Origin: Bradymonadia bacterium
GTDB lineage: Bacteria; Myxococcota_A; Bradymonadia; UBA7976; UBA1532
NCBI GenBank assembly: GCA_046290225.1
Contig: JBKAGE010000073.1
Location: 20,992 to 84,991 of the forward strand
DNA: 64,000 nucleotides
Direction of reading: 5' to 3'
This document shows positions 1-64,000 of this stretch, piece after piece. The notes beneath the pieces were generated by a model. The model did not search any database. It was not told the DNA's origin and was given only the letters and a program-made list of their open reading frames with translations. Numbering within the stretch: position 1 is the first letter of the stretch; every line of letters starts with the position of its first letter. The position numbers and the translations under genes are program-made.

Positions 1-1352
1 ACAGAATTGATCTGATCTTGTAGATTTTGAATGGCCTCTTCTTGAAGGCCTGCTTGGAACTGATACATGGAGTGCACAATCAGATACCACTCTTGAGACC
101 TCTTGGATAATTTGGGCCCTACCTGCTCGTTTGATGCCAGGTCGAGTAACCTCTTCGCTTCATGGTTGGCCTCGGTGTAGAGCATCAGAAATGCAGAGTC
201 TATAAAAACACTTGCAAGCGCATCTGGGCCATAACACCTGGCCTGGTCTTGCAGCTTTTCGAAGGCAGAAACAGTTGAGTGAGCCAGACTGACTTCTTCT
301 CGAACAGCCGATGTCGTACTACTGCTTCTCAACAGCCCTGTTGTCAGCCAGATTGTGTTGGCAAGGAGTGCTTGTTGAGTACAGAGATCGTGTTTGCCTG
401 ACTCAAGTTCAGTACGAACCATTTCAAGGCCTTCAGTAAAACGACCTGAGTCTCTATAGGCCATTCCGATGGCATTGAGTGCATGTACCCGGAGGTCTGC
501 TCTATTGGTGTACTTCGAAAGAAGCATAGAACGTTCAAGTAAGCTGAGTGAATCCCTCAGCTTGCCCGACTTGTAGGCACTGTATCCACTGATGTACTTC
601 TCAAGGATTGCATGCTTGGCTTCTACTATACTATGAGGTCTCTGGTAGACGGCGGGGATGTCAACTACCCCATCTCTGTCCGCTTGAGTGAACCACTTTG
701 CACGCATATCAGAGAGAGCCAGGGAAACCTCTCCCGCTTTCCAATGTGCATTGGCTGCTTGAAGCAGTGCGTCCAGGCCCTCGACTGCCTGGCCTTTCAA
801 CAACAAAAGCCTCGCACGTAGACTCGCAAGCCGTCTTAGAGTCGCTGGCTCTGCATCTGCAGACAGCTTAGTCTCTGCAATTCTGAGAGCCTCGTCGATC
901 TCACCAGCCTTCTTCGCTGACATCACCTTTTCAACAATGCCAGGGATTGAAGGAGGGGGCAGAAGTGAAATCTTGATGGTCTGCCGGCGTATACCAAGTG
1001 GATGAGAGGCGCTCAACTCAAGGTGTATCGAATCCGCCGCCTGAGGCGGAGCAAACGTTAGCCGTGTGCCCCCAATGGTAGAATCACGTGACGTCTCAAA
1101 TGGAGTCCGAGGAATTGAGAGTGCGTGGGCTTCACCCTCGATCCAGAGCGTCAACCCTGCTTCATTTTGCCGAGCACATTGAAGAACCGCTTCCGAAGAC
1201 TGCACCGGATCGATGATCGTCTCTATACAGCCATCAATCAGCACCAAAGGCTCCAGTGGGCGCAGGGTCACCCGTGGAGCGTTCGGTGGGGGGAGCTGCG
1301 AGCATGCAGAGCAGAGCCAGAGACTCAGTAGATATGGAACGGGATTCCGCAT
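1..1352 (-). CDS. TPR-like lipoprotein, 3' part runs off the window (partial)
   Basis: Manual translation from ATG 1352 is open to base 1: MRNPVPYLLSLWLCSACSQLPP... It has a lipobox-like CSAC and helical TPR-like segments (ALNAIGMAYRDSGRFTEGL). It is absent from the ORF track because there is no stop in the window. GC is visibly lower than in the flanks. Confidence 0.75.
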   Translation of the reverse strand, partial: MRNPVPYLLSLWLCSACSQLPPPNAPRVTLRPLEPLVLIDGCIETIIDPVQSSEAVLQCARQNEAGLTLWIEGEAHALSIPRTPFETSRDSTIGGTRLTFAPPQAADSIHLELSASHPLGIRRQTIKISLLPPPSIPGIVEKVMSAKKAGEIDEALRIAETKLSADAEPATLRRLASLRARLLLLKGQAVEGLDALLQAANAHWKAGEVSLALSDMRAKWFTQADRDGVVDIPAVYQRPHSIVEAKHAILEKYISGYSAYKSGKLRDSLSLLERSMLLSKYTNRADLRVHALNAIGMAYRDSGRFTEGLEMVRTELESGKHDLCTQQALLANTIWLTTGLLRSSSTTSAVREEVSLAHSTVSAFEKLQDQARCYGPDALASVFIDSAFLMLYTEANHEAKRLLDLASNEQVGPKLSKRSQEWYLIVHSMYQFQAGLQEEAIQNLQDQINS

Positions 1353-1515
1353 GCCCCAAGAGCTACCTGCCCCTACAACGGTTGGCAATGCAGCAGTTCA
1401 ATCTCCACAAGATTCGCTCTACATGTAAACCAAAGTGAGCCACCCACAGAGTACGAATCCCAAATCTCCACCACACCCAATCAAACCAACCCCGCGGAGG
1501 GGCGGAGGTCACGGT

Positions 1516-1636
1516 CGTGGCCGACTGCGTCGCGAGGTGTGGTGACTGGGTGGTGATTCACCCGCAGGCGCAGCAGCGCTGCGTCGAGGAGGGAAGCGCC
1601 GGTCAGACGCCGCAGATCGCGACGCAGGCGGCCATG
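1516..1636. repeat. Long imperfect intergenic inverted repeat / hairpin
   Basis: tggccgactgcgtcgcga (1518-1535) pairs with tcgcgacgcaggcggcca (1617-1634) at 17/18 positions. Inner arms tgtggtg/cgccgca and tgactgg/ccggtca also pair. Confidence 0.6.
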
Positions 1637-1637
1637 A

Positions 1638-1684
1638 ACGGGACCGGAGCCCCGGAGCCAGACGGGACCGGAGCCCCGGAGCCC
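1638..1684. repeat. Short direct tandem repeat (acgggaccggagccccggagcc x2)
   Basis: Two adjacent copies lie immediately past the stop codon of the 1687 gene. Confidence 0.7.
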
Positions 1685-1686
1685 GA

Positions 1687-2793
1687 CTAGAACAGCCCCG
1701 TGATCGAGACGGTGTATTGCGTGCGGCGGTGGGTGTCCGACTCGAAGTCGAAGATCGGGTTTGTCACGCTGTCGCCTTGCTGATCGTACAGGGGCATCAG
1801 GGTGCGCATCGCGATGGCGAACTGGAGGTTGTTGAGGAAGCTCTCCTCGTTGGCGCCCTCACCCTGAAGATCGTTCAGGGCCTGGTTTGCACCACCACCG
1901 GGCTGCTTGAAGGCCAGCTGGAGGCTGAAGGACGTGCCGTGGAGCGTCGCGAGCTGAGTACCTTCTTGGATGCCGTCCACCGGCGCCGTGAACTCGTCAC
2001 GTTCTACCGAGTTCGCGTTGAAGAACGACGTGATGTCGTAGCCGCCGCGGAAGAGGAGGCCCTTGGCGATGCGGTAGTTCACCCCGAGGCTGCCGCCCAC
2101 CCCGGACTCGAGGACCGGCGAACCCAAGTCTGCACCCGAAACGGCGCAGTTCTGGGGGGCCACGTCACAGTCGATCTGCAGCGTGGGATCTTCATTGAAG
2201 TTGTAGAAGGCGCTGCCGTTCAGGGTCACCACCCCACCAGGGATCGGGCGGACCAGCTGTAGACCCGGCGACACCGACAGCATCTGACCAGAAGTACGGC
2301 TGAGCTGGCTCGTGGGGATGCTGAAGTCCATGTTGGTGAACACCATCACCCCGATCCCGGGAATCGTGCCCAGGTTGTACTGACCACCCACCAGCAGATC
2401 TCGAGACTGCGTGGTGCGGGAGCGGGTCGAGGGTGCCGGGCTCAGCGGGGGGCGTTCGAAGCCTTCGTGGAGGGCCTTGTCGAACCAGAGAGCGCTGTAG
2501 AGGAAGATCTTCGGTGTCGGCTGGTAGAACAGCACCGCCTGCAGCGTGCCCACCCCAAAGCCCAAGTCGACATTGTCGGACTCGGTGGAGGCGAAGTTGC
2601 TGTGGTTGAAGCGGTAGCTCGTGCGGACAAAGCCCGAAATGGGAAACTCTTCGCTCTCACGGGGGATCGGCTTTGCTGCCTTCACCTCAGCGGAGGCGCC
2701 GTCGGCGCTCTGAGCATCGTCTTGAGCCAGGGCAGAGCCGGAGAGGGCCAGGCAGAGGCAGGCGGCCGTCGGGGCAATCAATGAACGGGACAA
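1687..2793 (-). CDS. Exported protein, probable outer-membrane beta-barrel
   Basis: TTG start at 2793 follows GAGGAG. Signal peptide ends ...SGSALA/QDD. The protein has alternating beta-strand patterns and a C-terminal Phe (TVSITGLF). Confidence 0.6.
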   Translation of the reverse strand: MSRSLIAPTAACLCLALSGSALAQDDAQSADGASAEVKAAKPIPRESEEFPISGFVRTSYRFNHSNFASTESDNVDLGFGVGTLQAVLFYQPTPKIFLYSALWFDKALHEGFERPPLSPAPSTRSRTTQSRDLLVGGQYNLGTIPGIGVMVFTNMDFSIPTSQLSRTSGQMLSVSPGLQLVRPIPGGVVTLNGSAFYNFNEDPTLQIDCDVAPQNCAVSGADLGSPVLESGVGGSLGVNYRIAKGLLFRGGYDITSFFNANSVERDEFTAPVDGIQEGTQLATLHGTSFSLQLAFKQPGGGANQALNDLQGEGANEESFLNNLQFAIAMRTLMPLYDQQGDSVTNPIFDFESDTHRRTQYTVSITGLF

Positions 2794-3137
2794 GGTGCGG
2801 TCTCCTCGGTGGAGCACCTGATCTGTGATCACCGTGGCTTCGAAGTGGCCGCCGGCGGCGCAGAGCAGCGTGCATACACGGGTGTGCATTCCCTTACGGT
2901 GCGGGACGCTCACTGTTTCACTGCCAGTGCGGTATGCATCGTATGTGCCAGCGATGAGACGCCGGAACTACACCTGCAGAGGGTCAGTGCGAAGAGCAGA
3001 AGGTATTGATTTCATGGGTGAGATCAAGACCTTTCTCTACACATTTGGGGCGTTCGATTCGAAAACGATTCCGTCAGCGCTTTCGCCGATGTCGCGTTCA
3101 CATTGTGGACTGTGGCCGTCGAGGCCACGAGGGCAAG

Positions 3138-4529
3138 TTACAGCGCGAAGGGCAGCGTCACCGTGACTGGATCACCACGGAACTTGTCGAAGCGGAACGA
3201 CTTCACCGACTTCTCGACACAATCACCCACGGGGGTGCCCTTCACCGGGCCGTCGAGCAGGCTGGCAGAGGAGATCTTGCCGGAGCGGCCGATGACCACC
3301 TTCACCTTGGCCACGCCCGAAACCCCTGGCGCCCGGCTCTTGCACTGCCTGATCTTGGGGGCCTCTTTGCGCACCACGCCGAGGATCTGAGCCCGTGAGA
3401 GCTTCTCGGGCAACAGCGGATCATTGGCGAGGGCGTCGTCTTCCGAGGATTTCTTCGACCGGGCAGGGGATCGCCGATTGCCCTCCAGGTTGCCGAGGAT
3501 GTCGTCGACCTCGGTGTCATTCGACTTGGGCTTCGCTGCGGCAACAGGTGTACGGGCAGGCTCCCCGGCGGGTGCTGGCGCTGGCGCTGCTGCCTTGGGA
3601 GCAGCTGTGGGGGCTGCGGGCCTGGACCGGCGTCTTGCTCGGCGGGCGGGCTTGGCGGCCATGGCCACCTGCACTGCAGCATCAGGGGCTGCTGCGTCAG
3701 GGGTCGCAGCGTCTGGCGGCGGAGCGCCCGCATCGGCAGGGGCTGGCTTCGCCGCCGCAGCTGCAGGCTTGGGCTGCTCAACGGGTAGGGGCGATGCGGG
3801 CGTGTTTGCCTGCGAGGCCACAGGGCCATTGGAGTTGCTGGCCACTTGCGTACCACCGTTGTCGTTCTTCTGACTCTGCAGCCAGAAGTACACACCCGCA
3901 CCACCGGCGCCGAGCAGGAGCACTGCTGCGATGATCATCATCATCGGGCTGCTCTTGCGGGCCGGCTCCGGCAGCGCTGACACCAGGGTTGGACCAGGGG
4001 CCAGCTGAGCAGCATGCAGGGTGTTCAGGTTCACCAGGCCAGAGGGCTCGTTGAGCGACTGGTCTGGCGCCTTCGAATCCGCCTCGGTCATGGCGTCGAG
4101 CTCATCAAGGCTGAAGAGCGTGGACTGCTCTCGACGCTGGCCTGTGAGGGCGGCCTCGGAGCCCGCTGTGGCAGCAGCGCCAGCCGCTGCAGGCTGAGGC
4201 TCGGGATTCACCGGCGCCGGCGTGCCCTGAGGCCTGACCACCGGCATGTCCTGGCTGATGCGGATGTCGCCGCTTGCCCGGGCCTCGGCGAGATCGAGGC
4301 CGCGATCGGGGTCGGCGACGAGAGCCTGGGAGACCATGCGGCCTTCGTCTGCGTCGGTGAGGCCCATGGCGTGAAGCGCGAAAAGATCAGCGTCGACCCC
4401 TTCCACCGGAGCACCCGGATCAGCGGTGAGGCTCAATTCGTCTTCTGCAGGCGTGTCGAGGCCGACAGCAGCGAGTGCTTCGGCAACGCGGGCTTTCGGA
4501 TCACTCATCGGTCGATCTCCACCACTCAT
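3138..4529 (-). CDS. Single-pass membrane protein: anti-sigma-like N-terminus, Pro/Ala linker, AgmX/PglI-C (TonB-C-like) domain
   Basis: TM segment MMMIIAAVLLLGAGGAGVYFWL. C-terminus LSRAQILGVVRK...IRQC...VKVVIGRSGKISSA...VGDCVEKSVKSFRF...VTLPF is typical of myxobacterial TonB-C/AgmX domains. Confidence 0.65.
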   Translation of the reverse strand: MSGGDRPMSDPKARVAEALAAVGLDTPAEDELSLTADPGAPVEGVDADLFALHAMGLTDADEGRMVSQALVADPDRGLDLAEARASGDIRISQDMPVVRPQGTPAPVNPEPQPAAAGAAATAGSEAALTGQRREQSTLFSLDELDAMTEADSKAPDQSLNEPSGLVNLNTLHAAQLAPGPTLVSALPEPARKSSPMMMIIAAVLLLGAGGAGVYFWLQSQKNDNGGTQVASNSNGPVASQANTPASPLPVEQPKPAAAAAKPAPADAGAPPPDAATPDAAAPDAAVQVAMAAKPARRARRRSRPAAPTAAPKAAAPAPAPAGEPARTPVAAAKPKSNDTEVDDILGNLEGNRRSPARSKKSSEDDALANDPLLPEKLSRAQILGVVRKEAPKIRQCKSRAPGVSGVAKVKVVIGRSGKISSASLLDGPVKGTPVGDCVEKSVKSFRFDKFRGDPVTVTLPFAL

Positions 4530-5308
4530 TCTCCAGCGCCGTTCATCCAGGCGCGGACGCGGGCGAGGCGGCGGTACACCGCCTGTCGGGTCATGCCCGT
4601 GGCCCGGGCTGCGTCGGCCACCGTGTCACCGAGGAGCAGGCGCTCCATCACGTGCCGGGTGGCCGTGTCTTGAGCGAAATTGGTCAGGGCGCCATCGACG
4701 GCGAGTCCAGCGACGAGGCGGGCCTCGGAGGCCGCGTCGGAGGCCGGGACCGCCCGGTGAGCAGAGGCCACCTCGGGGGCCTTGCTCTGACGGGCGCGCT
4801 GCAGATCGCGGGCGCGCCAGCGCAGGCGCGCCAGCAGCAGCGACTGCAGGTTGGGCCTGATCTCCGGCTTGAGGCGGGTCGAGGCCCGCTCGAGCAGGTT
4901 GGGCAGGGCATCGGGGTGCGACACCAGCTCTGCCGTCGCGTCCCAGAGGTGCTCCCTCCAGATGTCGCCGTTGGGGCCGGACTCGAGGCCCGTGATCGAC
5001 AACAGCCAACGCGCCACACCGGAGCGGACCGTCTGCCCACGCTCGTCGTGACGCAGCTCTGCCGCGAGGGCTTCGAGGGCACGGCGGTAAATACCGACGC
5101 GCACCGGTGTGTCCAGGTGGCCGGCGGTCTCGAGGTGCAGCACCTCTTCCAGGACCGCAGGGGTCGAGGACTGGCTTTGGAGTGCGGTGGTCAGAGGGTG
5201 CTCTCTTGGATCAGTGCCTGACATCATTCGCCCACTGCTACGGGCCCGGGCCCGTGAGGTGTCCGGGGTGGATCGATCTAAAGCGTTCGCGGTTGAGCTG
5301 TTGCTCAA
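4526..5308 (-). CDS. Divergent ECF sigma-like / HTH protein
   Basis: C-terminal sigma region-4-like HTH (GDTVADAARATGMTRQAVYRRLARVR). ATGA overlap with the downstream membrane protein. The start is uncertain (5308 or about 5227). Confidence 0.5.
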   Translation of the reverse strand: MSNSSTANALDRSTPDTSRARARSSGRMMSGTDPREHPLTTALQSQSSTPAVLEEVLHLETAGHLDTPVRVGIYRRALEALAAELRHDERGQTVRSGVARWLLSITGLESGPNGDIWREHLWDATAELVSHPDALPNLLERASTRLKPEIRPNLQSLLLARLRWRARDLQRARQSKAPEVASAHRAVPASDAASEARLVAGLAVDGALTNFAQDTATRHVMERLLLGDTVADAARATGMTRQAVYRRLARVRAWMNGAGE

Positions 5309-5511
5309 GGCTGCCAGTCCGCTCGGCAGTTGGGAATCTCATACACGCTCACCGCCACAAGCTCCACCCCTGTACCCTCTAGACACACACCGGTGACAGG
5401 GTCTGTCTGCATGAAGCGGTGGGGCCCTTGACCTCAGCTGGACCCCGCTGTCATCTTCCCCAGCTTCATCCGCTGGCCGTCTCGGCCGGTTTCGCGTCTT
5501 CGGAGGTGCCC

Positions 5512-6246
5512 ATGAGCAACGCCACTGAACAACGTCCCACCGCCGTCGTGTTGTGCAGCGGGGGACTCGACTCCACCACATGTATGGCCATCGCCGCTGA
5601 TCGAGGCCACCGGATCGTGGCGTTGTCCTTCGATTATGGTCAGCGTCACCGCTCGGAGCTCGAAGCCGCGAAGCGGGTGGCCACGCACTACGGCGCCGAA
5701 CGCCACTATGTGATGCAGCTCGATTTGTTCACGGCCATCGGGGGATCTGCCCTCACCGACACGGCCCTCGACGTGCCCAAGCACGACGACGTGAGCGAGG
5801 TGAGCCCCGAGATCCCCGTGACCTACGTGCCTGCTCGGAACCTCGTGTTCCTGTCGTATGCCGTGGGCGTGGCGGAGATGGAGCAGGCCGAGCACATCTA
5901 CATCGGGGTGAACGCCATCGACTACTCGGGCTATCCCGATTGCAGGCCCGAGTTCATCGAGGCCTTTCAGGGGGCCGCTCGACTCGCCACCAAAGCCGGG
6001 GTGGAGTCTGCGAGCCCCCGCCACGGGCTCACGCTCCACACGCCCCTCATCAGCTTGACCAAGGCCGGCATCATTCAGCTGGGCCACAGCCTCAGCGCCC
6101 CCCTCGAGCTGACCCACAGCTGCTATGATCCCGTCGACACTGACGAGGGCACCTTCGCCTGTGGTCGGTGCGACGCATGCTTGTTGCGGCTCAAGGGCTT
6201 TGAAGAGGCTGGGATGCGTGATCCCGTGGCCTACCGGGAAGGTTGA
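5512..6246 (+). CDS. queC: 7-cyano-7-deazaguanine synthase
   Basis: [33 protein letters not shown] and CxxCxxC motifs. GGAGG SD precedes ATG 5512. Confidence 0.97.
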
Positions 6247-6911
6247 GCGTGTCCACCATCAACCCCAGACGCTATGCCATCAAAGAGGCCTTCTTCACTC
6301 TGCAAGGCGAGGGGGGACAGGTAGGCCGGGCTGCGGTCTTCTGCCGGTTCACAGGGTGCAACCTCTGGTCGGGGCGGACACAGGATAGAGCCACAGCGCC
6401 CTGCAACTTCTGCGACACGGACTTTGTGGGCACCGACGGGCCTGGCGGAGGTCGGTTCGACGCCCACGCCCTCGCCGAGCACCTGTGGTCGATCTGGCAG
6501 AGCGAGGCTGGTCCTGGAGGTACGCCCTACATCGTCTTCACAGGGGGAGAGCCCACCCTTCAGCTCGATGAGGCGTTGATCGATTGCTGCAAGGCACGAG
6601 GCTTCGAACTCGCCATCGAGACCAATGGCACCCGCGAGGTGCCTGAGGGCATCGACTGGGTGTGTGTCAGCCCCAAGCCCGGCCCGGCGTTGGTCCAGCT
6701 GCAGGGTCAGGCCCTCAAGCTCGTCTACCCCCAACCAGAAGCGGCTCTTCAGCCCGAGATGTTCGTCGACCTCGAGTTCGAACACTTCTTCTTGCAGCCC
6801 ATGGATGGCCCCCAGCAGGCGGAGAACATCCAGGCCGCCACCCGATATTGCTTGAAGCACCCGCAGTGGAGGCTGTCGCTGCAGACCCACAAAATCATCG
6901 GTCTGCCGTGA
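6243..6911 (+). CDS. queE: 7-carboxy-7-deazaguanine synthase (radical SAM)
   Basis: [18 protein letters not shown]...CNFCDTDF (CX14CX2C type), TGGEP, ETNGT, LSLQTHK. Confidence 0.96.
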
Positions 6912-6915
6912 GTGC

Positions 6916-7689
6916 TCACCCCTGGCGGTGGATCGGGAAGGGCCCGAAGGCCTGATCAGTAGACATCACCTCGATGCGGTTGATGTTCACGTGCTCTGGC
7001 AAGCATGTGGCCCAGAAAACCGACTCTGCGATGTCCTCCGCCGTGAGTGGCCGCGTGTTGGCGTAGGGCGCCTCCGCTTTTGCATCGTCACCTTTGAAGC
7101 GCACCCGCGAGAACTCGGTCTCTGCGAGGCCGGGCTCGATGTCGGTCACCCGGACCCCCGTGCCGTGGAGATCGGCCCGCAGGTTGAGGGAGAACTGAGT
7201 GACGAAGGCCTTTGTCGCGCCGTACACGTTGGCGCCGGGGTAGGGCCAGTTCGCCGCCACCGAGCTCATGTTGATCACGTGACCGCGTCGGCGCGCCACC
7301 ATGGCCGGCAGCAACGCCCGTGTGCAATAGAGCAGTCCGTTGATGTTGGTGGACACCATCGTCTCCCAATCGGCCATGTCCACGTCCCAGGCGGGCTCGA
7401 GGCCCAGGGCGAGCCCTGCGTTGTTCACGAGTACCGACACATCGGCGAAGTCCTGGGGTAGGGCCGCCGCTACGGCATCGACCGCGTCGCGATCCGTGAC
7501 GTCGAGGGTGTGGGCCCAGCAGCGCTCGCCGAGCTCTGCTTGCAAGGCCTCGAGACGATCAGCGCGCCGGCCGGTGATGATCACCCGAGCCCCAGCGTGG
7601 GCGAAGCGGCGAGCGGTGGCTTCACCGAAACCTGCCGTGGCGCCGGTGACGAAGACCACGTGTTTTGAGGCGTCGAGAGAAGGGTACAT
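6916..7689 (-). CDS. SDR oxidoreductase, YdfG-like NADP-dependent 3-hydroxy acid dehydrogenase
   Basis: TGATAGFG, NNAGLALG, YGATK, LPEHVNINRIEVM. Confidence 0.9.
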   Translation of the reverse strand: MYPSLDASKHVVFVTGATAGFGEATARRFAHAGARVIITGRRADRLEALQAELGERCWAHTLDVTDRDAVDAVAAALPQDFADVSVLVNNAGLALGLEPAWDVDMADWETMVSTNINGLLYCTRALLPAMVARRRGHVINMSSVAANWPYPGANVYGATKAFVTQFSLNLRADLHGTGVRVTDIEPGLAETEFSRVRFKGDDAKAEAPYANTRPLTAEDIAESVFWATCLPEHVNINRIEVMSTDQAFGPFPIHRQG

Positions 7690-7768
7690 GTGTGCTCCTT
7701 AAGCGTGTGACAACAAGGAGGTGGTAACAGAACGACAGCCCGAGGCACAGGTCGTGATATAGGGGGGC

Positions 7769-8626
7769 ATGAGTGACTCCATGACCCTGCCATTGCCCTT
7801 ACCGCCTGCGGGACGCCCTGCTGGAGGCCCCGCCGCCCGACGCACCGGCCCGCTGTTGAAGATGCGCGCCGAGCTCGACGACACTGTTCGTTATTTGATG
7901 CGGTTCGACGACCCGTTGCCGATCCACGAGCACGTGGGCCAGTGGGTGGAGTTGACCTTCAGCGGCAAGATCGAGTGCACCTCCTGCGGCCGAAGCATCA
8001 AGAAGACCTATGGTGAAGGGGCGTGCTACCCCTGCTTCCAGAAAGAATCGCAGTTCTCGCCATGCATCATCCGCCCTGAGCTGTGCCGGGGTCATCTCGG
8101 TGAGGGTCGCGATCCCGACTGGGAGGCAGCGCACCACGTACAGCCTCACGTGGTGTATCTCGCCTGGACCGGGGCGCTCAAAGTCGGCGTCACTCGCGCG
8201 ACCAACGTGCCCACGCGTTGGCTCGACCAGGGCGCCGGGGCCGCCATCAAGCTCGCCGAGGTGCCCTATCGGCAGCTCGCTGGGGAGATCGAGGTGGCCC
8301 TGAAAGCTCACCTCTCCGATCGCACGCAGTGGAAGCGCATGCTCGCCGCCGGAGCGCCCGACGTGGAGCTCGTCGCCGAGAAGCGCAAGTACGCAGCCCT
8401 CGTCCCTGATCATCTGCAGCAGTGGATCACCGACGACGACGAGATCACCCGACCCAATTACCCCTTGCCCAAGCCACCGCTCAAGCCTACGCGGATCAGC
8501 TTGGACAAGACCGCGAAGGTGGAGGGCATCCTCACAGGGATTCGTGGCCAATATCTCGTTTTCGAAGGTGAGCGGGCGATCAATGTACGACGCCATGCTG
8601 GCTATATTGTGACTTGTTCTGTTTGA
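7769..8626 (+). CDS. DUF2797-family protein
   Basis: CxxCG...CYPCF, CIIRPELC, HVVYLA...KVGVTR...RWLDQGA and GIRGQYL motifs. Confidence 0.85.
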   Translation: MSDSMTLPLPLPPAGRPAGGPAARRTGPLLKMRAELDDTVRYLMRFDDPLPIHEHVGQWVELTFSGKIECTSCGRSIKKTYGEGACYPCFQKESQFSPCIIRPELCRGHLGEGRDPDWEAAHHVQPHVVYLAWTGALKVGVTRATNVPTRWLDQGAGAAIKLAEVPYRQLAGEIEVALKAHLSDRTQWKRMLAAGAPDVELVAEKRKYAALVPDHLQQWITDDDEITRPNYPLPKPPLKPTRISLDKTAKVEGILTGIRGQYLVFEGERAINVRRHAGYIVTCSV

Positions 8627-8801
8627 ACTGAATGTTCTGCCGTTTTTGTTTTGAATTGTTCGGAATTGCCCCGCTATGAGTCAGGCCAAGGGGTAAGGTG
8701 CTGATTCGATTCAATCTGTGAACTCTTGCTTCCGATGACTGTGACACACCGTCAAATAGAGTGGCGCCTTTGCGGGCGTATCGGGAGAAGAGAGGGCACA
8801 T

Positions 8802-10130
8802 ATGGGTCAAATGACGAGGCACACACTTCGCCGCCTGATCGTTTTGATCACCTCATGCATCATGATCTCCGGCCATGCGAGCGCTGACGAGGTCGAGAAA
8901 GAGTGGGGTTACAAGCCAGCAAAGCTGAAGCTGAGCGAGGATGGAAAGCAGTTCCTGCGGTTCCTCACGTGGCACCAGGTATGGACGCGTTATCAGGAGT
9001 TCAACCCTGGCACTACGGTGCAAGGCAAAGAGAAGGATGACTTCCTCGACATCGGGCTGCGACGAAGCCGCTTCCTGGCATTTGGTGACGTGGCGCCAGG
9101 GTCGACGATTCTGATGCATTTCGGCATCAACAACCAGACCTTCAACAATCAGCGCAAGCCTCAGCTGTACATCCACGACGCATGGGTGGACTACCGCGTC
9201 GTGCCGGAGCATTTGCACATCGGTTTCGGACTGCACTACTGGCACGGCATCAGCCGCATGACCAACGCCAGCACCCTCAACCTGCTCACCGTCGACGCCC
9301 CGATCCTGAACTGGCCCACCATCGAGCGTTCTGATCAGTTTGCTCGTTATCTGGGGGTCTTCTTCAAGGGCAAGCTCGACAAGTTCGAGTATCGACTTGC
9401 TGTCAGCAAGCCGTTCTCGGTGAACACCGACGTGAGCACGCTCCAGCCCGACACAGCGAACTACAACCCGCGGTCCACCGGAGAGCAGGTGGCGGGGTAT
9501 TTCGAGTACCAGTTCTTCGACAAGGAATCGAACAAGCTGCCTTACAAAGTGGGCACTTACCTGGGCAAGAAGAAGGTCTTCAACATTGGCTCAGGGTTCC
9601 TCTACCACCCCAAGGGTATGGTCTCGGTGGACACTGGAGGCGAGCTCGAAGAGCACGACATTCTCGCTGTGGGAGCCGACATGTTCGCCGATATCCCGAT
9701 GAGCAACGGCTCGGCCTTCACGGGCTACCTTGTGTACTACCACTACGATTTTGGCCCCAACCATCTGCGCAACGTGGGCATCATGAACGTTGGTGCTGGT
9801 GGCACCTCGTTCAACGGTGCAGGCAACGCGTATCCCACCATCGGTACCGGTGACCACGTCTACGCCCAGGCAGGCTATCTGTTGCCTGTCACCTTCAACG
9901 ACGGCATTCAGGTTCAGCCTTTCGTCGCCACCCAGTACTCCATGTTCGAGGCGCTCGATGACCCCGCCATGGTCATCGATGCTGGCATCAACTGGTTCTT
10001 CCGCGGCCACTTCTCCAAGCTGACCGTCAACTACCGCAGCCGGCCCATCTTCCAGGTCGAGGACAATGGTGAGATCAAGGCCGACAGCCGCGCCTCTGAG
10101 CTCATCATGCAGACTCAGGTCTGGTTCTGA
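8802..10130 (+). CDS. Porin-like outer-membrane protein
   Basis: Signal peptide, aromatic-rich beta strands, DIGLRRSR, C-terminal QTQVWF. Confidence 0.7.
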   Translation: MGQMTRHTLRRLIVLITSCIMISGHASADEVEKEWGYKPAKLKLSEDGKQFLRFLTWHQVWTRYQEFNPGTTVQGKEKDDFLDIGLRRSRFLAFGDVAPGSTILMHFGINNQTFNNQRKPQLYIHDAWVDYRVVPEHLHIGFGLHYWHGISRMTNASTLNLLTVDAPILNWPTIERSDQFARYLGVFFKGKLDKFEYRLAVSKPFSVNTDVSTLQPDTANYNPRSTGEQVAGYFEYQFFDKESNKLPYKVGTYLGKKKVFNIGSGFLYHPKGMVSVDTGGELEEHDILAVGADMFADIPMSNGSAFTGYLVYYHYDFGPNHLRNVGIMNVGAGGTSFNGAGNAYPTIGTGDHVYAQAGYLLPVTFNDGIQVQPFVATQYSMFEALDDPAMVIDAGINWFFRGHFSKLTVNYRSRPIFQVEDNGEIKADSRASELIMQTQVWF

Positions 10131-10536
10131 GGTCCGAGCTGAGCTCAGGGCTGCCACAGTTCGGCCCGCCCATCCTGCCCTTCATATCTCAACCCCAAAG
10201 AGCTGATGTTGTGTGGTGCCATGCCGGATGGCGCTGTGGAAGTCAGGGCATATGCCATTTTGAGGTGTTGATGTACTAAGTTAATTGTTTGCGTGTCTAA
10301 TGGCTGGGGTTTATATGTTCGCGGCGCCAGAGATGAGGTGAATCACACTTGTTTGTCGAGTGGTTGGCTGAATCTGTCTGATTTTATAGGCTTTTTTTGG
10401 GGGTGGGTTGTTTGCGTTTTCGGGCGTCAAATAGAGGGGCAGTTCTGCCGATGTGTAGTCATAGGTAAAAGTCCAATTGCGTCGAGACGGGTGGTCGTTG
10501 CAGTCACCCGATCGCGTCAGGGATAGAGGGAAGTCG

Positions 10537-12946
10537 ATGAAACTCAAGATCAGCTTCAAGTTGTTGCTGGCGCTGGTGTTGGTGCAGGGGGTCGTGGCCT
10601 TCATTTGCACAACGATCATCACCGATGATTTGCAGCAGAACACCGAGAAGGCGTTGGAAGAGTATCGCGCCGAGGAGATGCAGAAGATCCGTCAGCAGCT
10701 GAAGGATCATGTCGACATCGCCTATACCGTGATCGAGTCCACTCACAAACAGGCCACCGACATCGAGTGGATCAAGAAGCAGTACGGCAAGCGCTTGCAG
10801 ACGGCCACTGAGGTGGCCTACAGCGAGATCAAGACTGCCCTGGAGCTCGAAGCTTCAGGTCAGCTGACTCGAGAAGAAGCCCAAGCACGGGCCAAGGATG
10901 CTGTACGGGCGGTGCAGTACGACAACGGCACGGGCTACTTCTGGATCAACGACACGTCTCTGCCCTACCCGAAGATGGTGATGCACCCCAAGGTGCCCAA
11001 ACTCGACGGCAAGGTGCTCGATGCCGAGAAGTTCAACTGCGCTCTGGGCAAGAAACAGAACCTCTTCCAGGCCTTCGTCGAGGTGACCAATGCCAGCGAG
11101 ACCCACGATGGCTTCGTGGACTACATGTGGCCCAAGCCGACGAAAGACGGTCTCACCGCTGACCAGCCCAAGCTCTCGTACGTCAAGCAGATCCCCGAGT
11201 GGGGCTGGGTCATCGGCACGGGCATCTACGTGGATGACGCCCTCGCCGACGGCATCCAGCGCATCAAAGATGAAGTGGCCAAGATGCGCTACAGCAATGG
11301 CGTAGGTTACTTCTGGATCAACGACACCTCTCTGCCCTACCCGAAGATGGTGATGCACCCCACGGTGCCCAAGCTCGACGGCAAGGTGCTCGACGCTGAG
11401 AAGTTCAACTGCGCTCTGGGCAAGAAACAGAACCTCTTCCAGGCCTTTGTCGAGGTCACGGGAGCCGACGAGGACGGCGAAGGCTTCGTGGACTATCTCT
11501 GGCCCAAGCCCACCAAGGAAGGCCTCACCAAAGAGCAGCCCAAGCTGTCGTACGTGCGGCGGTACGAGCCCCTGGGCTGGATCATCGGTACTGGGGTCTA
11601 CGTCGACGACATCGATGCTGCCGTGGCTGCTCAAACCGAGAAGAAGTCTGGGGAGCTCAATGGCATCGTCGGTGAGATGCTCAATGCGTTCCTCTACACC
11701 ACCCTCGGGGCGCTGGTGCTGCTGTGGCTCGCCATGCAGCTGCTCGTGAGCCGGCCCCTCAAGCACCTCTCGCGCTCCATGCGCGACATCGCCGAAGGGG
11801 AGGGGGATCTCACCGTCCGCCTGAACCTGCGTCGAGGCGACGAGATCGGTGACGTGGCCTGCGCCTTTGACACCTTCGTAGGCAAGCTACACAGCATGGT
11901 TCAAGAGGTGACGTCGCTCTCTGGTGACATCTCGAACACCTCCAGCAGGCTGTCCTCGAGCTCGAGCACGCTCAAGCGCGAGGCCCAGGACATGGAGGAG
12001 CGCACTGGTGAGATCAAGACGGTGATGGAGCTGATGATGACCTCGTTGGACGAGACGTCGACCTCGGCGAACGAGATCTCCCATTCAGTGGAGCAAGTGA
12101 CAGGCTTCACCGAGCGCAGCGCCGACGACATGCAGAACATCTCGGTGCGGGCATCGGCGATGTCCGACACGGTGAACGCCATGGCGGTGTCGGTGGAGCA
12201 GATGAACGCGTCGCTCTCGTCAGTGAACCAGAACTGCGCCCGGACGGCCGAGGCGAGCGAGCACGGCGACGAGCAAGCCCGCACGGCTCAGGCGAGCATG
12301 GAGCATCTGACCACGGCGGCCATGAAGATCGGCGAGGTGGTGGGTCTCATCGAGGCCATCGCCGGGAAGACGAACTTGCTGGCTCTGAACGCCACCATCG
12401 AGGCCGCCCGGGCCGGCGAGGCGGGCAAGGGCTTCGCCGTCGTCGCCGACGAGGTGAAGAGCCTGGCCAGCCAGACTGCAGAGGCCACCGAGCACATCAC
12501 CCGCGAGGTGAACGGCATGCAGGGCAACGTGCAGAACACGGCGACGGGCCTCTCGGATCTGGTGAGTCAGATCGGCAACGTGAGAGATCTGTCCTCGCAG
12601 ATCTCCGTGGAGACCCGCGAGCAGGCGCAGACGCTGAGCAGCGTGCTCCACAACATCCAGTCGGGTGTGTCGGCCTCGAACGAGATCAGCGGTACGGTGA
12701 AGACTGTGGCGGAGCAGGTGACCGAGCTGGCCCGCTCTGCCCGAGGTATGTCCGACAAGGTGAAATCCATCGCCGAGGTGACGGTCTTCACTACGGAATC
12801 TGTGGGTGAAGTGAACGAGCGGATCCTCGTGGTGGACCGCGGTCCACCAGACCAACACCGAGGTCGAGATGGTGAACAATGAGGCGCAGGCCCTTGAGGC
12901 GCGCGCTCAGCGTCTCGCGGAGCTCATGAGTCAGTTTCAGGTTTGA
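10537..12946 (+). CDS. Methyl-accepting chemotaxis protein (two sCache domains, HAMP); frameshift near 12840
   Basis: Two TM segments, two YFWIND...MVMHP...WGWxIGTG Cache domains, HAMP, and the signalling motif IAGKTNLLALNATIEAARAGEAGKGFAVVADEVKSLA. The typical C-terminal helix (...LAELMSQFQV*) lies in another frame ending at 12946. The annotated frame stops at 12882. Confidence 0.9.
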
Positions 12947-14000
12947 GCGACTCGCCGATCTGCAAGATGCCCAGACGCTCTGCCCGCTGACGCCAGCGCT
13001 CCCGAGCGAGGGCTTGCATATCCTGCACGTTGTCGACCTCGTCGACGATCTCCATGCCCAGCAGTGTCTCCACGAGATCTTCGAGGGTGATGATGCCCTC
13101 GACCCCCCCGTACTGATCAACGGCGACGGCCACCTGCTCTCTGATTTTGAGCAGGTGCTGGAAGACATCCCACAGGCGGGCGTCTTCGTCGACGAGATGA
13201 ATCGAACGCTTCAATTCAGTGACGGCGGTATCGTGTTCGTCTTTGGCTGCGGCGAGCAGCAAATCGGTCTTGAGCACATAGCCCTGAATGTCGTCAGGTC
13301 GATCGCCGAGGATGGGCAAACGGGTGAACCGCAAATCGGGATGCTCGGTGAGGATCTCGCCGACGCTCTGTGAGGCGCGGACGCTGATCATGACGGTGCG
13401 AGGGGTCATGGCGTCCCTGACCTTGAGGGTACCGAACTTGAGCAGGTTCTTGAGGGTCTTGGACTCGGCCTCGTCGATCAGGCCCTGCTGACGCCCCACA
13501 TCGGCAAGGGCTTCGAACTCTTCCCGGCTCATGTGCCCGTGACCTTCGCCCTTGGCGATGGCCTTGGTGATGATCTCGGACATCTTCACCAGGGGCCACG
13601 TGATCCAGATGACACCGGCGAGCATGGGGGCGATCTTGGGGGCGAGCCCTCGCCAGTACACAGCGCCGATGGTTTTGGGGATGATCTCGGAGACGACGAG
13701 GATCAACAAGGTGAGCACGGCGGAGGACACCGCGATCCAGGTCTCTCCAAAGACGACCTGGGCCTGGGCGCCGGCCCCTGCTGCACCCACGGTGTGGGCC
13801 ACGGTGTTGAGGCTGAGGATGGCGGCGAGGGGCCGATCGACGTCGGTCTTGAAGGCCTTGAGCCGTGGAGCCGCGGGGTTGTTCTCACCTTCGAGGGCAG
13901 TGATGTACGGCCCCGTGAGGCTGAGCAGCACGGCTTCCATCACCGAGCACATGAACGAGACGCCCAAGGCCAGCATTACGTAGAAAATCAGCAGGCCCAA
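12924..14000 (-). CDS. CNNM (DUF21)/CBS domain protein
   Basis: SFMCSVMEAVLLS, AILSLNTVAHTVG, SEIIPKTIG, MTPRTVM, GIITLEDLVETLLG. Confidence 0.93.
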   Translation of the reverse strand: MGLLIFYVMLALGVSFMCSVMEAVLLSLTGPYITALEGENNPAAPRLKAFKTDVDRPLAAILSLNTVAHTVGAAGAGAQAQVVFGETWIAVSSAVLTLLILVVSEIIPKTIGAVYWRGLAPKIAPMLAGVIWITWPLVKMSEIITKAIAKGEGHGHMSREEFEALADVGRQQGLIDEAESKTLKNLLKFGTLKVRDAMTPRTVMISVRASQSVGEILTEHPDLRFTRLPILGDRPDDIQGYVLKTDLLLAAAKDEHDTAVTELKRSIHLVDEDARLWDVFQHLLKIREQVAVAVDQYGGVEGIITLEDLVETLLGMEIVDEVDNVQDMQALARERWRQRAERLGILQIGESLKPETDS

Positions 14001-14012
14001 TGGGGCGCCTCC

Positions 14013-14660
14013 TCAGTCGTTTCGTTCGATGTTTGAGGCCGGCAGTATACCTGACCCTTGGGGGATGATCGCCCTCTCCTGCAGCAAGGCCAGGGCTTTC
14101 TCCACGGCATCAGCAACGCTCACATGGCCCATGTCGATGACCAGGTCGGCATCGGTGGGTGCCTCATAGGGGGCGCTGATGCCGGTAAATCGTTGGAGTT
14201 CGCCGGCCCGAGCCTTGCGGTACAGCCCCTTGGGATCGCGGGCTTCGCATACGTCGAGTGTGGTGCTGACATAGATCTCGGCGAAGCGTGCGTTGAGAGG
14301 TGGGGCGTCGAAGAGCGCCCTCACTGCAGCTCGATCTCGTGCGTAAGGTGAGATGAACGAGCCGATGGAGACGAGACCCGACTGGGCCATGAGAGCCATC
14401 ACGTGGCCGGCCCTGCGAATGTTCTCCTGACGATCTTCGGGGGTGAAGCCGAGATCTCCGCACAGACCATAGCGCAGATTGTCGCCGTCGAGCACGAAGG
14501 CTGGCCGGCCACTGTGTACGAGCCGGCGTTCAAGGGCCATGGCCAGGGTGCTCTTGCCCGAGGCGGAGAGGCCGGTGATCCACAGGCCGCCCCCATTTTG
14601 CTGCACGAGCTGTTGCCGTGCCTCAGGCGAGACTTTCGATGTGTGTCGGGTGATGGTCAT
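14013..14660 (-). CDS. cysC: Adenylyl-sulfate kinase
   Basis: WITGLSASGKST, LDGDNLR, DRQENIRR, RDPKGLY, FTGISAPYEAP. Confidence 0.95.
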   Translation of the reverse strand: MTITRHTSKVSPEARQQLVQQNGGGLWITGLSASGKSTLAMALERRLVHSGRPAFVLDGDNLRYGLCGDLGFTPEDRQENIRRAGHVMALMAQSGLVSIGSFISPYARDRAAVRALFDAPPLNARFAEIYVSTTLDVCEARDPKGLYRKARAGELQRFTGISAPYEAPTDADLVIDMGHVSVADAVEKALALLQERAIIPQGSGILPASNIERND

Positions 14661-15970
14661 GTGCCGCTGATTTGACGCCAGATGTCGTGGGCTCGATCGA
14701 GGAATGGGGTGTCGTCTGCTTGTGGATCACCGTGGAGTACGGCTCTGAAGCTGGCCATGAAGGGATGCTTCTGGCCATGAGCCCGGCGAATGTAGTCTAC
14801 CAGGGCAGACCACACCCCTGCCTGGTCAGCTTTCAGATAGCACCGCCGCGCGTCGCGCAGATGATCGACGGCGGCGTCGTACCAGGCGCTTCGATCGGCG
14901 TCGAGTATCCGCAACGCCAGGGCGCGATAGATGAGGGCTGCTGCAGAGGGGTGCTCGGGGCTCAGGGCCACTGCGACGGGCTCGGTGACGTGGTGGCTGA
15001 GCCGCGCGATGACGTCGGGCCCGGCCTCGACGACGGCTGCGGCGAGGGCGTCGAGGGCTTCAGCATGCAAGCCAATCTCGATGAAGACGCCCAGATCGTC
15101 TCGGCGGGCTCGGGTGAGCGCTCGACGTCGCCATCGCCGTCGCTCTTCCACGGGCAAGCTGCTCATGAGGGCGACATAGAGGTCAAGGGTGGGTTGATGA
15201 TCGTAGTCGCCCCAGATGATGTCGACGGCTTCAGACCACCGACCCAGGTCGATCAACGTGACGCGTTGCAGCGTCTTGAGCACACCGTGAGTGGGGCTCG
15301 AAGCGCTCAGGGTCTGCTGAGCAAGTGCGAGGCCCTCATCGACCCACTGAAGCGCCACACGCAAATCACCACCCTCTCGGTGCAAGCGGGCGAGGTGGGC
15401 GCAGTCGTCGCTGGTGATGCCCAGGCGCCGCGCGAGGGCGGCGTAGGCCAGGGCGTCGCCCCGACGCAGGTGGATCAGGAGCAGGGTCTCGGCAGCAGCC
15501 CAGTGCGGTCCGATGCGCAAAGGCCGCGGCGTGCCCTCGACGATGGGGGGCGCGATGGCAAGCTGTTGATGCATGCGCTGTTGCAAAGCGTCGAGGCCGG
15601 CCTCGTCGAAGGCAGGCAGCAAGTGCCGTGTGAGTTGCAACGTGAAGTCAGCGATGGGGCCACTCTGCCACCGGCCGATGATGGCGAGGGTGTCTTCCGC
15701 CAGCGCCCCAAGCCGCTGTCGAGCATAGAGCCACTGCTCGAACAACCCGAGCAAACCGTCTATGTGCTGGGCGCCAGTGTCTGGTCGAGCCTGCACCTGC
15801 AGCGCCACGGCGCCAATGGCGGTCTCGTAGGTCTGTTGCGCGGTCTGATCACCGACATGCTCAGGCAGGGCGCTCAGTTGCTCGAGGAGCTCGGGCCACG
15901 CCAGAGGCGCGTCGCCTTGAAGCTGCCCCTGCAGGGCACGGAGCAGGGCGCTCGGTGAGGTGTGCATCAT
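14657..15970 (-). CDS. Alpha-helical protein resembling the C-terminal part of SWIM-finger family proteins (DUF6880-like)
   Basis: Motifs ALQWVDEGL, PTLDLY and HPSAAALIYRALALRIL...YDAAVDHL...HGQKHPFM. No CxC-xn-CxH SWIM motif is present. Confidence 0.5.
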   Translation of the reverse strand: MMHTSPSALLRALQGQLQGDAPLAWPELLEQLSALPEHVGDQTAQQTYETAIGAVALQVQARPDTGAQHIDGLLGLFEQWLYARQRLGALAEDTLAIIGRWQSGPIADFTLQLTRHLLPAFDEAGLDALQQRMHQQLAIAPPIVEGTPRPLRIGPHWAAAETLLLIHLRRGDALAYAALARRLGITSDDCAHLARLHREGGDLRVALQWVDEGLALAQQTLSASSPTHGVLKTLQRVTLIDLGRWSEAVDIIWGDYDHQPTLDLYVALMSSLPVEERRRWRRRALTRARRDDLGVFIEIGLHAEALDALAAAVVEAGPDVIARLSHHVTEPVAVALSPEHPSAAALIYRALALRILDADRSAWYDAAVDHLRDARRCYLKADQAGVWSALVDYIRRAHGQKHPFMASFRAVLHGDPQADDTPFLDRAHDIWRQISGT

Positions 15971-16079
15971 GTGGGGACCCTACCACTGCCCTGCATATGT
16001 TAGAAGCTCGGCCCATCAGCGGTACCGCAGGCCCCGAACCCTGCGTTTAAACGAGGCCCGCTGGGAAGATCGGAGCACG

Positions 16080-16811
16080 ATGAGCCTTCCTGTCGATCTG
16101 TGGGTGCTGGCCCTGGGCTTTGTCTGGACGATCTTCGCGTCTGCGGTGCAGGGCACGATCGGCTTTGGGTTCGCGGTGGTCTCGGTGCCCGTGCTGTCTC
16201 TGGTCGATCCGTCGCTGGCCCCGGTGCCTCAGCTGCTGGTGACGATGCCTCTTGCGCTGTCGATGGTCTGGCGCGAGCGACACGCCATCGAGCTGTCGGG
16301 GGTGGGCTGGCTGCTGGCGGGGCGAATCCCCGGTGCCCTTGTGGGCCTGGCATTGCTGAAGCTTGCCAACGCTCGCACCCTCGACGTGTTGATCGCGCTG
16401 GTGGTGATGTCGGCGGTGGTGGTGATGTCCACGGGCCGAGGGATCCCCCGCAACCGCGTCACGGAGTTTCTCACGGGGGTGACGTCGGGGGCGATGGCCC
16501 TGGTGTCTAGCATCGGCGGTCCACCCATCGCGCTGTTGTACCGCAACGCACCGGGGGCGACGCTCCGTTCGAGCCTGGCGGCGGTGTTCTCGGTGGGGGT
16601 TCTCATCACCCTGGTGACCCGGGGGGCGGCAGGAGAAATTTCACGCTCTGATCTGGTGCTGGGTGCGTGTTTGCTGCCGGCGATGTTTCTCGGGTTGAAG
16701 GTGAGCAACAGCTTGAAGGGGCGAGTGGAAGGGACGCCTCTTCGGATTGGGATCCTCGTGGTGGCGTCGCTGGCGGCTCTGGGATTGCTGGTGCGGGCGC
16801 TCACTGCTTGA
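16080..16811 (+). CDS. TauE/SafE-family sulfite exporter / TSUP transporter
   Basis: VQGTIGFGFAVVSVP, SIGGPP, multiple TM helices. Confidence 0.88.
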   Translation: MSLPVDLWVLALGFVWTIFASAVQGTIGFGFAVVSVPVLSLVDPSLAPVPQLLVTMPLALSMVWRERHAIELSGVGWLLAGRIPGALVGLALLKLANARTLDVLIALVVMSAVVVMSTGRGIPRNRVTEFLTGVTSGAMALVSSIGGPPIALLYRNAPGATLRSSLAAVFSVGVLITLVTRGAAGEISRSDLVLGACLLPAMFLGLKVSNSLKGRVEGTPLRIGILVVASLAALGLLVRALTA

Positions 16812-16894
16812 GCGGTTGCTGGCGCTTCAGCTGTTGCAGTGGTGACCCCGCTTTAGAGAGGTTGTGCTCCAACTGGGAGGTGGTGGTCTCGCTT

Positions 16895-17222
16895 CGCTCG
16901 CAGAGAGAGTTTTTCGGGCACGGGCACGGGCACGGGCACGGGCACGAGTTGATTCGGGTGTTGACCCGTAGCCCTGCATGGCTCCGCTCGTGGGTGTGTG
17001 ATGGTGGAGGCTCTAATCAGCCCCATATGTCTCTCATTGGAGGTTCTGGCCTTCATACACCCCAAGACCTGAATTCTCAGGCCGCTCTGAAGCGCATCAA
17101 CTCAACCTCAATGATAACCGTCGTTTTGAGTCCTGGGTTGGCCACGGGTCCAAGGCTGAATCAACTCGTGCCCGTGCCCGTGCCCGTGCCCGTGCCCGTG
17201 CCCGAAAACTGACCTGCGAGCG
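16895..17222. repeat. Intergenic inverted-repeat element with (GGGCAC)n arms (MITE/REP-like)
   Basis: Left arm cgctcgcag..ttttc(gggcac)5gagttgattc at 16895-16955. Right arm gaatcaactc(gtgccc)6gaaaact..ctgcgagcg at 17158-17222. About 200 bp of lower-GC spacer lies between them. Confidence 0.8.
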
Positions 17223-17248
17223 CCAGCGAGTCATGCGAGCCCAAAACT

Positions 17249-19774
17249 CTACCGCCCCCATCGCACATTATGCTCAGCCTGCGGATCGAGAATCAGTGAC
17301 TTCCGGCGTCGGGCGCCCTCAGGCCGATGGAATGGCGCTGTGCGTCCGTTCCGGAACAGCTTCTCCGCTTCGGCTTCGGGGATCTCCACCCCCTCGTGCA
17401 CAAACCAGACGACGAAGCGACAGCCCTGCCGCCACTGATCACAACCCCAGCCTCGTTGTCCTTTGATGATCTCACCTTGCTGGCAAGATGGGCACTGAAT
17501 CGGCCCTGTGGGCTTCGCTGCCCGGGCCTTCTTCTTTGCTGGTTTTGTCGATGTCATGGGCTGCCCTGGAGGCGGCACCATGCCGGCGCTGGCCATCGCG
17601 GCGGTGTGGTTGGGTGCACCGCGGTTGGGCGTACTGCGCCCTGTGCTGTGACGCTGGCCGCGGCGGCTGTCGGCCCGTTGAGCGGCTGCGCGCTGGGGTC
17701 GCTGACCCTTCTTGCCACGGCCGCCTTCGGGCCGTGGGGGCCGACCTCGGCGGCCTTCTCGGATGACCTCGGGGGGCAGTTTGATCGGCGGCGCCGCCAG
17801 GGTGGCGCCGATGAGATCGCTCACGAAGGTGCGGATGTCTTTACGGAAGGGGGTAGGGGGCTCTCGACCTTCGGCGATGGCCTTGAGCTGGGTCTCCCAT
17901 TGAGCAGTGAGTTGAGGGCTCTTGAGGGCCTCGAAGGGGACCGCCTCGACGAGGGCCCGGCCTGCGGGCTCGGGCACCAGAACTTTGCCCTGGCGGCGCA
18001 TATAGTGACGCCTGAGCAGGGTCTCGATGATGGCTGCTCGGGTTGCTGGGGTGCCCAGGCCGCACTCCCTGAGCGCTGCCCGGAGATGGGCTTCTTCGAG
18101 AGAGCGGCCGGCGCGCTCCATGGAGCCGAGCAAGCTCGCCTCGGTGTATCGGGGGGGTGGCCGGGTCTCTTTCTCGTCATGGTGGGCTTCGAGAGTCTTG
18201 CAGGCGTCGCCATTCTGCACTGCTGGCAGAATGATGTCGTCGGGCTCCCCCGCCTTTGAGCCCTTGCCTTTGCCGGAGGCCTTGGCTGAAGCCTTGGCAG
18301 AACTGGCGCTGCCTGTTTTGCGCTTGCTCGGGGGTGGGTTGATGGCCTCGAAGCCTGCCTGCAACCGGACCTTGCCCTCGGCTTCGAGCCGGTGCCCGTT
18401 CACATGGGCCTCGATGGTGGTGCGGGCGTATATGGCAGGTGGGGAGAGGGCGCCGAGGAACTGCCGCACCACGAGATCGTAGACCCGGAGCTCATCTCTG
18501 CTGAGGGCCCTCGGGTTGGGGGTGACCGTGGTGGGCAGGATCGCAGGGTGATCGCCCACCTGGCTGTCGTCGACATATCGACGCCCGAGGGCAGGCCACC
18601 CTGCGGTGAGCAGATCCTGGGCGTAGGTGGTGAGTGGGCCTGTGCCCGACACGCCGGCGAGGGCCTTCACCACACCTGGGATGCCCGCGGCGTCGCTTCG
18701 GGTGATGTGCCGGGCGTCGGTCCGCGGGTAGGTGATGAGCTTGTGCTTCTCGTAGAGCGCCTGCGCGGCCTTGAGCGTCTGATCAGCGGTGAGGCCGTAG
18801 CGGCGGTTGGCGAGCTGCTGCAGGCTGGTGAGATGGTGAAACTGGGGTGGCCTGATCTCCTGTTTGCGCTGATCGACCTTCACCACCTCGCCCTGCTGTT
18901 CGAGCAGCTCGGCGACGATTTGGTCCGCCTCGGCTTTCTTCCAGATACGGCCCTTTGGAGGCGGCTTGCCCTTCGAGCCCTTCGCCGAGCCGGTGGGTGG
19001 CGCCTTCGACGAAGAGCCCTCTACGCGCTTCTCGCCCACGCGGCCAATCCATTGGGCCTTCCAGTCTCCGATGCGCTCTGGTGCCGAGTCGGCGCCCTTG
19101 AGCCGGGTCGCTTCGAGCTGGGCGTAGACTTCCCAGTAGGCCTCAGGAGTGAAGGCTTCGATCTCAAGCTCGCGGTGCACCACCATGGCCAGGGTGGGGG
19201 TCTGCACTCGACCCACGGACATCAGGGTGCCTGCCCGTGAGGTGAGCCCCCGAGTGGCGTTCATGCCCACGAGCCAGTCCGCCTCGGCACGGCACCGGGC
19301 AGCGGCGCCGAGGGCATCGTAATCACTGCCGGGCTTGAGGGCGGCGAGGCCCGCTTTGATGGCCCCTGGTGTCAGCGAAGAGACCCAGAAGCGCTGAACG
19401 GGTTTGTCACAGCGGGCATATTCGTACACATAACGAAAGATCAGCTCACCCTCGCGGCCGGCGTCACAGGCGTTGATGATCTCACCGACGTTGCGGTGGT
19501 TCATCAGCTTGCATAGGGCGTCGAGGTGACTCTTGGTGCGCTTTTGGGCTTTGAGATGCAGCCGGCGGGGCAACATGGGCAGCAGGGATGGGTCCCAGCG
19601 TTTCCATTGGGGATTGTGCTCGTCGGGGGCTGCGGGCTCTACAAGGTGGCCAATGCACCAGGCCACCCACACCCCGTTGCCCTCGATGTACCCCTTTCGC
19701 TGAGTCTTTGCCCCCACTGCCCGAGCGATGTCTCGAGCCACAGAAGGCTTCTCGGCGATGAAGAGGCGGATCAT
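17249..19774 (-). CDS. topB: DNA topoisomerase III
   Basis: IAEKPSVA, NACDAGREGELIF, DWLVGMNATR, SVGRVQTPTL, ITYPRTD, GLGTPATRA, C-terminal zinc ribbon. Confidence 0.95.
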   Translation of the reverse strand: MIRLFIAEKPSVARDIARAVGAKTQRKGYIEGNGVWVAWCIGHLVEPAAPDEHNPQWKRWDPSLLPMLPRRLHLKAQKRTKSHLDALCKLMNHRNVGEIINACDAGREGELIFRYVYEYARCDKPVQRFWVSSLTPGAIKAGLAALKPGSDYDALGAAARCRAEADWLVGMNATRGLTSRAGTLMSVGRVQTPTLAMVVHRELEIEAFTPEAYWEVYAQLEATRLKGADSAPERIGDWKAQWIGRVGEKRVEGSSSKAPPTGSAKGSKGKPPPKGRIWKKAEADQIVAELLEQQGEVVKVDQRKQEIRPPQFHHLTSLQQLANRRYGLTADQTLKAAQALYEKHKLITYPRTDARHITRSDAAGIPGVVKALAGVSGTGPLTTYAQDLLTAGWPALGRRYVDDSQVGDHPAILPTTVTPNPRALSRDELRVYDLVVRQFLGALSPPAIYARTTIEAHVNGHRLEAEGKVRLQAGFEAINPPPSKRKTGSASSAKASAKASGKGKGSKAGEPDDIILPAVQNGDACKTLEAHHDEKETRPPPRYTEASLLGSMERAGRSLEEAHLRAALRECGLGTPATRAAIIETLLRRHYMRRQGKVLVPEPAGRALVEAVPFEALKSPQLTAQWETQLKAIAEGREPPTPFRKDIRTFVSDLIGATLAAPPIKLPPEVIREGRRGRPPRPEGGRGKKGQRPQRAAAQRADSRRGQRHSTGRSTPNRGAPNHTAAMASAGMVPPPGQPMTSTKPAKKKARAAKPTGPIQCPSCQQGEIIKGQRGWGCDQWRQGCRFVVWFVHEGVEIPEAEAEKLFRNGRTAPFHRPEGARRRKSLILDPQAEHNVRWGR

Positions 19775-19838
19775 GAAACAGCTCCAGGTGACCTCTGTGT
19801 TTTAACTGAACATTGATCCAGTATCAAGTCTGGCCCCT

Positions 19839-21380
19839 TCAACCCACCTGACCTGTGGTGCCCGATCGGCGGGCGTCGCCGGCGCCGCTGAGGACCGGGC
19901 CGTGATCTCCAGGACGCCATCCGGCCATGTGCAGACCGCCGAAGAACAACCCTGGCTCGTCGAAGACGATGACCCGCTCGAACTGCCCCTGGAGCGGCTC
20001 AAGGAACCCTGTCGGGCGTTGGGCTGCCTCCACCCTGAGTACGCCGCCTTCATAGTGACATCGAGGGCCGGCGACGATCTGATCTTCAGGCCATTTGTGG
20101 TCCACCGCATAGACGACACCGTGCAGCAGGGCAGAGCGGATCCGGCTTGAGCCCCCTGAGCCCATGACATGGATCCCGCCGTCGTGGGCGAGGAGCGTGG
20201 GGCAACACATGGTGAGCAGTCGCGCCCCTGGTGGTCGTAGAGGGCCTGAGGGGCCGACGGGGTTGACGTCCGTTTCACCGAGGAAGTTGTTGAGGATCAA
20301 CCCTGTCTCGGGGACGAGCATGCCCGCGGTCTCGCCGAGCGAGCTGGTGATGGCCACTGCGTTGCCGTCGCCATCGGTGACCGAGACGTGGGTGGTGTGC
20401 CCGGAGCCGTGCGTGGACATCGGGTCGGACTCGGCGAGCCAGCCCTCGATGAAGCCAGACTCGAACATGCGCTGTACCCACTCGCCACCACGGGCGATCT
20501 CGGTTTGCACCATGGCGGCGGCGAGCTGAGCGACGTGCTCCCCGGTGAGAGGTGCTTGTACCGGCCCTGCTGCCTGCAAGTGGCTCAGCGTGCGCAACAC
20601 CAGCGCGCCGGCCTGGCTGGGGGGTCCGGGTACATAGACGTCAGCCCCTTTGTACCGACCCACCAGCGGTCGACGCCAGATGGGGGTATATCCGGCGAGA
20701 TCCTGAGCGGTCATGCGCCCCTCGCCGTCGAGCCGCCGGAGCATTGCTTCGGCGCCATCGCCCACGGTGAGGAAGTCGGGCCCTTCGATGGCGAGCCGTT
20801 CGAGGGTGTCGGCGAGGGCGCGCTGGAAGATGCGATCACCGGCCCGAGCGTGGCCGCCGTCTGGGCCAGAGAAGATGGCCTCCAGCTTCGGGTCTGCTTG
20901 GATGATGGGCCACAGCAGGCTGATGGAGAGCTCGAGGCCCGGCGTGACCGTGACGCCTGCGCGGGCCGCCTCGGCGGCGGGCTTCACCAGCGCCGCCAGG
21001 GGTACCCGACCATAGGACTGATGCAGTGTCCAGAGACCTTGAGCGAGGGCAGGCACCGCCACAGAGCCCGGGCCATAGAAGAACCGTTGGGTGTCAGGGC
21101 CGAAGTCCAGGTCGATGGCCGCCATGTCCGCAGGGGTGTCGAGGGCGTGCCCCCGGCCAGGGACGTCGCTGAAGCAGTCGAGGATGCGGACCTCGCCGTC
21201 GATGCGACACAGGATCAAGCCGCCCCCGGCGAGGCCTGTGAGCAGTGGCTCGCAGACGGTGGCCATCAGCTTGGCGGCGACGGCGGCGTCGACGGCGTTC
21301 CCGCCGAGGCGGAGCGCCTGGAGGCCGGCTTCCACGGTGAGGGGGTTGCCCCCGGAGACTGCCCCTGCAGCGCTGGTCAT
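19839..21380 (-). CDS. ggt: Gamma-glutamyltransferase family protein
   Basis: GGNAVDAAVA, catalytic-Thr motif HTTHVSVTDGDGNAV, LNNFLGE, GDARRSG. Confidence 0.9.
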   Translation of the reverse strand: MTSAAGAVSGGNPLTVEAGLQALRLGGNAVDAAVAAKLMATVCEPLLTGLAGGGLILCRIDGEVRILDCFSDVPGRGHALDTPADMAAIDLDFGPDTQRFFYGPGSVAVPALAQGLWTLHQSYGRVPLAALVKPAAEAARAGVTVTPGLELSISLLWPIIQADPKLEAIFSGPDGGHARAGDRIFQRALADTLERLAIEGPDFLTVGDGAEAMLRRLDGEGRMTAQDLAGYTPIWRRPLVGRYKGADVYVPGPPSQAGALVLRTLSHLQAAGPVQAPLTGEHVAQLAAAMVQTEIARGGEWVQRMFESGFIEGWLAESDPMSTHGSGHTTHVSVTDGDGNAVAITSSLGETAGMLVPETGLILNNFLGETDVNPVGPSGPLRPPGARLLTMCCPTLLAHDGGIHVMGSGGSSRIRSALLHGVVYAVDHKWPEDQIVAGPRCHYEGGVLRVEAAQRPTGFLEPLQGQFERVIVFDEPGLFFGGLHMAGWRPGDHGPVLSGAGDARRSGTTGQVG

Positions 21381-21440
21381 GACGGGCTCCTCTGAGTCAA
21401 TTGCTCAGTTATCGCCCATGCACCCCGAGGGTGCCAGCAT

Positions 21441-23747
21441 TCAGCGGCCTGTGAGGCGGGTGGGCTGCCCGAGGTGCTCTTCGAAGAAGTCCATGATGCG
21501 GCTGTATAGGCGGTCCACCATCTCGGGGTTGGAGACCATGTGAGTGGCCCCCGCCAGGGGCAGGAAGCTGTGGGCGCGGCCGGCATCGAAGAGCGCGCTC
21601 GACATCTTCAGGCCGTGCATGAAGTACACGTTGTCGTCTGCGGTGCCGTGGGTGATGAGCAAGGGCACTTTGAGATCTTTGGCGTAGGTGAGCACCGAAC
21701 TTTTGTCGTAGATCGCCTTGCCTGCGTCGGTGTCGGGCACCCCGATGTAGCGCTCGGTGTAGTGGGTGTCGTAGTCCCGCCAGTCCGCCACTGGGGCACC
21801 CGCTACGCCCGCAGCATAGACATCGGGGCGGCGCATGGTGGCCATGGCGGAGAAGTATCCACCAAAAGACCACCCGAAGATGCCCACCCGCTCTGGATCC
21901 ATCTCAGGGAAGCGTGCCAGCAGGGCTTTCACACCCTCTGCCTGATCGTGCAGGGGCACGGTGATGAAGTCGTCGACGATGGCGCGCTCCCAGTCCCGGC
22001 CGCGGTGAGGCGTACCTCGGCCGTCCATGCGCACCACGACGAAGCCGTGGTCGGCAAACCACTGGGTGAGCAGGTAGCTGTTGCGCGACTTGAGGGTCAC
22101 CTGGGCGTGAGGCCCGGCATACACATACACGATGACTGGGTACTGCTTCTTCGGATCGAAATCACGAGGGCGCTGAATCGCCCCCTTGATCTTGCCCGCC
22201 TGGGGGATCTCGATGTCGACGAAGTCGATGTTGAGATCGAAGGCAGGCTTCTCCGCGGCGATCTTGAGTTGACCGCGCTCGGCGCCGAGGGCACCGAAGA
22301 CCGGATATTGAGGATCTGCATCGATGGAGGCGTGACTCATCACTCGAAAGCCGTTACGGCTGAAGACCGCCTCGTGTACGCCCGGCGCCGTGGTGAGGGC
22401 TTCGGGGCTACCCCCCTCCAGGGCTACGCGGAAGAGGTGCTGCTCAGTAGGATCATCACCACCATACACATAGACCTGCGGGGGTTTGGCGGCTGCAGGC
22501 TTCATCTCGAGGCGGGCAAAGCCCATGTAGTTGAAGCCCTTGGGCGTGACGGCGTGCTTCAGGCTGCCGTCGGCGTTGCGCACCTCGAGCTGCCAGCTGC
22601 CACTCCGCTCCGAGGCCCACAAGAAGCCCGAGCCGTCAGGCAACCAGTGGGGCATGGTCTGATCGAGGTTGAGCCACGCGTTGTCGGTCTCGGTGTGGAT
22701 CGCTTTCGTCTCACCAGTCTTTGGATCGGCAGTGAGCACGACCAGCTCACGCTGGCGTCGATCCTGGACCACCAGAGTGAGTGGGGCCTTGCGGGGCCAG
22801 CGGACTGTGTTCAGGTAGGGGTACTTCGTACGATCCCACTTGATCTCCACCGGCGCCGCGCCTTCTGCCCCGAGGGGCTGCACGAAGAGCTGCACGTCGG
22901 CGTTCTTGCCGCCAGGTCGTGGATAGGGCCACTTCTGAGGGGCCTTCGACGGATCTGAGGGATCCGCGATCTGGAAGATCTCCATCCCTGCGGTGTCGGT
23001 CCGCTGGTAGACGATGGACTGGCTGTCGGGGGACCACCAGTAGCCCTCGTAGCGAGCCATCTCTTCCTGGGCTACGAACTCTGCAGCGCCATAGCTCACG
23101 GTGTCGTCGGGCCCCTTGCGGGTGGTGAGGCGACGCTCCGGCGCCGAGCCGTCGATGGGCATCACGTACAGATCACCCCCACGGACGGCGGCGAGCTGCT
23201 TGCCATCGGGGCTGAGGCGCGGATCGATGGGGAACCCGGCCTCGCTCTTGAGCTCGGTCACCTTGCCCGATGCGCGCTCCACCATGAACAGCCGCCCCGA
23301 CAAAGGCACAATGATGGACTTGCCGTCAGCGGTGAGGGTGAAGCTGGTGATGCCCCGAGCGGCGAGGCGCATACGCTCCCGGCGGGCTTTCTCCTCGTCG
23401 GTGAGGTTCTCTTCCGCGCCGCCGAGGATCTGTTCTGCCGTGAGCAGCACCCGCTCCTTGCCCGTCGCGGTATCGAAGGCATAGAGGTTGCCCACGAAGC
23501 TCCGCGGCCCGCTGCGCAGGAACAACACCTCTTCCCCATTGGGGGTGAGGGTGATGGCTCGAGGCAAGCCCATGCGATAGCGATAAGTGGCGGCGTACGC
23601 CTTGAGGAACCCGGGGTCCGCGATGGAGTCATTGCCAGGGGCGGTGGTCACGGGCGTTTTCTCCTGTGGCGTGGGGCCGCCACCACAGGCAGTGAAGGCG
23701 GCGAGGGGCAGCGCACACAGCGCTGCGGTCTGCAGGGCACGAAACAT
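21441..23747 (-). CDS. Dipeptidyl peptidase IV (S9B), lipoprotein
   Basis: Lipobox FTAC, AQEEM, GWSFGG nucleophile, HGTADDNV, catalytic His in GATH. Confidence 0.93.
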   Translation of the reverse strand: MFRALQTAALCALPLAAFTACGGGPTPQEKTPVTTAPGNDSIADPGFLKAYAATYRYRMGLPRAITLTPNGEEVLFLRSGPRSFVGNLYAFDTATGKERVLLTAEQILGGAEENLTDEEKARRERMRLAARGITSFTLTADGKSIIVPLSGRLFMVERASGKVTELKSEAGFPIDPRLSPDGKQLAAVRGGDLYVMPIDGSAPERRLTTRKGPDDTVSYGAAEFVAQEEMARYEGYWWSPDSQSIVYQRTDTAGMEIFQIADPSDPSKAPQKWPYPRPGGKNADVQLFVQPLGAEGAAPVEIKWDRTKYPYLNTVRWPRKAPLTLVVQDRRQRELVVLTADPKTGETKAIHTETDNAWLNLDQTMPHWLPDGSGFLWASERSGSWQLEVRNADGSLKHAVTPKGFNYMGFARLEMKPAAAKPPQVYVYGGDDPTEQHLFRVALEGGSPEALTTAPGVHEAVFSRNGFRVMSHASIDADPQYPVFGALGAERGQLKIAAEKPAFDLNIDFVDIEIPQAGKIKGAIQRPRDFDPKKQYPVIVYVYAGPHAQVTLKSRNSYLLTQWFADHGFVVVRMDGRGTPHRGRDWERAIVDDFITVPLHDQAEGVKALLARFPEMDPERVGIFGWSFGGYFSAMATMRRPDVYAAGVAGAPVADWRDYDTHYTERYIGVPDTDAGKAIYDKSSVLTYAKDLKVPLLITHGTADDNVYFMHGLKMSSALFDAGRAHSFLPLAGATHMVSNPEMVDRLYSRIMDFFEEHLGQPTRLTGR

Positions 23748-23824
23748 CGAAGGCTCCAGCAAGGCATGGGTCGAGAGCGGTGGTGTACCATGGCCGGACC
23801 GGGCTGTCAGGGGAGGTGAAGCCA

Positions 23825-25027
23825 ATGCCTGCGATACACGATGTCTGGGGCCGAAAGGTGGTGCGACTGCCTGATCGCGGGGTCTTGCTCTACGCCACGG
23901 ATCTACAGGGCAACCGCCGTGATTACGAGCGGATGAAGGCCATCTATGACGCCGAAGTGTATCTGGGCAACGACCCGATCCTCGTCTTCTGTGGTGACAT
24001 GGTCCACGGGCCTTCTCCCGATCTCAACGCACCCGGCGCATGGCCTGAGCATCTGGGCACGCCCTATGTTGACGAGTCTGCGGCGCTCATTTGCGACTAC
24101 GAGGTCTGGCGGCGTACCCACCGAACTTTCTCGCTGCTGGGCAACCACGAGCACGCCCACATCGGCGGCCCCGTGGTGCCCAAGTTCTACCCCGATGAAG
24201 CAGCGGTGCTCGATGAGGCCCTGGGCGCTGAACGTGCACGTCTACATGCCTTCTTTCGCGACTTCCCACTCATTGCTGTGGCGCCCAATGGGCTGGTGCT
24301 CACCCATGGGGCCCCTTACATGGCACCACCTTCACTGAGTGCCTATGAACGCATGGACTATGCCGGCTACAAGCACGTGAGCATCAACGAGATGTATCGT
24401 CACGACCCGCTGGCATCGATCTTGTGGGCCCGGGGGGCTTCAGAGGCCCAAGCGCAGAGATTCCTCGACAAGGTGGGTGGCACCCTGGTTGCCCATGGAC
24501 ACGATGTTGTGCATGAGGGATACGAGACGACCGGCGATGAACAGATCTGTCTGTCGACGAGCTACGGGCTGAGAGATGCAGACAAGGTGTATCTTCGGGT
24601 GGACCTGTCGGAGCCTTGTCCTCATGCCACTGAACTCTGGCGTGAGGGGTGTATCAGGTACCTCTACAGCATCAATGACCCGAGCCTCCCGTTGACGCGG
24701 CCACGACAGGTAGAGGCAGGGGCGCTGATCTCAGGCTACGAAGACGGCTTCTACACTCGCGGGGAAGTCCTTGGGCACCTGCCACAAATACTCTTCAGCT
24801 GCACAGAGGCAGACCTCATCGACCTCTGGCACAGCCTGCCCGAACTCTGGGCCGAAGAGCTGCGAACCATCTGGAGAGACTTCGACGCATCAAAAATGCC
24901 ATCATCAGAGCCTTCCTGGGGTCTCACTGGATGCAAGGGCAATCCGCATAGAGGCCATCGGGAGATGTGTCGTACCAAAACGCTGCTTCAGAAGCATGGT
25001 CTACTATTCGCTGAGCAGCCCCGCTGA
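23825..25027 (+). CDS. Metallophosphoesterase with C-terminal extension
   Basis: TDLQG, GDMVHG, LGNHE, THG and HGHD calcineurin-like motifs. GGAGGTG SD. Confidence 0.8.
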   Translation: MPAIHDVWGRKVVRLPDRGVLLYATDLQGNRRDYERMKAIYDAEVYLGNDPILVFCGDMVHGPSPDLNAPGAWPEHLGTPYVDESAALICDYEVWRRTHRTFSLLGNHEHAHIGGPVVPKFYPDEAAVLDEALGAERARLHAFFRDFPLIAVAPNGLVLTHGAPYMAPPSLSAYERMDYAGYKHVSINEMYRHDPLASILWARGASEAQAQRFLDKVGGTLVAHGHDVVHEGYETTGDEQICLSTSYGLRDADKVYLRVDLSEPCPHATELWREGCIRYLYSINDPSLPLTRPRQVEAGALISGYEDGFYTRGEVLGHLPQILFSCTEADLIDLWHSLPELWAEELRTIWRDFDASKMPSSEPSWGLTGCKGNPHRGHREMCRTKTLLQKHGLLFAEQPR

Positions 25028-25049
25028 GGAGTGAGTCAAGCAGCTTGCC

Positions 25050-25985
25050 TTAGATGCTCAACACCTCGGCGGGGGTCTGGGCGGTCAACAGGCGCTCCAA
25101 TGCGCGATCGAGCGTGTCGATGTCGGCGGCCTCAATGTGTGCTCGATGTGATTCGGACACGTCGCCAAACTTCAGGGTCATAAGCTTCGTGAGGTCATCT
25201 CGTTTGGCCTTGAGTTGCCCTTGCACCTCACCCCAGAGCCTACCTCGAGCTTCGCCCTTTACCTCACCTTCGGCCATCGCTTTGGCCCTACTCTCGGCGA
25301 TGAGTGTCCTGAACTCTTCTGATTGCCACTCGTAGGTGCTGAGATCAATGTCGCGGAACATGTGTGAAAATGCCTCCTTCCCCGCTGCGTTGAGACGCGC
25401 GAGTACCAAATCAGTGTAGAGCGTGATTTTATCTGAGTCGAGCGACTGCAGCGCCAACGCGGCGGCTGGCGCAACGGCTTCTGCGTGTGGACCACGGCCG
25501 TGTGCGATGACCGAGAGGATGGCCATCTCCGGGTTGTCTTGAGCCCACTCCAAGTTGTTGATCGCTGGGATCTCCTCTGGCCCGAACACCGTGGGTGTGA
25601 AGGTGTTGCCTCCACCGAGGTCGATGGTTTGTCGAGCCCATTGCGCAACATTGGAATATGGGGTGATCACCAACACGACTGACGGACAACGTCTCTTGAA
25701 GCGAGCGCTCGCGGCATAGCCGGGCCAGCTGAACTGTTTGCCAGAGTCGATGTGCAGTTGAACCTCGATGATGAGGGCCATTTGCACCTGGCCCGCCAAC
25801 ATCAACAACGTCATCTCATCTGCATCGTAGGCTGCAGTGGTCTCCTGAGCCAGGTTGACCTTGCCCCCGGAGATGGCGTCGTGCACGGGCAGGGCGAGCT
25901 GGCCTGAGCCCTCCAGAAGCTCTGCGGCCAGCTGGGGGCGCTCGGTGAACAATGAGACGATGGCTTCGTGCAACACACTGGGCAT
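25050..25985 (-). CDS. Rpn/YhgA-like PD-(D/E)XK nuclease-family protein with DUF4351-like C-terminus
   Basis: MPSVLHEAIVSLF...ELL, YDAD, IIEVQ...K..SWP.Y, AEGEVKGEARG repeats, C-terminal IEAADIDTLDRALERLLTA. Strong SD. Confidence 0.75.
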   Translation of the reverse strand: MPSVLHEAIVSLFTERPQLAAELLEGSGQLALPVHDAISGGKVNLAQETTAAYDADEMTLLMLAGQVQMALIIEVQLHIDSGKQFSWPGYAASARFKRRCPSVVLVITPYSNVAQWARQTIDLGGGNTFTPTVFGPEEIPAINNLEWAQDNPEMAILSVIAHGRGPHAEAVAPAAALALQSLDSDKITLYTDLVLARLNAAGKEAFSHMFRDIDLSTYEWQSEEFRTLIAESRAKAMAEGEVKGEARGRLWGEVQGQLKAKRDDLTKLMTLKFGDVSESHRAHIEAADIDTLDRALERLLTAQTPAEVLSI

Positions 25986-26062
25986 CCCTCCTCCTGTGAT
26001 GGGTGTGTACGTCAACACACACCGGAGGTGCTGGAAGGATTCCCTCAAACTGAGAGATGGGC

Positions 26063-27016
26063 TCAGAGTTTGCGCAGATCGACCTGGTGGATGCCGTGAT
26101 CCAGGCCCTTGTAGAGGATCAGGTCAGCGCGCAGACGTGTCGGTGCGATGTTCGCCCGCAGGTTCACGAGGTTCACCGTGTCCCAGACGTGCTCTGCAAA
26201 GGCACGAGCGTCGGTGGCCGACATCTTCGAGAAGCGGTGGAAGTAGGCCGAGGGATCCTTGAAGGCCGTCTGGCGCAGCCTGAAGAAACGCTCCACGTAC
26301 CACTGCTTCAGCTCGGGCTCGTCGGCGTGCAGGTAGATCGAGAAGTCGAAGAAGTCGGAGACGAAGACCACCGGGTCGCCATCAGCGGTGGCCCTGCCCG
26401 TCTGCAACACGTTGAGGCCCTCGACGATCAGGATGTCGGGCTGGCACACCTCGGTGAACTGGTCGGGCACGATGTCATAGACATTGTGAGAGTACACCGG
26501 CGCCGCCACCCGAGGCTCACCGGCCTTGATCGCCGAGAGGAACCGCAGCAGCGCCGGGAGATCGTAGCTCTCCGGGAAGCCCTTGCGGTGCATGATGCCT
26601 TTGGTCTTGAGCGTAGCGTTGGGCAGCAGGAAGCCGTCCGTGGTGACCAAGTCGACCTTGGGGTGACCGGGCCACCGGGCCAGCAGCGCCTTGAGCAGAC
26701 GGGCGGTGGTACTCTTGCCTGCGCTCACGCTGCCGGCGAGGCCGATGATGTAGGGCACCTTGGGCTGGTTGCCGCTGAGGAACTGCGAGGTGGCCTGATA
26801 CAGCTTCTGGGTGGCCTCGACATGGAAGTTGAGCAGGCGGGAGAGAGGCAGATAGATCTGCTCGACTTCCTCGACGTCGACCCGCTCGTTGAGCCCCTGC
26901 AAGGCCTCGATCTCTGACGAGTCGAGGGTCATTGGGGTGTTGGCTCGCAGAGCTGCCCATGCCACCTTGTCGAAGGTGAGGTAAGGTGACGGGCCGTGGC
27001 GAGAGGGTAGATTCAT
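26063..27016 (-). CDS. coaA: Type I pantothenate kinase
   Basis: [49 protein letters not shown]. Confidence 0.97.
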
Positions 27017-27094
27017 GACACTGCCGAAATGGCGTGAGTGACAGGTCGGTGTCAACGTAAATCAGCTGAGAGGACTTCTGACGGGCCTGGGAAA

Positions 27095-27493
27095 ATGAGC
27101 GAGCAAGATCAAAAGGGGTTCACCGACGAGTTCGGTCGCCCATTGCAACAATTGCCTCCTCAAACAGAAGAGGAGGCTGCAGAGTTCGAACAGCAGGCCA
27201 TGGAGGATCAGGGGGCTCAGATGGCATGGCTACAATACCTGCAAGGGCAGCCACAAGGTCACGAGCACGGCATGACCCCCGAGGCCATGGCCGTACATCG
27301 CGCTCGGGGCGGCGGTCAGTCCGAAGAGACCCTCAAGAAAGCCCTGGAAGCCAAGAAGCAGAAGAAGGCAGAAGAGGCCAGGACACCTGTCTCCGTCGTA
27401 GAGCGCGAGCGCTCGGTGGAGGTCGAGGGTCCGGAAGAAGACGATCACGAGCACCACGAAGGCGAAGGTGGTGAAGAGGGCGTGAGCCCGTGA
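27095..27493 (+). CDS. Hypothetical low-complexity Glu/Gln-rich protein
   Basis: Coding-like codon usage. Appears co-operonic with the downstream gene. Confidence 0.55.
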   Translation: MSEQDQKGFTDEFGRPLQQLPPQTEEEAAEFEQQAMEDQGAQMAWLQYLQGQPQGHEHGMTPEAMAVHRARGGGQSEETLKKALEAKKQKKAEEARTPVSVVERERSVEVEGPEEDDHEHHEGEGGEEGVSP

Positions 27494-27503
27494 GAGAGGT
27501 GCC

Positions 27504-27809
27504 ATGCCCGTCATCTACGAAGTCAACCTGACCATCGACGAGGCCATCGCCGAGGCCTATGGCCAGTGGCTGGGCCACCACATCGACGAGATGCTCGCCA
27601 TCGAAGGCTTCGAGCAGGCCACCTGGCTCGAGGTGCACGGGCCGCCCGAAGGCAAGGTGCAGTGGGTGGTCTGCTACACAGTGAGCAGCGCTGAGCACTT
27701 GGAGCGATACTTCAGCCACTGGGCCCCCAAGATGCGCGGCGATGGCCTGGAGCGATTTGGTGGGCGGTTCACCGCCACACGGCGCGTCATGGGGCTCAAG
27801 GGAGGCTGA
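27504..27809 (+). CDS. DUF4286-family protein
   Basis: IYEVN...WL..HIDEML...GF...Y...LERYF...AP.MR.DG..RFG..F.ATRR. Confidence 0.85.
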   Translation: MPVIYEVNLTIDEAIAEAYGQWLGHHIDEMLAIEGFEQATWLEVHGPPEGKVQWVVCYTVSSAEHLERYFSHWAPKMRGDGLERFGGRFTATRRVMGLKGG

Positions 27810-28764
27810 AGCGGGCGCGGTAGACCTGGGGCGATACGCCGAAGTGTCGCCTGAAAGCTCGACGCATCACCTCGACACTCTTGAAGCCTGTACGGGTGGC
27901 GAGCGTGCTCAAGGAGAGCTGCGAGCCTTCGAGCTGATTCCTCACCGCCTCGACCCGGCAGCGCTCTACATAGTGAGCGGGCGTGCACTGCAATTGATCC
28001 CGAAAGACGCGGGCGAAGTGTCGTGGGCTCATGGCGGCTCGATGGGCCAGGGCGTCCACGCGCAGGTCGTCGTCCAGGTGGTCTGCGATCCAGTTCTGTA
28101 CACGAGCGAGGCGATCGTCATCGGTGAGGGGGGCCTGAAGGTGGCTGCTGAATTGTGATTGCCCGCCGGGGCGACGCAGGAACACCACCAGCTCACGGGC
28201 CACGGCCTGAGCGATGTCGAGGCCGCAGTCCTGCTCCACCATGGCCAGGGCGAGGTCGATGCCCGCGGTGACCCCTGCAGAGGTCCACACGTTGCCGCTG
28301 CGTACGAAGATGGCTTCGGCGTCGACCTCGATGGCCGGGTGCAGCTCGGCGAGCCGCGCTGCGGACTGCCAGTGGGTGGTGGCGCGGCGACCATCGAGGG
28401 CGCCGGCTGCGGCGAGGTAGAAGGCGCCGGTACACACGCCGGCGAGGCGAGGGCAGGCCATGTGGTGTCGCTCGAGCCATCTGAGCAGGGCCGGATCACA
28501 TCGATCCCCCAGGCGATCGATCATACCGGGAACAAAGAGGGTGTGCGCGGGCCATGCATCATCGAGGGCGTGCTCGGCGTGGAGCACGAGCCCCGAGGCT
28601 GTTGGGATGGGCCCTGGTGTGAGCGCCACGCGCTGGAGCGCATAGGTCGGCGTACCATCTCGAGCCGCTGTAAGGGCGCCGGCGAGGGCGAAGACCTCAT
28701 GGGGCCCGACGACGTCGAGGGCCACACAGCCCGGGTACATGACCATGAGCACGCTCAGCGTCAT
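27796..28764 (-). CDS. GlxA-family AraC transcriptional regulator (DJ-1 sensor domain)
   Basis: GVCTGAF, TTHW, WTSAGVTAGID, RRPGGQSQFS, AraC HTH. Confidence 0.93.
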   Translation of the reverse strand: MTLSVLMVMYPGCVALDVVGPHEVFALAGALTAARDGTPTYALQRVALTPGPIPTASGLVLHAEHALDDAWPAHTLFVPGMIDRLGDRCDPALLRWLERHHMACPRLAGVCTGAFYLAAAGALDGRRATTHWQSAARLAELHPAIEVDAEAIFVRSGNVWTSAGVTAGIDLALAMVEQDCGLDIAQAVARELVVFLRRPGGQSQFSSHLQAPLTDDDRLARVQNWIADHLDDDLRVDALAHRAAMSPRHFARVFRDQLQCTPAHYVERCRVEAVRNQLEGSQLSLSTLATRTGFKSVEVMRRAFRRHFGVSPQVYRARFSLP

Positions 28765-29444
28765 GTAAGGCCTCGCGCCACCATGCGGGCGGTCTCCACG
28801 CCCTCTCGCCAGTGTGGGCCCTTGATGGCCATGAGCATCGCTTTGACGTGCTCAGGTGCCGAGTCTGGGTGGCCGGCGTCAAAGGGCGGTGCGGGGGCGT
28901 ACTCGAGGCCCAGCTGGATGCCCTGAGCCACCTCGGGGCTGATCAGCTCGGCGACGAGGGTGAGCGCGAAGTCGATGCCTGCTGTGACGCCCCCGCCCGT
29001 GAACAGGTGCTCATCGCGCACGACCCGGCCGGCGACGTGCTCGGCGCCGAAGGCTGCGAGGGCGTCGGTGAAGGCCCAGTGGGTCGTGGCTTTGCGCCCT
29101 TTGAGCAGACCCGCGGCGCCGAGCAGGAGCGCCCCAGTGCACACCGAGGTGATGGCCTGAGCATTCTGAGCCTGTGCTCTGATGAAGCTCAACAGCGGTG
29201 CGTCGGTAAGCCCTGCGATGGTGCCGTTGCCGCCAGGGATACAGATGACGTCCAGTGGAGGGCAGGACTCGAAGTCCGTGGTGGCCATGATCTGCAGGCC
29301 CCCGGTGTCGGATCGTACGAGGCCTGCCTCCGCAGCGACAAGGTGCACGTGGACGCCTGGCAGGTGGCTGAACACCTCGAAGGGGCCCATGGCGTCGAGT
29401 TGGGTGAAGTCGGGGTAGAGAACAATGCCGATGTGCTCGATCAC
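28761..29444 (-). CDS. DJ-1/PfpI family protein (isonitrile hydratase-like)
   Basis: FTQLD..GP, SVCTGALLLGAAGLL, GGVTAGIDF, QLGLEYAPAPPF. Confidence 0.92.
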   Translation of the reverse strand: MIEHIGIVLYPDFTQLDAMGPFEVFSHLPGVHVHLVAAEAGLVRSDTGGLQIMATTDFESCPPLDVICIPGGNGTIAGLTDAPLLSFIRAQAQNAQAITSVCTGALLLGAAGLLKGRKATTHWAFTDALAAFGAEHVAGRVVRDEHLFTGGGVTAGIDFALTLVAELISPEVAQGIQLGLEYAPAPPFDAGHPDSAPEHVKAMLMAIKGPHWREGVETARMVARGLT

Positions 29445-29539
29445 GGAGATCTCCTCGTTGAGAGATCTTCACTGTAGAGCACTGGCTGTATGGCAGACAG
29501 GACGTTCGGCCCACGATTTCTGCCTTTGGGCAGAGTGCC

Positions 29540-31687
29540 TCAGGGCAGGGCTTCGATGCATCGATCGAGGGCTGCCTCCCAGTTGGGCATGATGTCTCTG
29601 CCCACGCCGTTGGTCTCCTCGTAGTGATCCCCCGGCGGCTCGCTCAGGTAGCCCACCTCTTCGTAGTTGTAGCTGGGCACCATGTAACCGAGGAAGTCCA
29701 TGCCCAGGCCGATGAAGAAGGGGAATTCGCCGGGGAGGCGCTCGTAGACATAAGGGCCCTCTGGTGTGTTGTCCCAATCGGGCGGGTTGGTCTGGTCGGC
29801 CTTGACGATGCAGGGCTGATCGCCAGGGCTCTCAGGATCGGTGGGCAGGCCCTGATCGTCACAGGTTGGCGCCACACGGCGACCTTCGACGTCGCCGATG
29901 ACCGGGGTCTGCACCCGCGACCTGCCGGGGTAGCCGCCTACGAGGGTTTCAGGGAAGACCTCGCCGGGGGCGGTGAAGAAGGTCACTGGCCCCAGGCCCA
30001 CGACTGCGGTCTGGGTGAGCAGCTGGGGCAGGGCCGGCGCATACTGAGCGCCCACCCGGGTGACGTTGTAGATGTCGTGGACCAGCACGCCGAGAGTGAA
30101 GGCCGCGAGCTGGAAGACGCGGTTCTCGACCGAGGCGAAGAAGGTCTGGGTGGCGAAGCGCAGATCGGGGGCGTCGAGGGTGGTGAAGGCTCCATCTCCA
30201 GCGCCAAGCACTCGGGAGGCGAGGGTCTGACCGATGGCATCGGCGGCGGCGAAGGTGTGGCGGAGGCCGCCGTCGGTGTAGTCGTTGCCTGCATAGTCCC
30301 TGGCGCCGCCAGGGCCCGGGTAGATGAGGCCACCCACGGCACCGACGTACATGAGGGTGACACCACCGAAGCCTTCGAGGGCAGGCTTCATCTCACCATC
30401 CACCCCCATGGTGGCGGGCAGGCCCTCTCGGATGTACTTGCGCACAAAGTGGGGGTAGTCCGAGGTGAGGAAGGGGTTGTCGTCCCAGAGCACCTCGGGG
30501 TGGTTGGCGAAGGACATCAGGGTGCCGATGGGGCTGCCGTCGATGCCTTCGAGGCGCACCACGGGCACATTGTCGTCGAAGATGTAGGGGGTCCGGCTGT
30601 CGTTGATGGCCAGCCCCTCAGTGCCCACGTCGAGGACCGCCACCTTTGCCGTGGCAGGCTTCAGGTTGGCCACGGCTTCGGTGATGCCGGCGATGGTCTG
30701 ATCGTGGATCAGCTGCTCGAACTGCGCGTCCACCCCTCGGGCGAGGGGCAGCGGATCGCCAGGGCCCCATTGACCGGCGGTGTCGGGGGCTTCGTGGTTG
30801 TGGGTGGCGCCCATGACCAGCAGGTCCACCTCCAGCTCTGGGGGCAGATCCTCGAAGATCTTGCGGCTCTGGGGCCTCAGGAAGCCGATGGTGTCCACCA
30901 CGGCGAAGGCCACGGTGACATCGCGCTGTCGCATGACCGCGATCTGCACCTTGAGATCGTCGTGGGCGTACTTGCTGACACAACAATCCACCGCGTCACA
31001 GCCGATCTTCTCTTCAGGGCAATATTGCGCAGGCCGGCCGGAGCTGAAGCCCGCGATCCACATGCCCTGCATCACCCCGTCGCCTTCACCCTCGTCCGGG
31101 CCCGGATATCCAGCGTCGTCGGGGCAGAGGCCGTCGTAACCGCAGTCGTTCCACCGGCCTTCGATGTCGGGGGGATTGAAGTTGAGGGTGTTGTCATCTT
31201 CCAGGCCCTCTGGTCGGGCGGTCTCGAAACCGGAAGGGGTCACGACCTTGCTCACCGCTGCTGCGAGCAAAGTCGGATCACCCTCACCCATACACCCTGG
31301 CGCTCCGGGGCAGACAGTGGGGTTGGCAGGGGGCTCCCAGTAACAGATCTGATGCCCCTCTACATCCTGGCAGGTCTCTTCGGGGCGACAGTCGGCGTCG
31401 GTGACACAGCGACGATCGAAAACAGACTCACAGGCACAGTCCACCACACGCTGCAGGAGTGGATCACACATCACGGCTTCGCCACAGCCGGGTGTGGCGT
31501 CAGGTGGTCCAGCGTCTGCCACGACCTCTGCGTCGTTCATGGTGGAGGCATCGGCGCCTGCGCCCTGGTCAGGGCTCAGCTCTGCATCGGAGGTGGGGGT
31601 CGGGGTGTCGTTGCTGCTCTCGTCATCACAGGCGGTGAGCAGCGTCAAGGCGGTGCCGAGGCACAGGAGGGCGAGGGCGTGGCGCAC
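29540..31687 (-). CDS. Neutral/alkaline ceramidase-like lipoprotein
   Basis: Lipobox LTAC, Cys-rich N-terminus, ATHNHEAPD, ANHPE, PGEVFPE, HYEET. Confidence 0.7.
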   Translation of the reverse strand: MRHALALLCLGTALTLLTACDDESSNDTPTPTSDAELSPDQGAGADASTMNDAEVVADAGPPDATPGCGEAVMCDPLLQRVVDCACESVFDRRCVTDADCRPEETCQDVEGHQICYWEPPANPTVCPGAPGCMGEGDPTLLAAAVSKVVTPSGFETARPEGLEDDNTLNFNPPDIEGRWNDCGYDGLCPDDAGYPGPDEGEGDGVMQGMWIAGFSSGRPAQYCPEEKIGCDAVDCCVSKYAHDDLKVQIAVMRQRDVTVAFAVVDTIGFLRPQSRKIFEDLPPELEVDLLVMGATHNHEAPDTAGQWGPGDPLPLARGVDAQFEQLIHDQTIAGITEAVANLKPATAKVAVLDVGTEGLAINDSRTPYIFDDNVPVVRLEGIDGSPIGTLMSFANHPEVLWDDNPFLTSDYPHFVRKYIREGLPATMGVDGEMKPALEGFGGVTLMYVGAVGGLIYPGPGGARDYAGNDYTDGGLRHTFAAADAIGQTLASRVLGAGDGAFTTLDAPDLRFATQTFFASVENRVFQLAAFTLGVLVHDIYNVTRVGAQYAPALPQLLTQTAVVGLGPVTFFTAPGEVFPETLVGGYPGRSRVQTPVIGDVEGRRVAPTCDDQGLPTDPESPGDQPCIVKADQTNPPDWDNTPEGPYVYERLPGEFPFFIGLGMDFLGYMVPSYNYEEVGYLSEPPGDHYEETNGVGRDIMPNWEAALDRCIEALP

Positions 31688-31773
31688 AGTGACTCCAGGG
31701 GCGGTGTCAGAAGAAGATCTGCTGGTCGAGACAGACCTTCTGCCTACACCGGGTGCCCAGAGCAGAGCAAGTG

Positions 31774-31995
31774 TCAGCTCAGTCGGGCGCGCAGGGCTTT
31801 GACTGCGGCGTCGAACTCGGCTTCAGAGACGACGTCGACCTCTTCGTCAGGGGCCACGACGCGGGTCATGTAGTTCATCTCGCGTTTGAACTCGCCGGTC
31901 TGCCAGTCGTAGGCCAGCACGTCCATGCCACCCTCGGGGGTGCGGATGGCCTTCACCGGCCGGGCGCCGACGATGCAAAAACGGGGGAGCTGCAT
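31774..31995 (-). CDS. Small protein (73 aa), candidate immunity protein of the upstream RelA/SpoT toxin
   Basis: Starts 36 bp after the toxin stop on the same strand. GAGGAG SD and coding-like codon usage. Confidence 0.7.
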   Translation of the reverse strand: MQLPRFCIVGARPVKAIRTPEGGMDVLAYDWQTGEFKREMNYMTRVVAPDEEVDVVSEAEFDAAVKALRARLS

Positions 31996-32031
31996 GGGGA
32001 GTATCTCCTCGAATGAAGTGCGCCAGAGACG

Positions 32032-35000
32032 CTAGGAATCAGATGCGAAGGTGCCGCTCGAAGGCGACAGCCCGTCCGTGGGCCCCGGATCGGTGGAGAG
32101 GCCCGAGCCACCGTCGCCGAGGGCGCTGTCATAGGCGGCACGAGATTGGGCGTTGAGCTGCTCGATGCGGGCGAGCTCGTCAGGGGTGAGCGCGCGGCGC
32201 TCGGCCACCGCTCGGGCCTGGATGGTTCTGATCTCTTCGTAGATCTTGTGACCAACTCCACCCTTGACCTCGATGATCTGCCGCATGTGCAGCTGAATCT
32301 CAACGACGTGACCATTGCTCATGCGCACGTTGAGCAAAATATCGCGGTAGCCCTGGTCCGTCGGGTTGGAGAACCGATCCTTGAGTTTGGTGATCTCAAA
32401 CTGGCCCTGAATCTGCTCCAGCCCTCGATACACATCCTGGATGTTCTCGTAGATGATGCTGGTGCGTGCGAGGTCGGTGAGTCGACTGACATCACCACCA
32501 TAATCCGCCGCGAGCTTCTCCTCTGCACGAGGACGACCCTTCAGGTTCGGCGGGATCTTGGCCTCACCGCCAGTGGCGCCGGCGATGTCGTTGGTGACGG
32601 TGGCCAGCTCTTCTTGGGCCACCGCTGCCTGTTGTAGCGCTGGTCATCAGCTGCCCTCTGCGGGCCGCCGCTGTGCCTCAACGTCAGACCGTCGCTGGAC
32701 TGGGCGCTGGGTACGCCAGAGAGCTTCGTCGTACACCGAGCGAGATTGTGCGTTGAGCTGCTCGATGCGGCCGAGCTCCCCAGGCGAGGCACGGTTCTCG
32801 GCCTGGCGGTGGCCTCGATGGTACGGATCTCTTCGCGAGCTGTGACCTGCACCGCTCTGACCTGGGATGATCTGCTTCATGTGCAGCTGGATCTCGACAA
32901 CGCCATTTCATACGCACATTGAGAAATATCGCGGTAGCCTGATCTGCGGGTTGGCGAAGCGATCCTTGAGCTTGGTGACCTCAAAGCGGCCTGGATTGTT
33001 CAAGCCGCGGTACACGTCATGGTTCGTAGATGATGCTGGTGCGTGCGAGGTCAGTGAGGCGGCTGACGTCACCACCATAATCCGCTGCGAGCTTCTCTTC
33101 GGCGCGGGGCCGACCCTTCAGGTTCGGTGGGATCTTCGCCTCGCCACCCGTTGCACCTGCAATGTCGTTCGTGACAGTGGCCAGCTCTTCTTGAGCCACC
33201 GCAGCCTGTTCGTACAGCTCGTCTAGATCTGTTGCCCTCTGCGGACCCCCAGGTTGAGCCTCTGCGTCTGCACCTTCAGCGGACTTCGTGCCGCTGGTGC
33301 CACCAGACATCGCATCGTCGTACACCGCGCGAGACTGGGCGTTGAGATCTTCGATGCGGGCGAGCTCTTCAGGGGTGAGCGGGCGGTTCTCGGCCTTGGC
33401 CTTGGCCTCGATGGTCCGAATATCCTCGTAGAGCTTGTGACCTGCGCCACTCTTCACTTCGATGATCTGCTTCATGTGAAGCTGAATCTCGACGACGTGG
33501 CCATTGCTCATACGCACATTGAGCAGAATGTCGCGGTAACCCTGATCTGTGGGGTTGGCGAAGCGATCCTTGAGCTTTGTGACCTCGAACCGACCTTGGA
33601 TTTGCTCCAAGCCGCGATACACGTCATCGAGAGATTCGTAGATGATGCTGGTGCGTGCGAGGTCGGTGAGTCGACTGACGTCACCACCATAATCCGCCGC
33701 GAGCTTCTCCTCAGCCCGAGGCCGACCCTTCAGGTTCGGCGGGATCTTGGCCTCACCGCCAGTGGCGCCGGCGATGTCGTTGGTGACGGTGGCCAGCTCT
33801 TCTTGGGCCACCGCTGCCTGTTGGTATAGCTCGTCCAGATCAGCTGCCCTCTGCGGGCCGCCAGGCTGTGCCTCAACGTCAGCACCGTCGCTGGACTTGG
33901 GGGCGCTGGTACCGCCAGAGAGCGCTTCGTCGTACACCGAGCGAGATTGTGCGTTGAGCTGCTCGATGCGGCCGAGCTCCTCAGGCGTGAGGGCACGGTT
34001 CTCGGCCTTGGCGGTGGCCTCGATGGTACGGATCTCTTCGTAGAGCTTGTGACCTGCACCGCTCTTGACCTCGATGATCTGCTTCATGTGAAGCTGAATC
34101 TCGACGACGTGACCGTTGCTCATACGCACGTTGAGCAAAATATCGCGGTAACCCTGATCTGTGGGGTTGGCGAAGCGATCTTTGAGCTTCGTGACCTCGA
34201 ACCGGCCTTGGATCTGCTCCAGGCCGCGGTACACGTCATCAAGGCTCTCGTAGATGATGCTGGTGCGTGCGAGGTCAGTGAGGCGGCTGACGTCACCACC
34301 ATAATCCGCTGCGAGCTTCTCTTCGGCGCGGGGCCGACCCTTCAGGTTCGGTGGGATCTTCGCCTCACCACCTGTAGAGCCAGCGATGTCATTGGTGACG
34401 GTGGCCAGCTCTTCTTGGGCCACCCGCGCTTGTTCGTACAGCTCGTCCAGATCTGCTGCCCTTTGCGGGCCGCCAGGCTGAGCCTCGACATCTGCACCCT
34501 CGGTGGATTTGGGGCCGCTGGTGCCGCCAGACATTGCTTCGTCGTACACCGAGCGAGACTGTGCGTTGAGCTGCTCGATGCGGCCGAGCTCCTCAGGCGT
34601 GAGGGCGCGGTTCTCAGCTTTGGCCCGAGCCTCGATAGTGCGGATCTCCTCATAGAGGGAGTGCCCAGCGCCGCTCTTGACCTCGATGATCTGCTTCATG
34701 TGAAGCTGGATTTCGACGACGTGGCCGTTGCTCATACGCACGTTGAGCAAAATATCGCGGTAACCCTGATCTGTGGGGTTGGCGAAGCGATCTTTGAGCT
34801 TTGTGACCTCGAACCGACCTTGGATCTGCTCCAAGCCGCGGTACACGTCATCAAGGCTCTCGTAGATGATGCTGGTGCGTGCGAGGTCGGTCAGTCGGCT
34901 GACGTCACCACCATAGTCCGCTGCGAGCTTCTCCTCTGCTCGAGGCCTGCCCTTCAGGTTTGGCGGGATCTTGGCCTCACCGCCAGTGGCGCCGGCGATG

Positions 35001-37285
35001 TCGTTGGTGACAGTGGCCAACTCCTCTTGAGCCACCCGCGCCTGTTCGTATAGCTCGTCCAGGTCGGCCGCCCTCTGCGGACCAGTGGGGCCAGTCTCCT
35101 TCGGGGCCCCGTCAGGGGTTGTTTTGTTCGCAGACCGAACGCTGCCTGTCTCAATGTCACCTGCTGCGGCGAGAGCATCGGCATTTTGAGCGCCTGGTGC
35201 TGCAATGTCACCACCAGCAGTGGAGAGTCCGTCATCGACTCCACTGGTTGCAGGCGTCACATCGCCCCCGGCGGTGTTGGCAGGCAGGTCATCGAGGTTG
35301 AGCGTGGTGCCGGGGCTGTTGAGCGCACCTGTGCTGTTGCGGGCGGCGCCGACGCGAGCGAGATCGTCACCGGAGCCCTTGAGGCTGATGGAGATCAGGG
35401 CCCCAGTGAGCGCTGCGGACTGCAGCAGACGCAGCAGCTCGTCGGTGCGCTGTTGCGGATCAGGGTTCTTCATGATCCGCTCGTAATCGGCCAGGTACTT
35501 GTCGGCCAGGATGATGCCCTGACCGGCGTCGGCGCTGAACTGACCGATGAGTACGCCCCTGGCGATGTTGGTGCCGTTGCGGCCATTCATGATGACCGTG
35601 GCGCCCTTGACCCAGACACCGGCGAAGACGCTGCTCACGATGGTGAGGGCGTCGAGGGCGTCGTCCTGAGGTGAGCTGAAGCCCTCGGCGTGTCGCTGGC
35701 TGATGCGGATCGCTGCGCCGGCGGAAGCCGCCACCGCGGAGGCGAGCACGAGGCCGGCGACGACGCGGCTGCCGGGGATGGGCAGCACCGCCAGCGCCAG
35801 TGCCCCGAGGCCTGTTGCGAGGCCTACAGTGTCGAAGAACTCGGAGATCGAGTCCCAGAAGCTCTGGCCATCGGTCTGGAACTCCTGGGCGATGGGGGTG
35901 CCCGCAGCCTCCGCTGGGATCTCCAACTGGATCATCCCCGGGGGGTAGCGGTTGCCGCTGCGCCAGCTGCTGATGGCGTCGTCGATGGCCGATGCGGCGT
36001 CACTGCCGGTGCCGGTGTATTCACCTGTGCAGCGGCGATCGGCTGGGGCGGTGACGTCGACGAGCTTCCAGGTCTGGCGGCTGCCCGACTGCACACAGGC
36101 GACGAAGGCCTGCAAGGTGGTGACGCGCGCCTGCTCGCGATCGACGTGCACCGCCTTGAAGGGGATGCGCTCTCGGCCATTGGTGCTGGCCATGCGCTCT
36201 TCGAACTTCTCGATCTGGTTGTCGTAGGCTTGCTGCTGCTCTGGGGTCAGGGCGCGGCTGCCCTCTTGCTCCGAGGCCGACTTGATCGCGTCTACATAGC
36301 GACGCTGCCCCTCGAGGCGAGCGGTGGGATCAGTGGTGGCGGCGTTCTCGAGGGCACCCGAGGCCATCTCGCCCTCAGCGATCACGGTGAGGGGGTACTC
36401 GAAGTACTCCGGCTCCCGCCGCTGGCGCTCGCTTGACGAATAGAACACCGAGCGGCACACGATCTTGTGGTTGCCGGGGATCTCTGGGGTGTACTCGACC
36501 TTGTAGTCGTCTCCCAGGATCTCCATGGCGTCGGTGTCGTGCTTTGAAGACATCGACGCGTCGCGCACGACCGACCACTCATACGAGTAGTAGGAGCCCT
36601 GGGCGTACATCTCGGCGTTGCGCTCGATGCGGTACGACAACGCCGTGCCCGGCACCGCCACCTTGACGTCGGGCTCGGCCCGGATGTGGGCGTGACGATC
36701 GGCGATGGTCTCCGAAGTGTCCTGCTGGTAAGAGCCCCCTGCACCTGAGGAGACGCCCGCCCGGGTCAGGAGGGCCTGAGCGGTGCGCAGCTCGGAGCCG
36801 CTCATGTCGCCGATGATGTCGTCGACGAGGCGGGTGCCATACTTGCGCTCGTACCCGTCGGCGATGGCCTGCACGATCTCCGGGGGCTGGTTCAGGATGC
36901 GGTAGATGCCCTGCTCGTCGGTCCCCCAACCTTCGATGGCCCCCCGGATCTTCTCGATGTCCTGAGTGACCTGGGCCTCCATGTTCGCCGTACCAGCGTC
37001 TTCCTGGAACTGGATGGACCGCATCTCGTTCGACTGGCTATTGGTGCTGTCCGGAGGCGGCGGCGCTGAGAAGCCACCCTGGAAGCCGCCCATGAGCTCC
37101 GCCGACTGGCCGGACTGGCTCTGCATTTGGAGGGCTGGCGCAGGGGCAGGCGCGGGTGCAGGCGCCTGTGCGGGGGCCGGTGCGGGGGCTGGGGCTGCAG
37201 GGGTCTTGTCGGACACGACGGCTCCTGAGGTACCAGTGGGGGCGACAGGTGGGGGCGACAGCGTGTAGGTATACTGAAACTTCAC
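32032..37285 (-). CDS. Giant polymorphic-toxin-like protein: annexin-like repeat, hydrophobic segment, five tandem RelA/SpoT synthetase domains (frameshifted in repeat 4 as assembled)
   Basis: ORFs 33017-37297 and 32032-32622 are joined by a degenerate copy of the repeat. Each intact repeat has LKGRPRAEEK / DLART / GYRD / EIQLH. Annexin motif GWGTDEQGI. The likely start is GTG 37285 after GGAGGT. Confidence 0.85.
32035..35090 (-). repeat. Tandem array of five 612-bp (204-aa) units
   Basis: The equivalent position recurs at 35068, 34456, 33844 and 33232 (612-bp spacing) and at 32651 (581 bp, shortened by deletions). Confidence 0.95.
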
Positions 37286-37335
37286 CTCAGCTGTCACCTC
37301 CAGGGGGCAATGTTTTGAACCGAAACGCTACATCG

Positions 37336-38208
37336 ATGTCACACCGCTTTTCGGCCATGAGCCCACGAGGCCTCACCCTGGCCCTCGTCGCAGCCTTTGC
37401 GATGTCGTGTGGTGGTGGCCCGGCGCCGAAGAAGACCACCGAGCGAAAGAGCGGCGGTGGCCTGGCGGATGCCCTGGCAGAGAAGGCCGCCGAGGCCGCT
37501 GGCCCCAAGGCGGTGATCACCCTGGCGCTCTTCAGCACAGAGGCTGCCCCTGACGACGCCGACAAGGCGGCGAGGGCCATGACGCTGAAGGCTGCTCAGT
37601 GGCTCAAGGCGCCATCAGGTCGATGGCAGGGGGTGGCGCCTGAAGGCATCCCACCCGAGATCATGGTGATCCCCATGGACAAGAGCGCGCTGCCTTTCAA
37701 TGTGGAGGCGCTCATGGCCGAAGCAGGCCCCCACGCGAAATCTCTCGCAGAGGCGCGCTCAGTCATTTTCGTTCGTTACACTGGCAAAGCCCTCGATGGT
37801 GATGCCCAGGTGAAGGGCGTTTCTGCCGTGGCCGGCATGCTCGCCGACGCCCACACTGCGCCCGTGACCGACTTGAGCACCTTGAAGACCTTCGGCGCTG
37901 ATGCGTGGCACACCGTGTTGACCAGTGGAGACTGGCGGAAGGTGCAGGTGCACGTCTCTGCAGAGCTCGGCCCCGATGGCCTCGGGATGTTCCGCACTCG
38001 GGGTATGGCAAAATTCGCTCTGCCCGATTTGGAGCGAGGTGGGATCCCCGAAGAAAAGGCCCGGGTGGCCTTCACGCAATTCCAGGCCATCTACCAGGCC
38101 CTCGTGGCCCATGGACCCGCGGCACCGGGCGATACCGTCGGTGGGGTGAAATTGAAAGCATGCGCAGGGCCTGCGGAACTCTACGACCAGGGCTGCGTCT
38201 CTTACTGA
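37336..38208 (+). CDS. Lipoprotein of unknown function (TRGxxKFxLPDLE motif, DUF4261/DUF2314-like)
   Basis: Lipobox AMSC, RTRGMAKFALPDLE, C-terminal Cys pair. Confidence 0.65.
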   Translation: MSHRFSAMSPRGLTLALVAAFAMSCGGGPAPKKTTERKSGGGLADALAEKAAEAAGPKAVITLALFSTEAAPDDADKAARAMTLKAAQWLKAPSGRWQGVAPEGIPPEIMVIPMDKSALPFNVEALMAEAGPHAKSLAEARSVIFVRYTGKALDGDAQVKGVSAVAGMLADAHTAPVTDLSTLKTFGADAWHTVLTSGDWRKVQVHVSAELGPDGLGMFRTRGMAKFALPDLERGGIPEEKARVAFTQFQAIYQALVAHGPAAPGDTVGGVKLKACAGPAELYDQGCVSY

Positions 38209-38263
38209 CGGAGAGGCCCTTTGTCGTGTGAGGGCCTCGAAGACTCAGCTCGAGGAACACCAC

Positions 38264-39763
38264 ATGAGCCAGAAGACCTTCGATCGACGCACGTTCCTCA
38301 AGGGGGCCGCGTTGGGCCTCTCGGTGCCTCTGATCGCCGGGTGTGACGACGAGTCCACTGCGGATGACATGCCTGATGACGATGTCGTCGATGCACCAGA
38401 TGCCGGTGAGCCTGATCTGGGTGAGGTCGCTGATGCCGAGCCCCCCGCGCCACACCCTGCTGACGCAGAGATCGACGATGTGATGTACCCCCGGGCAATC
38501 CTCGCCGGCGCCATGACGTCGACTGGAGCGCTGATCCGAGGTTTTCGAGATCCGGACGCAGAAGGCTCACCTCGCCTGCTGGTCTGGCCCGAAGATGATG
38601 ATGGTCCCGGCGAGACCGTGATCGATCGCGTGGTCTCTCCTGAAGAGGGTCATCTGAACCTTGAACTCGACACCCTCGAACCGGGCACTCGCTACGCCTT
38701 TGCCTTCTTCGAAGGAGAAGGGCTTGAGCCCGAGGCGCTGACGCGATCTCCCGAAGGTCGTTTTCGCACCGCACCTGCGCCAGGTGAGTCGCCGGCTCTG
38801 ACCCTCGCTGCCTCGGCATGCACTGCCTTGAGGTTCGCCCCCTGGCCCGGGCTCGACATCAGCGCCGAGGCTCGACCGGACGTGTTCTGCCATCTCGGTG
38901 ACATGGTCTACAACGACGGCGCCGAGAGCCTGGAGGAGTTCCGAGCGGGCTGGCAAGCCACTCTGGAGACGCCGGAGTATCGCGCCCTCTTCGCCGAGGC
39001 TGGGGGCTACTTCACCTGGGACGATCACGAGCTCACGGATAACTCGGCGCTCTACACCCTGCCCCCGGAGGTCCGGGCCCGTGGGGTTCAGGCCTTCTTC
39101 GAGGCGTTGCCCATCCGATCGAGGGGCATTGAGGGCATCGAGGCCGAGCAGTTCTGGATGAGCCATCGGTGGGGGCTCACGGCGGAGATTTTCATCCTCG
39201 ACTGTCGTGGAGAGCGTCGTCCGGAGACCGCAGGTACCCCCGAGGCACAGTACATCAGCCCGGAGCAGATGCGCTGGCTCAAAGAGGCCCTCGAAGCGAG
39301 CCCTTGCCGGTTCAAGGTGATCCTCAACTCGGTGCCCATCACCACCTACGCCGAGCGTTATCCCGCCGCCGACGACCGATGGCAGGGCTATGCCGCACAG
39401 CGAGACGAGCTGCTCGACTTCATCACCGGTGAAGACGGTGGAGCGGGTGTGGAGGGGGTCTGGTTCTTGTCGGGGGATTTCCACCTCGGTGTGGTGTCCG
39501 CCGTCGACGCCGAGGGCCCTCGGGCGGGCATTCGGGAGATCCTCGCCGGCCCTGGGGGCAGCATCACCAACCCGCTGGGGCTGTTGCCAGAGCGCAACCC
39601 CGAGCTGGCCGCCGAGTTTTTTCCCCCCGAGCAGTTCGAGTACGTGAGCGCCGCCAAGGCCAGCACCGTGCTCACCTTCGATCCGGAAGCAGGCACTGTG
39701 CGGGTGCACTTTGTGGAGGGAGAGACGGGGGAGACCCTCTTCGACGTCACCTACGATGCCTGA
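38264..39763 (+). CDS. phoD: Alkaline phosphatase D family, Tat-exported lipoprotein
   Basis: DRRTFLK Tat motif, HLGDMVY, WDDHE, LDCR, SGDFH. Confidence 0.88.
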   Translation: MSQKTFDRRTFLKGAALGLSVPLIAGCDDESTADDMPDDDVVDAPDAGEPDLGEVADAEPPAPHPADAEIDDVMYPRAILAGAMTSTGALIRGFRDPDAEGSPRLLVWPEDDDGPGETVIDRVVSPEEGHLNLELDTLEPGTRYAFAFFEGEGLEPEALTRSPEGRFRTAPAPGESPALTLAASACTALRFAPWPGLDISAEARPDVFCHLGDMVYNDGAESLEEFRAGWQATLETPEYRALFAEAGGYFTWDDHELTDNSALYTLPPEVRARGVQAFFEALPIRSRGIEGIEAEQFWMSHRWGLTAEIFILDCRGERRPETAGTPEAQYISPEQMRWLKEALEASPCRFKVILNSVPITTYAERYPAADDRWQGYAAQRDELLDFITGEDGGAGVEGVWFLSGDFHLGVVSAVDAEGPRAGIREILAGPGGSITNPLGLLPERNPELAAEFFPPEQFEYVSAAKASTVLTFDPEAGTVRVHFVEGETGETLFDVTYDA

Positions 39764-40562
39764 GCGTGGAGTGGTCGAGCCTTCAGCGCCCATCGCCGTC
39801 GACGCTGTCAATGTGCCTGCCTTCGCGCTCACCGAGGACTATGACCCCTTCGAGTCCGACCTTCATCAACACCACCGGCATCAGTTGCTGTATGCAGTTT
39901 CGGGGACTCTGAGCCTCGAAGCCGAAGGCAGCGTCTGGCTGCTGCCCCCTCAGCGAGCGGCCTGGATCGGCGCCGAGGTGCCCCACCGCGCCTGGGCGCG
40001 ACAGCCAGTGGCCATGAGGACGGTGTTCTTTCGCCCCGAGGCCTTCTCCACAGCCCCTCGTGCCCGGTGCTGTGTGTTCTCTGTCGACGCCCTCGCCCGA
40101 GAGATGATCGTGTACGCCATGCGCTGGCAGGGTGAGCTCGAACCCTCAGAAGAGGTCGTGGCCCGGCCGTTCTTCGAGGCCCTGGCGGCTTTGTGTACGC
40201 AATGGAGCGCGGCGCCAGCACCCTGGCGCCTGCCCGCGCCTCGGAGCCCTCTGGTGGCGCGGGCCATGGGCCATGTGCAGGACCACCTCGATGGCGCGCT
40301 CACCCTCGCCGTCGTGGCAGAGAAAGTCGGTGCATCCAGCCGCACGCTCAGCAGGCGCTTCTCCACAGAGGCGGGCATGTCGTGGGGGCAGTACGTGCGC
40401 CGGGCGCGGATCGTCAAGGCCATGGAGCTCCTGCTCCAGCCAGGGTACTCGGTCACCGAAGTGGCTTTCTCGGTGGGCTTCGAAAGCCCTGGGGCCTTCA
40501 CACACGCCTTCAAGGCCCTCACCGGGCAGCGCCCGCGGGATTATCGCACCGCGCCGCGCTGA
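39756..40562 (+). CDS. AraC-family transcriptional regulator (cupin sensor)
   Basis: HQHHRHQLLYA..G, LPPQRAAWI, SRTLSRRF, VTEVAFSVGF. Confidence 0.92.
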   Translation: MPERGVVEPSAPIAVDAVNVPAFALTEDYDPFESDLHQHHRHQLLYAVSGTLSLEAEGSVWLLPPQRAAWIGAEVPHRAWARQPVAMRTVFFRPEAFSTAPRARCCVFSVDALAREMIVYAMRWQGELEPSEEVVARPFFEALAALCTQWSAAPAPWRLPAPRSPLVARAMGHVQDHLDGALTLAVVAEKVGASSRTLSRRFSTEAGMSWGQYVRRARIVKAMELLLQPGYSVTEVAFSVGFESPGAFTHAFKALTGQRPRDYRTAPR

Positions 40563-41503
40563 GCAGCGCTCACCTCGGCACCGAGCAGGCCGTACACGCC
40601 GTACTGCACCATGTAGGGCAGCGCATACTCAGGGAACGTCTTCGCGGCCTGCTCGGCGAGCGCCTTGTGATGCGCGGCGGCTTGCTCGCCCTTGAGCGCA
40701 GCTTGGGTCAGGCCGTGTTGGGCGACATAGCCCTTCACCAGAGCGCCCATGGCGTCGAGGTAGCGTTGCTGCGCGCTCACAGCCTGCGCCACAGGGGCCG
40801 TTTGACCGCGGCCGCCGTATACAGTGGCATCGGGCCAGGCCTTCAGCTCGTCGAGGGCTTTGCTCCACTTCGAAAGATCAGGCCGCGGCGCGCCGTCGAC
40901 GATGCCACCCTCGAGCCAGGCGTGGGCTTTGTGGTGGACCAGATCGCCGACGACGAGTGCTTTCTTCGCCGGGATCCACGCCACGGTCTGCGTGCTCGAC
41001 ACGCCTGGGTGCTTCAACGTCTTCAGCTCGATGCGCTCGCCGTTCTTCAAGGTGAGCGTGTGCGCCCCAGTGAAGGTGATGTCGACCCGGGCCTCCGCGG
41101 GGTAGGTGGCCTCGGTGAACATCTTGGCCATCTGCACGAAGTAGTACTTCTTGTAGGCGTGCACCCCAGGGATCGCCTTCGCCGTGGCGTCGCTCGCCAC
41201 CACCTTGGCGCCGAGGGCCTGAAATGGCCCGACCCCATTGAACTTGTCCGGGTTGGGGTGGGTGACGACGACATGACTGATGGGGACCTTGGTGCGCGCC
41301 TGGATGTCCTTGATGACCGACTGGGCGAGTGCGGGGGTGAACTGAGCGTCGAAGACCACCACCTGATCAGGGGTGACGTAGTACCAGGTGTGGGTGTCGA
41401 AGCCGGCCGCCGGTGAGGTGTAGCGGAACAGCCCGGTCTCGGCCTGGGCTGCAGGCAGGGCGAACGTCAACATGAGGCAGGCGGTGAGGAGCGTACGGAG
41501 CAT
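40541..41503 (-). CDS. Exported MBL-fold metallo-hydrolase-like protein
   Basis: Signal peptide. VFDAQF, THPNPDKFNG (degenerate HxHxDH), GDLVH. Confidence 0.8.
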   Translation of the reverse strand: MLRTLLTACLMLTFALPAAQAETGLFRYTSPAAGFDTHTWYYVTPDQVVVFDAQFTPALAQSVIKDIQARTKVPISHVVVTHPNPDKFNGVGPFQALGAKVVASDATAKAIPGVHAYKKYYFVQMAKMFTEATYPAEARVDITFTGAHTLTLKNGERIELKTLKHPGVSSTQTVAWIPAKKALVVGDLVHHKAHAWLEGGIVDGAPRPDLSKWSKALDELKAWPDATVYGGRGQTAPVAQAVSAQQRYLDAMGALVKGYVAQHGLTQAALKGEQAAAHHKALAEQAAKTFPEYALPYMVQYGVYGLLGAEVSAAQRGAVR

Positions 41504-41567
41504 GATCTTCCCTCGGTGTGTTTCGTGAGGGGAAGATACTCAGAGCCGGGGTGGCTCGCTTTCGAGA

Positions 41568-42314
41568 TCAGGTCATTGTTTTGTTCGAATTGGCCATCGC
41601 CTCGAGCACAGGCTCGAACAGGTATTTGATCTCGTCGAGGGAGTCCTCGATCGTGTCGGGCAGCGCCTTGCTGAACAGGTCGAGCAGGACCAGAGCGTTC
41701 ACCGAAGAGTCGGTCTTCACCACGGACCACAGACGCTTGGCGATGCAGGTGTTCACCTTGTGCATCTCGCGATAGAGCTGGCTGAGCCCCTCGAGCTCCG
41801 CATCCATGGTCCATCCGCGCTCCCGGGCAAAGTACTGGGCGAGCAGATACATGCTGGTGGCCCGATAGATCGTCTCTTCTTCGGTGGCCAGGGGCAGGTG
41901 GAACCGCGCCATGGGCCTGAAGACTCGGGTGTGCGGGCAGCCGCTGGTGGCCATGACCAGGCCCATGAGCGAGGCTACGGCCCGTTGAGCCGTCGTCTGC
42001 CTTCGGATGGTGCGCTCAGGGGTGGTGACCTCGACCTCGAGGGTGTCGTACGAGGCGATGTCGGTGCACAGTTGCACCAGATCGATGAGGGAGAACGCCA
42101 GCGGGCACTGGGGGCTCTCCGCCGTGTTGAGCGGGCAGTTGGGGCACTGCTTGAAAGTCAGGGCCGTCCACGGCTGACCCTCACCGCTGGGCGGTGGCCC
42201 GGCGAGGGTGTGCGGATCCATCCTGACCTCGTGCACCCGCGGTGGGCGATCAGGCAGGGTGAAAGTGTAGCGAACGACCAGTGATTCTTCGCTCTGGGCG
42301 TAGAGCTCTGCCAC
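41568..42314 (-). CDS. DUF6901-like protein
   Basis: WTAL..QCPNCPL...CP.A, SLMGLVMATSGCP, PMARFHLPLA. Confidence 0.75.
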   Translation of the reverse strand: MAELYAQSEESLVVRYTFTLPDRPPRVHEVRMDPHTLAGPPPSGEGQPWTALTFKQCPNCPLNTAESPQCPLAFSLIDLVQLCTDIASYDTLEVEVTTPERTIRRQTTAQRAVASLMGLVMATSGCPHTRVFRPMARFHLPLATEEETIYRATSMYLLAQYFARERGWTMDAELEGLSQLYREMHKVNTCIAKRLWSVVKTDSSVNALVLLDLFSKALPDTIEDSLDEIKYLFEPVLEAMANSNKTMT

Positions 42315-42433
42315 GACACACTCCGGGCTCCTGTAGGCAGTCTGAGGTAACGTCTTTTCGGCGGGAGATGTTTAGGCCCAGTTGAGGTTTGAAGAGCAGG
42401 TGGGTGAAGCGCGCCGGTGAGTGGCCGGGTGGA

Positions 42434-43327
42434 TCACTCCAGATTGCCGAGTTGCACGCATGGGCCGTCGTGAAACCCCTTGGGCGCGTCGCACGGGCGC
42501 CCACCGGTGAGCGCCCCCCCAGAGAGCGCGGTTTCTTGCGCTTCGAGGATGCGCTTGCGGGCCTCGACGAGGCGCTCTGGATCGATTTTACGGATCTGCA
42601 CGTCGGCCACGGCGAATTTGGACAAACCACGTGTGAGCAGCCAGCGACCGCCCTCAGGATCGCGCTGGTCGATCAGCTTCACCTGCTTCGGGCTCAAGGC
42701 AGAGGCCTCAAGCTCTGCGCGCCACGCCTCCGGGGTCCACGCACGGCGGCCGATGAGATCGACGATGAGGCCGCCCCAGCGTTCGGCGATGAAGAGGGGG
42801 GCAGATCCCACCATGCGCACATGACCGCCGCCGGCGAGCACAGGGGCTCGGCTTTGCACAAAGACGGCGAGGGCCGATGATTTCCCCTGAGCGGCGAGGG
42901 CCGGGGGCAGCTCGTCGAGCATGCGCCCGATGCGGCTCATGCTCACTTGAGGGTGGGGGAGATCGGCGAAGTCCAGGGCGATCTCCAAGGGGTAGTCGCC
43001 CGTGAGCCTGACCTGACGGGCGATGCCCTCGAACTTTGGGTCTTCTCCGCGGACTGCTCTCCACATGGCTTTCTGTGCTTCAGGACCCTGGAAGGCGGAA
43101 GCATCGGGGAGCAGGACCACGTAGAGCTGCAGCCCTTTTTGCCCCACGGCGCCGTCACCGGCGAGGGCCGACACAGTCGAGCCACCAGGGAGCCGGGCTG
43201 TGTCCGCTTCGAGATCTGCGAGGGCGCCGGCGGCGTTTCGGCTCGCAGCGGAGCGACCGCCGCCACAGCCCCACTGCGAGGCGAGGGCGAGGGCGGTGAG
43301 CAGGGCGAATCGGCAGGTGGTGCGCAT
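42434..43327 (-). CDS. Lipoprotein, paralog of 37336-38208
   Basis: Lipobox QWGC, LTRGLSKFAVADVQ, C-terminal Cys pair. Confidence 0.65.
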   Translation of the reverse strand: MRTTCRFALLTALALASQWGCGGGRSAASRNAAGALADLEADTARLPGGSTVSALAGDGAVGQKGLQLYVVLLPDASAFQGPEAQKAMWRAVRGEDPKFEGIARQVRLTGDYPLEIALDFADLPHPQVSMSRIGRMLDELPPALAAQGKSSALAVFVQSRAPVLAGGGHVRMVGSAPLFIAERWGGLIVDLIGRRAWTPEAWRAELEASALSPKQVKLIDQRDPEGGRWLLTRGLSKFAVADVQIRKIDPERLVEARKRILEAQETALSGGALTGGRPCDAPKGFHDGPCVQLGNLE

Positions 43328-43497
43328 CGAGCAGGCTCCAGGGAAAAGAACTCAAGTCATGGCGTTCGCAGACACGATGGTCAAAGTAGGGCCGGGCATA
43401 CAAGACAATCAGCGGAGAGATCCATTCGAAGCCTTCAGATGTGGTGGCAACCCATGCCGCCTTTGAGTTTTCATAGTATGTAGGGCGGCATCGCCTC

Positions 43498-45447
43498 ATG
43501 CCGCCTATGGCGTGCAGGTGTATCATGCGACACTCCCTCCCCGTCCGCTGGCAGGCATGGCCTGTCATCTTCGTCATGGCATCTCTGATGTCATGGCCCG
43601 TGCACTCACAGACAACCAGCACACGGATCGCAGTCCTTGAGCTGTCGAACCCCGCAGGCCTGACCGCCCAGGAGGCGGCCTACGTCACTGATCTGGTGCG
43701 ATGGGCCGGGGTGGGGGCCACCGAGGCCGTGGTGCTCACCCGAGAGAACATGCTCGAGCTGTTGCCTCCAGGGGTCGATCTCACCGCGTGCGAGGGGCAA
43801 TGCGAGGTGGAGACCGGCCGCAACCTCGGCGTCGAGCGGGTGATCTCCGGAGAGATCGTTCGCTACGCCGATGGCCTGCGGGTGCTGCTCAAGGCCCACG
43901 ATACCGAGACCGCGCGCCTCATCGGTGTAGAGCGCGCCTCCGCGAAAGACACCGAAGGGCTCGAAGGCGCCGTGGACACAGCGGCAAAGCGTCTGTTCGA
44001 GCAGCTGGGTACATCAGGGAAGACGCCCGCAGACATCTCAATGGTGGGATCTGAGCGGGCACCGAGTGTCGATCCATACGGCTTTCTTACCATCGAAAGC
44101 AGCCCCGCCGGCGCAGAGGTGATCATCGATGGTGTTCGTCGAGGCCGCACACCCCTGCTCCTCGAGGATCCTGTTGGGGCGCATACCATCGAGGTGCGCA
44201 AAGACAGACACCACACATACACCGCACAGATAAGGCTGGGATCTGAAGGCGAGCGGATCGATGTGGTGCTTGAGCTTGCCTTAGGGCGCCTCGATGTGGA
44301 CAGCCGACCTCATGGTGCTCGCGTCTATGTCGACGGGGTGCAGGTGGGCACCACCCCCATGCAGCTGGACGATCTTCAGCCTGGCGCGCATCTGGTGAAG
44401 ATCGAGGCGCGGTGCCATACCCCCTGGCAACAACGCGTGGTGGTCTCCGATGGCGAGTCGAGAGAGGTCTTCGCCGAGCTCGAAGAGGCCTGCAGTCAGC
44501 GGAAACGGGTGGTGTCCGTCATGGCGTTCGAGACAGACGGGCGTCCCTGCCACGGTCCGGTGTTCATCGACGGTGAGGCTGTAGGCCACGCGCCCTGGAA
44601 GGGTCCGCTCAACGCCCTGGCCCACGAGGTTCAGGTGCCCTGCGAGACGGGGATGGCTCAGGGAGAGGCCATCGCAGGGGGCGATGCGCGGCTGGCGCTC
44701 AGGCTCACCGCGCAGCCGGGACCCACCGTGGTACATCGCCGTCGTCAGCGACGCCGTCGAGGCCACACGTTTCATGGGCATCGGTTTCACCACCCGCCGA
44801 GCCGCCACATGATCGACGAGGTGCCCGGGCCCAGCAGGGAGAGCCGTACCAGGGGTACGACTCGGGGCTCTGCTCAGCGCGCCAACGTCCGTGGGCCTCA
44901 AAAAGCTCGGGACCCAGAGCTGCCCGTGGTGGGCTTCGGCATGCGGATGGATCGCGCCCGGGATGTATACGGGGAGCTGACCCTCTGGGTGAACGGTGTG
45001 CGCCCCGGCGTGCCGAGGCTGGGGTTGCTGCTCGGTCTCGGCGTGCACCGCCTGGAGGCGTCACCTGTAGGGTTCCACGATCACGCGGTCACCTTTGGAG
45101 GAGGACTCGCCTTCGCCTTGCCCATGGCCGATTGGGTTCAGGTGTTCACCAGCGCTGGGGCCTATGGTGGCTTCGTGGAATGCGACCGCTGGAGTCGCAC
45201 TCGATATCGAGGGCGATCAGTGCCCAATGAAGCGCTGTGTCAGGCTCAGACCCCCGCAGACCGTCAGGGCAACTACAACATCGGTGTCGGGCTGTGGGCG
45301 CTTCGCGGGGGGATGCAGTTCCTGCCTGCCGATGATCTGTCGATCGACTTCGGGCTGAGCCGAACCTCGGCCTTCAAGGGCCTGCACGATGGCGTGAAGA
45401 TCGGAGAAGGGGACGGCTTTACGCTGGGCTTCTCATATTTGTTCTAG
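43498..45447 (+). CDS. PEGA domain-containing exported protein
   Basis: N-terminal CEGQCEVETGRNLG domain. PEGA repeats (IESSPAGAEVIIDG...GRTP; VDSRPHGARVYVDG...GTTP). Beta-rich C-terminus ending in Phe. Confidence 0.85.
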   Translation: MPPMACRCIMRHSLPVRWQAWPVIFVMASLMSWPVHSQTTSTRIAVLELSNPAGLTAQEAAYVTDLVRWAGVGATEAVVLTRENMLELLPPGVDLTACEGQCEVETGRNLGVERVISGEIVRYADGLRVLLKAHDTETARLIGVERASAKDTEGLEGAVDTAAKRLFEQLGTSGKTPADISMVGSERAPSVDPYGFLTIESSPAGAEVIIDGVRRGRTPLLLEDPVGAHTIEVRKDRHHTYTAQIRLGSEGERIDVVLELALGRLDVDSRPHGARVYVDGVQVGTTPMQLDDLQPGAHLVKIEARCHTPWQQRVVVSDGESREVFAELEEACSQRKRVVSVMAFETDGRPCHGPVFIDGEAVGHAPWKGPLNALAHEVQVPCETGMAQGEAIAGGDARLALRLTAQPGPTVVHRRRQRRRRGHTFHGHRFHHPPSRHMIDEVPGPSRESRTRGTTRGSAQRANVRGPQKARDPELPVVGFGMRMDRARDVYGELTLWVNGVRPGVPRLGLLLGLGVHRLEASPVGFHDHAVTFGGGLAFALPMADWVQVFTSAGAYGGFVECDRWSRTRYRGRSVPNEALCQAQTPADRQGNYNIGVGLWALRGGMQFLPADDLSIDFGLSRTSAFKGLHDGVKIGEGDGFTLGFSYLF

Positions 45448-45468
45448 GCCCAATCTGGCCAGTGAAGC

Positions 45469-46116
45469 TCACTGCTTGATCTGCGCTCGACCCTTCTGAT
45501 CCACCGGGCCATTGATGTTGACGCCTTCGAGGGTGACCTGAGCCTCACCCCAGGCTTTGAGGGCCTTGTCAGAGCCCTTCAACTCACCCCCTTGCACCAG
45601 CACTCTGGCGTGACCCGCGGCATACAACGCGACACCAGCCTCTACGCGAACGTTCTTCAGAGTGAGCTGACAGTCTCCTGCAGCGGTGATCGCCGGTGTT
45701 TGACCAGGAACCACAGCCTGAACATCGCTGAGGGTGATGATTTGATGTCCGCCACACTTGAACGGGCGACGGCCGTCCCACACACCGGCTGTACCTGCCA
45801 TCACGGGCTTCACTGGGGGGCGTTTCCCAGATGAGTTCCCTGTGGGCCGTTGTGGTGCCGCCTTGCTCGAGGTTTTGCCTGGGATCTTCACCGCAGGGGC
45901 CGAGGCTACAGGTGCTGAGGTTTTCGCCACCGTGGCGTTCTTGGATCCTCCGATCCAGCCCTTGTGCCAGGCGAGGGCTACTCCACCGCCGATGAGGAGC
46001 AGCGCCAGCAACCCGATGAGCAGCCCGCCGATGCCAGAGCCTTCGTCCTCCTCGTAGTACTCCTCGACGATCTCTTCTTCGATGATCTCTTCGACGACTT
46101 CGTAGTCACGGCGCAT
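45469..46116 (-). CDS. Single-pass membrane protein: acidic N-terminus, beta-helix-like C-terminus
   Basis: EEIIEEEIVEEYYEEDE, TM segment, repetitive AxGxxxLxL strands. AGGAG SD. Confidence 0.6.
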   Translation of the reverse strand: MRRDYEVVEEIIEEEIVEEYYEEDEGSGIGGLLIGLLALLLIGGGVALAWHKGWIGGSKNATVAKTSAPVASAPAVKIPGKTSSKAAPQRPTGNSSGKRPPVKPVMAGTAGVWDGRRPFKCGGHQIITLSDVQAVVPGQTPAITAAGDCQLTLKNVRVEAGVALYAAGHARVLVQGGELKGSDKALKAWGEAQVTLEGVNINGPVDQKGRAQIKQ

Positions 46117-46277
46117 GTGGATCTCCTGTCGCAACGGCGGGCCATGGTATCGGGTGGGCGACACAGGCTGTAGATATGCGACACGGTGTCCTCGTTTTGT
46201 GTTCTGTGTGTACTCTAAATGTACTCAGGGGGCGGTGGCCGGTTGGTGGGGCCTTTATTTCAAGACATTGAGCAAGT

Positions 46278-46293
46278 TGGCACGCCCATCGCT
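46278..46293 (+). promoter_or_regulatory. Putative sigma-54 (-24/-12) promoter
   Basis: TGGCACG-CCCA-TCGCT versus consensus TGGCACG-N4-TTGCW. GG-N10-GC spacing is correct. It lies about 40 bp before ATG 46335. Confidence 0.6.
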
Positions 46294-46334
46294 TTGAGTT
46301 CAGAGCATCACTGACTCTGACCGGGAGCGCCGAG

Positions 46335-47018
46335 ATGGAACTCGCCTACTACCTGACCTGGCCCGTCAACTTCACCCTCAAGGGCGTGTGCAGCCTCTGT
46401 CTTGAGATGTTGCGTGGGCTCATCGCGGGCATCGCCAACGTGCTCATTGCCCTGGGCTGGCGCATCGACGCCGTGGGCCGATGCCCGATCCCCAACAGCG
46501 GGGCCGCTCTCCTGGTGGGCAACCATGTGTCGTTCCTCGACGCTGTCCTCGTCGCCGCTGTGAGCCCCCGGCCTGTGCGCTTTGTCATGGACGAGCGGTA
46601 CTACAACCCCTGGTGGTGTCGCTGGTTCTTTCAGCTCGCCCGGGCGATCCCCATCGCCAGCGCGCGACGGAACCCCGCGCGACTGAAGCAGGCCATGGCC
46701 TCCATCGACGCCGCCCTCGACGCCGGTGAGGTGGTGATGATTTTCCCGGAGGGTCGCCTGACCACTGATGGTGAGGTGGGTGACTTTCGCCCTGGCGTGG
46801 AGCGGATCCTCGCCCGCCGGCCCGTGCCGGTGATCACCATGGCCATTCAAGGGGTGTGGGGTAGCCGCTTGAGCCGCTGCCCCCGGGCCGAGGCGCCGAA
46901 GACCTCGGGTCTGCGCCGGCCGGTGCGGGTGGTTTGGGGTGCGCGGATCGACGGCGCCCGAACCAACTCTACGGCGCTGAAGGTGCAGGTCAGGGCGCTT
47001 CGGGGCTCAAAGCGCTGA
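46335..47018 (+). CDS. 1-acyl-sn-glycerol-3-phosphate acyltransferase family (PlsC-like)
   Basis: NHVSFLD and IFPEG motifs. Confidence 0.9.
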   Translation: MELAYYLTWPVNFTLKGVCSLCLEMLRGLIAGIANVLIALGWRIDAVGRCPIPNSGAALLVGNHVSFLDAVLVAAVSPRPVRFVMDERYYNPWWCRWFFQLARAIPIASARRNPARLKQAMASIDAALDAGEVVMIFPEGRLTTDGEVGDFRPGVERILARRPVPVITMAIQGVWGSRLSRCPRAEAPKTSGLRRPVRVVWGARIDGARTNSTALKVQVRALRGSKR

Positions 47019-50000
47019 GCAGGTCGTCGAGTCGGTAGGCTGAGGCCTGCACTGCGGCGACCAGCTGGTCGTGTGTCACGTCCCCCTCGGGGCGGGCACA
47101 GATGCCGGACAGCAGCGAAACCCCCTCGAGCAGCATCTCCATCCGCTCTCCGTTGAACCACCGCACGCCCTCGTGTGTGTTCACCCTCAGCCAGCTCAGC
47201 CCCCGCTCGTGGGCCAGCAGGTGATGCAATCCCATGGCCGGTGGTCCGAGGCGTGTCGCCAGGGTGAGGGTCAGTGCCACCCAGTCGGTCGCCTCGATGT
47301 CCGAGTCCACCTGATGGGGTTGGGCTGTCTTGTCATCCTCAGTCGACGCGGGCTCGGTGAAGGCAACCTCCAGCACGTGCTGCAATCTCCACCACGACCA
47401 GAGCGTGCCGGCGTCGTCACGGCGCCGGGTGGCGTGAAGCACCTGGGCCAGGCGCACGGCACGAGCGAGGGCAGGGGAGGACACCCCGCTGAGATCGAGG
47501 GTGAGATCGAGGCGACTCACTAACTCTTCTGCAGTGGGTGTCTCTCCAGGGGCTTCAGCGAGGGCATTGGTGTAGGCCGACGACCACGCGGTGGGATCAG
47601 AACCGGCGACGAGGGGTTGAAGGGCGTCGCGGGTAAAGCAGGTGGAGACCGCCTCGTGGGTCGCCGCGAGCGTCTGCAGCCACCGGGCCTCGAAGGCGTT
47701 GGCCACCCCTGCGCCCTCGAGTGAGGCCCACAGCGACCACCAGTGCTCATCTGGAGCGTCGACGCGGCGCCAGTCGAGGAAGATTTGAGCCTCGTAGGGC
47801 CCCAGCGCGGCGAAGAAACCCTCTCGGGCGAGCTCACCACCCGTGCGTAGGTATTCCAGCTCGCTGTTTTGCTCTCGGAACACGTAGAGCGCCTCGTCGC
47901 TGGGATCGAGGTCGAGGGCCTCGATGAGGGTCCGGGTGACGAGGTGAGTCTCGCCTCCACCGGCCACGTTGATGGGGGCGCTCTCGGTGATGCGGCCGCC
48001 GGTGTGGCCAAAGCGGTTGTGATACAGCACCAGCGCGCGCTCGTCCCCGGCACGGTTGGTGAAGGCGTAGACGTGCTCGTCTACTCCGCTCTCGCCATGG
48101 AAGTCGTACAGCGCGAAGTGCGTGGCCTCGCTGAAGAGCGCCCGACGGCGCATCAGCGGGAACACCCGCACCCCGTGCCACGACACGAGGCCTTCGTCGG
48201 GCGTCTCGTCCCAGTAGGCGCGGCCATACTCCATGCCGTACTTCTCGGCGAAGCCCTCGATCTGGCCGTGGGCGATCATGGGCAGGCCGGGCAGGGTGAG
48301 CATGAGCTGACAGATGCCGAAGTACTTGTCGCCCTTGCCGAACTGCTCGATGGCGGTCTCTTCGTCGGGGTTCGACATGAAGTTGACGAAGCGCTTCAGA
48401 ATCTGGGGGCTGAAGGCGAGCACCTCTTTGATCGAGCTGCGATAGCCCGCGTTGTCCTCGTCTTTGAGCATGTGCATGAAGGCGCTGTTGTAGACCCGGT
48501 GCATGCCCAGCGTGCGTACGAAGTAGCCCTCCATCAGCCAGAAGGCCTCGGCGAGCAGCAGCGTGTCGGGGGCCTCGACGGCGACGCGGTCGACGACCTG
48601 ACGCCAGAACTCCTCGGGCATGGCGGCGTCGAAGTCCGCCTGCGTGAGCCCTCGAGCTGCCCGACTGGGGATGGCGCCACCCTCACCAGGGGGCGGGAAC
48701 CAGAGCCGCTGCACATGGCGTCGGGCAAGGGTCATGGCGGCGTCGAAGCGGATGATGGGGAACCGTCGAGCCACGTGCAAAATGCACTGAATCACCGCCT
48801 CGCGGGCTTCGGGGTTGAGGTAGTCGATCTGCGCGGTGTCATTCCACGGCATCTGCGTGCCGTCGTTGCCGTGATAGATGTACCGCGCCTCACCCGTGCC
48901 GTGATCCACCCGCTTGAAGACCACAGCGGCATCACGGCGATCCCAGTAGCCGTCTTCGAGGTACAGGCCCACGCCTGGATCCGGGCACAGATCGGGGCCA
49001 TCGAAGGTGTAGTTGGGGTAGGGCGGGGCATCGAGAGACAAGAACCGATCCGGCTGCTCGAGCATCCACCGGCTGTGGAGTCCGAAGTGGTTGGGCACCA
49101 TGTCTGCGGCGAGGCGAATGCCCCTGGCCGTGCACCGCGCCCGCAGATGATCGACGGCGCCCTCACCGCCGAGGGCCTCGGCGACGCTGTAGTCGTAGAG
49201 CGAGTAGGCCGAGGCTCGAGCCTCAGGGTTCCCCGAGCGACGCTTGATGGTCTGTGAGGCTTCCGAACGGGTCCAGACGCCGATGAGCCACAAACCGGTA
49301 AAGCCCGCCTCGGCGAGGGCGTCGAGGGCCTCGTCGGGGATCTGGTCGAGCCGGGTGATGGCTCGACGATATTGCCGGGAGAGCTGGTCGAGCCACACAT
49401 AGGTCTGCTTGGCGATGAGCACCACTTGGCTCATCCAGTCTCCGTCTTCGGAGAAGCGCTCGATCTCTTCGTCGGCGGCATAGACGACGCCCGGGCCCTG
49501 CACCGGGCCCGGTCCGTGCCCTCTGAAGCGATGAGCCTCCTGCAACACATCTTGAGCGCGGAGCAGGGCTGACTGGAGCGTCTCGGGCAGCTGCCAGTGG
49601 CCCAGAATGTAGGTGAGCTGCCCTGCGAGATCGTCCGGGCTGGCCTTGTGTGGGGCCGTGAGCGTGGCCCACAGGCTCATGCCTTCGGCGCCGCCCACGG
49701 GACCCTCGCCATCGAGGGCGCTGATGAGTGCCGCGGTGAGCTGTCGGTGACCGACGGCGGCGTTGAGGCCCCGATCGTCGAAGAGCATACCGATGGGGTT
49801 GAGGGCGTGGTTGTCGAGCTGAACCGCCAGCAACACCAGCTCTTCGAGCAGGTCGTGGCGTGGATCCTCCCCCGTCTCCGAGGGGCGGTGCAGCCAGCGA
49901 GCGGCGGAGTCCCCCTGGCGCACGGCCGCCGGAGGGAATGCCTCGGCGAAGGCCTCAAGGATCACCTGCGTGCGCTCCCCGAGCCGCCCCTCCACGTCAC

Positions 50001-50295
50001 CCAGTGCCCGCGTGAGGGCGCCCGGGCGATCGAGGCGCAGGTGGCGCACGACGACGAAGCGCAAGACTTCGCTGAGCAACGCCGCCGTAGACATCAGCGC
50101 GGCGTCACCGAGGGTGGAGCCGAGGGCGAGCAGGGCACCCTGGCGACGCCCCTCGGGGGCATCGGCGATGAGGGCGTCGATGTGGTGCGTGCGCCACGCA
50201 TCGGCGGAGATGAGCACACCGAGGGGCGCGTATGCCGTGGGCTCGATTGCAGCATCGAGCTGCAGGCGCTGGGGCGATAGCCGTGCTGAAGGCAT
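46990..50295 (-). CDS. Alpha-amylase family glycoside hydrolase (GH13)
   Basis: GLWLIGVW, DMVPNH, IRFDAAM, LAEAFW, FMSNPDE. Confidence 0.88.
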   Translation of the reverse strand: MPSARLSPQRLQLDAAIEPTAYAPLGVLISADAWRTHHIDALIADAPEGRRQGALLALGSTLGDAALMSTAALLSEVLRFVVVRHLRLDRPGALTRALGDVEGRLGERTQVILEAFAEAFPPAAVRQGDSAARWLHRPSETGEDPRHDLLEELVLLAVQLDNHALNPIGMLFDDRGLNAAVGHRQLTAALISALDGEGPVGGAEGMSLWATLTAPHKASPDDLAGQLTYILGHWQLPETLQSALLRAQDVLQEAHRFRGHGPGPVQGPGVVYAADEEIERFSEDGDWMSQVVLIAKQTYVWLDQLSRQYRRAITRLDQIPDEALDALAEAGFTGLWLIGVWTRSEASQTIKRRSGNPEARASAYSLYDYSVAEALGGEGAVDHLRARCTARGIRLAADMVPNHFGLHSRWMLEQPDRFLSLDAPPYPNYTFDGPDLCPDPGVGLYLEDGYWDRRDAAVVFKRVDHGTGEARYIYHGNDGTQMPWNDTAQIDYLNPEAREAVIQCILHVARRFPIIRFDAAMTLARRHVQRLWFPPPGEGGAIPSRAARGLTQADFDAAMPEEFWRQVVDRVAVEAPDTLLLAEAFWLMEGYFVRTLGMHRVYNSAFMHMLKDEDNAGYRSSIKEVLAFSPQILKRFVNFMSNPDEETAIEQFGKGDKYFGICQLMLTLPGLPMIAHGQIEGFAEKYGMEYGRAYWDETPDEGLVSWHGVRVFPLMRRRALFSEATHFALYDFHGESGVDEHVYAFTNRAGDERALVLYHNRFGHTGGRITESAPINVAGGGETHLVTRTLIEALDLDPSDEALYVFREQNSELEYLRTGGELAREGFFAALGPYEAQIFLDWRRVDAPDEHWWSLWASLEGAGVANAFEARWLQTLAATHEAVSTCFTRDALQPLVAGSDPTAWSSAYTNALAEAPGETPTAEELVSRLDLTLDLSGVSSPALARAVRLAQVLHATRRRDDAGTLWSWWRLQHVLEVAFTEPASTEDDKTAQPHQVDSDIEATDWVALTLTLATRLGPPAMGLHHLLAHERGLSWLRVNTHEGVRWFNGERMEMLLEGVSLLSGICARPEGDVTHDQLVAAVQASAYRLDDLLSALSPEAP

Positions 50296-50649
50296 GGATC
50301 CTCTCTGAGCGACGGGGGCTGAGTCGTTCAGGGAGCATACCTCCGGAAAAAAATCGCGCTCGAAAAAAAGAATCCGTGTCGAAAGCTGTAGCACTACAGC
50401 GAAGACCTTGATGTGACACAGCGCGTTGGAGAGCCCCGATGTATCCCTCACCTGCCTTCATCACCGTATTGCTCTTCGCGCTCTCGACACTGTCGATCGG
50501 CTGAGTTCAGGCGCCTGTCAGGGCCAGGGGCTGGAGGCTGTCGGGAGAGGGCGCCTTCAGCCCCCACAAGGGGGATGTCGGCGGTGGGGGGTTTCAGGAC
50601 AGCGCATCGATCACACGCTGCCCTGGAGCTCCCCACCTGACGGGTGGGC

Positions 50650-51363
50650 TCAGTGGAGGACGGGGCTCAGGTGTGCACCACAGGAGCTGCAGGTGGTGTG
50701 CCCCACGGGGATCGGCGCCCTGCAGAGGCGATCCCCGCAGACGCGGTGTCGAACCCGACGCTGATACAGGCGCCCGGCCACCAGACCCATCCCCGTCAGC
50801 AGCATGCCGACGACCTGCGAAGCGATGTGGCTCTGGGTGAGGATGAAGCCCGTGACGCCGCCGATGAGCGTGCCGATCACCAGCGCTATGGGCCCCGGCA
50901 CCGTGGAGATGGGGGTGACCGCACGCTTCTGGTTCCAGTGGAGCTTGAGATCCACGCCGTGGATCGAGGCCCGATCGACGAGGGCGCGCAAGAAGCCCAT
51001 ATGGTTGCGATTGGTGAGCCAGTACCCGAGCACGTGGCTGAAGAAGCCGTGCCAGCGCAGCCCGCTGATGCGTCCCATCCTGCTGCGGATCTCGCCGGGC
51101 AGGGCCGCCTCGACGGCCTGGCGGAGGTCGAAGGCTGCCTCGGAGGCCAGCTCGTCGAAGAACTCCACGCCGCCCTGAGGGTGCACCTTGAAGCCCAGCC
51201 GGGCCACCCGGGGCTCCAGGGCCTCGATGGCGCCAGCGATCTGGGCGAGGTGCTCGGGGCCGATGGCCACCATCTCCGCTTCTCCGCTGAAGGCGGAGAC
51301 CTGACCTCGACGGCGGGCGGGGGTGCGCATGGTCTGGGCTCTCGTCATTGTGGGCGTGCTCAC
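50650..51363 (-). CDS. Membrane protein with C-terminal zinc ribbon
   Basis: Two TM helices followed by CGDRLC...CSSCG. Overlaps the trxA stop. Confidence 0.6.
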   Translation of the reverse strand: MSTPTMTRAQTMRTPARRRGQVSAFSGEAEMVAIGPEHLAQIAGAIEALEPRVARLGFKVHPQGGVEFFDELASEAAFDLRQAVEAALPGEIRSRMGRISGLRWHGFFSHVLGYWLTNRNHMGFLRALVDRASIHGVDLKLHWNQKRAVTPISTVPGPIALVIGTLIGGVTGFILTQSHIASQVVGMLLTGMGLVAGRLYQRRVRHRVCGDRLCRAPIPVGHTTCSSCGAHLSPVLH

Positions 51364-51686
51364 ACGAGGGCCTGCTTGAAGAGCCCCTCGACGGCCTGGC
51401 GGCCCTTGAAGCCTACCATGTTCCCCACCACCTTGCCCTCGCGGATGCTGAAGAGGGCGGGGATGCCCCTCACCTGAAACGCCTCGGCGATCTGCGGGTT
51501 GTCGTCCACGTTCACCTTGGCCACCTTCACCTGACCGTCATAGCTCTGGGCGAGCTCGTCGAGCACGGGGGCGATGTTGCGGCACGGGCCACACCAGGGG
51601 GCCCAGAAGTCGACCACCACGGGGACCTCGGACTCGAGGACCTCGCTCTTGAAGTTGGTCAGATCGATGTTGATGGGGGCGCTCAT
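51360..51686 (-). CDS. trxA: Thioredoxin
   Basis: DFWAPWCGPC, 108 aa. Confidence 0.97.
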   Translation of the reverse strand: MSAPINIDLTNFKSEVLESEVPVVVDFWAPWCGPCRNIAPVLDELAQSYDGQVKVAKVNVDDNPQIAEAFQVRGIPALFSIREGKVVGNMVGFKGRQAVEGLFKQALV

Positions 51687-51742
51687 GGCAAGACTCCATT
51701 GTTCGGTTTGGTGAGTGAGATGCCAGAGCGTGGAGAAGGGTC

Positions 51743-53203
51743 TCAGGCCGTCTCTTCGTCACCGCGGCGGGCCGCCATGATCTCCACGAAGGAGCGCCCT
51801 TGGATTTCGTCTACGGTGAGCCCGGTGGCTTCGACTTCTTCTGCGGTGATGGCGCCACAGGCCAGAGCCCGGGCGAAGGCGTTGAGCAGCCCCTGCCCTG
51901 TAGCGGCGTCGTCGAAGACCTCACCGACGAGGGTGGCCTTGGTGGCCTGCTCGATGAAGTTCGACAGGCGAGCCGAAGAGGCGGCGAGGCTCTCGAGGAA
52001 GAAGGCGTAGTTGGCTGCGTAGCGCACCGGCAGTTGGGCGGGGTGCAGGTCCCAGCCCTGGTAGATGCCAGATCGCAGGCTGTGGCGGGTGTGCTCGAAG
52101 GCGAGCCGCCAGGCCCGGTGTACCACCGCGGCGTTCTCCCGCACCTGCTCGGGATCGTCGGTGCCCACGGGGTGAGGGGGCACCGGCAGGATGTTGGTGG
52201 CGCCATCGGAGATGCGGATCCCCGTACCGGCGAGGGCCACCTGCATCATGGAGCGAGCGAAGTCGCAGGCGGGGTGCTCCATGCCCTGGTGGGCGGCGGT
52301 GATGCCACACGAGGCGGTGTAGTCGTACACCCCGAAGTGGGCGCCGACGCAGCGCGCCCCTGCAGCCTGGAACAGGCCCGGCAGAGGGCTCTCCCCCTCG
52401 AGACCCACGATGTTCTGAGCCAGCTCGATCATCAGCTCGAGCTTCAGCGAGCCTGAGGCGAGGCCCGAGGCGGACTCGAACTCGTCGAGCAGAGCCACAA
52501 AGGTCTCCACCTGACCGCGATGCTGGATCTTGGGCAGAGTGATGACGAAGCCTGGAGGCAGCTGGCCCCCCGTGGCCTCGAGCAGACCTGTGAGACACAA
52601 GTCGAGGGTGCGCAGCGAGCGGGCCTTGTGGGCCTCGGTGAGGGGCTTGATCCGCAGACCCACGTGAGGCGGGAGCGTACCGTCCTCAAAGCCCTTGGCC
52701 AGCGCCTGCGACACTGCGAGGGCGGTGGCGTCTTCTTCGTCGCCGGGCCGCAAGCCAAAGCCGTCCTCGAAGTCGATGCGGAAGTCCTCCACGGGCTCCC
52801 GGGCCAGCTTCTCCTGCACTCGACCGTACACGGTACATGCCAGCCAGACCGCCTGGTCCGTGGCGTCTTTCGAATCCGCGAGCCCTCGCGGATCTGCAGC
52901 GAAGGCTTCGATGAGTGCGTTGCCCTGGTCGCTCCCGGCCACAGGGAGAGCGCTGGCCCTCGGCAAGCCGACTGCACGGGCAAAGGTCAGCGGATCCGGG
53001 CCGAAGGCCTCCATGGCGGCGATGGCCTTCTCGCCGAGGCGCACCGCGGTGTTCGGCCGGAACAGATGAGCACCCCCATAGACCGTGTGGATCGGCTGGC
53101 GTCCGGGCGGATCACCGGGGTAGCGACGAAGGAAGGCCTCGTTGGCCGGCGAGAGGGGGCTCAGCCGGCTCTCGATCAGCTCGGAGCTCAGGGTGGTGCG
53201 CAT
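51743..53203 (-). CDS. HpcH/HpaI aldolase / citrate lyase-like protein (DUF6986-like)
   Basis: RQPIHTVYGG, DFRIDFEDG, HFGVYDY, SDGATN, QGWDLHPAQL. Confidence 0.8.
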   Translation of the reverse strand: MRTTLSSELIESRLSPLSPANEAFLRRYPGDPPGRQPIHTVYGGAHLFRPNTAVRLGEKAIAAMEAFGPDPLTFARAVGLPRASALPVAGSDQGNALIEAFAADPRGLADSKDATDQAVWLACTVYGRVQEKLAREPVEDFRIDFEDGFGLRPGDEEDATALAVSQALAKGFEDGTLPPHVGLRIKPLTEAHKARSLRTLDLCLTGLLEATGGQLPPGFVITLPKIQHRGQVETFVALLDEFESASGLASGSLKLELMIELAQNIVGLEGESPLPGLFQAAGARCVGAHFGVYDYTASCGITAAHQGMEHPACDFARSMMQVALAGTGIRISDGATNILPVPPHPVGTDDPEQVRENAAVVHRAWRLAFEHTRHSLRSGIYQGWDLHPAQLPVRYAANYAFFLESLAASSARLSNFIEQATKATLVGEVFDDAATGQGLLNAFARALACGAITAEEVEATGLTVDEIQGRSFVEIMAARRGDEETA

Positions 53204-53281
53204 GGAACCTCGCAGTGGGGATCATCTCGTGAGAAGTGTCGGTGTACGATGCTGTTGTACGATCTTCAACCGCAGGTGCCT

Positions 53282-54028
53282 ATGCCTTCTCCTCTCATCG
53301 GTGTGACCCTCGACATCGAACCCCCTGGTGGGTTCTCTCAGAAGCCGTGGTACGCCATCCGCGTGAACTATGCTGCTGCCGTAGCCGCTGCTGGGGGTTT
53401 GCCGGTCATGCTCCCCCACGATGTAGATCAGGTGGATGCCTACCTCGATCGCCTCGACGGGGTGATCATCAGCGGTGGGGCCTTCGATCTCGATCCAGCA
53501 CTCTTCGGCGCCGAGACTCGACATCCCACCGTGACCACCAAGACCACCCGAACCGACTTCGAATGGGCCCTGTGTCGTGGGGCGCTCGACCGCGCCATGC
53601 CCGTGCTGGGCATCTGTGGGGGCCTGCAGCTGATGAACGTGGCTCTCGGAGGCACACTGATTCAGCACATCCCTGACGAGATCGACGACGCCCTGGCCCA
53701 CGAGCAGCCGAACCCCCGGGACGAGCCAGGCCACGCCGTAGAGATCGTGCCGGAGACGTTGCTCCATCAGCTGGTGGGCCGAGCGCGCCTCGACGTGAAC
53801 AGCGCGCACCATCAGGCCCCTGGGCAGGTGGCGCCTGGGGCCATCGTGAGCGCTCGAGCCCCGGACGGTGTCATCGAGGCCATCGAGTGGCCAGAGCATC
53901 GGTGGTGTCTGGGGGTTCAGTGGCACCCGGAGTATCTGATCAGCAGTGCAGAGGCTGCGATCTTCCGGGGGTTGGTGAGGGCTGCTGCAGGCATCGAGCA
54001 GGATCTGACGGACGATCAGGGCCGGTAG
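53282..54028 (+). CDS. Gamma-glutamyl-gamma-aminobutyrate hydrolase family (peptidase C26, PuuD-like)
   Basis: GGLPVMLP, LGICGGLQLMNVALGGTL, VNSAHHQ, GVQWHPE. Confidence 0.92.
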   Translation: MPSPLIGVTLDIEPPGGFSQKPWYAIRVNYAAAVAAAGGLPVMLPHDVDQVDAYLDRLDGVIISGGAFDLDPALFGAETRHPTVTTKTTRTDFEWALCRGALDRAMPVLGICGGLQLMNVALGGTLIQHIPDEIDDALAHEQPNPRDEPGHAVEIVPETLLHQLVGRARLDVNSAHHQAPGQVAPGAIVSARAPDGVIEAIEWPEHRWCLGVQWHPEYLISSAEAAIFRGLVRAAAGIEQDLTDDQGR

Positions 54029-55515
54029 GCTTCACCGGGGGTGCCGAAGCCCCCTTCGCCGTAGCGCTCGTTGGCCTCGGCCCACGAGGCGCCCTCGCGG
54101 TTGTCGGCGGCGCGCTCCACGAGCTCGAGGCTGCGACCTGCGTCGCGGAAGGGCCAGGGCTCTCGGGGCTCGTAACGGACCTGGTCGATGAGGTTGTCCT
54201 CAGCATCGAAGATGAGCACCGAGCCGTCGCCGTTGGGCAGGAACAAGTCACCGAGATCAGCCTGGGCTCTCACCCCACCATTGATGTCGGACTGAATCTC
54301 CGCGGCGAGCACATAGAAGCTCCGCGGGGGAATGCTCCCGGAGAGAGGGGCGGTGTTCCCGGCGCAATCCTGTACCCGCCAGCCGTTCACCGGCAGCGGG
54401 TTGCCGCTGGGGTTGTAGATCTCCACGAACTCACGGCTCTGATCGTCCCCGCTGGGGTTGTTCTGGATCTCGGTGATGATCAGCTGGCCGGTCTCGAAGG
54501 CGTCGGGCTCCACCGGGCACTCCGCCGTCTCGCACTTGTCGGGTACACCGCCGCAGTACACCCACTCGAGATCGTCGTCGCCTCGAGGGAGGATCTTCTG
54601 CTGACCGAAGTTGAAGTGCACAGCCCCCACGAGGCGGGTGAGCACGTCACCCTGAGAGGGTGCATAGTCGAAGGGGGCCTCGTCGTCGACGCGCATGCCG
54701 CCAGTGACCAGGAACTGCCCGAACTCAGAGGGGCAGTCCGGGGCAGTGTTGAGCACCCGCACGTTCTCCACGGCGACGATGAGCGACTCCATGGGCTCGA
54801 CGAGATCGCCGCCATCGGCGAGGCGGGCAGGGTCAGCCACGACGAGAGGCTCCGGGGCGGGCCCTTGACCGAGGATCTCCAGGCCGTCGTCGCTCTGCAG
54901 CACCAGCTCGGTGATGGTGAAGAAGTCGATGAGCTGACCAGACAGCCGGACGATGGAGCCTGGCACCAGCCCGTCGGTGTTCACCCGGGCGCGGTTGAAG
55001 ACCCACAGGCCGCTGTACGCGCCGCCCTCGGGATCCTGAACCGTGAAGGCGTCGCCGTAGACGCCCGTGACGATGGCTTCGTTGAAGGTGGTGTCGATGC
55101 CGGGCTGGCGATCGGGCAGGTTCATGAAGTCGGGGCAACGTTGATCGCGGATGTCGCGAATGCGCAGCGGCCCACCTGGCTGACGACAGCGTGCGTCGAG
55201 CACGAAGGGGCTGTCCGAGGGCATTGGTCCGGGATCGAAGCAGATGTCGGGGCGCCCCGAATCGGGGATCGGCGCCGCATCAGCGAGTTCGAAGTCGGTC
55301 ACACCCGCGTCGCCCACAAGAGCAGCATCCGAGCCCTCGTCTGGAACCTCGGCGTCTGGCGGAGACATGTCCGGATCTGTGTTGAGTTCACGACCCATGT
55401 CGGGGCGACCACCGGCGACGGTGGGACCGCTGTCAGAGTCGTCTTCACAGCCCGTGCTCAGGAGCAGCGCGAAGGCGGTGAGGAGAATCGTGGCTGAGAT
55501 CTTCGAGGCGTTCAT
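54016..55515 (-). CDS. Lipoprotein with OB-fold-like region and lamin-tail domain
   Basis: Lipobox STGC. FTVQDPEGGAYSGLWVF. Lamin-tail motifs IITEIQNNP...EFVEIYN...GTPG. Confidence 0.78.
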   Translation of the reverse strand: MNASKISATILLTAFALLLSTGCEDDSDSGPTVAGGRPDMGRELNTDPDMSPPDAEVPDEGSDAALVGDAGVTDFELADAAPIPDSGRPDICFDPGPMPSDSPFVLDARCRQPGGPLRIRDIRDQRCPDFMNLPDRQPGIDTTFNEAIVTGVYGDAFTVQDPEGGAYSGLWVFNRARVNTDGLVPGSIVRLSGQLIDFFTITELVLQSDDGLEILGQGPAPEPLVVADPARLADGGDLVEPMESLIVAVENVRVLNTAPDCPSEFGQFLVTGGMRVDDEAPFDYAPSQGDVLTRLVGAVHFNFGQQKILPRGDDDLEWVYCGGVPDKCETAECPVEPDAFETGQLIITEIQNNPSGDDQSREFVEIYNPSGNPLPVNGWRVQDCAGNTAPLSGSIPPRSFYVLAAEIQSDINGGVRAQADLGDLFLPNGDGSVLIFDAEDNLIDQVRYEPREPWPFRDAGRSLELVERAADNREGASWAEANERYGEGGFGTPGEAYRP

Positions 55516-55617
55516 GCCCGCGAAGGGTAAGGACGAGGCCCGGTCGAGGCAAATGACAAATGCTCGAATGCTCAGATTGTGACGTAATCGTCGGCCCGTA
55601 GAGGGCGAATTTCGGCC

Positions 55618-58600
55618 TCAGCTCGGGGCGGTGAGGGTGGCCAGCCGGTGCTGTACGTCGAGGAAGTCACCCTGGCCGTCTTCGACGATGGCGAGCAACA
55701 ACTCGGCAGCCTCGTCGGGCTGGCCCATGGCCTCAGCAGCATTGGCCATGTCGTATCGGATCGCCGCCCGGACTTCAGGGTGCTCGGACGACTCGAGGGC
55801 TTGTCCCAATACTTCGAGGGCCTGGGCGCTGTCACCGGACTCGAGGTGGCACAGGCCCGTGAGGCGCAGGGCTTCGGGGCGGCGCTCCGGTGCCTTGGCT
55901 GCCAGAGCGAACTGTTCGATGGCCTTGCTGTAGCGACCCATCTCTTTGAAGGCCACCCCGAGATCGAAGTGCGCTTCTGCCTCGTCTTCCGACAAGTCAG
56001 AGACCTGAGCGCCCGGCGCTGTACTGCCCGTGCTCGATGGCGTCGAAGTGGTTGCGCCGAGCCGATCGAGCATGGTCTGCAGCATGCTGTGGCCCGGGTG
56101 TGACGCGGCCAACTCGTCGTACAAGGCCTGAGCATCTGTACGCAGGTCCGACTCCATGAGGAATTCGAACTCTTCGAGTTCACCGGTGAGATCGGCCTCT
56201 GGTGGGGGTGTCTCGTCGGGGAGATCGAGAGCGATGTCTCCGAGAAGATCATCGCCCGGCTCTGGCTCTGGCTCTGGCTCCGGTGAGGGGGCTGGAGCGG
56301 GTGCCTGGGGTGCATCTTCGAAGTCTTCGTCGTCGAAGACTGGCAGCTCGAACTCTCTCAGCTCGAGAGACTGGTCTTGCAAATCGTCATCTTCGACATC
56401 TTCATCGGCCTCGGGGCGCTCGACGACCAGCTGGACCAGCGGTGCCGCCTCGGCATGTTGAATCAGCGGCATGCCCTCTTCGGGCAGGTCGACTGAATCG
56501 TCGGGGACATCCAGAGGGGCAGGATCTTCTTCTGGTTCGAGGCGCAAGGCGGCTTGCTGGCTACTGGTTTCGAGCAACACATCGAGATCGACGACGTCGT
56601 CGTCCTCGAAGCGGCTGGAAACCGAAGCGGGCATGAAGTCTGCCGAGGCCTCGGGGGGCAGAGCAGGGGGCGCAGGCGGCGGAGGAGGTGCTGCGGCCAC
56701 CTCTGGCTCGTCGACGAGTTCGATGAGATCATCATCGAGCAGCTCGATCTCTTCAAAGTCCTCGAAGTCGTCATCTTCGATGCTGCTGTCTTCGATGTCG
56801 CCGTCTTCACCCGCCTGGGCGTGCACTGCGTCATCGGCCTGCTCGGCTGCCATTGGAGCAGGCGTCGTCTCAGGCCGCTCGACATTAGGCACCCCAAAGG
56901 TGGGGGCATCGACACTGGAGTCCTCAATGTCAGGCGTCTCGGCCCCAGAAGCATCATCTCCAGTGGCGCTCTCGCCAGTGGCATCATCCTCCGATTGTGC
57001 AGCCTCGGGATCGGCCTGAGGCGCACTCTCTGTGGAGAGCCCCAGTGCCGATGCCATTTCGGGCGCCTGCTCGATCGAGGGCTCGTCCGTGGCGAGGGGC
57101 ACGTCGGTGAGGGCGTCGACCTGCATGGTGGCGCCAGAGTCCGCTTCAGGCTCAGAAACCCCTTGCTCAGGGCCGATGCTCGAATCGTCACCGGCCAGCG
57201 TTTCAGCAGGGTGCTCGGTGCCGAGGGGATCGCCTTCGAAGAGAGGTTGGTCTCTACCGGGAGAGGGCGCCTCAGGGGCTTCTGGCTCCGCTGTGAAGGG
57301 CTCGGCTTCGGGATCCTCGAGGACCGTACCGGGCTCATCGAGGGCAGGGGCATTCACTGCCTCGATATGATCTACGGGCGGTGGCTGCTCGGGCTCGTCG
57401 AAGTCAGCGAAGGCCGCATCCAGGGCTGCATCGTCATCATCAGGGGCCGGGCTCGCCGTTGAGCTCAGGCCGGCAATGCCCACGTCGATGCCTTCGAGCA
57501 CTTCGACGTCCACGTCGAGATCGAGGGCGGTGCCCATGGGGTTTTCTTCGAGGAGCGCAGAGAACTGATCAGCGTCGAGGGAGATGTCTTCGAGCAGCTC
57601 ATCATCTTCGTCGCCGAGATCGTCGAAGAGGTCACCATTTGGCCCCGCCTCATCGCCAAAGGCGAAGCCGTCGTCGAAGAGCCCGGCCTCGTCGAAGGCA
57701 TTGGCGTCGATGGCCTCGGTCTCGTCGATGTTTCGAGTGGGCCCTGCCCCCGTCTCGGCACCTGCTGCCAGCCCGGGCTCGGGGGTGAGGTCCACCAGTG
57801 AGCCATCAGGCAAGCCTGAGCCCGGCTCAGGGGTAAGATCCACGAGGGAGCCGTCAGGCACATTGGGCACCGGTGTAGGCGCCGGCTGTGGGCCGCGGGG
57901 TCCCAGATCGAGGATCACATCTCCAAAGCTGTCCTCACCTGTGAGCTGGGTGTCGGAGATGGGGGTGGGGCTGAGCGCAACCCGCTGCTGAGGAGGCCCT
58001 GCAGGCTCTGGTGGGAACATCGTGCCCGATGTTGAGCCCGGCCGTGCCTCGACCGGCGCATCTACAGGTGCGCCGAGACTCTCAAGCCATGCGCGAGCCT
58101 CTACGTGATCCGGATCCAGGGCCAGGATCTCGCGCATCAAGATGATCTGATGATCCTGCTCCGATTGAGACAGGTGGCGGGCGATGCGTGCATAGATGTC
58201 GATGACTCGGGGCCGATGCCCGGAGTGTTGGGCCAGCTGACGAAGCTGACCTCTGACCTGAGGATGGCTCGGATCGAGCTCGAGGGCCTGCTCGAGCTGC
58301 TCCGCGGCCTTCTCGACTAGGTTGTATTTGAGGAAGATCTCCGCGTCGCCGAGCATGCGGGTGATCTCTTCTGATGCAGAGGACACCCCCTCGGCGATGC
58401 TGCTTGAGTGCTCCTGATCGAGCAACTCCACGTCGGGCAGATCACGTGGCCCCTGATGGCTGGGCTGAGGGGCCGAGAGGATGGGGGCCGCGACACCAGG
58501 GCCAGTGGACTCGCCGAGCATGCGCCGGGCGTCGCGGTGCTCGGGGGAGATCTCCAGGATCTTGCGACAGACCGCTTGGACTTCACCTTCGTCGCCGGCG

Positions 58601-59400
58601 AGATCGTGCAGGCGCACGAGCTCCTGGTAGACCGAGACAGCCTTGCCGTGTTGTCCGAGGGCGAGGAAGGCCTCTGCGAGCATCTGGAGCGTGAGCGTGT
58701 CTCGGGGATCGGTCTTGAAGACCGACTGCAACCGGGCGAGGGCCCGCTTTGCATCTCCACGTTTCAGGTAGACCGCTGCGAGTCGACGCTGCACGTGGGT
58801 GTCGCCCGGTGACAAGAACAGCAGGCGCTCGCCCACCTGAACATATTCGTCGAACCGCTCTCGCTCGTGGAGCTGCTCCAGCACCCGTCGAAGTTCTTCT
58901 GCGGCGAGGTTGCGATCTTCGCTGCGTACGTGGGCCTCGGCGAGGCGAATACGGGCTGCGATGTCATCGGGGGCGAGCTCGACGATCTTCTGCTGGAGCT
59001 GGAGGCTGTCCCGGCGAAGCCCCTGCCGCTCGTAATGACCCAGAACCACCTGGTACTGCCCGATGGCGTCGGGCACGAGGCCCAGGTGCACGTAGATCTC
59101 GGCGAGCTTGAGGTTGGCGTCGAAGAGGGTGGGGTTCACCCCCAACATCTGTTTGTAGACCGACGCTGCTTTGAGGAAGAAACCCTTCGAGCGGTAGTAA
59201 CCACCCGCTTTTTCGAGGGCCTCAAGGGCCTGCGTGCGGTCGCCCTTCTGCTTGTGGAGATCTGCGACTTTGAGCCAGATGCCAGCGTCTTGAGGATCAT
59301 CCTCGAGCAGGAGCATGTACTCCTTGATGGCTTTGTCCAGCTGCCCCTTCTCAGCATACCGCTGAGCGTTGGCGGTCACCTTGAGCTTATTGATCGCCAT
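55618..59400 (-). CDS. Large TPR protein, SgmX-like (type IV pilus motility regulator)
   Basis: N-terminal TPRs (GFFLKAASVYKQML), long acidic linker, C-terminal HFDLGVAFKEMG TPR. Position downstream of efp in the pilQ locus matches M. xanthus. Confidence 0.75.
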   Translation of the reverse strand: MAINKLKVTANAQRYAEKGQLDKAIKEYMLLLEDDPQDAGIWLKVADLHKQKGDRTQALEALEKAGGYYRSKGFFLKAASVYKQMLGVNPTLFDANLKLAEIYVHLGLVPDAIGQYQVVLGHYERQGLRRDSLQLQQKIVELAPDDIAARIRLAEAHVRSEDRNLAAEELRRVLEQLHERERFDEYVQVGERLLFLSPGDTHVQRRLAAVYLKRGDAKRALARLQSVFKTDPRDTLTLQMLAEAFLALGQHGKAVSVYQELVRLHDLAGDEGEVQAVCRKILEISPEHRDARRMLGESTGPGVAAPILSAPQPSHQGPRDLPDVELLDQEHSSSIAEGVSSASEEITRMLGDAEIFLKYNLVEKAAEQLEQALELDPSHPQVRGQLRQLAQHSGHRPRVIDIYARIARHLSQSEQDHQIILMREILALDPDHVEARAWLESLGAPVDAPVEARPGSTSGTMFPPEPAGPPQQRVALSPTPISDTQLTGEDSFGDVILDLGPRGPQPAPTPVPNVPDGSLVDLTPEPGSGLPDGSLVDLTPEPGLAAGAETGAGPTRNIDETEAIDANAFDEAGLFDDGFAFGDEAGPNGDLFDDLGDEDDELLEDISLDADQFSALLEENPMGTALDLDVDVEVLEGIDVGIAGLSSTASPAPDDDDAALDAAFADFDEPEQPPPVDHIEAVNAPALDEPGTVLEDPEAEPFTAEPEAPEAPSPGRDQPLFEGDPLGTEHPAETLAGDDSSIGPEQGVSEPEADSGATMQVDALTDVPLATDEPSIEQAPEMASALGLSTESAPQADPEAAQSEDDATGESATGDDASGAETPDIEDSSVDAPTFGVPNVERPETTPAPMAAEQADDAVHAQAGEDGDIEDSSIEDDDFEDFEEIELLDDDLIELVDEPEVAAAPPPPPAPPALPPEASADFMPASVSSRFEDDDVVDLDVLLETSSQQAALRLEPEEDPAPLDVPDDSVDLPEEGMPLIQHAEAAPLVQLVVERPEADEDVEDDDLQDQSLELREFELPVFDDEDFEDAPQAPAPAPSPEPEPEPEPGDDLLGDIALDLPDETPPPEADLTGELEEFEFLMESDLRTDAQALYDELAASHPGHSMLQTMLDRLGATTSTPSSTGSTAPGAQVSDLSEDEAEAHFDLGVAFKEMGRYSKAIEQFALAAKAPERRPEALRLTGLCHLESGDSAQALEVLGQALESSEHPEVRAAIRYDMANAAEAMGQPDEAAELLLAIVEDGQGDFLDVQHRLATLTAPS

Positions 59401-59482
59401 TCGAGTTCGGGCTCCGGGCCATCAAAGGGTAAGCGTGAAGCGCTGAGGCGCAGCGTTCACTTCAAGTGAGCACATGGGGTGT

Positions 59483-60043
59483 TCACTTCACTCGAGTGTT
59501 GTACTCACCGGTGCGGGTGTCCACCTTGATGACCTCGCCCTCCTCGACGAAGAGGGGCACCTGGACCACGGCGCCGGTCTCGAGGGTGGCGGGCTTGGAG
59601 CCGCCCTGAGCGGTGTCACCGCGGACCCCGGGATCACACTGGGTGATGAGCAGCTCGACGAAGTTGGGCAGATCGACGTCCACAGGCCGGTCGTTGTAGA
59701 GCAGCACGCTGACGGTGATGTTCTCTTTGAGCCACTTGGCCTTGTCGCCGAGGTCTTCCATGGTCACCGCCACCTGCTCGTAGGTTTTGTTGTCCATGAA
59801 GTGCCAGGCCTCGCCGTCGCTGTAGAGCACCTGCATGTCGACGTCGTTCACGTCGGGCTTGCCCACCTTGTCGCCAGAGCGGAAGTTGATGTCCACCACG
59901 CGGCCGTCGAGCAGGTTCTTGATCTTGGTCTTGGCGAAGGCCACACCCTTGCCGGGCTTCACATGCTGGGTTTCGACGATGATCCACAGGCTGCCTTCGT
60001 ACTCGATCTTCAGGCCCTTGCGGAATTCATTGGTCTGGTACAT
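59483..60043 (-). CDS. efp: Elongation factor P
   Basis: HVKPGKG, PGVRGDT, KPATLETG, VPLFV, DTRTGEY. Confidence 0.98.
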   Translation of the reverse strand: MYQTNEFRKGLKIEYEGSLWIIVETQHVKPGKGVAFAKTKIKNLLDGRVVDINFRSGDKVGKPDVNDVDMQVLYSDGEAWHFMDNKTYEQVAVTMEDLGDKAKWLKENITVSVLLYNDRPVDVDLPNFVELLITQCDPGVRGDTAQGGSKPATLETGAVVQVPLFVEEGEVIKVDTRTGEYNTRVK

Positions 60044-60128
60044 CGCGGGTGTCTCTTCTCGCCGAACGAACGGCGTGATCTCGTTCTAGAGGTTGGGGTC
60101 TTCGATTTGAGGTCGTAAACCCGGGAAA

Positions 60129-60587
60129 TCAGGGGCTCCCGCCCGTGAGGCCGTCGAGGTGACGACACATGGCCTGCAGCGCGAGGGTGTACCCCATGGG
60201 GCCCAGGCCGCTGATGGTGCCCAGGGCGATGTCAGACATCAAGGACTGATGTCGGAAGGACTCTCTCGCCGCGGGCTGGCTGAGGTGCACCTCGATGAAC
60301 GGCAGCGGCCGAACCCCGAGCAGGGCGTCTCTGAGCGCCACGCTGGTGTGCGTGTATCCGCCGGGGTTGAAGACCAGGCCACCATGCACCCCTCGAGCGT
60401 GATGAATGAACTCGATGAGATCACCCTCGTGGTTGCTCTGCTCACAGGTGATCTCCACCCCGTGCTCCTGACCCCAGGTGACCCACTGGCCCTCGAGATC
60501 TTCGAGGGTGTCCGCGCCGTAGATCTCCGGCTCGCGTTGTCCGAGCAGATCGAGGTTCGGGCCGTTGAGGATGAGGATGCGGTGCAT
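60129..60587 (-). CDS. aroQ: Type II 3-dehydroquinate dehydratase
   Basis: LNGPNLDLLG.REPEIYG, QSNHEG, NPGGYTHTSVALRD, EVHLS. Confidence 0.97.
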   Translation of the reverse strand: MHRILILNGPNLDLLGQREPEIYGADTLEDLEGQWVTWGQEHGVEITCEQSNHEGDLIEFIHHARGVHGGLVFNPGGYTHTSVALRDALLGVRPLPFIEVHLSQPAARESFRHQSLMSDIALGTISGLGPMGYTLALQAMCRHLDGLTGGSP

Positions 60588-60617
60588 GGAACTCCTGGAG
60601 GATCTCCCGAGGGGGTT

Positions 60618-60971
60618 TTAAAGGACCCGAGCCAGATCAGGTGCGGCGACGCGCAGGGCCAGCCGCGCCTTGCCCACGATGGCCTCCGGGCCGACCCGCA
60701 GGGCTACGAGGTAGCGGTTGCTCAGCCGACGCACCAGGGTGGTGCCCTGATCTCCGTCGACGGTGAGCTCCTCCAGAGCACCGATGCCGAGGGCATCGGT
60801 GGCCCCCATCAACTGCTCGAGGATGTTGGCGTATGCCTCGGGATCAGCAGGCGTGCGGTGCCCGGCGCCGTCGACGGCCTCGATGGTGAGACCGTCGAGG
60901 TTGAAGACTGCCACCGAGAGGGTGTGCTCCACCTGCTGGGCGATTTTGGACAGAGTGGGGATCAGGACCAT
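60618..60971 (-). CDS. Roadblock/LC7 domain protein, MglC-like
   Basis: DGLTIE...LEELTV...YLVAL...IVGKARLALR pattern. Position in the pilQ-efp locus. Confidence 0.75.
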   Translation of the reverse strand: MVLIPTLSKIAQQVEHTLSVAVFNLDGLTIEAVDGAGHRTPADPEAYANILEQLMGATDALGIGALEELTVDGDQGTTLVRRLSNRYLVALRVGPEAIVGKARLALRVAAPDLARVL

Positions 60972-61013
60972 GGTGTCGCTGTTCTAACTTCCACCTGGAA
61001 ACCTTGTCAATTC

Positions 61014-61886
61014 TCAGAAACCCGTGGAGGGCTCACACAGCTGAGCGGAGAGGGGGGTCGCAGGCTGGCTCTTGCAGACTCGGCAGTCCACTGCGAGATC
61101 CTGGCCGACGAGGTTGGGACAGGCGATGCTGCTGTTGTCGAAAGAGAAAGGATCGAAGCGCAGGCAGTTGGGCGTGGGCGCCGCAGGGTCTACAGCGGTG
61201 TTGGGCACGGTGACCAGACAGCCATTGCAGATGTCGATGGGGAACAAGAACTCGTTCGATTCCTGATCCTGCCCACCGACGGTGGTGCCGAAGACCTTCA
61301 CGCCCACCACCATCTCCACGGTGTTGCGCAATGGCACCGCTTCGCCTTGGGCGCCGACGCCGAGGAACTCGTCGGAGTTCCGGATGGCCGACAGCAGCTC
61401 GTCATTGAACACCTCGAGGCCCACGGTGGTGCTGCCCACGGTGTTGGCGGCCGAGGTGGCCACAGAGCCGCTCAGGGGCAGCTCGACCTTCGAAGGCAAG
61501 GTCACTGAGAGACGCTCCTGAGGCAGATAACGCACCTCGGCGCGCTTGAGGATGATGTTGCTGGTGTTGGTCCGTGCCGCGGTGGGCTGAGTGAAGCCTT
61601 TGGCGGTGCGAAGGTCGGGCATGTTGTTGAAGACCACAGGGTACATCACGTAGGAGCGCGCCATGGACAGATCCACCGTGCCTCGGGTGAGGATGGGGGT
61701 GGTGGCGGTGATGGTCTGCGGGGGGGTGCAGGTGAAGTTGTTCACCGGCAACGCGAACTCCATGGTCATGGAGACATCCTGCTCGGCGCATCCGCTCGCC
61801 CACGTGGTGGCCAGGCCTGCGAAGAGCACAGCCCGGAGCCTTGAAGCGCTGCGGCTCGAGGTGCCGGGGAGGGTGAAACTGTTCAT
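61014..61886 (-). CDS. Lipoprotein conserved downstream of pilQ in myxobacteria
   Basis: Lipobox ASGC, VFGTTVGG...ESNEFLFPIDICNGCL, GQD motif. Confidence 0.7.
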   Translation of the reverse strand: MNSFTLPGTSSRSASRLRAVLFAGLATTWASGCAEQDVSMTMEFALPVNNFTCTPPQTITATTPILTRGTVDLSMARSYVMYPVVFNNMPDLRTAKGFTQPTAARTNTSNIILKRAEVRYLPQERLSVTLPSKVELPLSGSVATSAANTVGSTTVGLEVFNDELLSAIRNSDEFLGVGAQGEAVPLRNTVEMVVGVKVFGTTVGGQDQESNEFLFPIDICNGCLVTVPNTAVDPAAPTPNCLRFDPFSFDNSSIACPNLVGQDLAVDCRVCKSQPATPLSAQLCEPSTGF

Positions 61887-61912
61887 CTTTGGCTCTCCAT
61901 GATCATCACAGG

Positions 61913-63016
61913 TCAGGTCTGGGCCAACAGTCGGGCCATGCGGATGAGCTCGTCGACCGGGCAATCATACAACAAAGGTTGCCCTGGAGCAGTGAGGAGC
62001 ACCATCCGCAAGGATGTACCTCGTCGTTTTTTGTCGAGCCTGATCTTCTCCAAGACCGGACTCTGGATCCATTGTCGCCAGTTCACGGGCAGATCGCACG
62101 CCCTCAGAACCCTCTCCAACCGCTCGGCAAAGCCACCCTCGAGCAGCTTCAGGTGCTCGCTGAGGCGTGTCGCGAAGACCATGCCCAGAGCGACGGCCTC
62201 GCCGTGTGTCAGTGCACCATAGCCTGCAGAGGCTTCGATGGCGTGGCCGAGGGTGTGGCCGAAGTTCAAGATGGCCCTCCGGCCACCCTCCAATTCATCG
62301 GTTCGCACCACCTCTGCCTTGATCTTCACCGAGGGGCGGATGACCCGCCCCAGAGCATCAGGATCGCCGGCGCGCAGAGAGAGGGCGAGGGCCTCGATGT
62401 CGTCGAGCGCCGACGGATCGGCAATGACTGCATGTTTGATCACTTCAGCGAGGCCCGACTTCACCTGCCGGGGCTCGAGGGTGCTCAGATAGTCGGTGTC
62501 GATGAAGACGAAAGACGGTCGGTAGAAGGCGCCGATGAGGTTCTTGCCCAGCGGGTGGTTGTAGCCGGTCTTTCCACCGACGCTGGAGTCCACTTGAGAC
62601 AGCACGGTGGTGGGCACTTGCACCAGCGGCATACCGCGGAGAAGCGTCGCGGCCACGAACCCCGCGAGATCGCCGACGACACCACCACCAAGGGCCACCA
62701 CGGGGGTGCCGCGATCGACGCCGAATCTCAGCAGATCGCCATACAGCTGCTGCACTGTTTCGGCGTTCTTGTGCTGCTCACCTTCGGCGCAGGTCACCAC
62801 CTGCACCTCAGGGCCCATCTGCCGGACCGCAAAGGCCAGATCTTCTGTGTGCAGGCCCGCGACCCGGGTGTCGGTGATGATGCAGACGCGATCGCTTCGG
62901 GTGAGGGCGCTGATGCGGCCGGCGAGCTCGGTCAGAGCGCCTTGTCGAAAGTGGATCGGATATCCGCCCCCTTCGAACTTCAGGTGCAGTGTCTCGTCGC
63001 GGAGGAGGGCGCTCAT
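61913..63016 (-). CDS. aroB: 3-dehydroquinate synthase
   Basis: GGGVVGDLAGF, PTT...DSSVGGKTG, KNLIGAF, LNFGHTLGHAIE, HGEAV. Confidence 0.97.
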   Translation of the reverse strand: MSALLRDETLHLKFEGGGYPIHFRQGALTELAGRISALTRSDRVCIITDTRVAGLHTEDLAFAVRQMGPEVQVVTCAEGEQHKNAETVQQLYGDLLRFGVDRGTPVVALGGGVVGDLAGFVAATLLRGMPLVQVPTTVLSQVDSSVGGKTGYNHPLGKNLIGAFYRPSFVFIDTDYLSTLEPRQVKSGLAEVIKHAVIADPSALDDIEALALSLRAGDPDALGRVIRPSVKIKAEVVRTDELEGGRRAILNFGHTLGHAIEASAGYGALTHGEAVALGMVFATRLSEHLKLLEGGFAERLERVLRACDLPVNWRQWIQSPVLEKIRLDKKRRGTSLRMVLLTAPGQPLLYDCPVDELIRMARLLAQT

Positions 63017-63573
63017 CGACCGGCTGCCTCCACGCCTGGGGGGATCCCCCACGCCCACATCTGGCCCATCACCTGCTCAGCCACCCGAGCAGGGTCAGAG
63101 CCTTCGGTGTCCAGAAGGAGGTCAGCCTCGCTGTAGGCCCTGGCGCGCATGACGATCATCTCTCTCAAGACCTTGAGGCGCGCGGCTTCGGTGTCATGGC
63201 GTGCGAGCAGCGGGCGACTCGAGACGTCACCGATGCGCTTGAGCAACGTCGCCGGGCTTGCGGTGAGGGTGATCACTCTACAGCGGCCTTGGAGCAACTC
63301 CCGGTTGCGGAGATTGGTCACCGTGCCCCCGCCGAAGGCGATGATGCTCGGTGACGCGTCGAGGGCACTGGCGAGGGCTTCATGCTCCAAACGGCGAAAA
63401 ACGGCCTCGCCCTTCTCCGCGAAGATCGTCGGGATGTCACTGCCAGCCCGGGCTTCGATGCGTGCGTCGAGATCGACCAGAGGCCAGCCCTGACGTGTGG
63501 CCACGAGGGTGGCCACCGTGCTCTTTCCGGTGCCCATCATGCCCGAGAGGGCCACGTGGGGAAGCAGGGCCAT
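63013..63573 (-). CDS. aroK: Shikimate kinase
   Basis: GMMGTGKST, DLD, IFAEKGEAVFR, GGG, RPLL. Confidence 0.95.
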   Translation of the reverse strand: MALLPHVALSGMMGTGKSTVATLVATRQGWPLVDLDARIEARAGSDIPTIFAEKGEAVFRRLEHEALASALDASPSIIAFGGGTVTNLRNRELLQGRCRVITLTASPATLLKRIGDVSSRPLLARHDTEAARLKVLREMIVMRARAYSEADLLLDTEGSDPARVAEQVMGQMWAWGIPPGVEAAGR

Positions 63574-63576
63574 CGA

Positions 63577-64000
63577 TCAGGGCCCGGTCCGGACCGTGGC
63601 GGCGCTCTGGTTCACGATGCGGGGGGTGATGAAGATGAGCAGCTCGCTGCGCAGGTCGTTCGAGCTGGTGCGCTCGAAGAAGTACCCGATGATGGGAATC
63701 TTGGAGAAGAAAGGCACCGCGGACTGGCTGAAGCCGGAGTTGCGGGTGTAGATGCCGCCGATGACCGAGGTCTCGCCGTTGCGCAAGAGCACAGTGGTCT
63801 TCGAGGTCTTCCTCAAGATGGTGGGATCACCCTGGGCCCCGACATTGGTGAAGTCAGGGGAGTCGTTCTGGGTCTGCAGCTGCAGGTAGATGCTGCCATC
63901 TTGGGTGACGTGGGGCGTCACCTTCAAGCTGAGCACGGCGTCGACAAAGGTGGTCTGCACCCCTGCAGCGGTGAGCTGGCTGATGGGGATGCTGGTGCCT
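63577..64000 (-). CDS. pilQ: Type IV pilus secretin, C-terminal part (5' end outside the window)
   Basis: LKVTPHVT, GETSVIGGIY, VPFFSKIPIIGYFF, ELLIFITPRI. The pilQ-aroK-aroB order is classic. Confidence 0.92.
   Translation of the reverse strand, partial: GTSIPISQLTAAGVQTTFVDAVLSLKVTPHVTQDGSIYLQLQTQNDSPDFTNVGAQGDPTILRKTSKTTVLLRNGETSVIGGIYTRNSGFSQSAVPFFSKIPIIGYFFERTSSNDLRSELLIFITPRIVNQSAATVRTGP

Follow-up and report, generated by a model that had tools for sequence, protein, structure and literature searches.

A locus of the Bradymonadia bacterium seems to encode a polymorphic toxin, in which a carrier of the annexin-Ntox3 type bears an amplified tip similar to Tas1 (also known as Apk1) and is followed by an immunity protein. 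We put the probability of this reading at roughly 75%. The locus lies on the minus strand of the window (the whole stretch of 64,000 nucleotides that was analyzed) and runs from 37297 to 31774, with three open reading frames (ORFs) of 1,426, 196, and 73 aa, in this order, and a broken stretch between the first two. All of the features described below are on this strand. The ORF list, Pfam, and a mapping of the repeats agree with the initial annotation on gene order and coordinates. It had also described one long gene, on condition that frameshifts are repaired, which is not what was sequenced: the frame stops at 33017, inside the fourth of five repeat units, and the fifth unit is a separate ORF.

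In the mechanism that we propose, the carrier would most likely serve for export and for entry into a target cell; most members of its family begin with DUF4157/eCIS_core. The tip would have been multiplied into a tandem series of five units, with Gly/Ser/Pro linkers of about 38 amino acids between them. It most likely transfers pyrophosphate from ATP to adenine nucleotides, which would yield (p)ppApp and drain ATP; going by the same likeness to known enzymes, guanine nucleotides are the alternative acceptor. The 73-aa protein would bind to conserved residues of the synthetase domain and shield the producer, as gene order, conservation, and a structural model suggest.

The carrier

The main toxin ORF (1,426 aa as assembled; 33017..37297) encodes the carrier, repeat units 1 to 3, and the first 60 or so core codons of unit 4. 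A Pro/Ala-rich leader (about residues 14-56; 37130..37258) precedes a single annexin repeat (residues 112-168; 36794..36964; PF00191, E = 4.2e-8, 33.6 bits with a cutoff of 25) and an Ntox3 domain (residues 179-310; 36368..36763; PF15536, E = 4.5e-22). The globular middle region of the initial annotation is therefore present but not nameless, as it is Ntox3 that directly follows the annexin repeat. The hydrophobic helical segment that was expected next proved to be three stretches (residues 487-533, 550-570, and 621-639; 35381..35839), as called by hydropathy with a 19-residue window. By eye, no signal peptide was recognized in the main ORF. Pfam found no HD, TGS, or ACT domain in the toxin ORFs, in line with the earlier claim that no HD hydrolase, TGS, or ACT domain is present.

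The Ntox3 domain and the hydrophobic stretches lie within a conserved carrier (35213..37114) that shares 38-45% identity with 22 proteins, each 874-1,265 aa long. These proteins bear different C-terminal tips, including CdiA_C and a deaminase, and none of the 22 has a tip of the RelA/SpoT type. Both here and in the 22 relatives, Ntox3 is followed by about 400 conserved residues and then by the variable tip. Ntox3 was found in 22 of 23 carrier relatives and an N-terminal DUF4157 in 13 of the 23. The present toxin lacks DUF4157: neither the toxin ORF (by Pfam) nor the surrounding 13 kb contains a match to DUF4157/eCIS_core. The source names of some relatives (Labilithrix sp., Myxococcota, and Haliangiales) are the sole pointers toward the predatory myxobacterium that the initial annotation thought probable. 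Judging by sequence, the front 700 or so residues are a member of the family of annexin-Ntox3 toxin carriers that was described in 2012. The same genome contains a full contractile-injection locus, but on a different contig from the toxin gene; it is a possible delivery route, and no link to the toxin gene was seen.

The repeat array and the break in unit 4

The array consists of five direct repeat units with start-to-start spacings of 612, 612, 612, and 577 bp, and an alignment of the units places them as follows. Units 1 (34514..35125), 2 (33902..34513), and 3 (33290..33901) are intact, each with a linker and a RelA/SpoT synthetase domain; unit 4 (32713..33289; 577 bp) is broken; and unit 5 (32101..32712) has an intact core and a damaged linker. 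The 196-aa ORF (32032..32622) starts with GTG and encodes the synthetase core of unit 5 plus a 30-aa Gly/Ser/Pro tail. The Pfam model RelA_SpoT (cutoff of 27 bits) matches three stretches of the 1,426-aa ORF, at 73.9 bits, and the 196-aa ORF, at 29.4 bits. Repeat mapping and Pfam thus bear out the proposal of five tandem RelA/SpoT synthetase domains. The units had been called near-identical, which is true of the proteins (88-98% identity over 166 codons) but not of the DNA (78-88%).

Most differences among units 1, 2, 3, and 5 are silent (dS of 0.49-0.84 and dN/dS of 0.03-0.13), which implies that all of the intact units have remained functional under purifying selection. The array therefore looks like a selected multi-dose design rather than a recent accident.

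As assembled, unit 4 is broken: after an intact stretch of about 270 bp it has 10 deletions (35 bases in total) and an in-frame stop at 33017-33019, and the portion with GYRD and ExQ is out of frame. Another 5 indels fall in the first 90 or so bp of unit 5, which is the linker, and leave its catalytic core undamaged. Altogether, there are about 15 indel events between roughly 33025 and 32640, and none elsewhere in the array. Either the assembly is wrong or the gene encodes a three-domain toxin with unit 5 severed.

We give even odds to an assembly or consensus error, in which case the true gene would be a single frame of about 1,750 aa with five working domains. All 15 indels fall within about 390 bp, with zero in the other 2.7 kb or so of the array. 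Genuine neutral decay should bring many substitutions per indel, but there is little extra substitution: identity to the nearest unit is 86.8% in the broken half and 89.1% in the intact half. Unit 5 (dN/dS of about 0.1) and the downstream immunity gene show no damage, and it is in repeats that polishing and assembly fail most often. On the other hand, the other genes in the window are long intact frames, so the assembly is not indel-ridden in general; the indels of the broken stretch are not restricted to homopolymers; and the rest of the assembly holds no second version of this stretch.

The alternative, which is plausible although we lean slightly against it, is that the break is real. The gene might be a toxin in early decay, or a remodeled three-domain toxin with a severed fifth domain, that is kept mainly for its useful immunity gene. 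The indels and the stop are, after all, the sequence as given. The missing DUF4157 head would fit with decay, but Pfam finds no DUF4157 in 10 of the carrier relatives either, and three of these start at the annexin repeat, so a short head can be normal. In a related locus (G315), the domain is split across two frames and the immunity part is intact, and orphan immunity genes are common in the 73-aa family (see below). However, damage confined to 390 bp with unit 5 untouched is not expected of neutral decay downstream of a frameshift. Also, by eye, the GTG of the unit-5 ORF is preceded by just a weak AGG and by no in-frame ATG.

The synthetase domain

The best solved sequence relative of the repeat unit is Tas1 (6ox6_A; E = 3.5e-7). 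When a profile of 38 sequences was compared to solved structures, Tas1 scored E = 2.8e-22 and the runner-up, YwaC, 2.4e-9. An AF2 model of the unit (pLDDT of 89.6) gave the same answer in Foldseek: Tas1 was the best fold match (E = 1.3e-10, TM of 0.67/0.70, 24% identity), and the second was the exported synthetase SaEAS (8vx3). The 38 relatives show no variation at the Asp of DLAR, the G and D of GYRD, the Glu of ExQ, R89, P93, and Y134; we take the DLAR, GYRD, and ExQ columns to be the synthetase motifs. By sequence, profile, and fold, the unit is a Tas1/Apk1-like RelA/SpoT pyrophosphokinase, with a predicted activity. According to the available text of PMC12691689, exported relatives differ in their product (ppApp, ppGpp, or other acceptor).

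Among representative proteins, the domain has 3,961 matches with an E cutoff of 1e-3 and 139 with a cutoff of 1e-30, and it ends at most 40 aa from the C terminus in 121 of the 151 proteins examined. It is present in 18 of 401 genomes of the phylum. There it occurs in frames of 1,483-9,037 aa whose remainder is unrelated to the present protein; some of these large frames carry eCIS_core, EndoU, or annexin. One gene pair sits between two VgrG-type genes. These sequence comparisons indicate that the domain is a swappable C-terminal toxin tip of many unrelated large proteins. There are also single-domain relatives that have a hydrophobic, signal-like segment at the N terminus.

The candidate immunity protein

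A gap of 36 bp separates the stop codon of the unit-5 ORF from the 73-aa ORF (31774..31995), which has GAGGAG before its ATG. Nine relatives share 58-84% identity with the 73-aa protein, and 28 columns of the alignment are invariant. The initial annotation proposed a search for homologs that keep the same gene pair, and outside our own genome 8 of 19 domain loci have it, with a relative just downstream of the domain; the other 11 have none within 1.5 kb. Among refetched loci, the proportion was 7 of 12. In 9 metagenome loci, a relative directly follows the domain (gap of 81 bp or less); 32 of 44 metagenome loci have no domain upstream, and 5 of the 44 offered less than 300 bp of upstream DNA. 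Similarly, 5 of 13 genome loci with a 73-aa relative have no domain within 1.5 kb. Overall, the family was found without the domain more often than with it. The closest relatives of the 73-aa protein (65-72% identity) occur in a glycolysis-secG gene context, and one orphan copy adjoins a gene for HD_4 (alarmone-hydrolase type).

A complex model of the 73-aa protein with the synthetase domain scored 0.80, and the best of 3 controls scored 0.00. Of 157 solved complexes, 116 reached this mark, as did 2 of 215 mismatched pairs; the counts apply only roughly here, since we used our own alignments. Runs share at least 96% of their contacts, the partner has a pLDDT of 91 or more, and the predicted interface includes the near-invariant residues K42, K87, Y134, R149, and E155. 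Because the Tas1-Tis1 complex has been solved, this pass may partly reflect memory of it. Adjacency to the domain in other genomes and the complex model both support the earlier suggestion of an immunity gene, and the 73-aa protein probably protects the producer.

Other readings of the domain

Like SaEAS of Streptomyces, the domain might instead be an exported alarmone synthetase with an extracellular role in signaling or in the scavenging of nutrients, and not an interbacterial toxin; we consider this improbable. Such enzymes have been shown to exist (PMC12691689, available text), and both the rank of SaEAS among the fold matches and the single-domain relatives with signal-like segments would fit. 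However, SaEAS-type genes are described there as having no adjacent immunity gene, while here the partner is conserved and predicted to bind. Furthermore, the carrier of the domain is of the polymorphic-toxin kind and elsewhere bears nuclease or deaminase toxins as its tips, and Tas1 far outscores all other solved synthetases.

A cytoplasmic toxin-antitoxin or phage-defense module of the toxSAS type (FaRel, CapRel), with the 73-aa ORF as antitoxin, is very improbable: a small neutralizer gene does adjoin the RelA/SpoT toxin in toxSAS modules (PMC7229694 and PMC11782079, as available), but here the toxin is fused to an annexin-Ntox3 carrier of about 700 aa with membrane segments, its relatives terminate giant multi-toxin proteins and have VgrG genes as neighbors, and the structure-profile matches at E ≤ 0.01 were Tas1 and housekeeping synthetases, none of them named as a toxin-antitoxin-type toxSAS.

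Relation to described systems

The nearest solved relative of the unit, Tas1 (renamed Apk1), is with Tis1 a type VI effector system of Pseudomonas aeruginosa (PDB 6ox6). In Tas1 and in the predicted toxin alike, a stand-alone synthetase domain forms the C terminus of a protein that is delivered, and a small gene for immunity is adjacent. They differ in copy number (five here and one in Tas1) and in carrier, which is of the PAAR/Rhs type in Tas1 (PMC12691689, available text). When the model of the 73-aa protein was compared to 48,161 chains, Tis1 (6ox6_B) ranked third, yet with a Z of only 4.0 and an rmsd of 3.7 Å over 63 residues; no sequence likeness to Tis1 was detectable.

In the available text of a 2025 survey in mBio (PMC12691689), an Apk1-based search found exported alarmone synthetases (EAS) on several secretion-associated carriers, and seven EAS sequences had a DUF4157 domain. 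These enzymes are from the same clade as our unit, and DUF4157 matches the family of our carrier, although the present protein itself lacks it. The main text of that survey does not contain "tandem," "annexin," or "Myxococc," and its sole use of "repeat" concerns the SKWP repeats in XopAD. XopAD-type type III effectors, which were noted in 2012 to carry two RelA/SpoT copies (PMC3482391), also have more than one such domain in a delivered protein; as described, they differ in having two copies, a carrier of SKWP repeats, and plant targets. The toxSAS proteins (FaRel, FaRel2, PhRel, CapRel) are likewise toxic RelA/SpoT synthetases that are neutralized by the product of an adjacent small gene, but they are described as stand-alone cytoplasmic proteins, some of which act on tRNA, while ours sits at the tip of a large carrier and has Tas1, which acts on nucleotides, as its nearest solved relative.

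As for the carrier, PVC-metallopeptidase (DUF4157)-annexin-Ntox3 toxins with predicted membrane segments were described in Haliangium ochraceum in 2012 (PMC3482391) and 2014 (PMC3894181). They have the same order of annexin and Ntox3, and membrane segments as here. Ntox3 is the terminal toxin in those descriptions, but it is internal here and in the 22 relatives. Since the carrier and exported Tas1-like synthetases had already been published, the initial annotation of a new toxin-immunity system was overstated. Its statement that it knew of no description of the architecture holds in part: the carrier with membrane segments was known, but the available text of these three papers (PMC3482391, PMC3894181, and PMC12691689) describes neither a five-fold array, nor a RelA/SpoT tip on an annexin-Ntox3 carrier, nor the 73-aa family. 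Relative to those sources, the toxin and the carrier are of known kinds, and the five-fold array, the combination of carrier and tip, and the candidate immunity family are new. A five-fold repeat of the putative killing domain is unusual.

The synthetase units and their locus

The toxin gene's main open reading frame (37297-33017, minus strand) encodes 1426 amino acids. A single annexin repeat (residues 112-168) is followed by Ntox3 (residues 179-310; 36368-36763, minus strand), by hydrophobic helices (residues 487-533, 550-570, and 621-639), and by a series of RelA/SpoT domains. Within this frame, Pfam recognizes three full stretches of RelA_SpoT (PF04607) at 73.9 bits, and a fifth domain, in a 196-amino-acid ORF further downstream (32032-32622, minus strand), scores 29.4 bits; the cut-off is 27. 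A 73-amino-acid ORF (31774-31995, minus strand) lies 36 bp after the 196-amino-acid ORF and is preceded by a ribosome-binding site, GAGGAG. The flanking genes are ordinary (DJ-1/PfpI, an AraC regulator, PhoD, and lipoprotein-like ORFs). One of these, a 715-amino-acid ORF that has a lipoprotein-type N-terminus (a hydrophobic stretch and then a Cys) but is not matched by Pfam, lies on the same strand as the candidate immunity gene, 86 bp downstream (29540-31687, minus strand). A second lipoprotein-like ORF without a Pfam match (about 37333-38208, plus strand) is divergent from the toxin gene, so the space for a toxin promoter is very small and a longer toxin N-terminus is ruled out. Predicted promoters and terminators in 31400-37700 were as numerous as in shuffled sequence (1 versus 0.8 and 4 versus 3.1) and were uninformative.

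The synthetase motifs are a basic N-terminal motif, the Asp of DxxR, a GYRD-like loop, and ExQ. Across 38 relatives of the unit, D56 (the Asp of DLAR), G97 and D100 (in the GYRD loop), and E114 (the Glu of ExQ) are invariant, and K34, R38, K42, Y98, and R99 are nearly so; units 1, 2, 3, and 5 all retain the catalytic motif residues. No HD, TGS, or ACT domain, which would mark a long RSH, was found by Pfam in the proteins of the locus (E ≤ 0.1). The RelA/SpoT models of NCBIfam gave partial matches only, with scores far under the cut-offs, which is what a synthetase domain on its own should give. Judged by profile match, motifs, domain content, and predicted fold, the units are RelA/SpoT domains of the small-alarmone-synthetase type, which bears out the identification made in the initial annotation.

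Tas1 (Apk1) of Pseudomonas aeruginosa, a type VI effector that makes (p)ppApp, is the nearest solved relative of the unit by sequence (E = 3.5e-7). When a profile built from the 38 relatives was compared with solved structures, Tas1 matched at E = 2.8e-22, and the next match was a housekeeping synthetase at E = 2.4e-9. The comparison with Tas1 by Foldseek, which had been suggested at the outset, points the same way: for an AlphaFold model of the unit (pLDDT 89.6), the best match was Tas1 (E = 1.3e-10, TM scores of 0.67 and 0.70), followed by SaEAS, an exported alarmone synthetase from Streptomyces. In total, 77 PDB chains matched at E ≤ 0.001, and all of those listed are RelA/SpoT-type synthetases. 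Sequence, profile, and fold thus agree that the unit is closer to Tas1 than to the housekeeping synthetases.

Divergence of the units and the break in unit 4

A search for direct repeats identified five units, with start-to-start spacings of 612, 612, 612, and 577 bp. (Tandem Repeats Finder missed the array, as its longest period was 500.) The units are 78-88% identical as DNA, and over 166 codons the proteins of units 1, 2, 3, and 5 are 88-98% identical. Among these four units, dS is 0.49-0.84 and dN/dS is 0.03-0.13; the copies are therefore old, and selection has preserved every one as a working domain. Identity also varies along the units in a mosaic: between units 3 and 5 it is 96.9% over the first half and 75.7% over the second, a pattern that points to partial gene conversion.

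As assembled, unit 4 (32713-33289, minus strand) is broken. Its first 270 bp or so are intact; they are followed by 10 deletions, which remove 35 bases, and by a stop at 33017, so that the in-frame part reaches DLAR only. Unit 5 (32101-32712, minus strand) has five more indels in its first 90 bp or so, and the array is otherwise free of indels. Either the gene is decaying or the consensus is locally wrong, and we consider these about equally probable. An error in the consensus fits somewhat better: the indels are local, the divergence is barely raised (by substitutions, the broken half is 86.8% identical to the nearest unit, compared with 89.1% for the intact half), and unit 5 and the 73-amino-acid ORF, which both lie downstream of the break, are undamaged. 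On the other hand, the remainder of the window reads cleanly. Public reads included one run that contained a small share (0.06) of the stretch; two short contigs from this run matched 33692-34150 only, at 95-99% likeness, and gave zero coverage of unit 4. That the array as a whole is a collapsed or expanded assembly artefact can be rejected, as the units differ at 12-22% of bases, mainly at silent sites.

The carrier and a possible export route

The main ORF shares residues 62-695 or so, at 38-45% identity, with 22 proteins that are 874-1265 amino acids long (P0021-P0042) and whose C-terminal 200-400 residues or so differ from each other. One of these tips is a CdiA_C tRNase and another is a deaminase; none of the 22 proteins carries a RelA/SpoT domain. 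According to Pfam, Ntox3 is present in all 22, and an N-terminal eCIS_core/DUF4157 domain in 12. With a 23rd and weaker relative, which has eCIS_core only, the domain is found in 13 of 23 proteins, and ten are without it. In each of the 22 close relatives, Ntox3 is internal: about 400 conserved residues, which include hydrophobic helices, separate it from the variable tip. This arrangement suggests that Ntox3 in the window protein is likewise an internal part of the conserved carrier and not the variable tip. In this family, Ntox3 may be a carrier or entry module instead of the toxin.

The locus has two features of polymorphic toxins in the sense of PMC3482391, namely a conserved N-terminal part with differing tips and a candidate immunity gene directly downstream; the third, a recognizable N-terminal secretion or trafficking domain, is absent from the window protein. 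Specifically, Pfam found neither eCIS_core/DUF4157 nor another export domain in it. A search of the other frames in 28000-41000 with the 23 relatives as queries did not identify a lost DUF4157 head upstream of the toxin's start. The protein also does not qualify as cargo of an extracellular contractile injection system (eCIS), as it neither carries DUF4157/eCIS_core nor lies in or beside an eCIS locus. Because of the missing export domain and the break in unit 4, the functional state of the window's own copy of the toxin is uncertain.

The same genome does encode a complete contractile-injection locus, on contig C82 at about 194000-211000 (loci L098 and L099). It comprises two sheath genes, two gp19-type tubes, a CIS_tube protein with LysM, a spike hub, gp25, baseplate J, and P2-I, and then FHA, VWA, PEGA, and thrombospondin-repeat proteins. 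Export of the window toxin by contractile injection is possible; the locus is on another contig and nothing links it to the toxin gene. The genome's sole eCIS_core/DUF4157 protein is encoded by a 243-amino-acid ORF on contig C34 (226898-227128; L100:4752-5483), in which no toxin domain was recognized.

The synthetase domain in other proteins

An exhaustive search for the synthetase domain found 3961 representative proteins at E ≤ 1e-3, including 139 at E ≤ 1e-30. Of 151 proteins examined, 121 have 40 residues or fewer between the end of the domain and the C-terminus. It is present in 18 of 401 genomes of the phylum, at one or two loci each, the window's genome aside. The open frames that contain it in related genomes are up to 9037 amino acids long; their homology to the window protein is confined to the synthetase domain, and some also carry eCIS_core, EndoU, or annexin. 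Overall, the domain is used as a polymorphic-toxin tip is used.

Among the best 150 of the 3961 representatives, 143 have one copy of the domain, seven have two copies, and none have more. Four of the seven are close tandems, with copies that are 54-100% identical. At all 12 metagenome loci that include the domain, it is present once. Since two-copy relatives recur, the array in the window can be seen as the extreme of a recurrent tendency, and it may be the extreme of a wider habit.

Several other settings of the domain were seen. First, it is internal to multi-toxin proteins encoded by giant open frames of 3317, 3747, and 9037 amino acids (L031, L032, and L033/L034, in genomes G262 and G167), in which it is accompanied by eCIS_core, EndoU, annexin, or a peptidase M64-like stretch. 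Second, at L037 (contig C200 of genome G315, about 1656-7168), two VgrG-type spike genes flank the domain and its immunity gene. The domain is split there over two frames, and its C-terminal half shares an open frame with the immunity part. Third, three metagenome proteins of about 245 amino acids (P0003, P0004, and P0007) have a single synthetase domain and a hydrophobic, signal-like N-terminal segment, which in one of them ends in a Cys (a possible lipobox). These may be Sec-exported forms of the same enzyme.

A candidate immunity protein

Nine proteins are related to the 73-amino-acid protein at 58-84% identity, and 28 columns are invariant; the family has no match in Pfam or NCBIfam. A relative is encoded within 1.5 kb downstream of the synthetase domain at 8 of the 19 loci outside the window's genome and at 7 of 12 refetched loci; the loci without a relative include domains buried in giant proteins and one domain at a contig end. 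Conversely, 8 of the 13 non-own loci for the small protein have a synthetase domain within 1.5 kb. The family is present in 14 of the 401 genomes, and 11 of these 14 also have the synthetase domain. At 12 of 44 metagenome loci for the small protein, the domain is encoded upstream in the same orientation, and in nine of these the gap is 81 bp or less. A scan of genome contigs with a single protein as query yielded one locus, on a contig as long (47,043 bases) as one already in the set. The initial annotation raised the question of whether homologs keep the same gene pair, and the pairing does recur, both in other genomes and in metagenome loci.

A model of the complex of the small protein and a unit scored 0.80, compared with 0.00 for the best of three controls. 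Of 157 solved complexes, 116 attain this mark, as do 2 of 215 mismatched pairs; these counts apply only approximately here, because our own alignments were used. Between runs, at least 96% of contacts were shared, and the pLDDT of the partner was 91 or higher. The model supports binding of the small protein to the synthetase domain; the pass may in part reflect memory of the solved Tas1-Tis1 complex. The predicted interface takes in several near-invariant residues of the enzyme. Of its 31 positions, 28 are the same as in unit 5 in units 1 (34514-35125, minus strand) and 2 (33902-34513, minus strand), and 27 are the same in unit 3 (33290-33901, minus strand), by an unverified count made by eye.

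We also compared the small protein with Tis1, the immunity protein of Tas1. The small protein had no match of note among PDB sequences, either as a single sequence or as a profile, and Tis1 was likewise not matched. Its predicted structure (pLDDT 92.7) has five strands and two helices, and Foldseek found no match for it in the PDB at E ≤ 0.001. With VIA-align, Tis1 ranked third of 48,161 chains, at a Z score of 4.0 and an rmsd of 3.7 Å over 63 residues, which is below the level of a clear match.

The closest relatives of the small protein (65-72% identity) are orphans, without a toxin. At L054:8926-9222, for instance, the relative has secG on one side and a TetR regulator on the other, and the neighborhood reads gap-pgk-tpiA-secG-[gene]-TetR-pheA; five other loci (L053, L060, L062, L067, and L068) have the same pattern of ORF sizes, Pfam having been run on L054 alone. 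Another orphan (45% identity; L083:8307-9231) is head to head with a 232-amino-acid HD_4 protein. HD_4 has the fold of the small alarmone hydrolases, and this pair may be a two-part defence against alarmone-synthetase toxins.

Discussion

The initial annotation described the locus as a candidate new toxin-immunity system. The toxin-immunity reading is sound and the observation behind it is real, but the locus is not novel as a system, since it belongs to known kinds. In PMC3482391, a RelA/SpoT toxin tip, a two-copy form (XopAD), and Haliangium toxins with metallopeptidase, annexin, and Ntox3 are all described; PMC3894181 covers the Haliangium proteins as well and gives transmembrane predictions for them. 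Exported Tas1/Apk1-like synthetases, seven of them with DUF4157, are surveyed in PMC12691689, and in its main text, tandem copies, annexin, and the term Myxococc- are absent. Within the library covered, literature searches on tandem or multiple toxin domains and on Ntox3 turned up no description of a multi-copy array of the RelA/SpoT tip. The locus also differs from toxSAS systems, which pair a stand-alone cytoplasmic toxin with an adjacent antitoxin, whereas the domain here lies behind a carrier of about 700 residues with membrane segments; a stand-alone domain would arise solely in the severed unit 5, provided that the break is genuine. What is unusual is the five-fold array maintained by selection, the combination of carrier and tip, and an unnamed immunity family with many orphans.

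The data establish what the domains are, that selection has acted on the copies, that tip and carrier are used as modules, and that the gene pair recurs; the mechanism is inferred. The carrier would take the C-terminal array into a target cell, where each unit would move pyrophosphate from ATP onto a purine nucleotide. By likeness to Tas1, the product would most likely be (p)ppApp, with depletion of ATP; among published Tas1-like relatives, the product is ppApp, ppGpp, or both, according to PMC12691689. The 73-amino-acid protein would protect the producer by sitting on the enzyme. Orphan copies of its gene in bacteria that have no toxin fit defence against an incoming toxin, which argues for bacterial targets.

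The boldest reading, to which we give a probability of roughly 30%, is that this is a selected multi-warhead array. Every unit would be a working pyrophosphokinase under purifying selection, and with all units on one polypeptide, or cut at the linkers, several enzymes would arrive per delivery event and the producer would need at least five immunity proteins per toxin. On the same reading, the 73-amino-acid protein would found an immunity family that is widespread and that may be related to Tis1 in structure, though very distantly; bacteria that do not make the toxin would retain its genes as orphan defences, amid housekeeping genes and, in one case, beside an alarmone hydrolase.

The presence of several units could raise the dose that each delivery event brings, the units could be set free at the repeated linkers, or the domains could cooperate. 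Tas1-type enzymes are reported to be extremely fast (about 100,000 molecules per minute; PMC12691689), so one molecule per target cell should be ample; that four to five copies were kept intact over a silent-site divergence of 0.5-0.8 raises the question of why dose or cooperation matters. The array also lets one see, in a natural setting, how a single small immunity protein copes with a multivalent toxin. Ntox3, which is labelled a terminal toxin, is apparently an internal part of the carrier in this family. Finally, the 73-amino-acid proteins are a further family of putative immunity proteins against alarmone-synthetase toxins, one that is unnamed in profile libraries, and their orphan copies would fit acquired defence against such toxins.

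What the first reader, a model, noticed from the sequence alone, without database searches (positions are those of the whole stretch)
31774..31995. 73-aa candidate immunity protein against an alarmone synthetase
Seen: a small ORF with its own GAGGAG SD directly downstream of the toxin, with a beta-rich N-terminus and a C-terminal helix (VDVVSEAEFDAAV). Established: the Tas1 immunity protein Tis1 is a similarly small non-enzymatic binder encoded next to its toxin. Inference: this is a binding-type immunity protein rather than an HD hydrolase, since it has no HD motif. A single gene would have to neutralise five domains per toxin chain, which implies much higher translation than the toxin.
Basis: inference. 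Interest (0 to 1): 0.7.

Follow-up and report, generated by a model that had tools for sequence, protein, structure and literature searches.

The report
Tis1-like antidote to five-repeat alarmone toxin
A real 73-amino-acid gene sits right behind a bacterial toxin gene carrying five tandem alarmone-synthetase repeats, and likely encodes the small antidote protein predicted to bind and block those enzyme domains: a divergent, so far unmodelled version of a known toxin-immunity pairing.

Summary
The ORF (31774-31995, minus strand, GAGGAG 9 nt before the ATG) is real and belongs to a widespread family (418 clusters at 50% identity) with no Pfam, NCBIfam, PHROG or PADLOC match. The upstream gene carries five 612-nt repeats whose best PDB match is Tas1. 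Linkage is strong: 10 of 13 phylum genomes with the small gene also have the toxin, against 4 of 387 without it. All 3 Deinococcus plasmid synthetase genes found toxin-first are followed by a homolog. Homologs are fused to HD hydrolases and to degenerate synthetases. A confident model ranks Tis1 (6ox6_B) 3rd of 48,161 chains, at a modest Z of 4.2. It most likely works like Tis1/IapK but fails the Tis1 Pfam profile. Caveats: 21 of 35 homolog clusters have no synthetase nearby. Repeat 4 is frameshifted as assembled (likely long-read error), so 'five domains per chain' is inferred. Nothing here shows higher translation. Verdict: a new variant of a known kind.

The parts
31774..31995 (-). 73-aa predicted Tis1/IapK-like immunity gene
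32005..32010 (-). Shine-Dalgarno GAGGAG, 9 nt before the ATG; predicted to lie partly in a weak hairpin
32032..32666 (-). Synthetase repeat 5, the C-terminal and most diverged copy; open frame 32622-32032, RelA_SpoT PF04607, best PDB match Tas1
32667..33247 (-). Synthetase repeat 4, frameshifted as assembled
32623..33025 (-). Deletion-rich tract: 37 nt missing in 23 events against 2 inserted, relative to the repeat 2-3 junction; likely long-read assembly error
33248..33859 (-). Synthetase repeat 3 (intact)
33860..34471 (-). Synthetase repeat 2 (intact)
34472..35083 (-). Synthetase repeat 1 (intact)
33017..37297 (-). Main toxin ORF as assembled (1426 aa; true start uncertain, GTG at 37297, 37285 or 37216)
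35702..35839 (-). Hydrophobic, possibly membrane-crossing segment of the toxin (about aa 487-532)
36368..36763 (-). Ntox3 domain (PF15536, above cut-off); described as PVC/eCIS-linked and Annexin-associated
36794..36964 (-). Annexin domain (PF00191, above cut-off)

Best explanation
The 73-aa ORF likely encodes a Tis1/IapK-type immunity protein, predicted to bind each Tas1-like alarmone-synthetase repeat of the toxin encoded just upstream and block its active site. Shown: the gene is real, conserved and non-HD; it sits 36 nt behind a polymorphic-toxin gene with Annexin, Ntox3, a hydrophobic segment and five synthetase repeats; its family travels with this synthetase clade. Inferred: the two genes are co-transcribed. 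One immunity chain would be needed per repeat, and since the intact repeats are nearly identical in protein (3-19 changed residues of 165) one gene can cover all of them. The toxin is probably cargo of the genome's eCIS and, freed from its immunity protein in a target bacterium, would drain ATP by making (p)ppApp or another alarmone. Unlinked small HD hydrolases in the genome may act as enzymatic back-up.
For: Toxin identity: best PDB match is Tas1, E 1.3e-6 for repeat 5 and 1.4e-11 for the 21-row profile. Genome co-occurrence in 400 phylum genomes other than the window's: small gene in 13, toxin in 14, both in 10, spread over 7 genera; toxin in 4 of 387 genomes lacking the small gene. Where the synthetase is full-length, C-terminal and has downstream sequence, the homolog follows directly in 6 of 6 (L071, L072, L075, L077, L080, L081). 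In L074 a two-domain toxin is followed by a fusion that ends in a homolog. Toxin-first test: all 3 Deinococcus plasmid synthetase genes (29-31% identical to repeat 5) are followed by a homolog at 44-56 bits. Both of the 2 plasmid hits of the 73-aa protein lie right behind a synthetase. Fusions: 7 of 46 long homologs carry HD_4, and 4 join a synthetase-like domain in one ORF. L011 and L077 show the apk-immunity-HD order described for Apk2. Fold: Tis1 6ox6_B is rank 3 of 48,161, Z 4.2, rmsd 3.1, 60 residues aligned over nearly the whole of both chains. The only named family among the Atlas neighbours is PF24154 Tis1_ImmP, on 11% of one cluster at score 0.82, a lead only. Published Tis1-like proteins are already only 24% identical to Tis1 (PMC10083569, passages). 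Repeats are under purifying selection, for example 39 synonymous against 3 nonsynonymous codon changes for repeats 1 and 2.
Against: No sequence match to Tis1: 0 of 81 aligned members hit PF24154, PF24154 does not hit this locus, and PDB sequence searches give nothing below E 0.1. Z 4.2 at 3% identity is within the range the tool calls a common arrangement, and two unrelated chains rank higher (Z 5.5 and 4.9). 21 of 35 homolog clusters (37 of 68 loci) have no synthetase in the fetched flank, including a 12-locus cluster, several of them seen beside secG and a TetR gene. Of 8 plasmid and phage synthetase loci inspected, 5 have no detectable homolog: 2 have other small genes or domains that match only weakly and 3 have none found. 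The co-occurrence count is inflated by kinship, and the toxin profile was built partly from these same loci.
Confidence: 0.8

Rival explanations
1. It partners the synthetase but not as a Tis1 homolog or active-site plug: a convergent small binder that inhibits allosterically or chaperones the toxin for loading into the eCIS.
For: No sequence link to PF24154; fold Z only 4.2; profile-profile matches to the small genes behind other Apk-like toxins are weak (probability 0.6% and 2.4%).
Against: A loading chaperone would be useless as an orphan or fused to HD hydrolases and Imm32. It also follows stand-alone Deinococcus synthetases with no apparent delivery domain. Tis1 was named before the fold search and came 3rd of 48,161.
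Confidence: 0.1
2. It is a general defensive domain of polyimmunity loci, or the immunity protein for the Ntox3 domain, and only hitchhikes behind synthetases.
For: Most homolog clusters have no synthetase nearby (21 of 35), and the domain is fused to many different partners. The toxin also carries an Ntox3 domain with no listed immunity family.
Against: It follows synthetase domains on toxins with unrelated N-termini in cyanobacteria, Myxococcota-type genomes and Deinococcus. Only 4 of 387 genomes without it have the synthetase.
Confidence: 0.06
3. The locus is decaying: the repeat-4 frameshifts are real, the toxin is truncated or silent, and the small gene now works mainly as orphan protection against relatives' toxins.
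For: 37 nt are missing across about 400 nt of repeats 4 and 5 as assembled, in a genome rated 99% complete.
Against: The pattern is 23 deletions against 2 insertions confined to one tract, 16 of 23 tied to same-letter runs against a 36% background, with flanks nearly identical to repeats 2 and 3. That is typical of unpolished long-read repeats. Repeats 1-3 and 5 show purifying selection. Even if the frameshifts are real, three intact domains remain in the 1426-aa ORF.
Confidence: 0.04

Closest known systems
Tis1 of Pseudomonas aeruginosa (PDB 6OX6_B, Pfam PF24154), immunity to Tas1/Apk1
   Same: Similar size (76 against 73 residues), encoded right behind a Tas1-like synthetase, non-enzymatic, similar predicted fold (Z 4.2, rmsd 3.1, 60 aligned).
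   Different: 3% identity in the structural alignment and no PF24154 hit in 81 members. The toxin has Annexin and Ntox3 rather than PAAR, five repeats rather than one domain, and the genome shows eCIS tube genes but no T6SS VipB.
IapK / BcTis1 of MuF-Apk2 prophage toxins (PMC12226406; PMC10083569)
   Same: Same gene order; relatives show the synthetase-immunity-HD arrangement or immunity-HD fusions.
   Different: Not in a phage head module, none found in viral contigs, no adjacent Aph1-like gene in the window. Only weak profile similarity to the small gene of a Bordetella phage Apk2-like locus.
Aph1 / small alarmone hydrolases
   Same: Protect against Apk toxins; fused to this family in 7 of 46 long homologs.
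   Different: The 73-aa protein has no histidine and no HD domain.
Exported alarmone synthetases, including DUF4157/eCIS-linked ones (PMC12691689)
   Same: Apk1-like domain on a secreted-toxin scaffold; eCIS delivery already proposed for 7 of 1,369 sequences.
   Different: Annexin-Ntox3 scaffold with five tandem synthetase domains and one immunity gene. None of the other 14 toxin-positive genomes of 400 shows tandem copies.

Membership tests
Tis1/IapK binding immunity proteins | Small ORF directly downstream of a Tas1/Apk-like synthetase toxin | tested here: met
   36 nt behind repeat 5; same order in 11 of 35 homolog clusters, one of them an in-ORF fusion, and 3 of 3 Deinococcus loci
Tis1/IapK binding immunity proteins | Non-enzymatic, no HD motif | tested here: met
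   No histidine in the sequence; no HD family hit
Tis1 (Pfam PF24154 Tis1_ImmP) | Profile match above the curated cut-off | tested here: not met
   0 of 81 members; no hit at this locus; 0 of 401 phylum genomes above cut-off
Tis1/IapK binding immunity proteins | Tis1 fold | tested here: inconclusive
   6ox6_B rank 3 of 48,161, Z 4.2, rmsd 3.1, 60 aligned; suggestive but below the tool's bar for a sure match
Tis1/IapK binding immunity proteins | Direct binding that occludes the toxin active site | not tested
Tis1/IapK binding immunity proteins | Rescues cells from the cognate toxin | not testable with these tools
   Needs co-expression
Aph1 / SAH hydrolase immunity | HD motif and alpha-helical hydrolase domain | tested here: not met
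Apk1/Apk2 (upstream toxin) | Tas1-like synthetase domain | tested here: met
   Tas1 is the best PDB match; PF04607 above cut-off
Apk1/Apk2 (upstream toxin) | N-terminal PAAR (Apk1) or MuF (Apk2) domain | tested here: not met
   Pfam finds Annexin and Ntox3 instead
Apk1/Apk2 (upstream toxin) | Adenosine-type syn motifs and (p)ppApp product | tested here: inconclusive
   By eye, syn2 (RTS) and syn4 (QLH) resemble the Apk types RYT and YH, but syn3 is DxL, neither GxN nor SxH; some Apk1-like enzymes make (p)ppGpp

The most novel reading that the evidence does not exclude
This is the founding member of a large, unmodelled Tis1-fold family that guards a GYRD-type alarmone-synthetase clade across phyla in four forms: cognate immunity to an eCIS toxin with five active sites on one chain, hoarded orphan immunity, dual binder-plus-HD-hydrolase fusions, and single-chain synthetase-immunity fusions or plasmid toxin-antitoxin pairs that could be CapRel-like, trigger-released defence switches.
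Probability: 0.15. Interest if true: 0.65.

Novelty: new variant of a known kind. Interest (0 to 1): 0.36.

Why it matters
It extends Tis1/IapK-type immunity to a sequence family that the four libraries searched here do not model (418 clusters). It links that family to a likely eCIS-delivered alarmone toxin and gives a natural test of how one small immunity gene copes with a toxin carrying several active sites per chain. The mechanism itself is already known from Tas1-Tis1 and Apk2-IapK, so the surprise for a specialist is moderate.

Tried and rejected
Family libraries: no Pfam, NCBIfam, PHROG or PADLOC hit for the 73-aa protein. PDB sequence searches gave only noise. Foldseek against PDB found nothing at E<=0.001; against BFVD only weak rows, mostly unnamed or uncharacterised, best E 0.015. 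A natural synthetase-immunity fusion from another organism (P0027) folded with both domains well modelled but pTM 0.57 and a disordered linker. This gives no support for docking and is no evidence against it, since the alignment was largely unpaired and the synthetase degenerate. Its synthetase part ranks Tas1 first at Z 10.6, tied with other small alarmone synthetases. Alignments A7 and A8 were misaligned and discarded. Viral contigs: 0 of 30 pattern matches were relatives. Profile-profile bridges to other small genes behind Apk-like domains were not significant. P0015 among the profile hits is an Ig-repeat false positive. No sigma-70-type promoter and no minus-strand terminator were found in 31500-32700. 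No RNA holder listed. The in-frame placement of toxin stop and immunity start holds in only 8 of 22 pairs, so read-through was not pursued. Four look-ups of earlier findings were empty. Paper searches for tandem alarmone-synthetase repeats with contractile injection (0 papers), orphan Tis1/IapK, Tas1 with tandem domains and eCIS (nothing relevant by listing) and tandem toxin domains with a single immunity gene (one general paper) found no description of this locus type. The library lacks most subscription papers, and the supplements of PMC12691689 and PMC10083569, which list hundreds of homologs, were not read and may include this clade.

Full report
Observation. The ORF is as described: 31774-31995 on the minus strand, 73 aa. 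GAGGAG lies at 32010-32005, 9 nt before the ATG, and the upstream stop is 36 nt away. It has no histidine and is single-copy in the genome. Nine homologs at 59-84% identity and 418 representatives at E<=1e-3, 158 of them at 1e-10, show a real gene family. No Pfam, NCBIfam, PHROG or PADLOC model matches it.

The upstream gene. It has Annexin (aa 112-168) and Ntox3 (aa 179-310) domains above cut-off, a hydrophobic stretch near aa 487-532, then five 612-nt repeats. The best solved relative of a repeat is Tas1 (E 1.3e-6; 1.4e-11 with a 21-row profile). Intact repeats are 83-91% identical in DNA with mostly synonymous changes (39:3 for repeats 1 and 2; 40-53 against 18-19 for repeat 5), so they are true, selected duplications. 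A contig of run X1 bridges the repeat 2-3 junction with 12 differing letters in 185, so a relative also has tandem copies. As assembled, 32623-33025 lacks 37 nt in 23 events against 2 inserted, 16 of 23 tied to same-letter runs against a 36% background, and its flanks are near-copies of repeats 2 and 3. I read this as long-read error in a repeat, but it is not proven; on the deposited sequence the main chain has three intact domains. Annexin plus Ntox3 is described as a PVC/eCIS architecture (PMC3482391, passages). The genome has two T4 gp19-type tube genes in a sheath-baseplate-like cluster and no VipB, so eCIS delivery is likely but inferred. The product is uncertain: two syn motifs look Apk-like by eye and the third does not, and some Apk1-like enzymes make (p)ppGpp (PMC12691689, abstract, section 9 and passages).

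Linkage. In 400 phylum genomes other than the window's own, 13 have the small gene and 14 the synthetase, and 10 have both, in 7 genera. Fisher p is 1e-14, overstated by kinship and by a toxin profile partly built from these loci. From the toxin side, all 6 full-length C-terminal synthetases with downstream sequence are followed directly by a homolog. One more (L074) has a second toxin domain and a fusion that ends in a homolog. One ends at a contig edge, one is fused to the homolog, three are internal domains of giant proteins, and four diverged ones have none (16 loci). In public plasmids and phages I inspected 8 of 15 records hit by repeat 5. All 3 Deinococcus loci have a homolog behind the synthetase (44-56 bits). 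A Bordetella phage and an Enterococcus plasmid have other small genes or domains plus an HD hydrolase, and 3 have nothing found. Conversely, both of the 2 plasmid hits of the 73-aa protein lie right behind a synthetase. From the immunity side the picture is looser: of 68 loci in 35 clusters at 80% identity, 11 clusters are adjacent to or fused with a synthetase, 3 have one nearby, and 21 have none in the fetched flank (1.5-6 kb where the contig allows). Of 46 long homologs, 7 carry HD_4 and one Imm32; four join a synthetase-like domain in one ORF. Orphans and such fusions fit the polyimmunity loci and proteins described in PMC3482391 (passages), but that is inference.

Fold. The model is confident (pLDDT 96, pTM 0.84; 81 sequences). 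Among 48,161 chains, Tis1 (6ox6_B) ranks 3rd: Z 4.2, rmsd 3.1, 60 residues aligned across nearly all of both proteins, 3% identity. The Z alone is unremarkable and two unrelated chains score 5.5 and 4.9, but Tis1 was the hypothesis named in advance. The Atlas gives PF24154 as the only named neighbour family (11% of one cluster, score 0.82, a lead only). Sequence profiles do not connect the two: 0 of 81 members hit PF24154.

Mechanism. Tis1 and IapK neutralise their toxins by binding and occluding the active site, largely cognate-specifically, with Aph1 as an optional enzymatic partner; BcTis1 is only 24% identical to Tis1 (PMC10083569, passages and section 7; PMC12226406, parts 1-3 of 4; PMC8118318, passages). 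The 73-aa protein most likely does the same, one chain per repeat (confidence 0.8). The claim of much higher translation is not supported by anything here: SD duplex energy is -8.7 kcal/mol against -5.2 to -15.0 for three possible toxin starts, and the SD is predicted in a weak hairpin. Two unlinked small HD genes exist in the genome, one resembling the HD proteins found next to synthetase-immunity pairs in relatives, and may share the load.

Verdict. It works like Tis1/IapK and is probably a remote homolog, but it is not a member of PF24154 by profile. The family and the five-repeat, likely eCIS-borne toxin are a new variant of a known system. My paper searches found no description of it, though unread supplements may list the clade. 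Interest 0.36.

Noticed in passing
P0027, P0112, P0137, P0099; L066:1465-2187 (G315): Single ORFs join a synthetase-like domain, often with altered catalytic motifs, to this immunity domain in either order, reminiscent of fused CapRel-type toxin-antitoxins (CapRel comparison recalled and).
   Followed up: partly
L100:1782-2653, L102:950-2198, L103:1180-2232 (Deinococcus plasmids): Stand-alone synthetase genes with no apparent delivery domain followed by a homolog, one preceded by an HTH gene: toxin-antitoxin-like modules.
   Followed up: partly
G000:C82:194338-213619: eCIS-like cluster with two sheath-like and two tube genes plus baseplate-like genes; candidate delivery device for the toxin.
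   Followed up: partly
G000:C82 about 67.6-68.1 kb (L094) and G000:C47:43195-43788 (L093): Two unlinked small HD_4 genes; the C82 one resembles the HD proteins beside synthetase-immunity pairs in L011 and L077.
   Followed up: partly
L013-L022, L027, L028: A conserved orphan homolog, in several loci between secG (with a probable tRNA) and a TetR-like gene, with no synthetase in the flank.
   Followed up: no
L003, L005, L006, L031-L034, L061, L063, L064: The immunity domain is fused N-terminally to an unnamed domain of about 165 aa in several relatives.
   Followed up: no
L001:6001-10057: In a Labilithrix genome the synthetase gene and the homolog are convergent rather than co-oriented, and the synthetase is not C-terminal.
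   Followed up: no
L078 (G167), L079 and L087 (G262): The same synthetase domain lies inside giant open frames of 3,300-9,000 aa with no adjacent homolog.
   Followed up: no
L096:2517-3155: In an Enterococcus plasmid an 80-aa stretch weakly resembling this family is in frame with the annotated HD gene behind an Apk2-like gene, so the annotated start may be too late.
   Followed up: partly
window 29540-31687 (-): 715-aa lipoprotein-like ORF directly downstream of the immunity gene with no Pfam hit at E 0.1.
   Followed up: no
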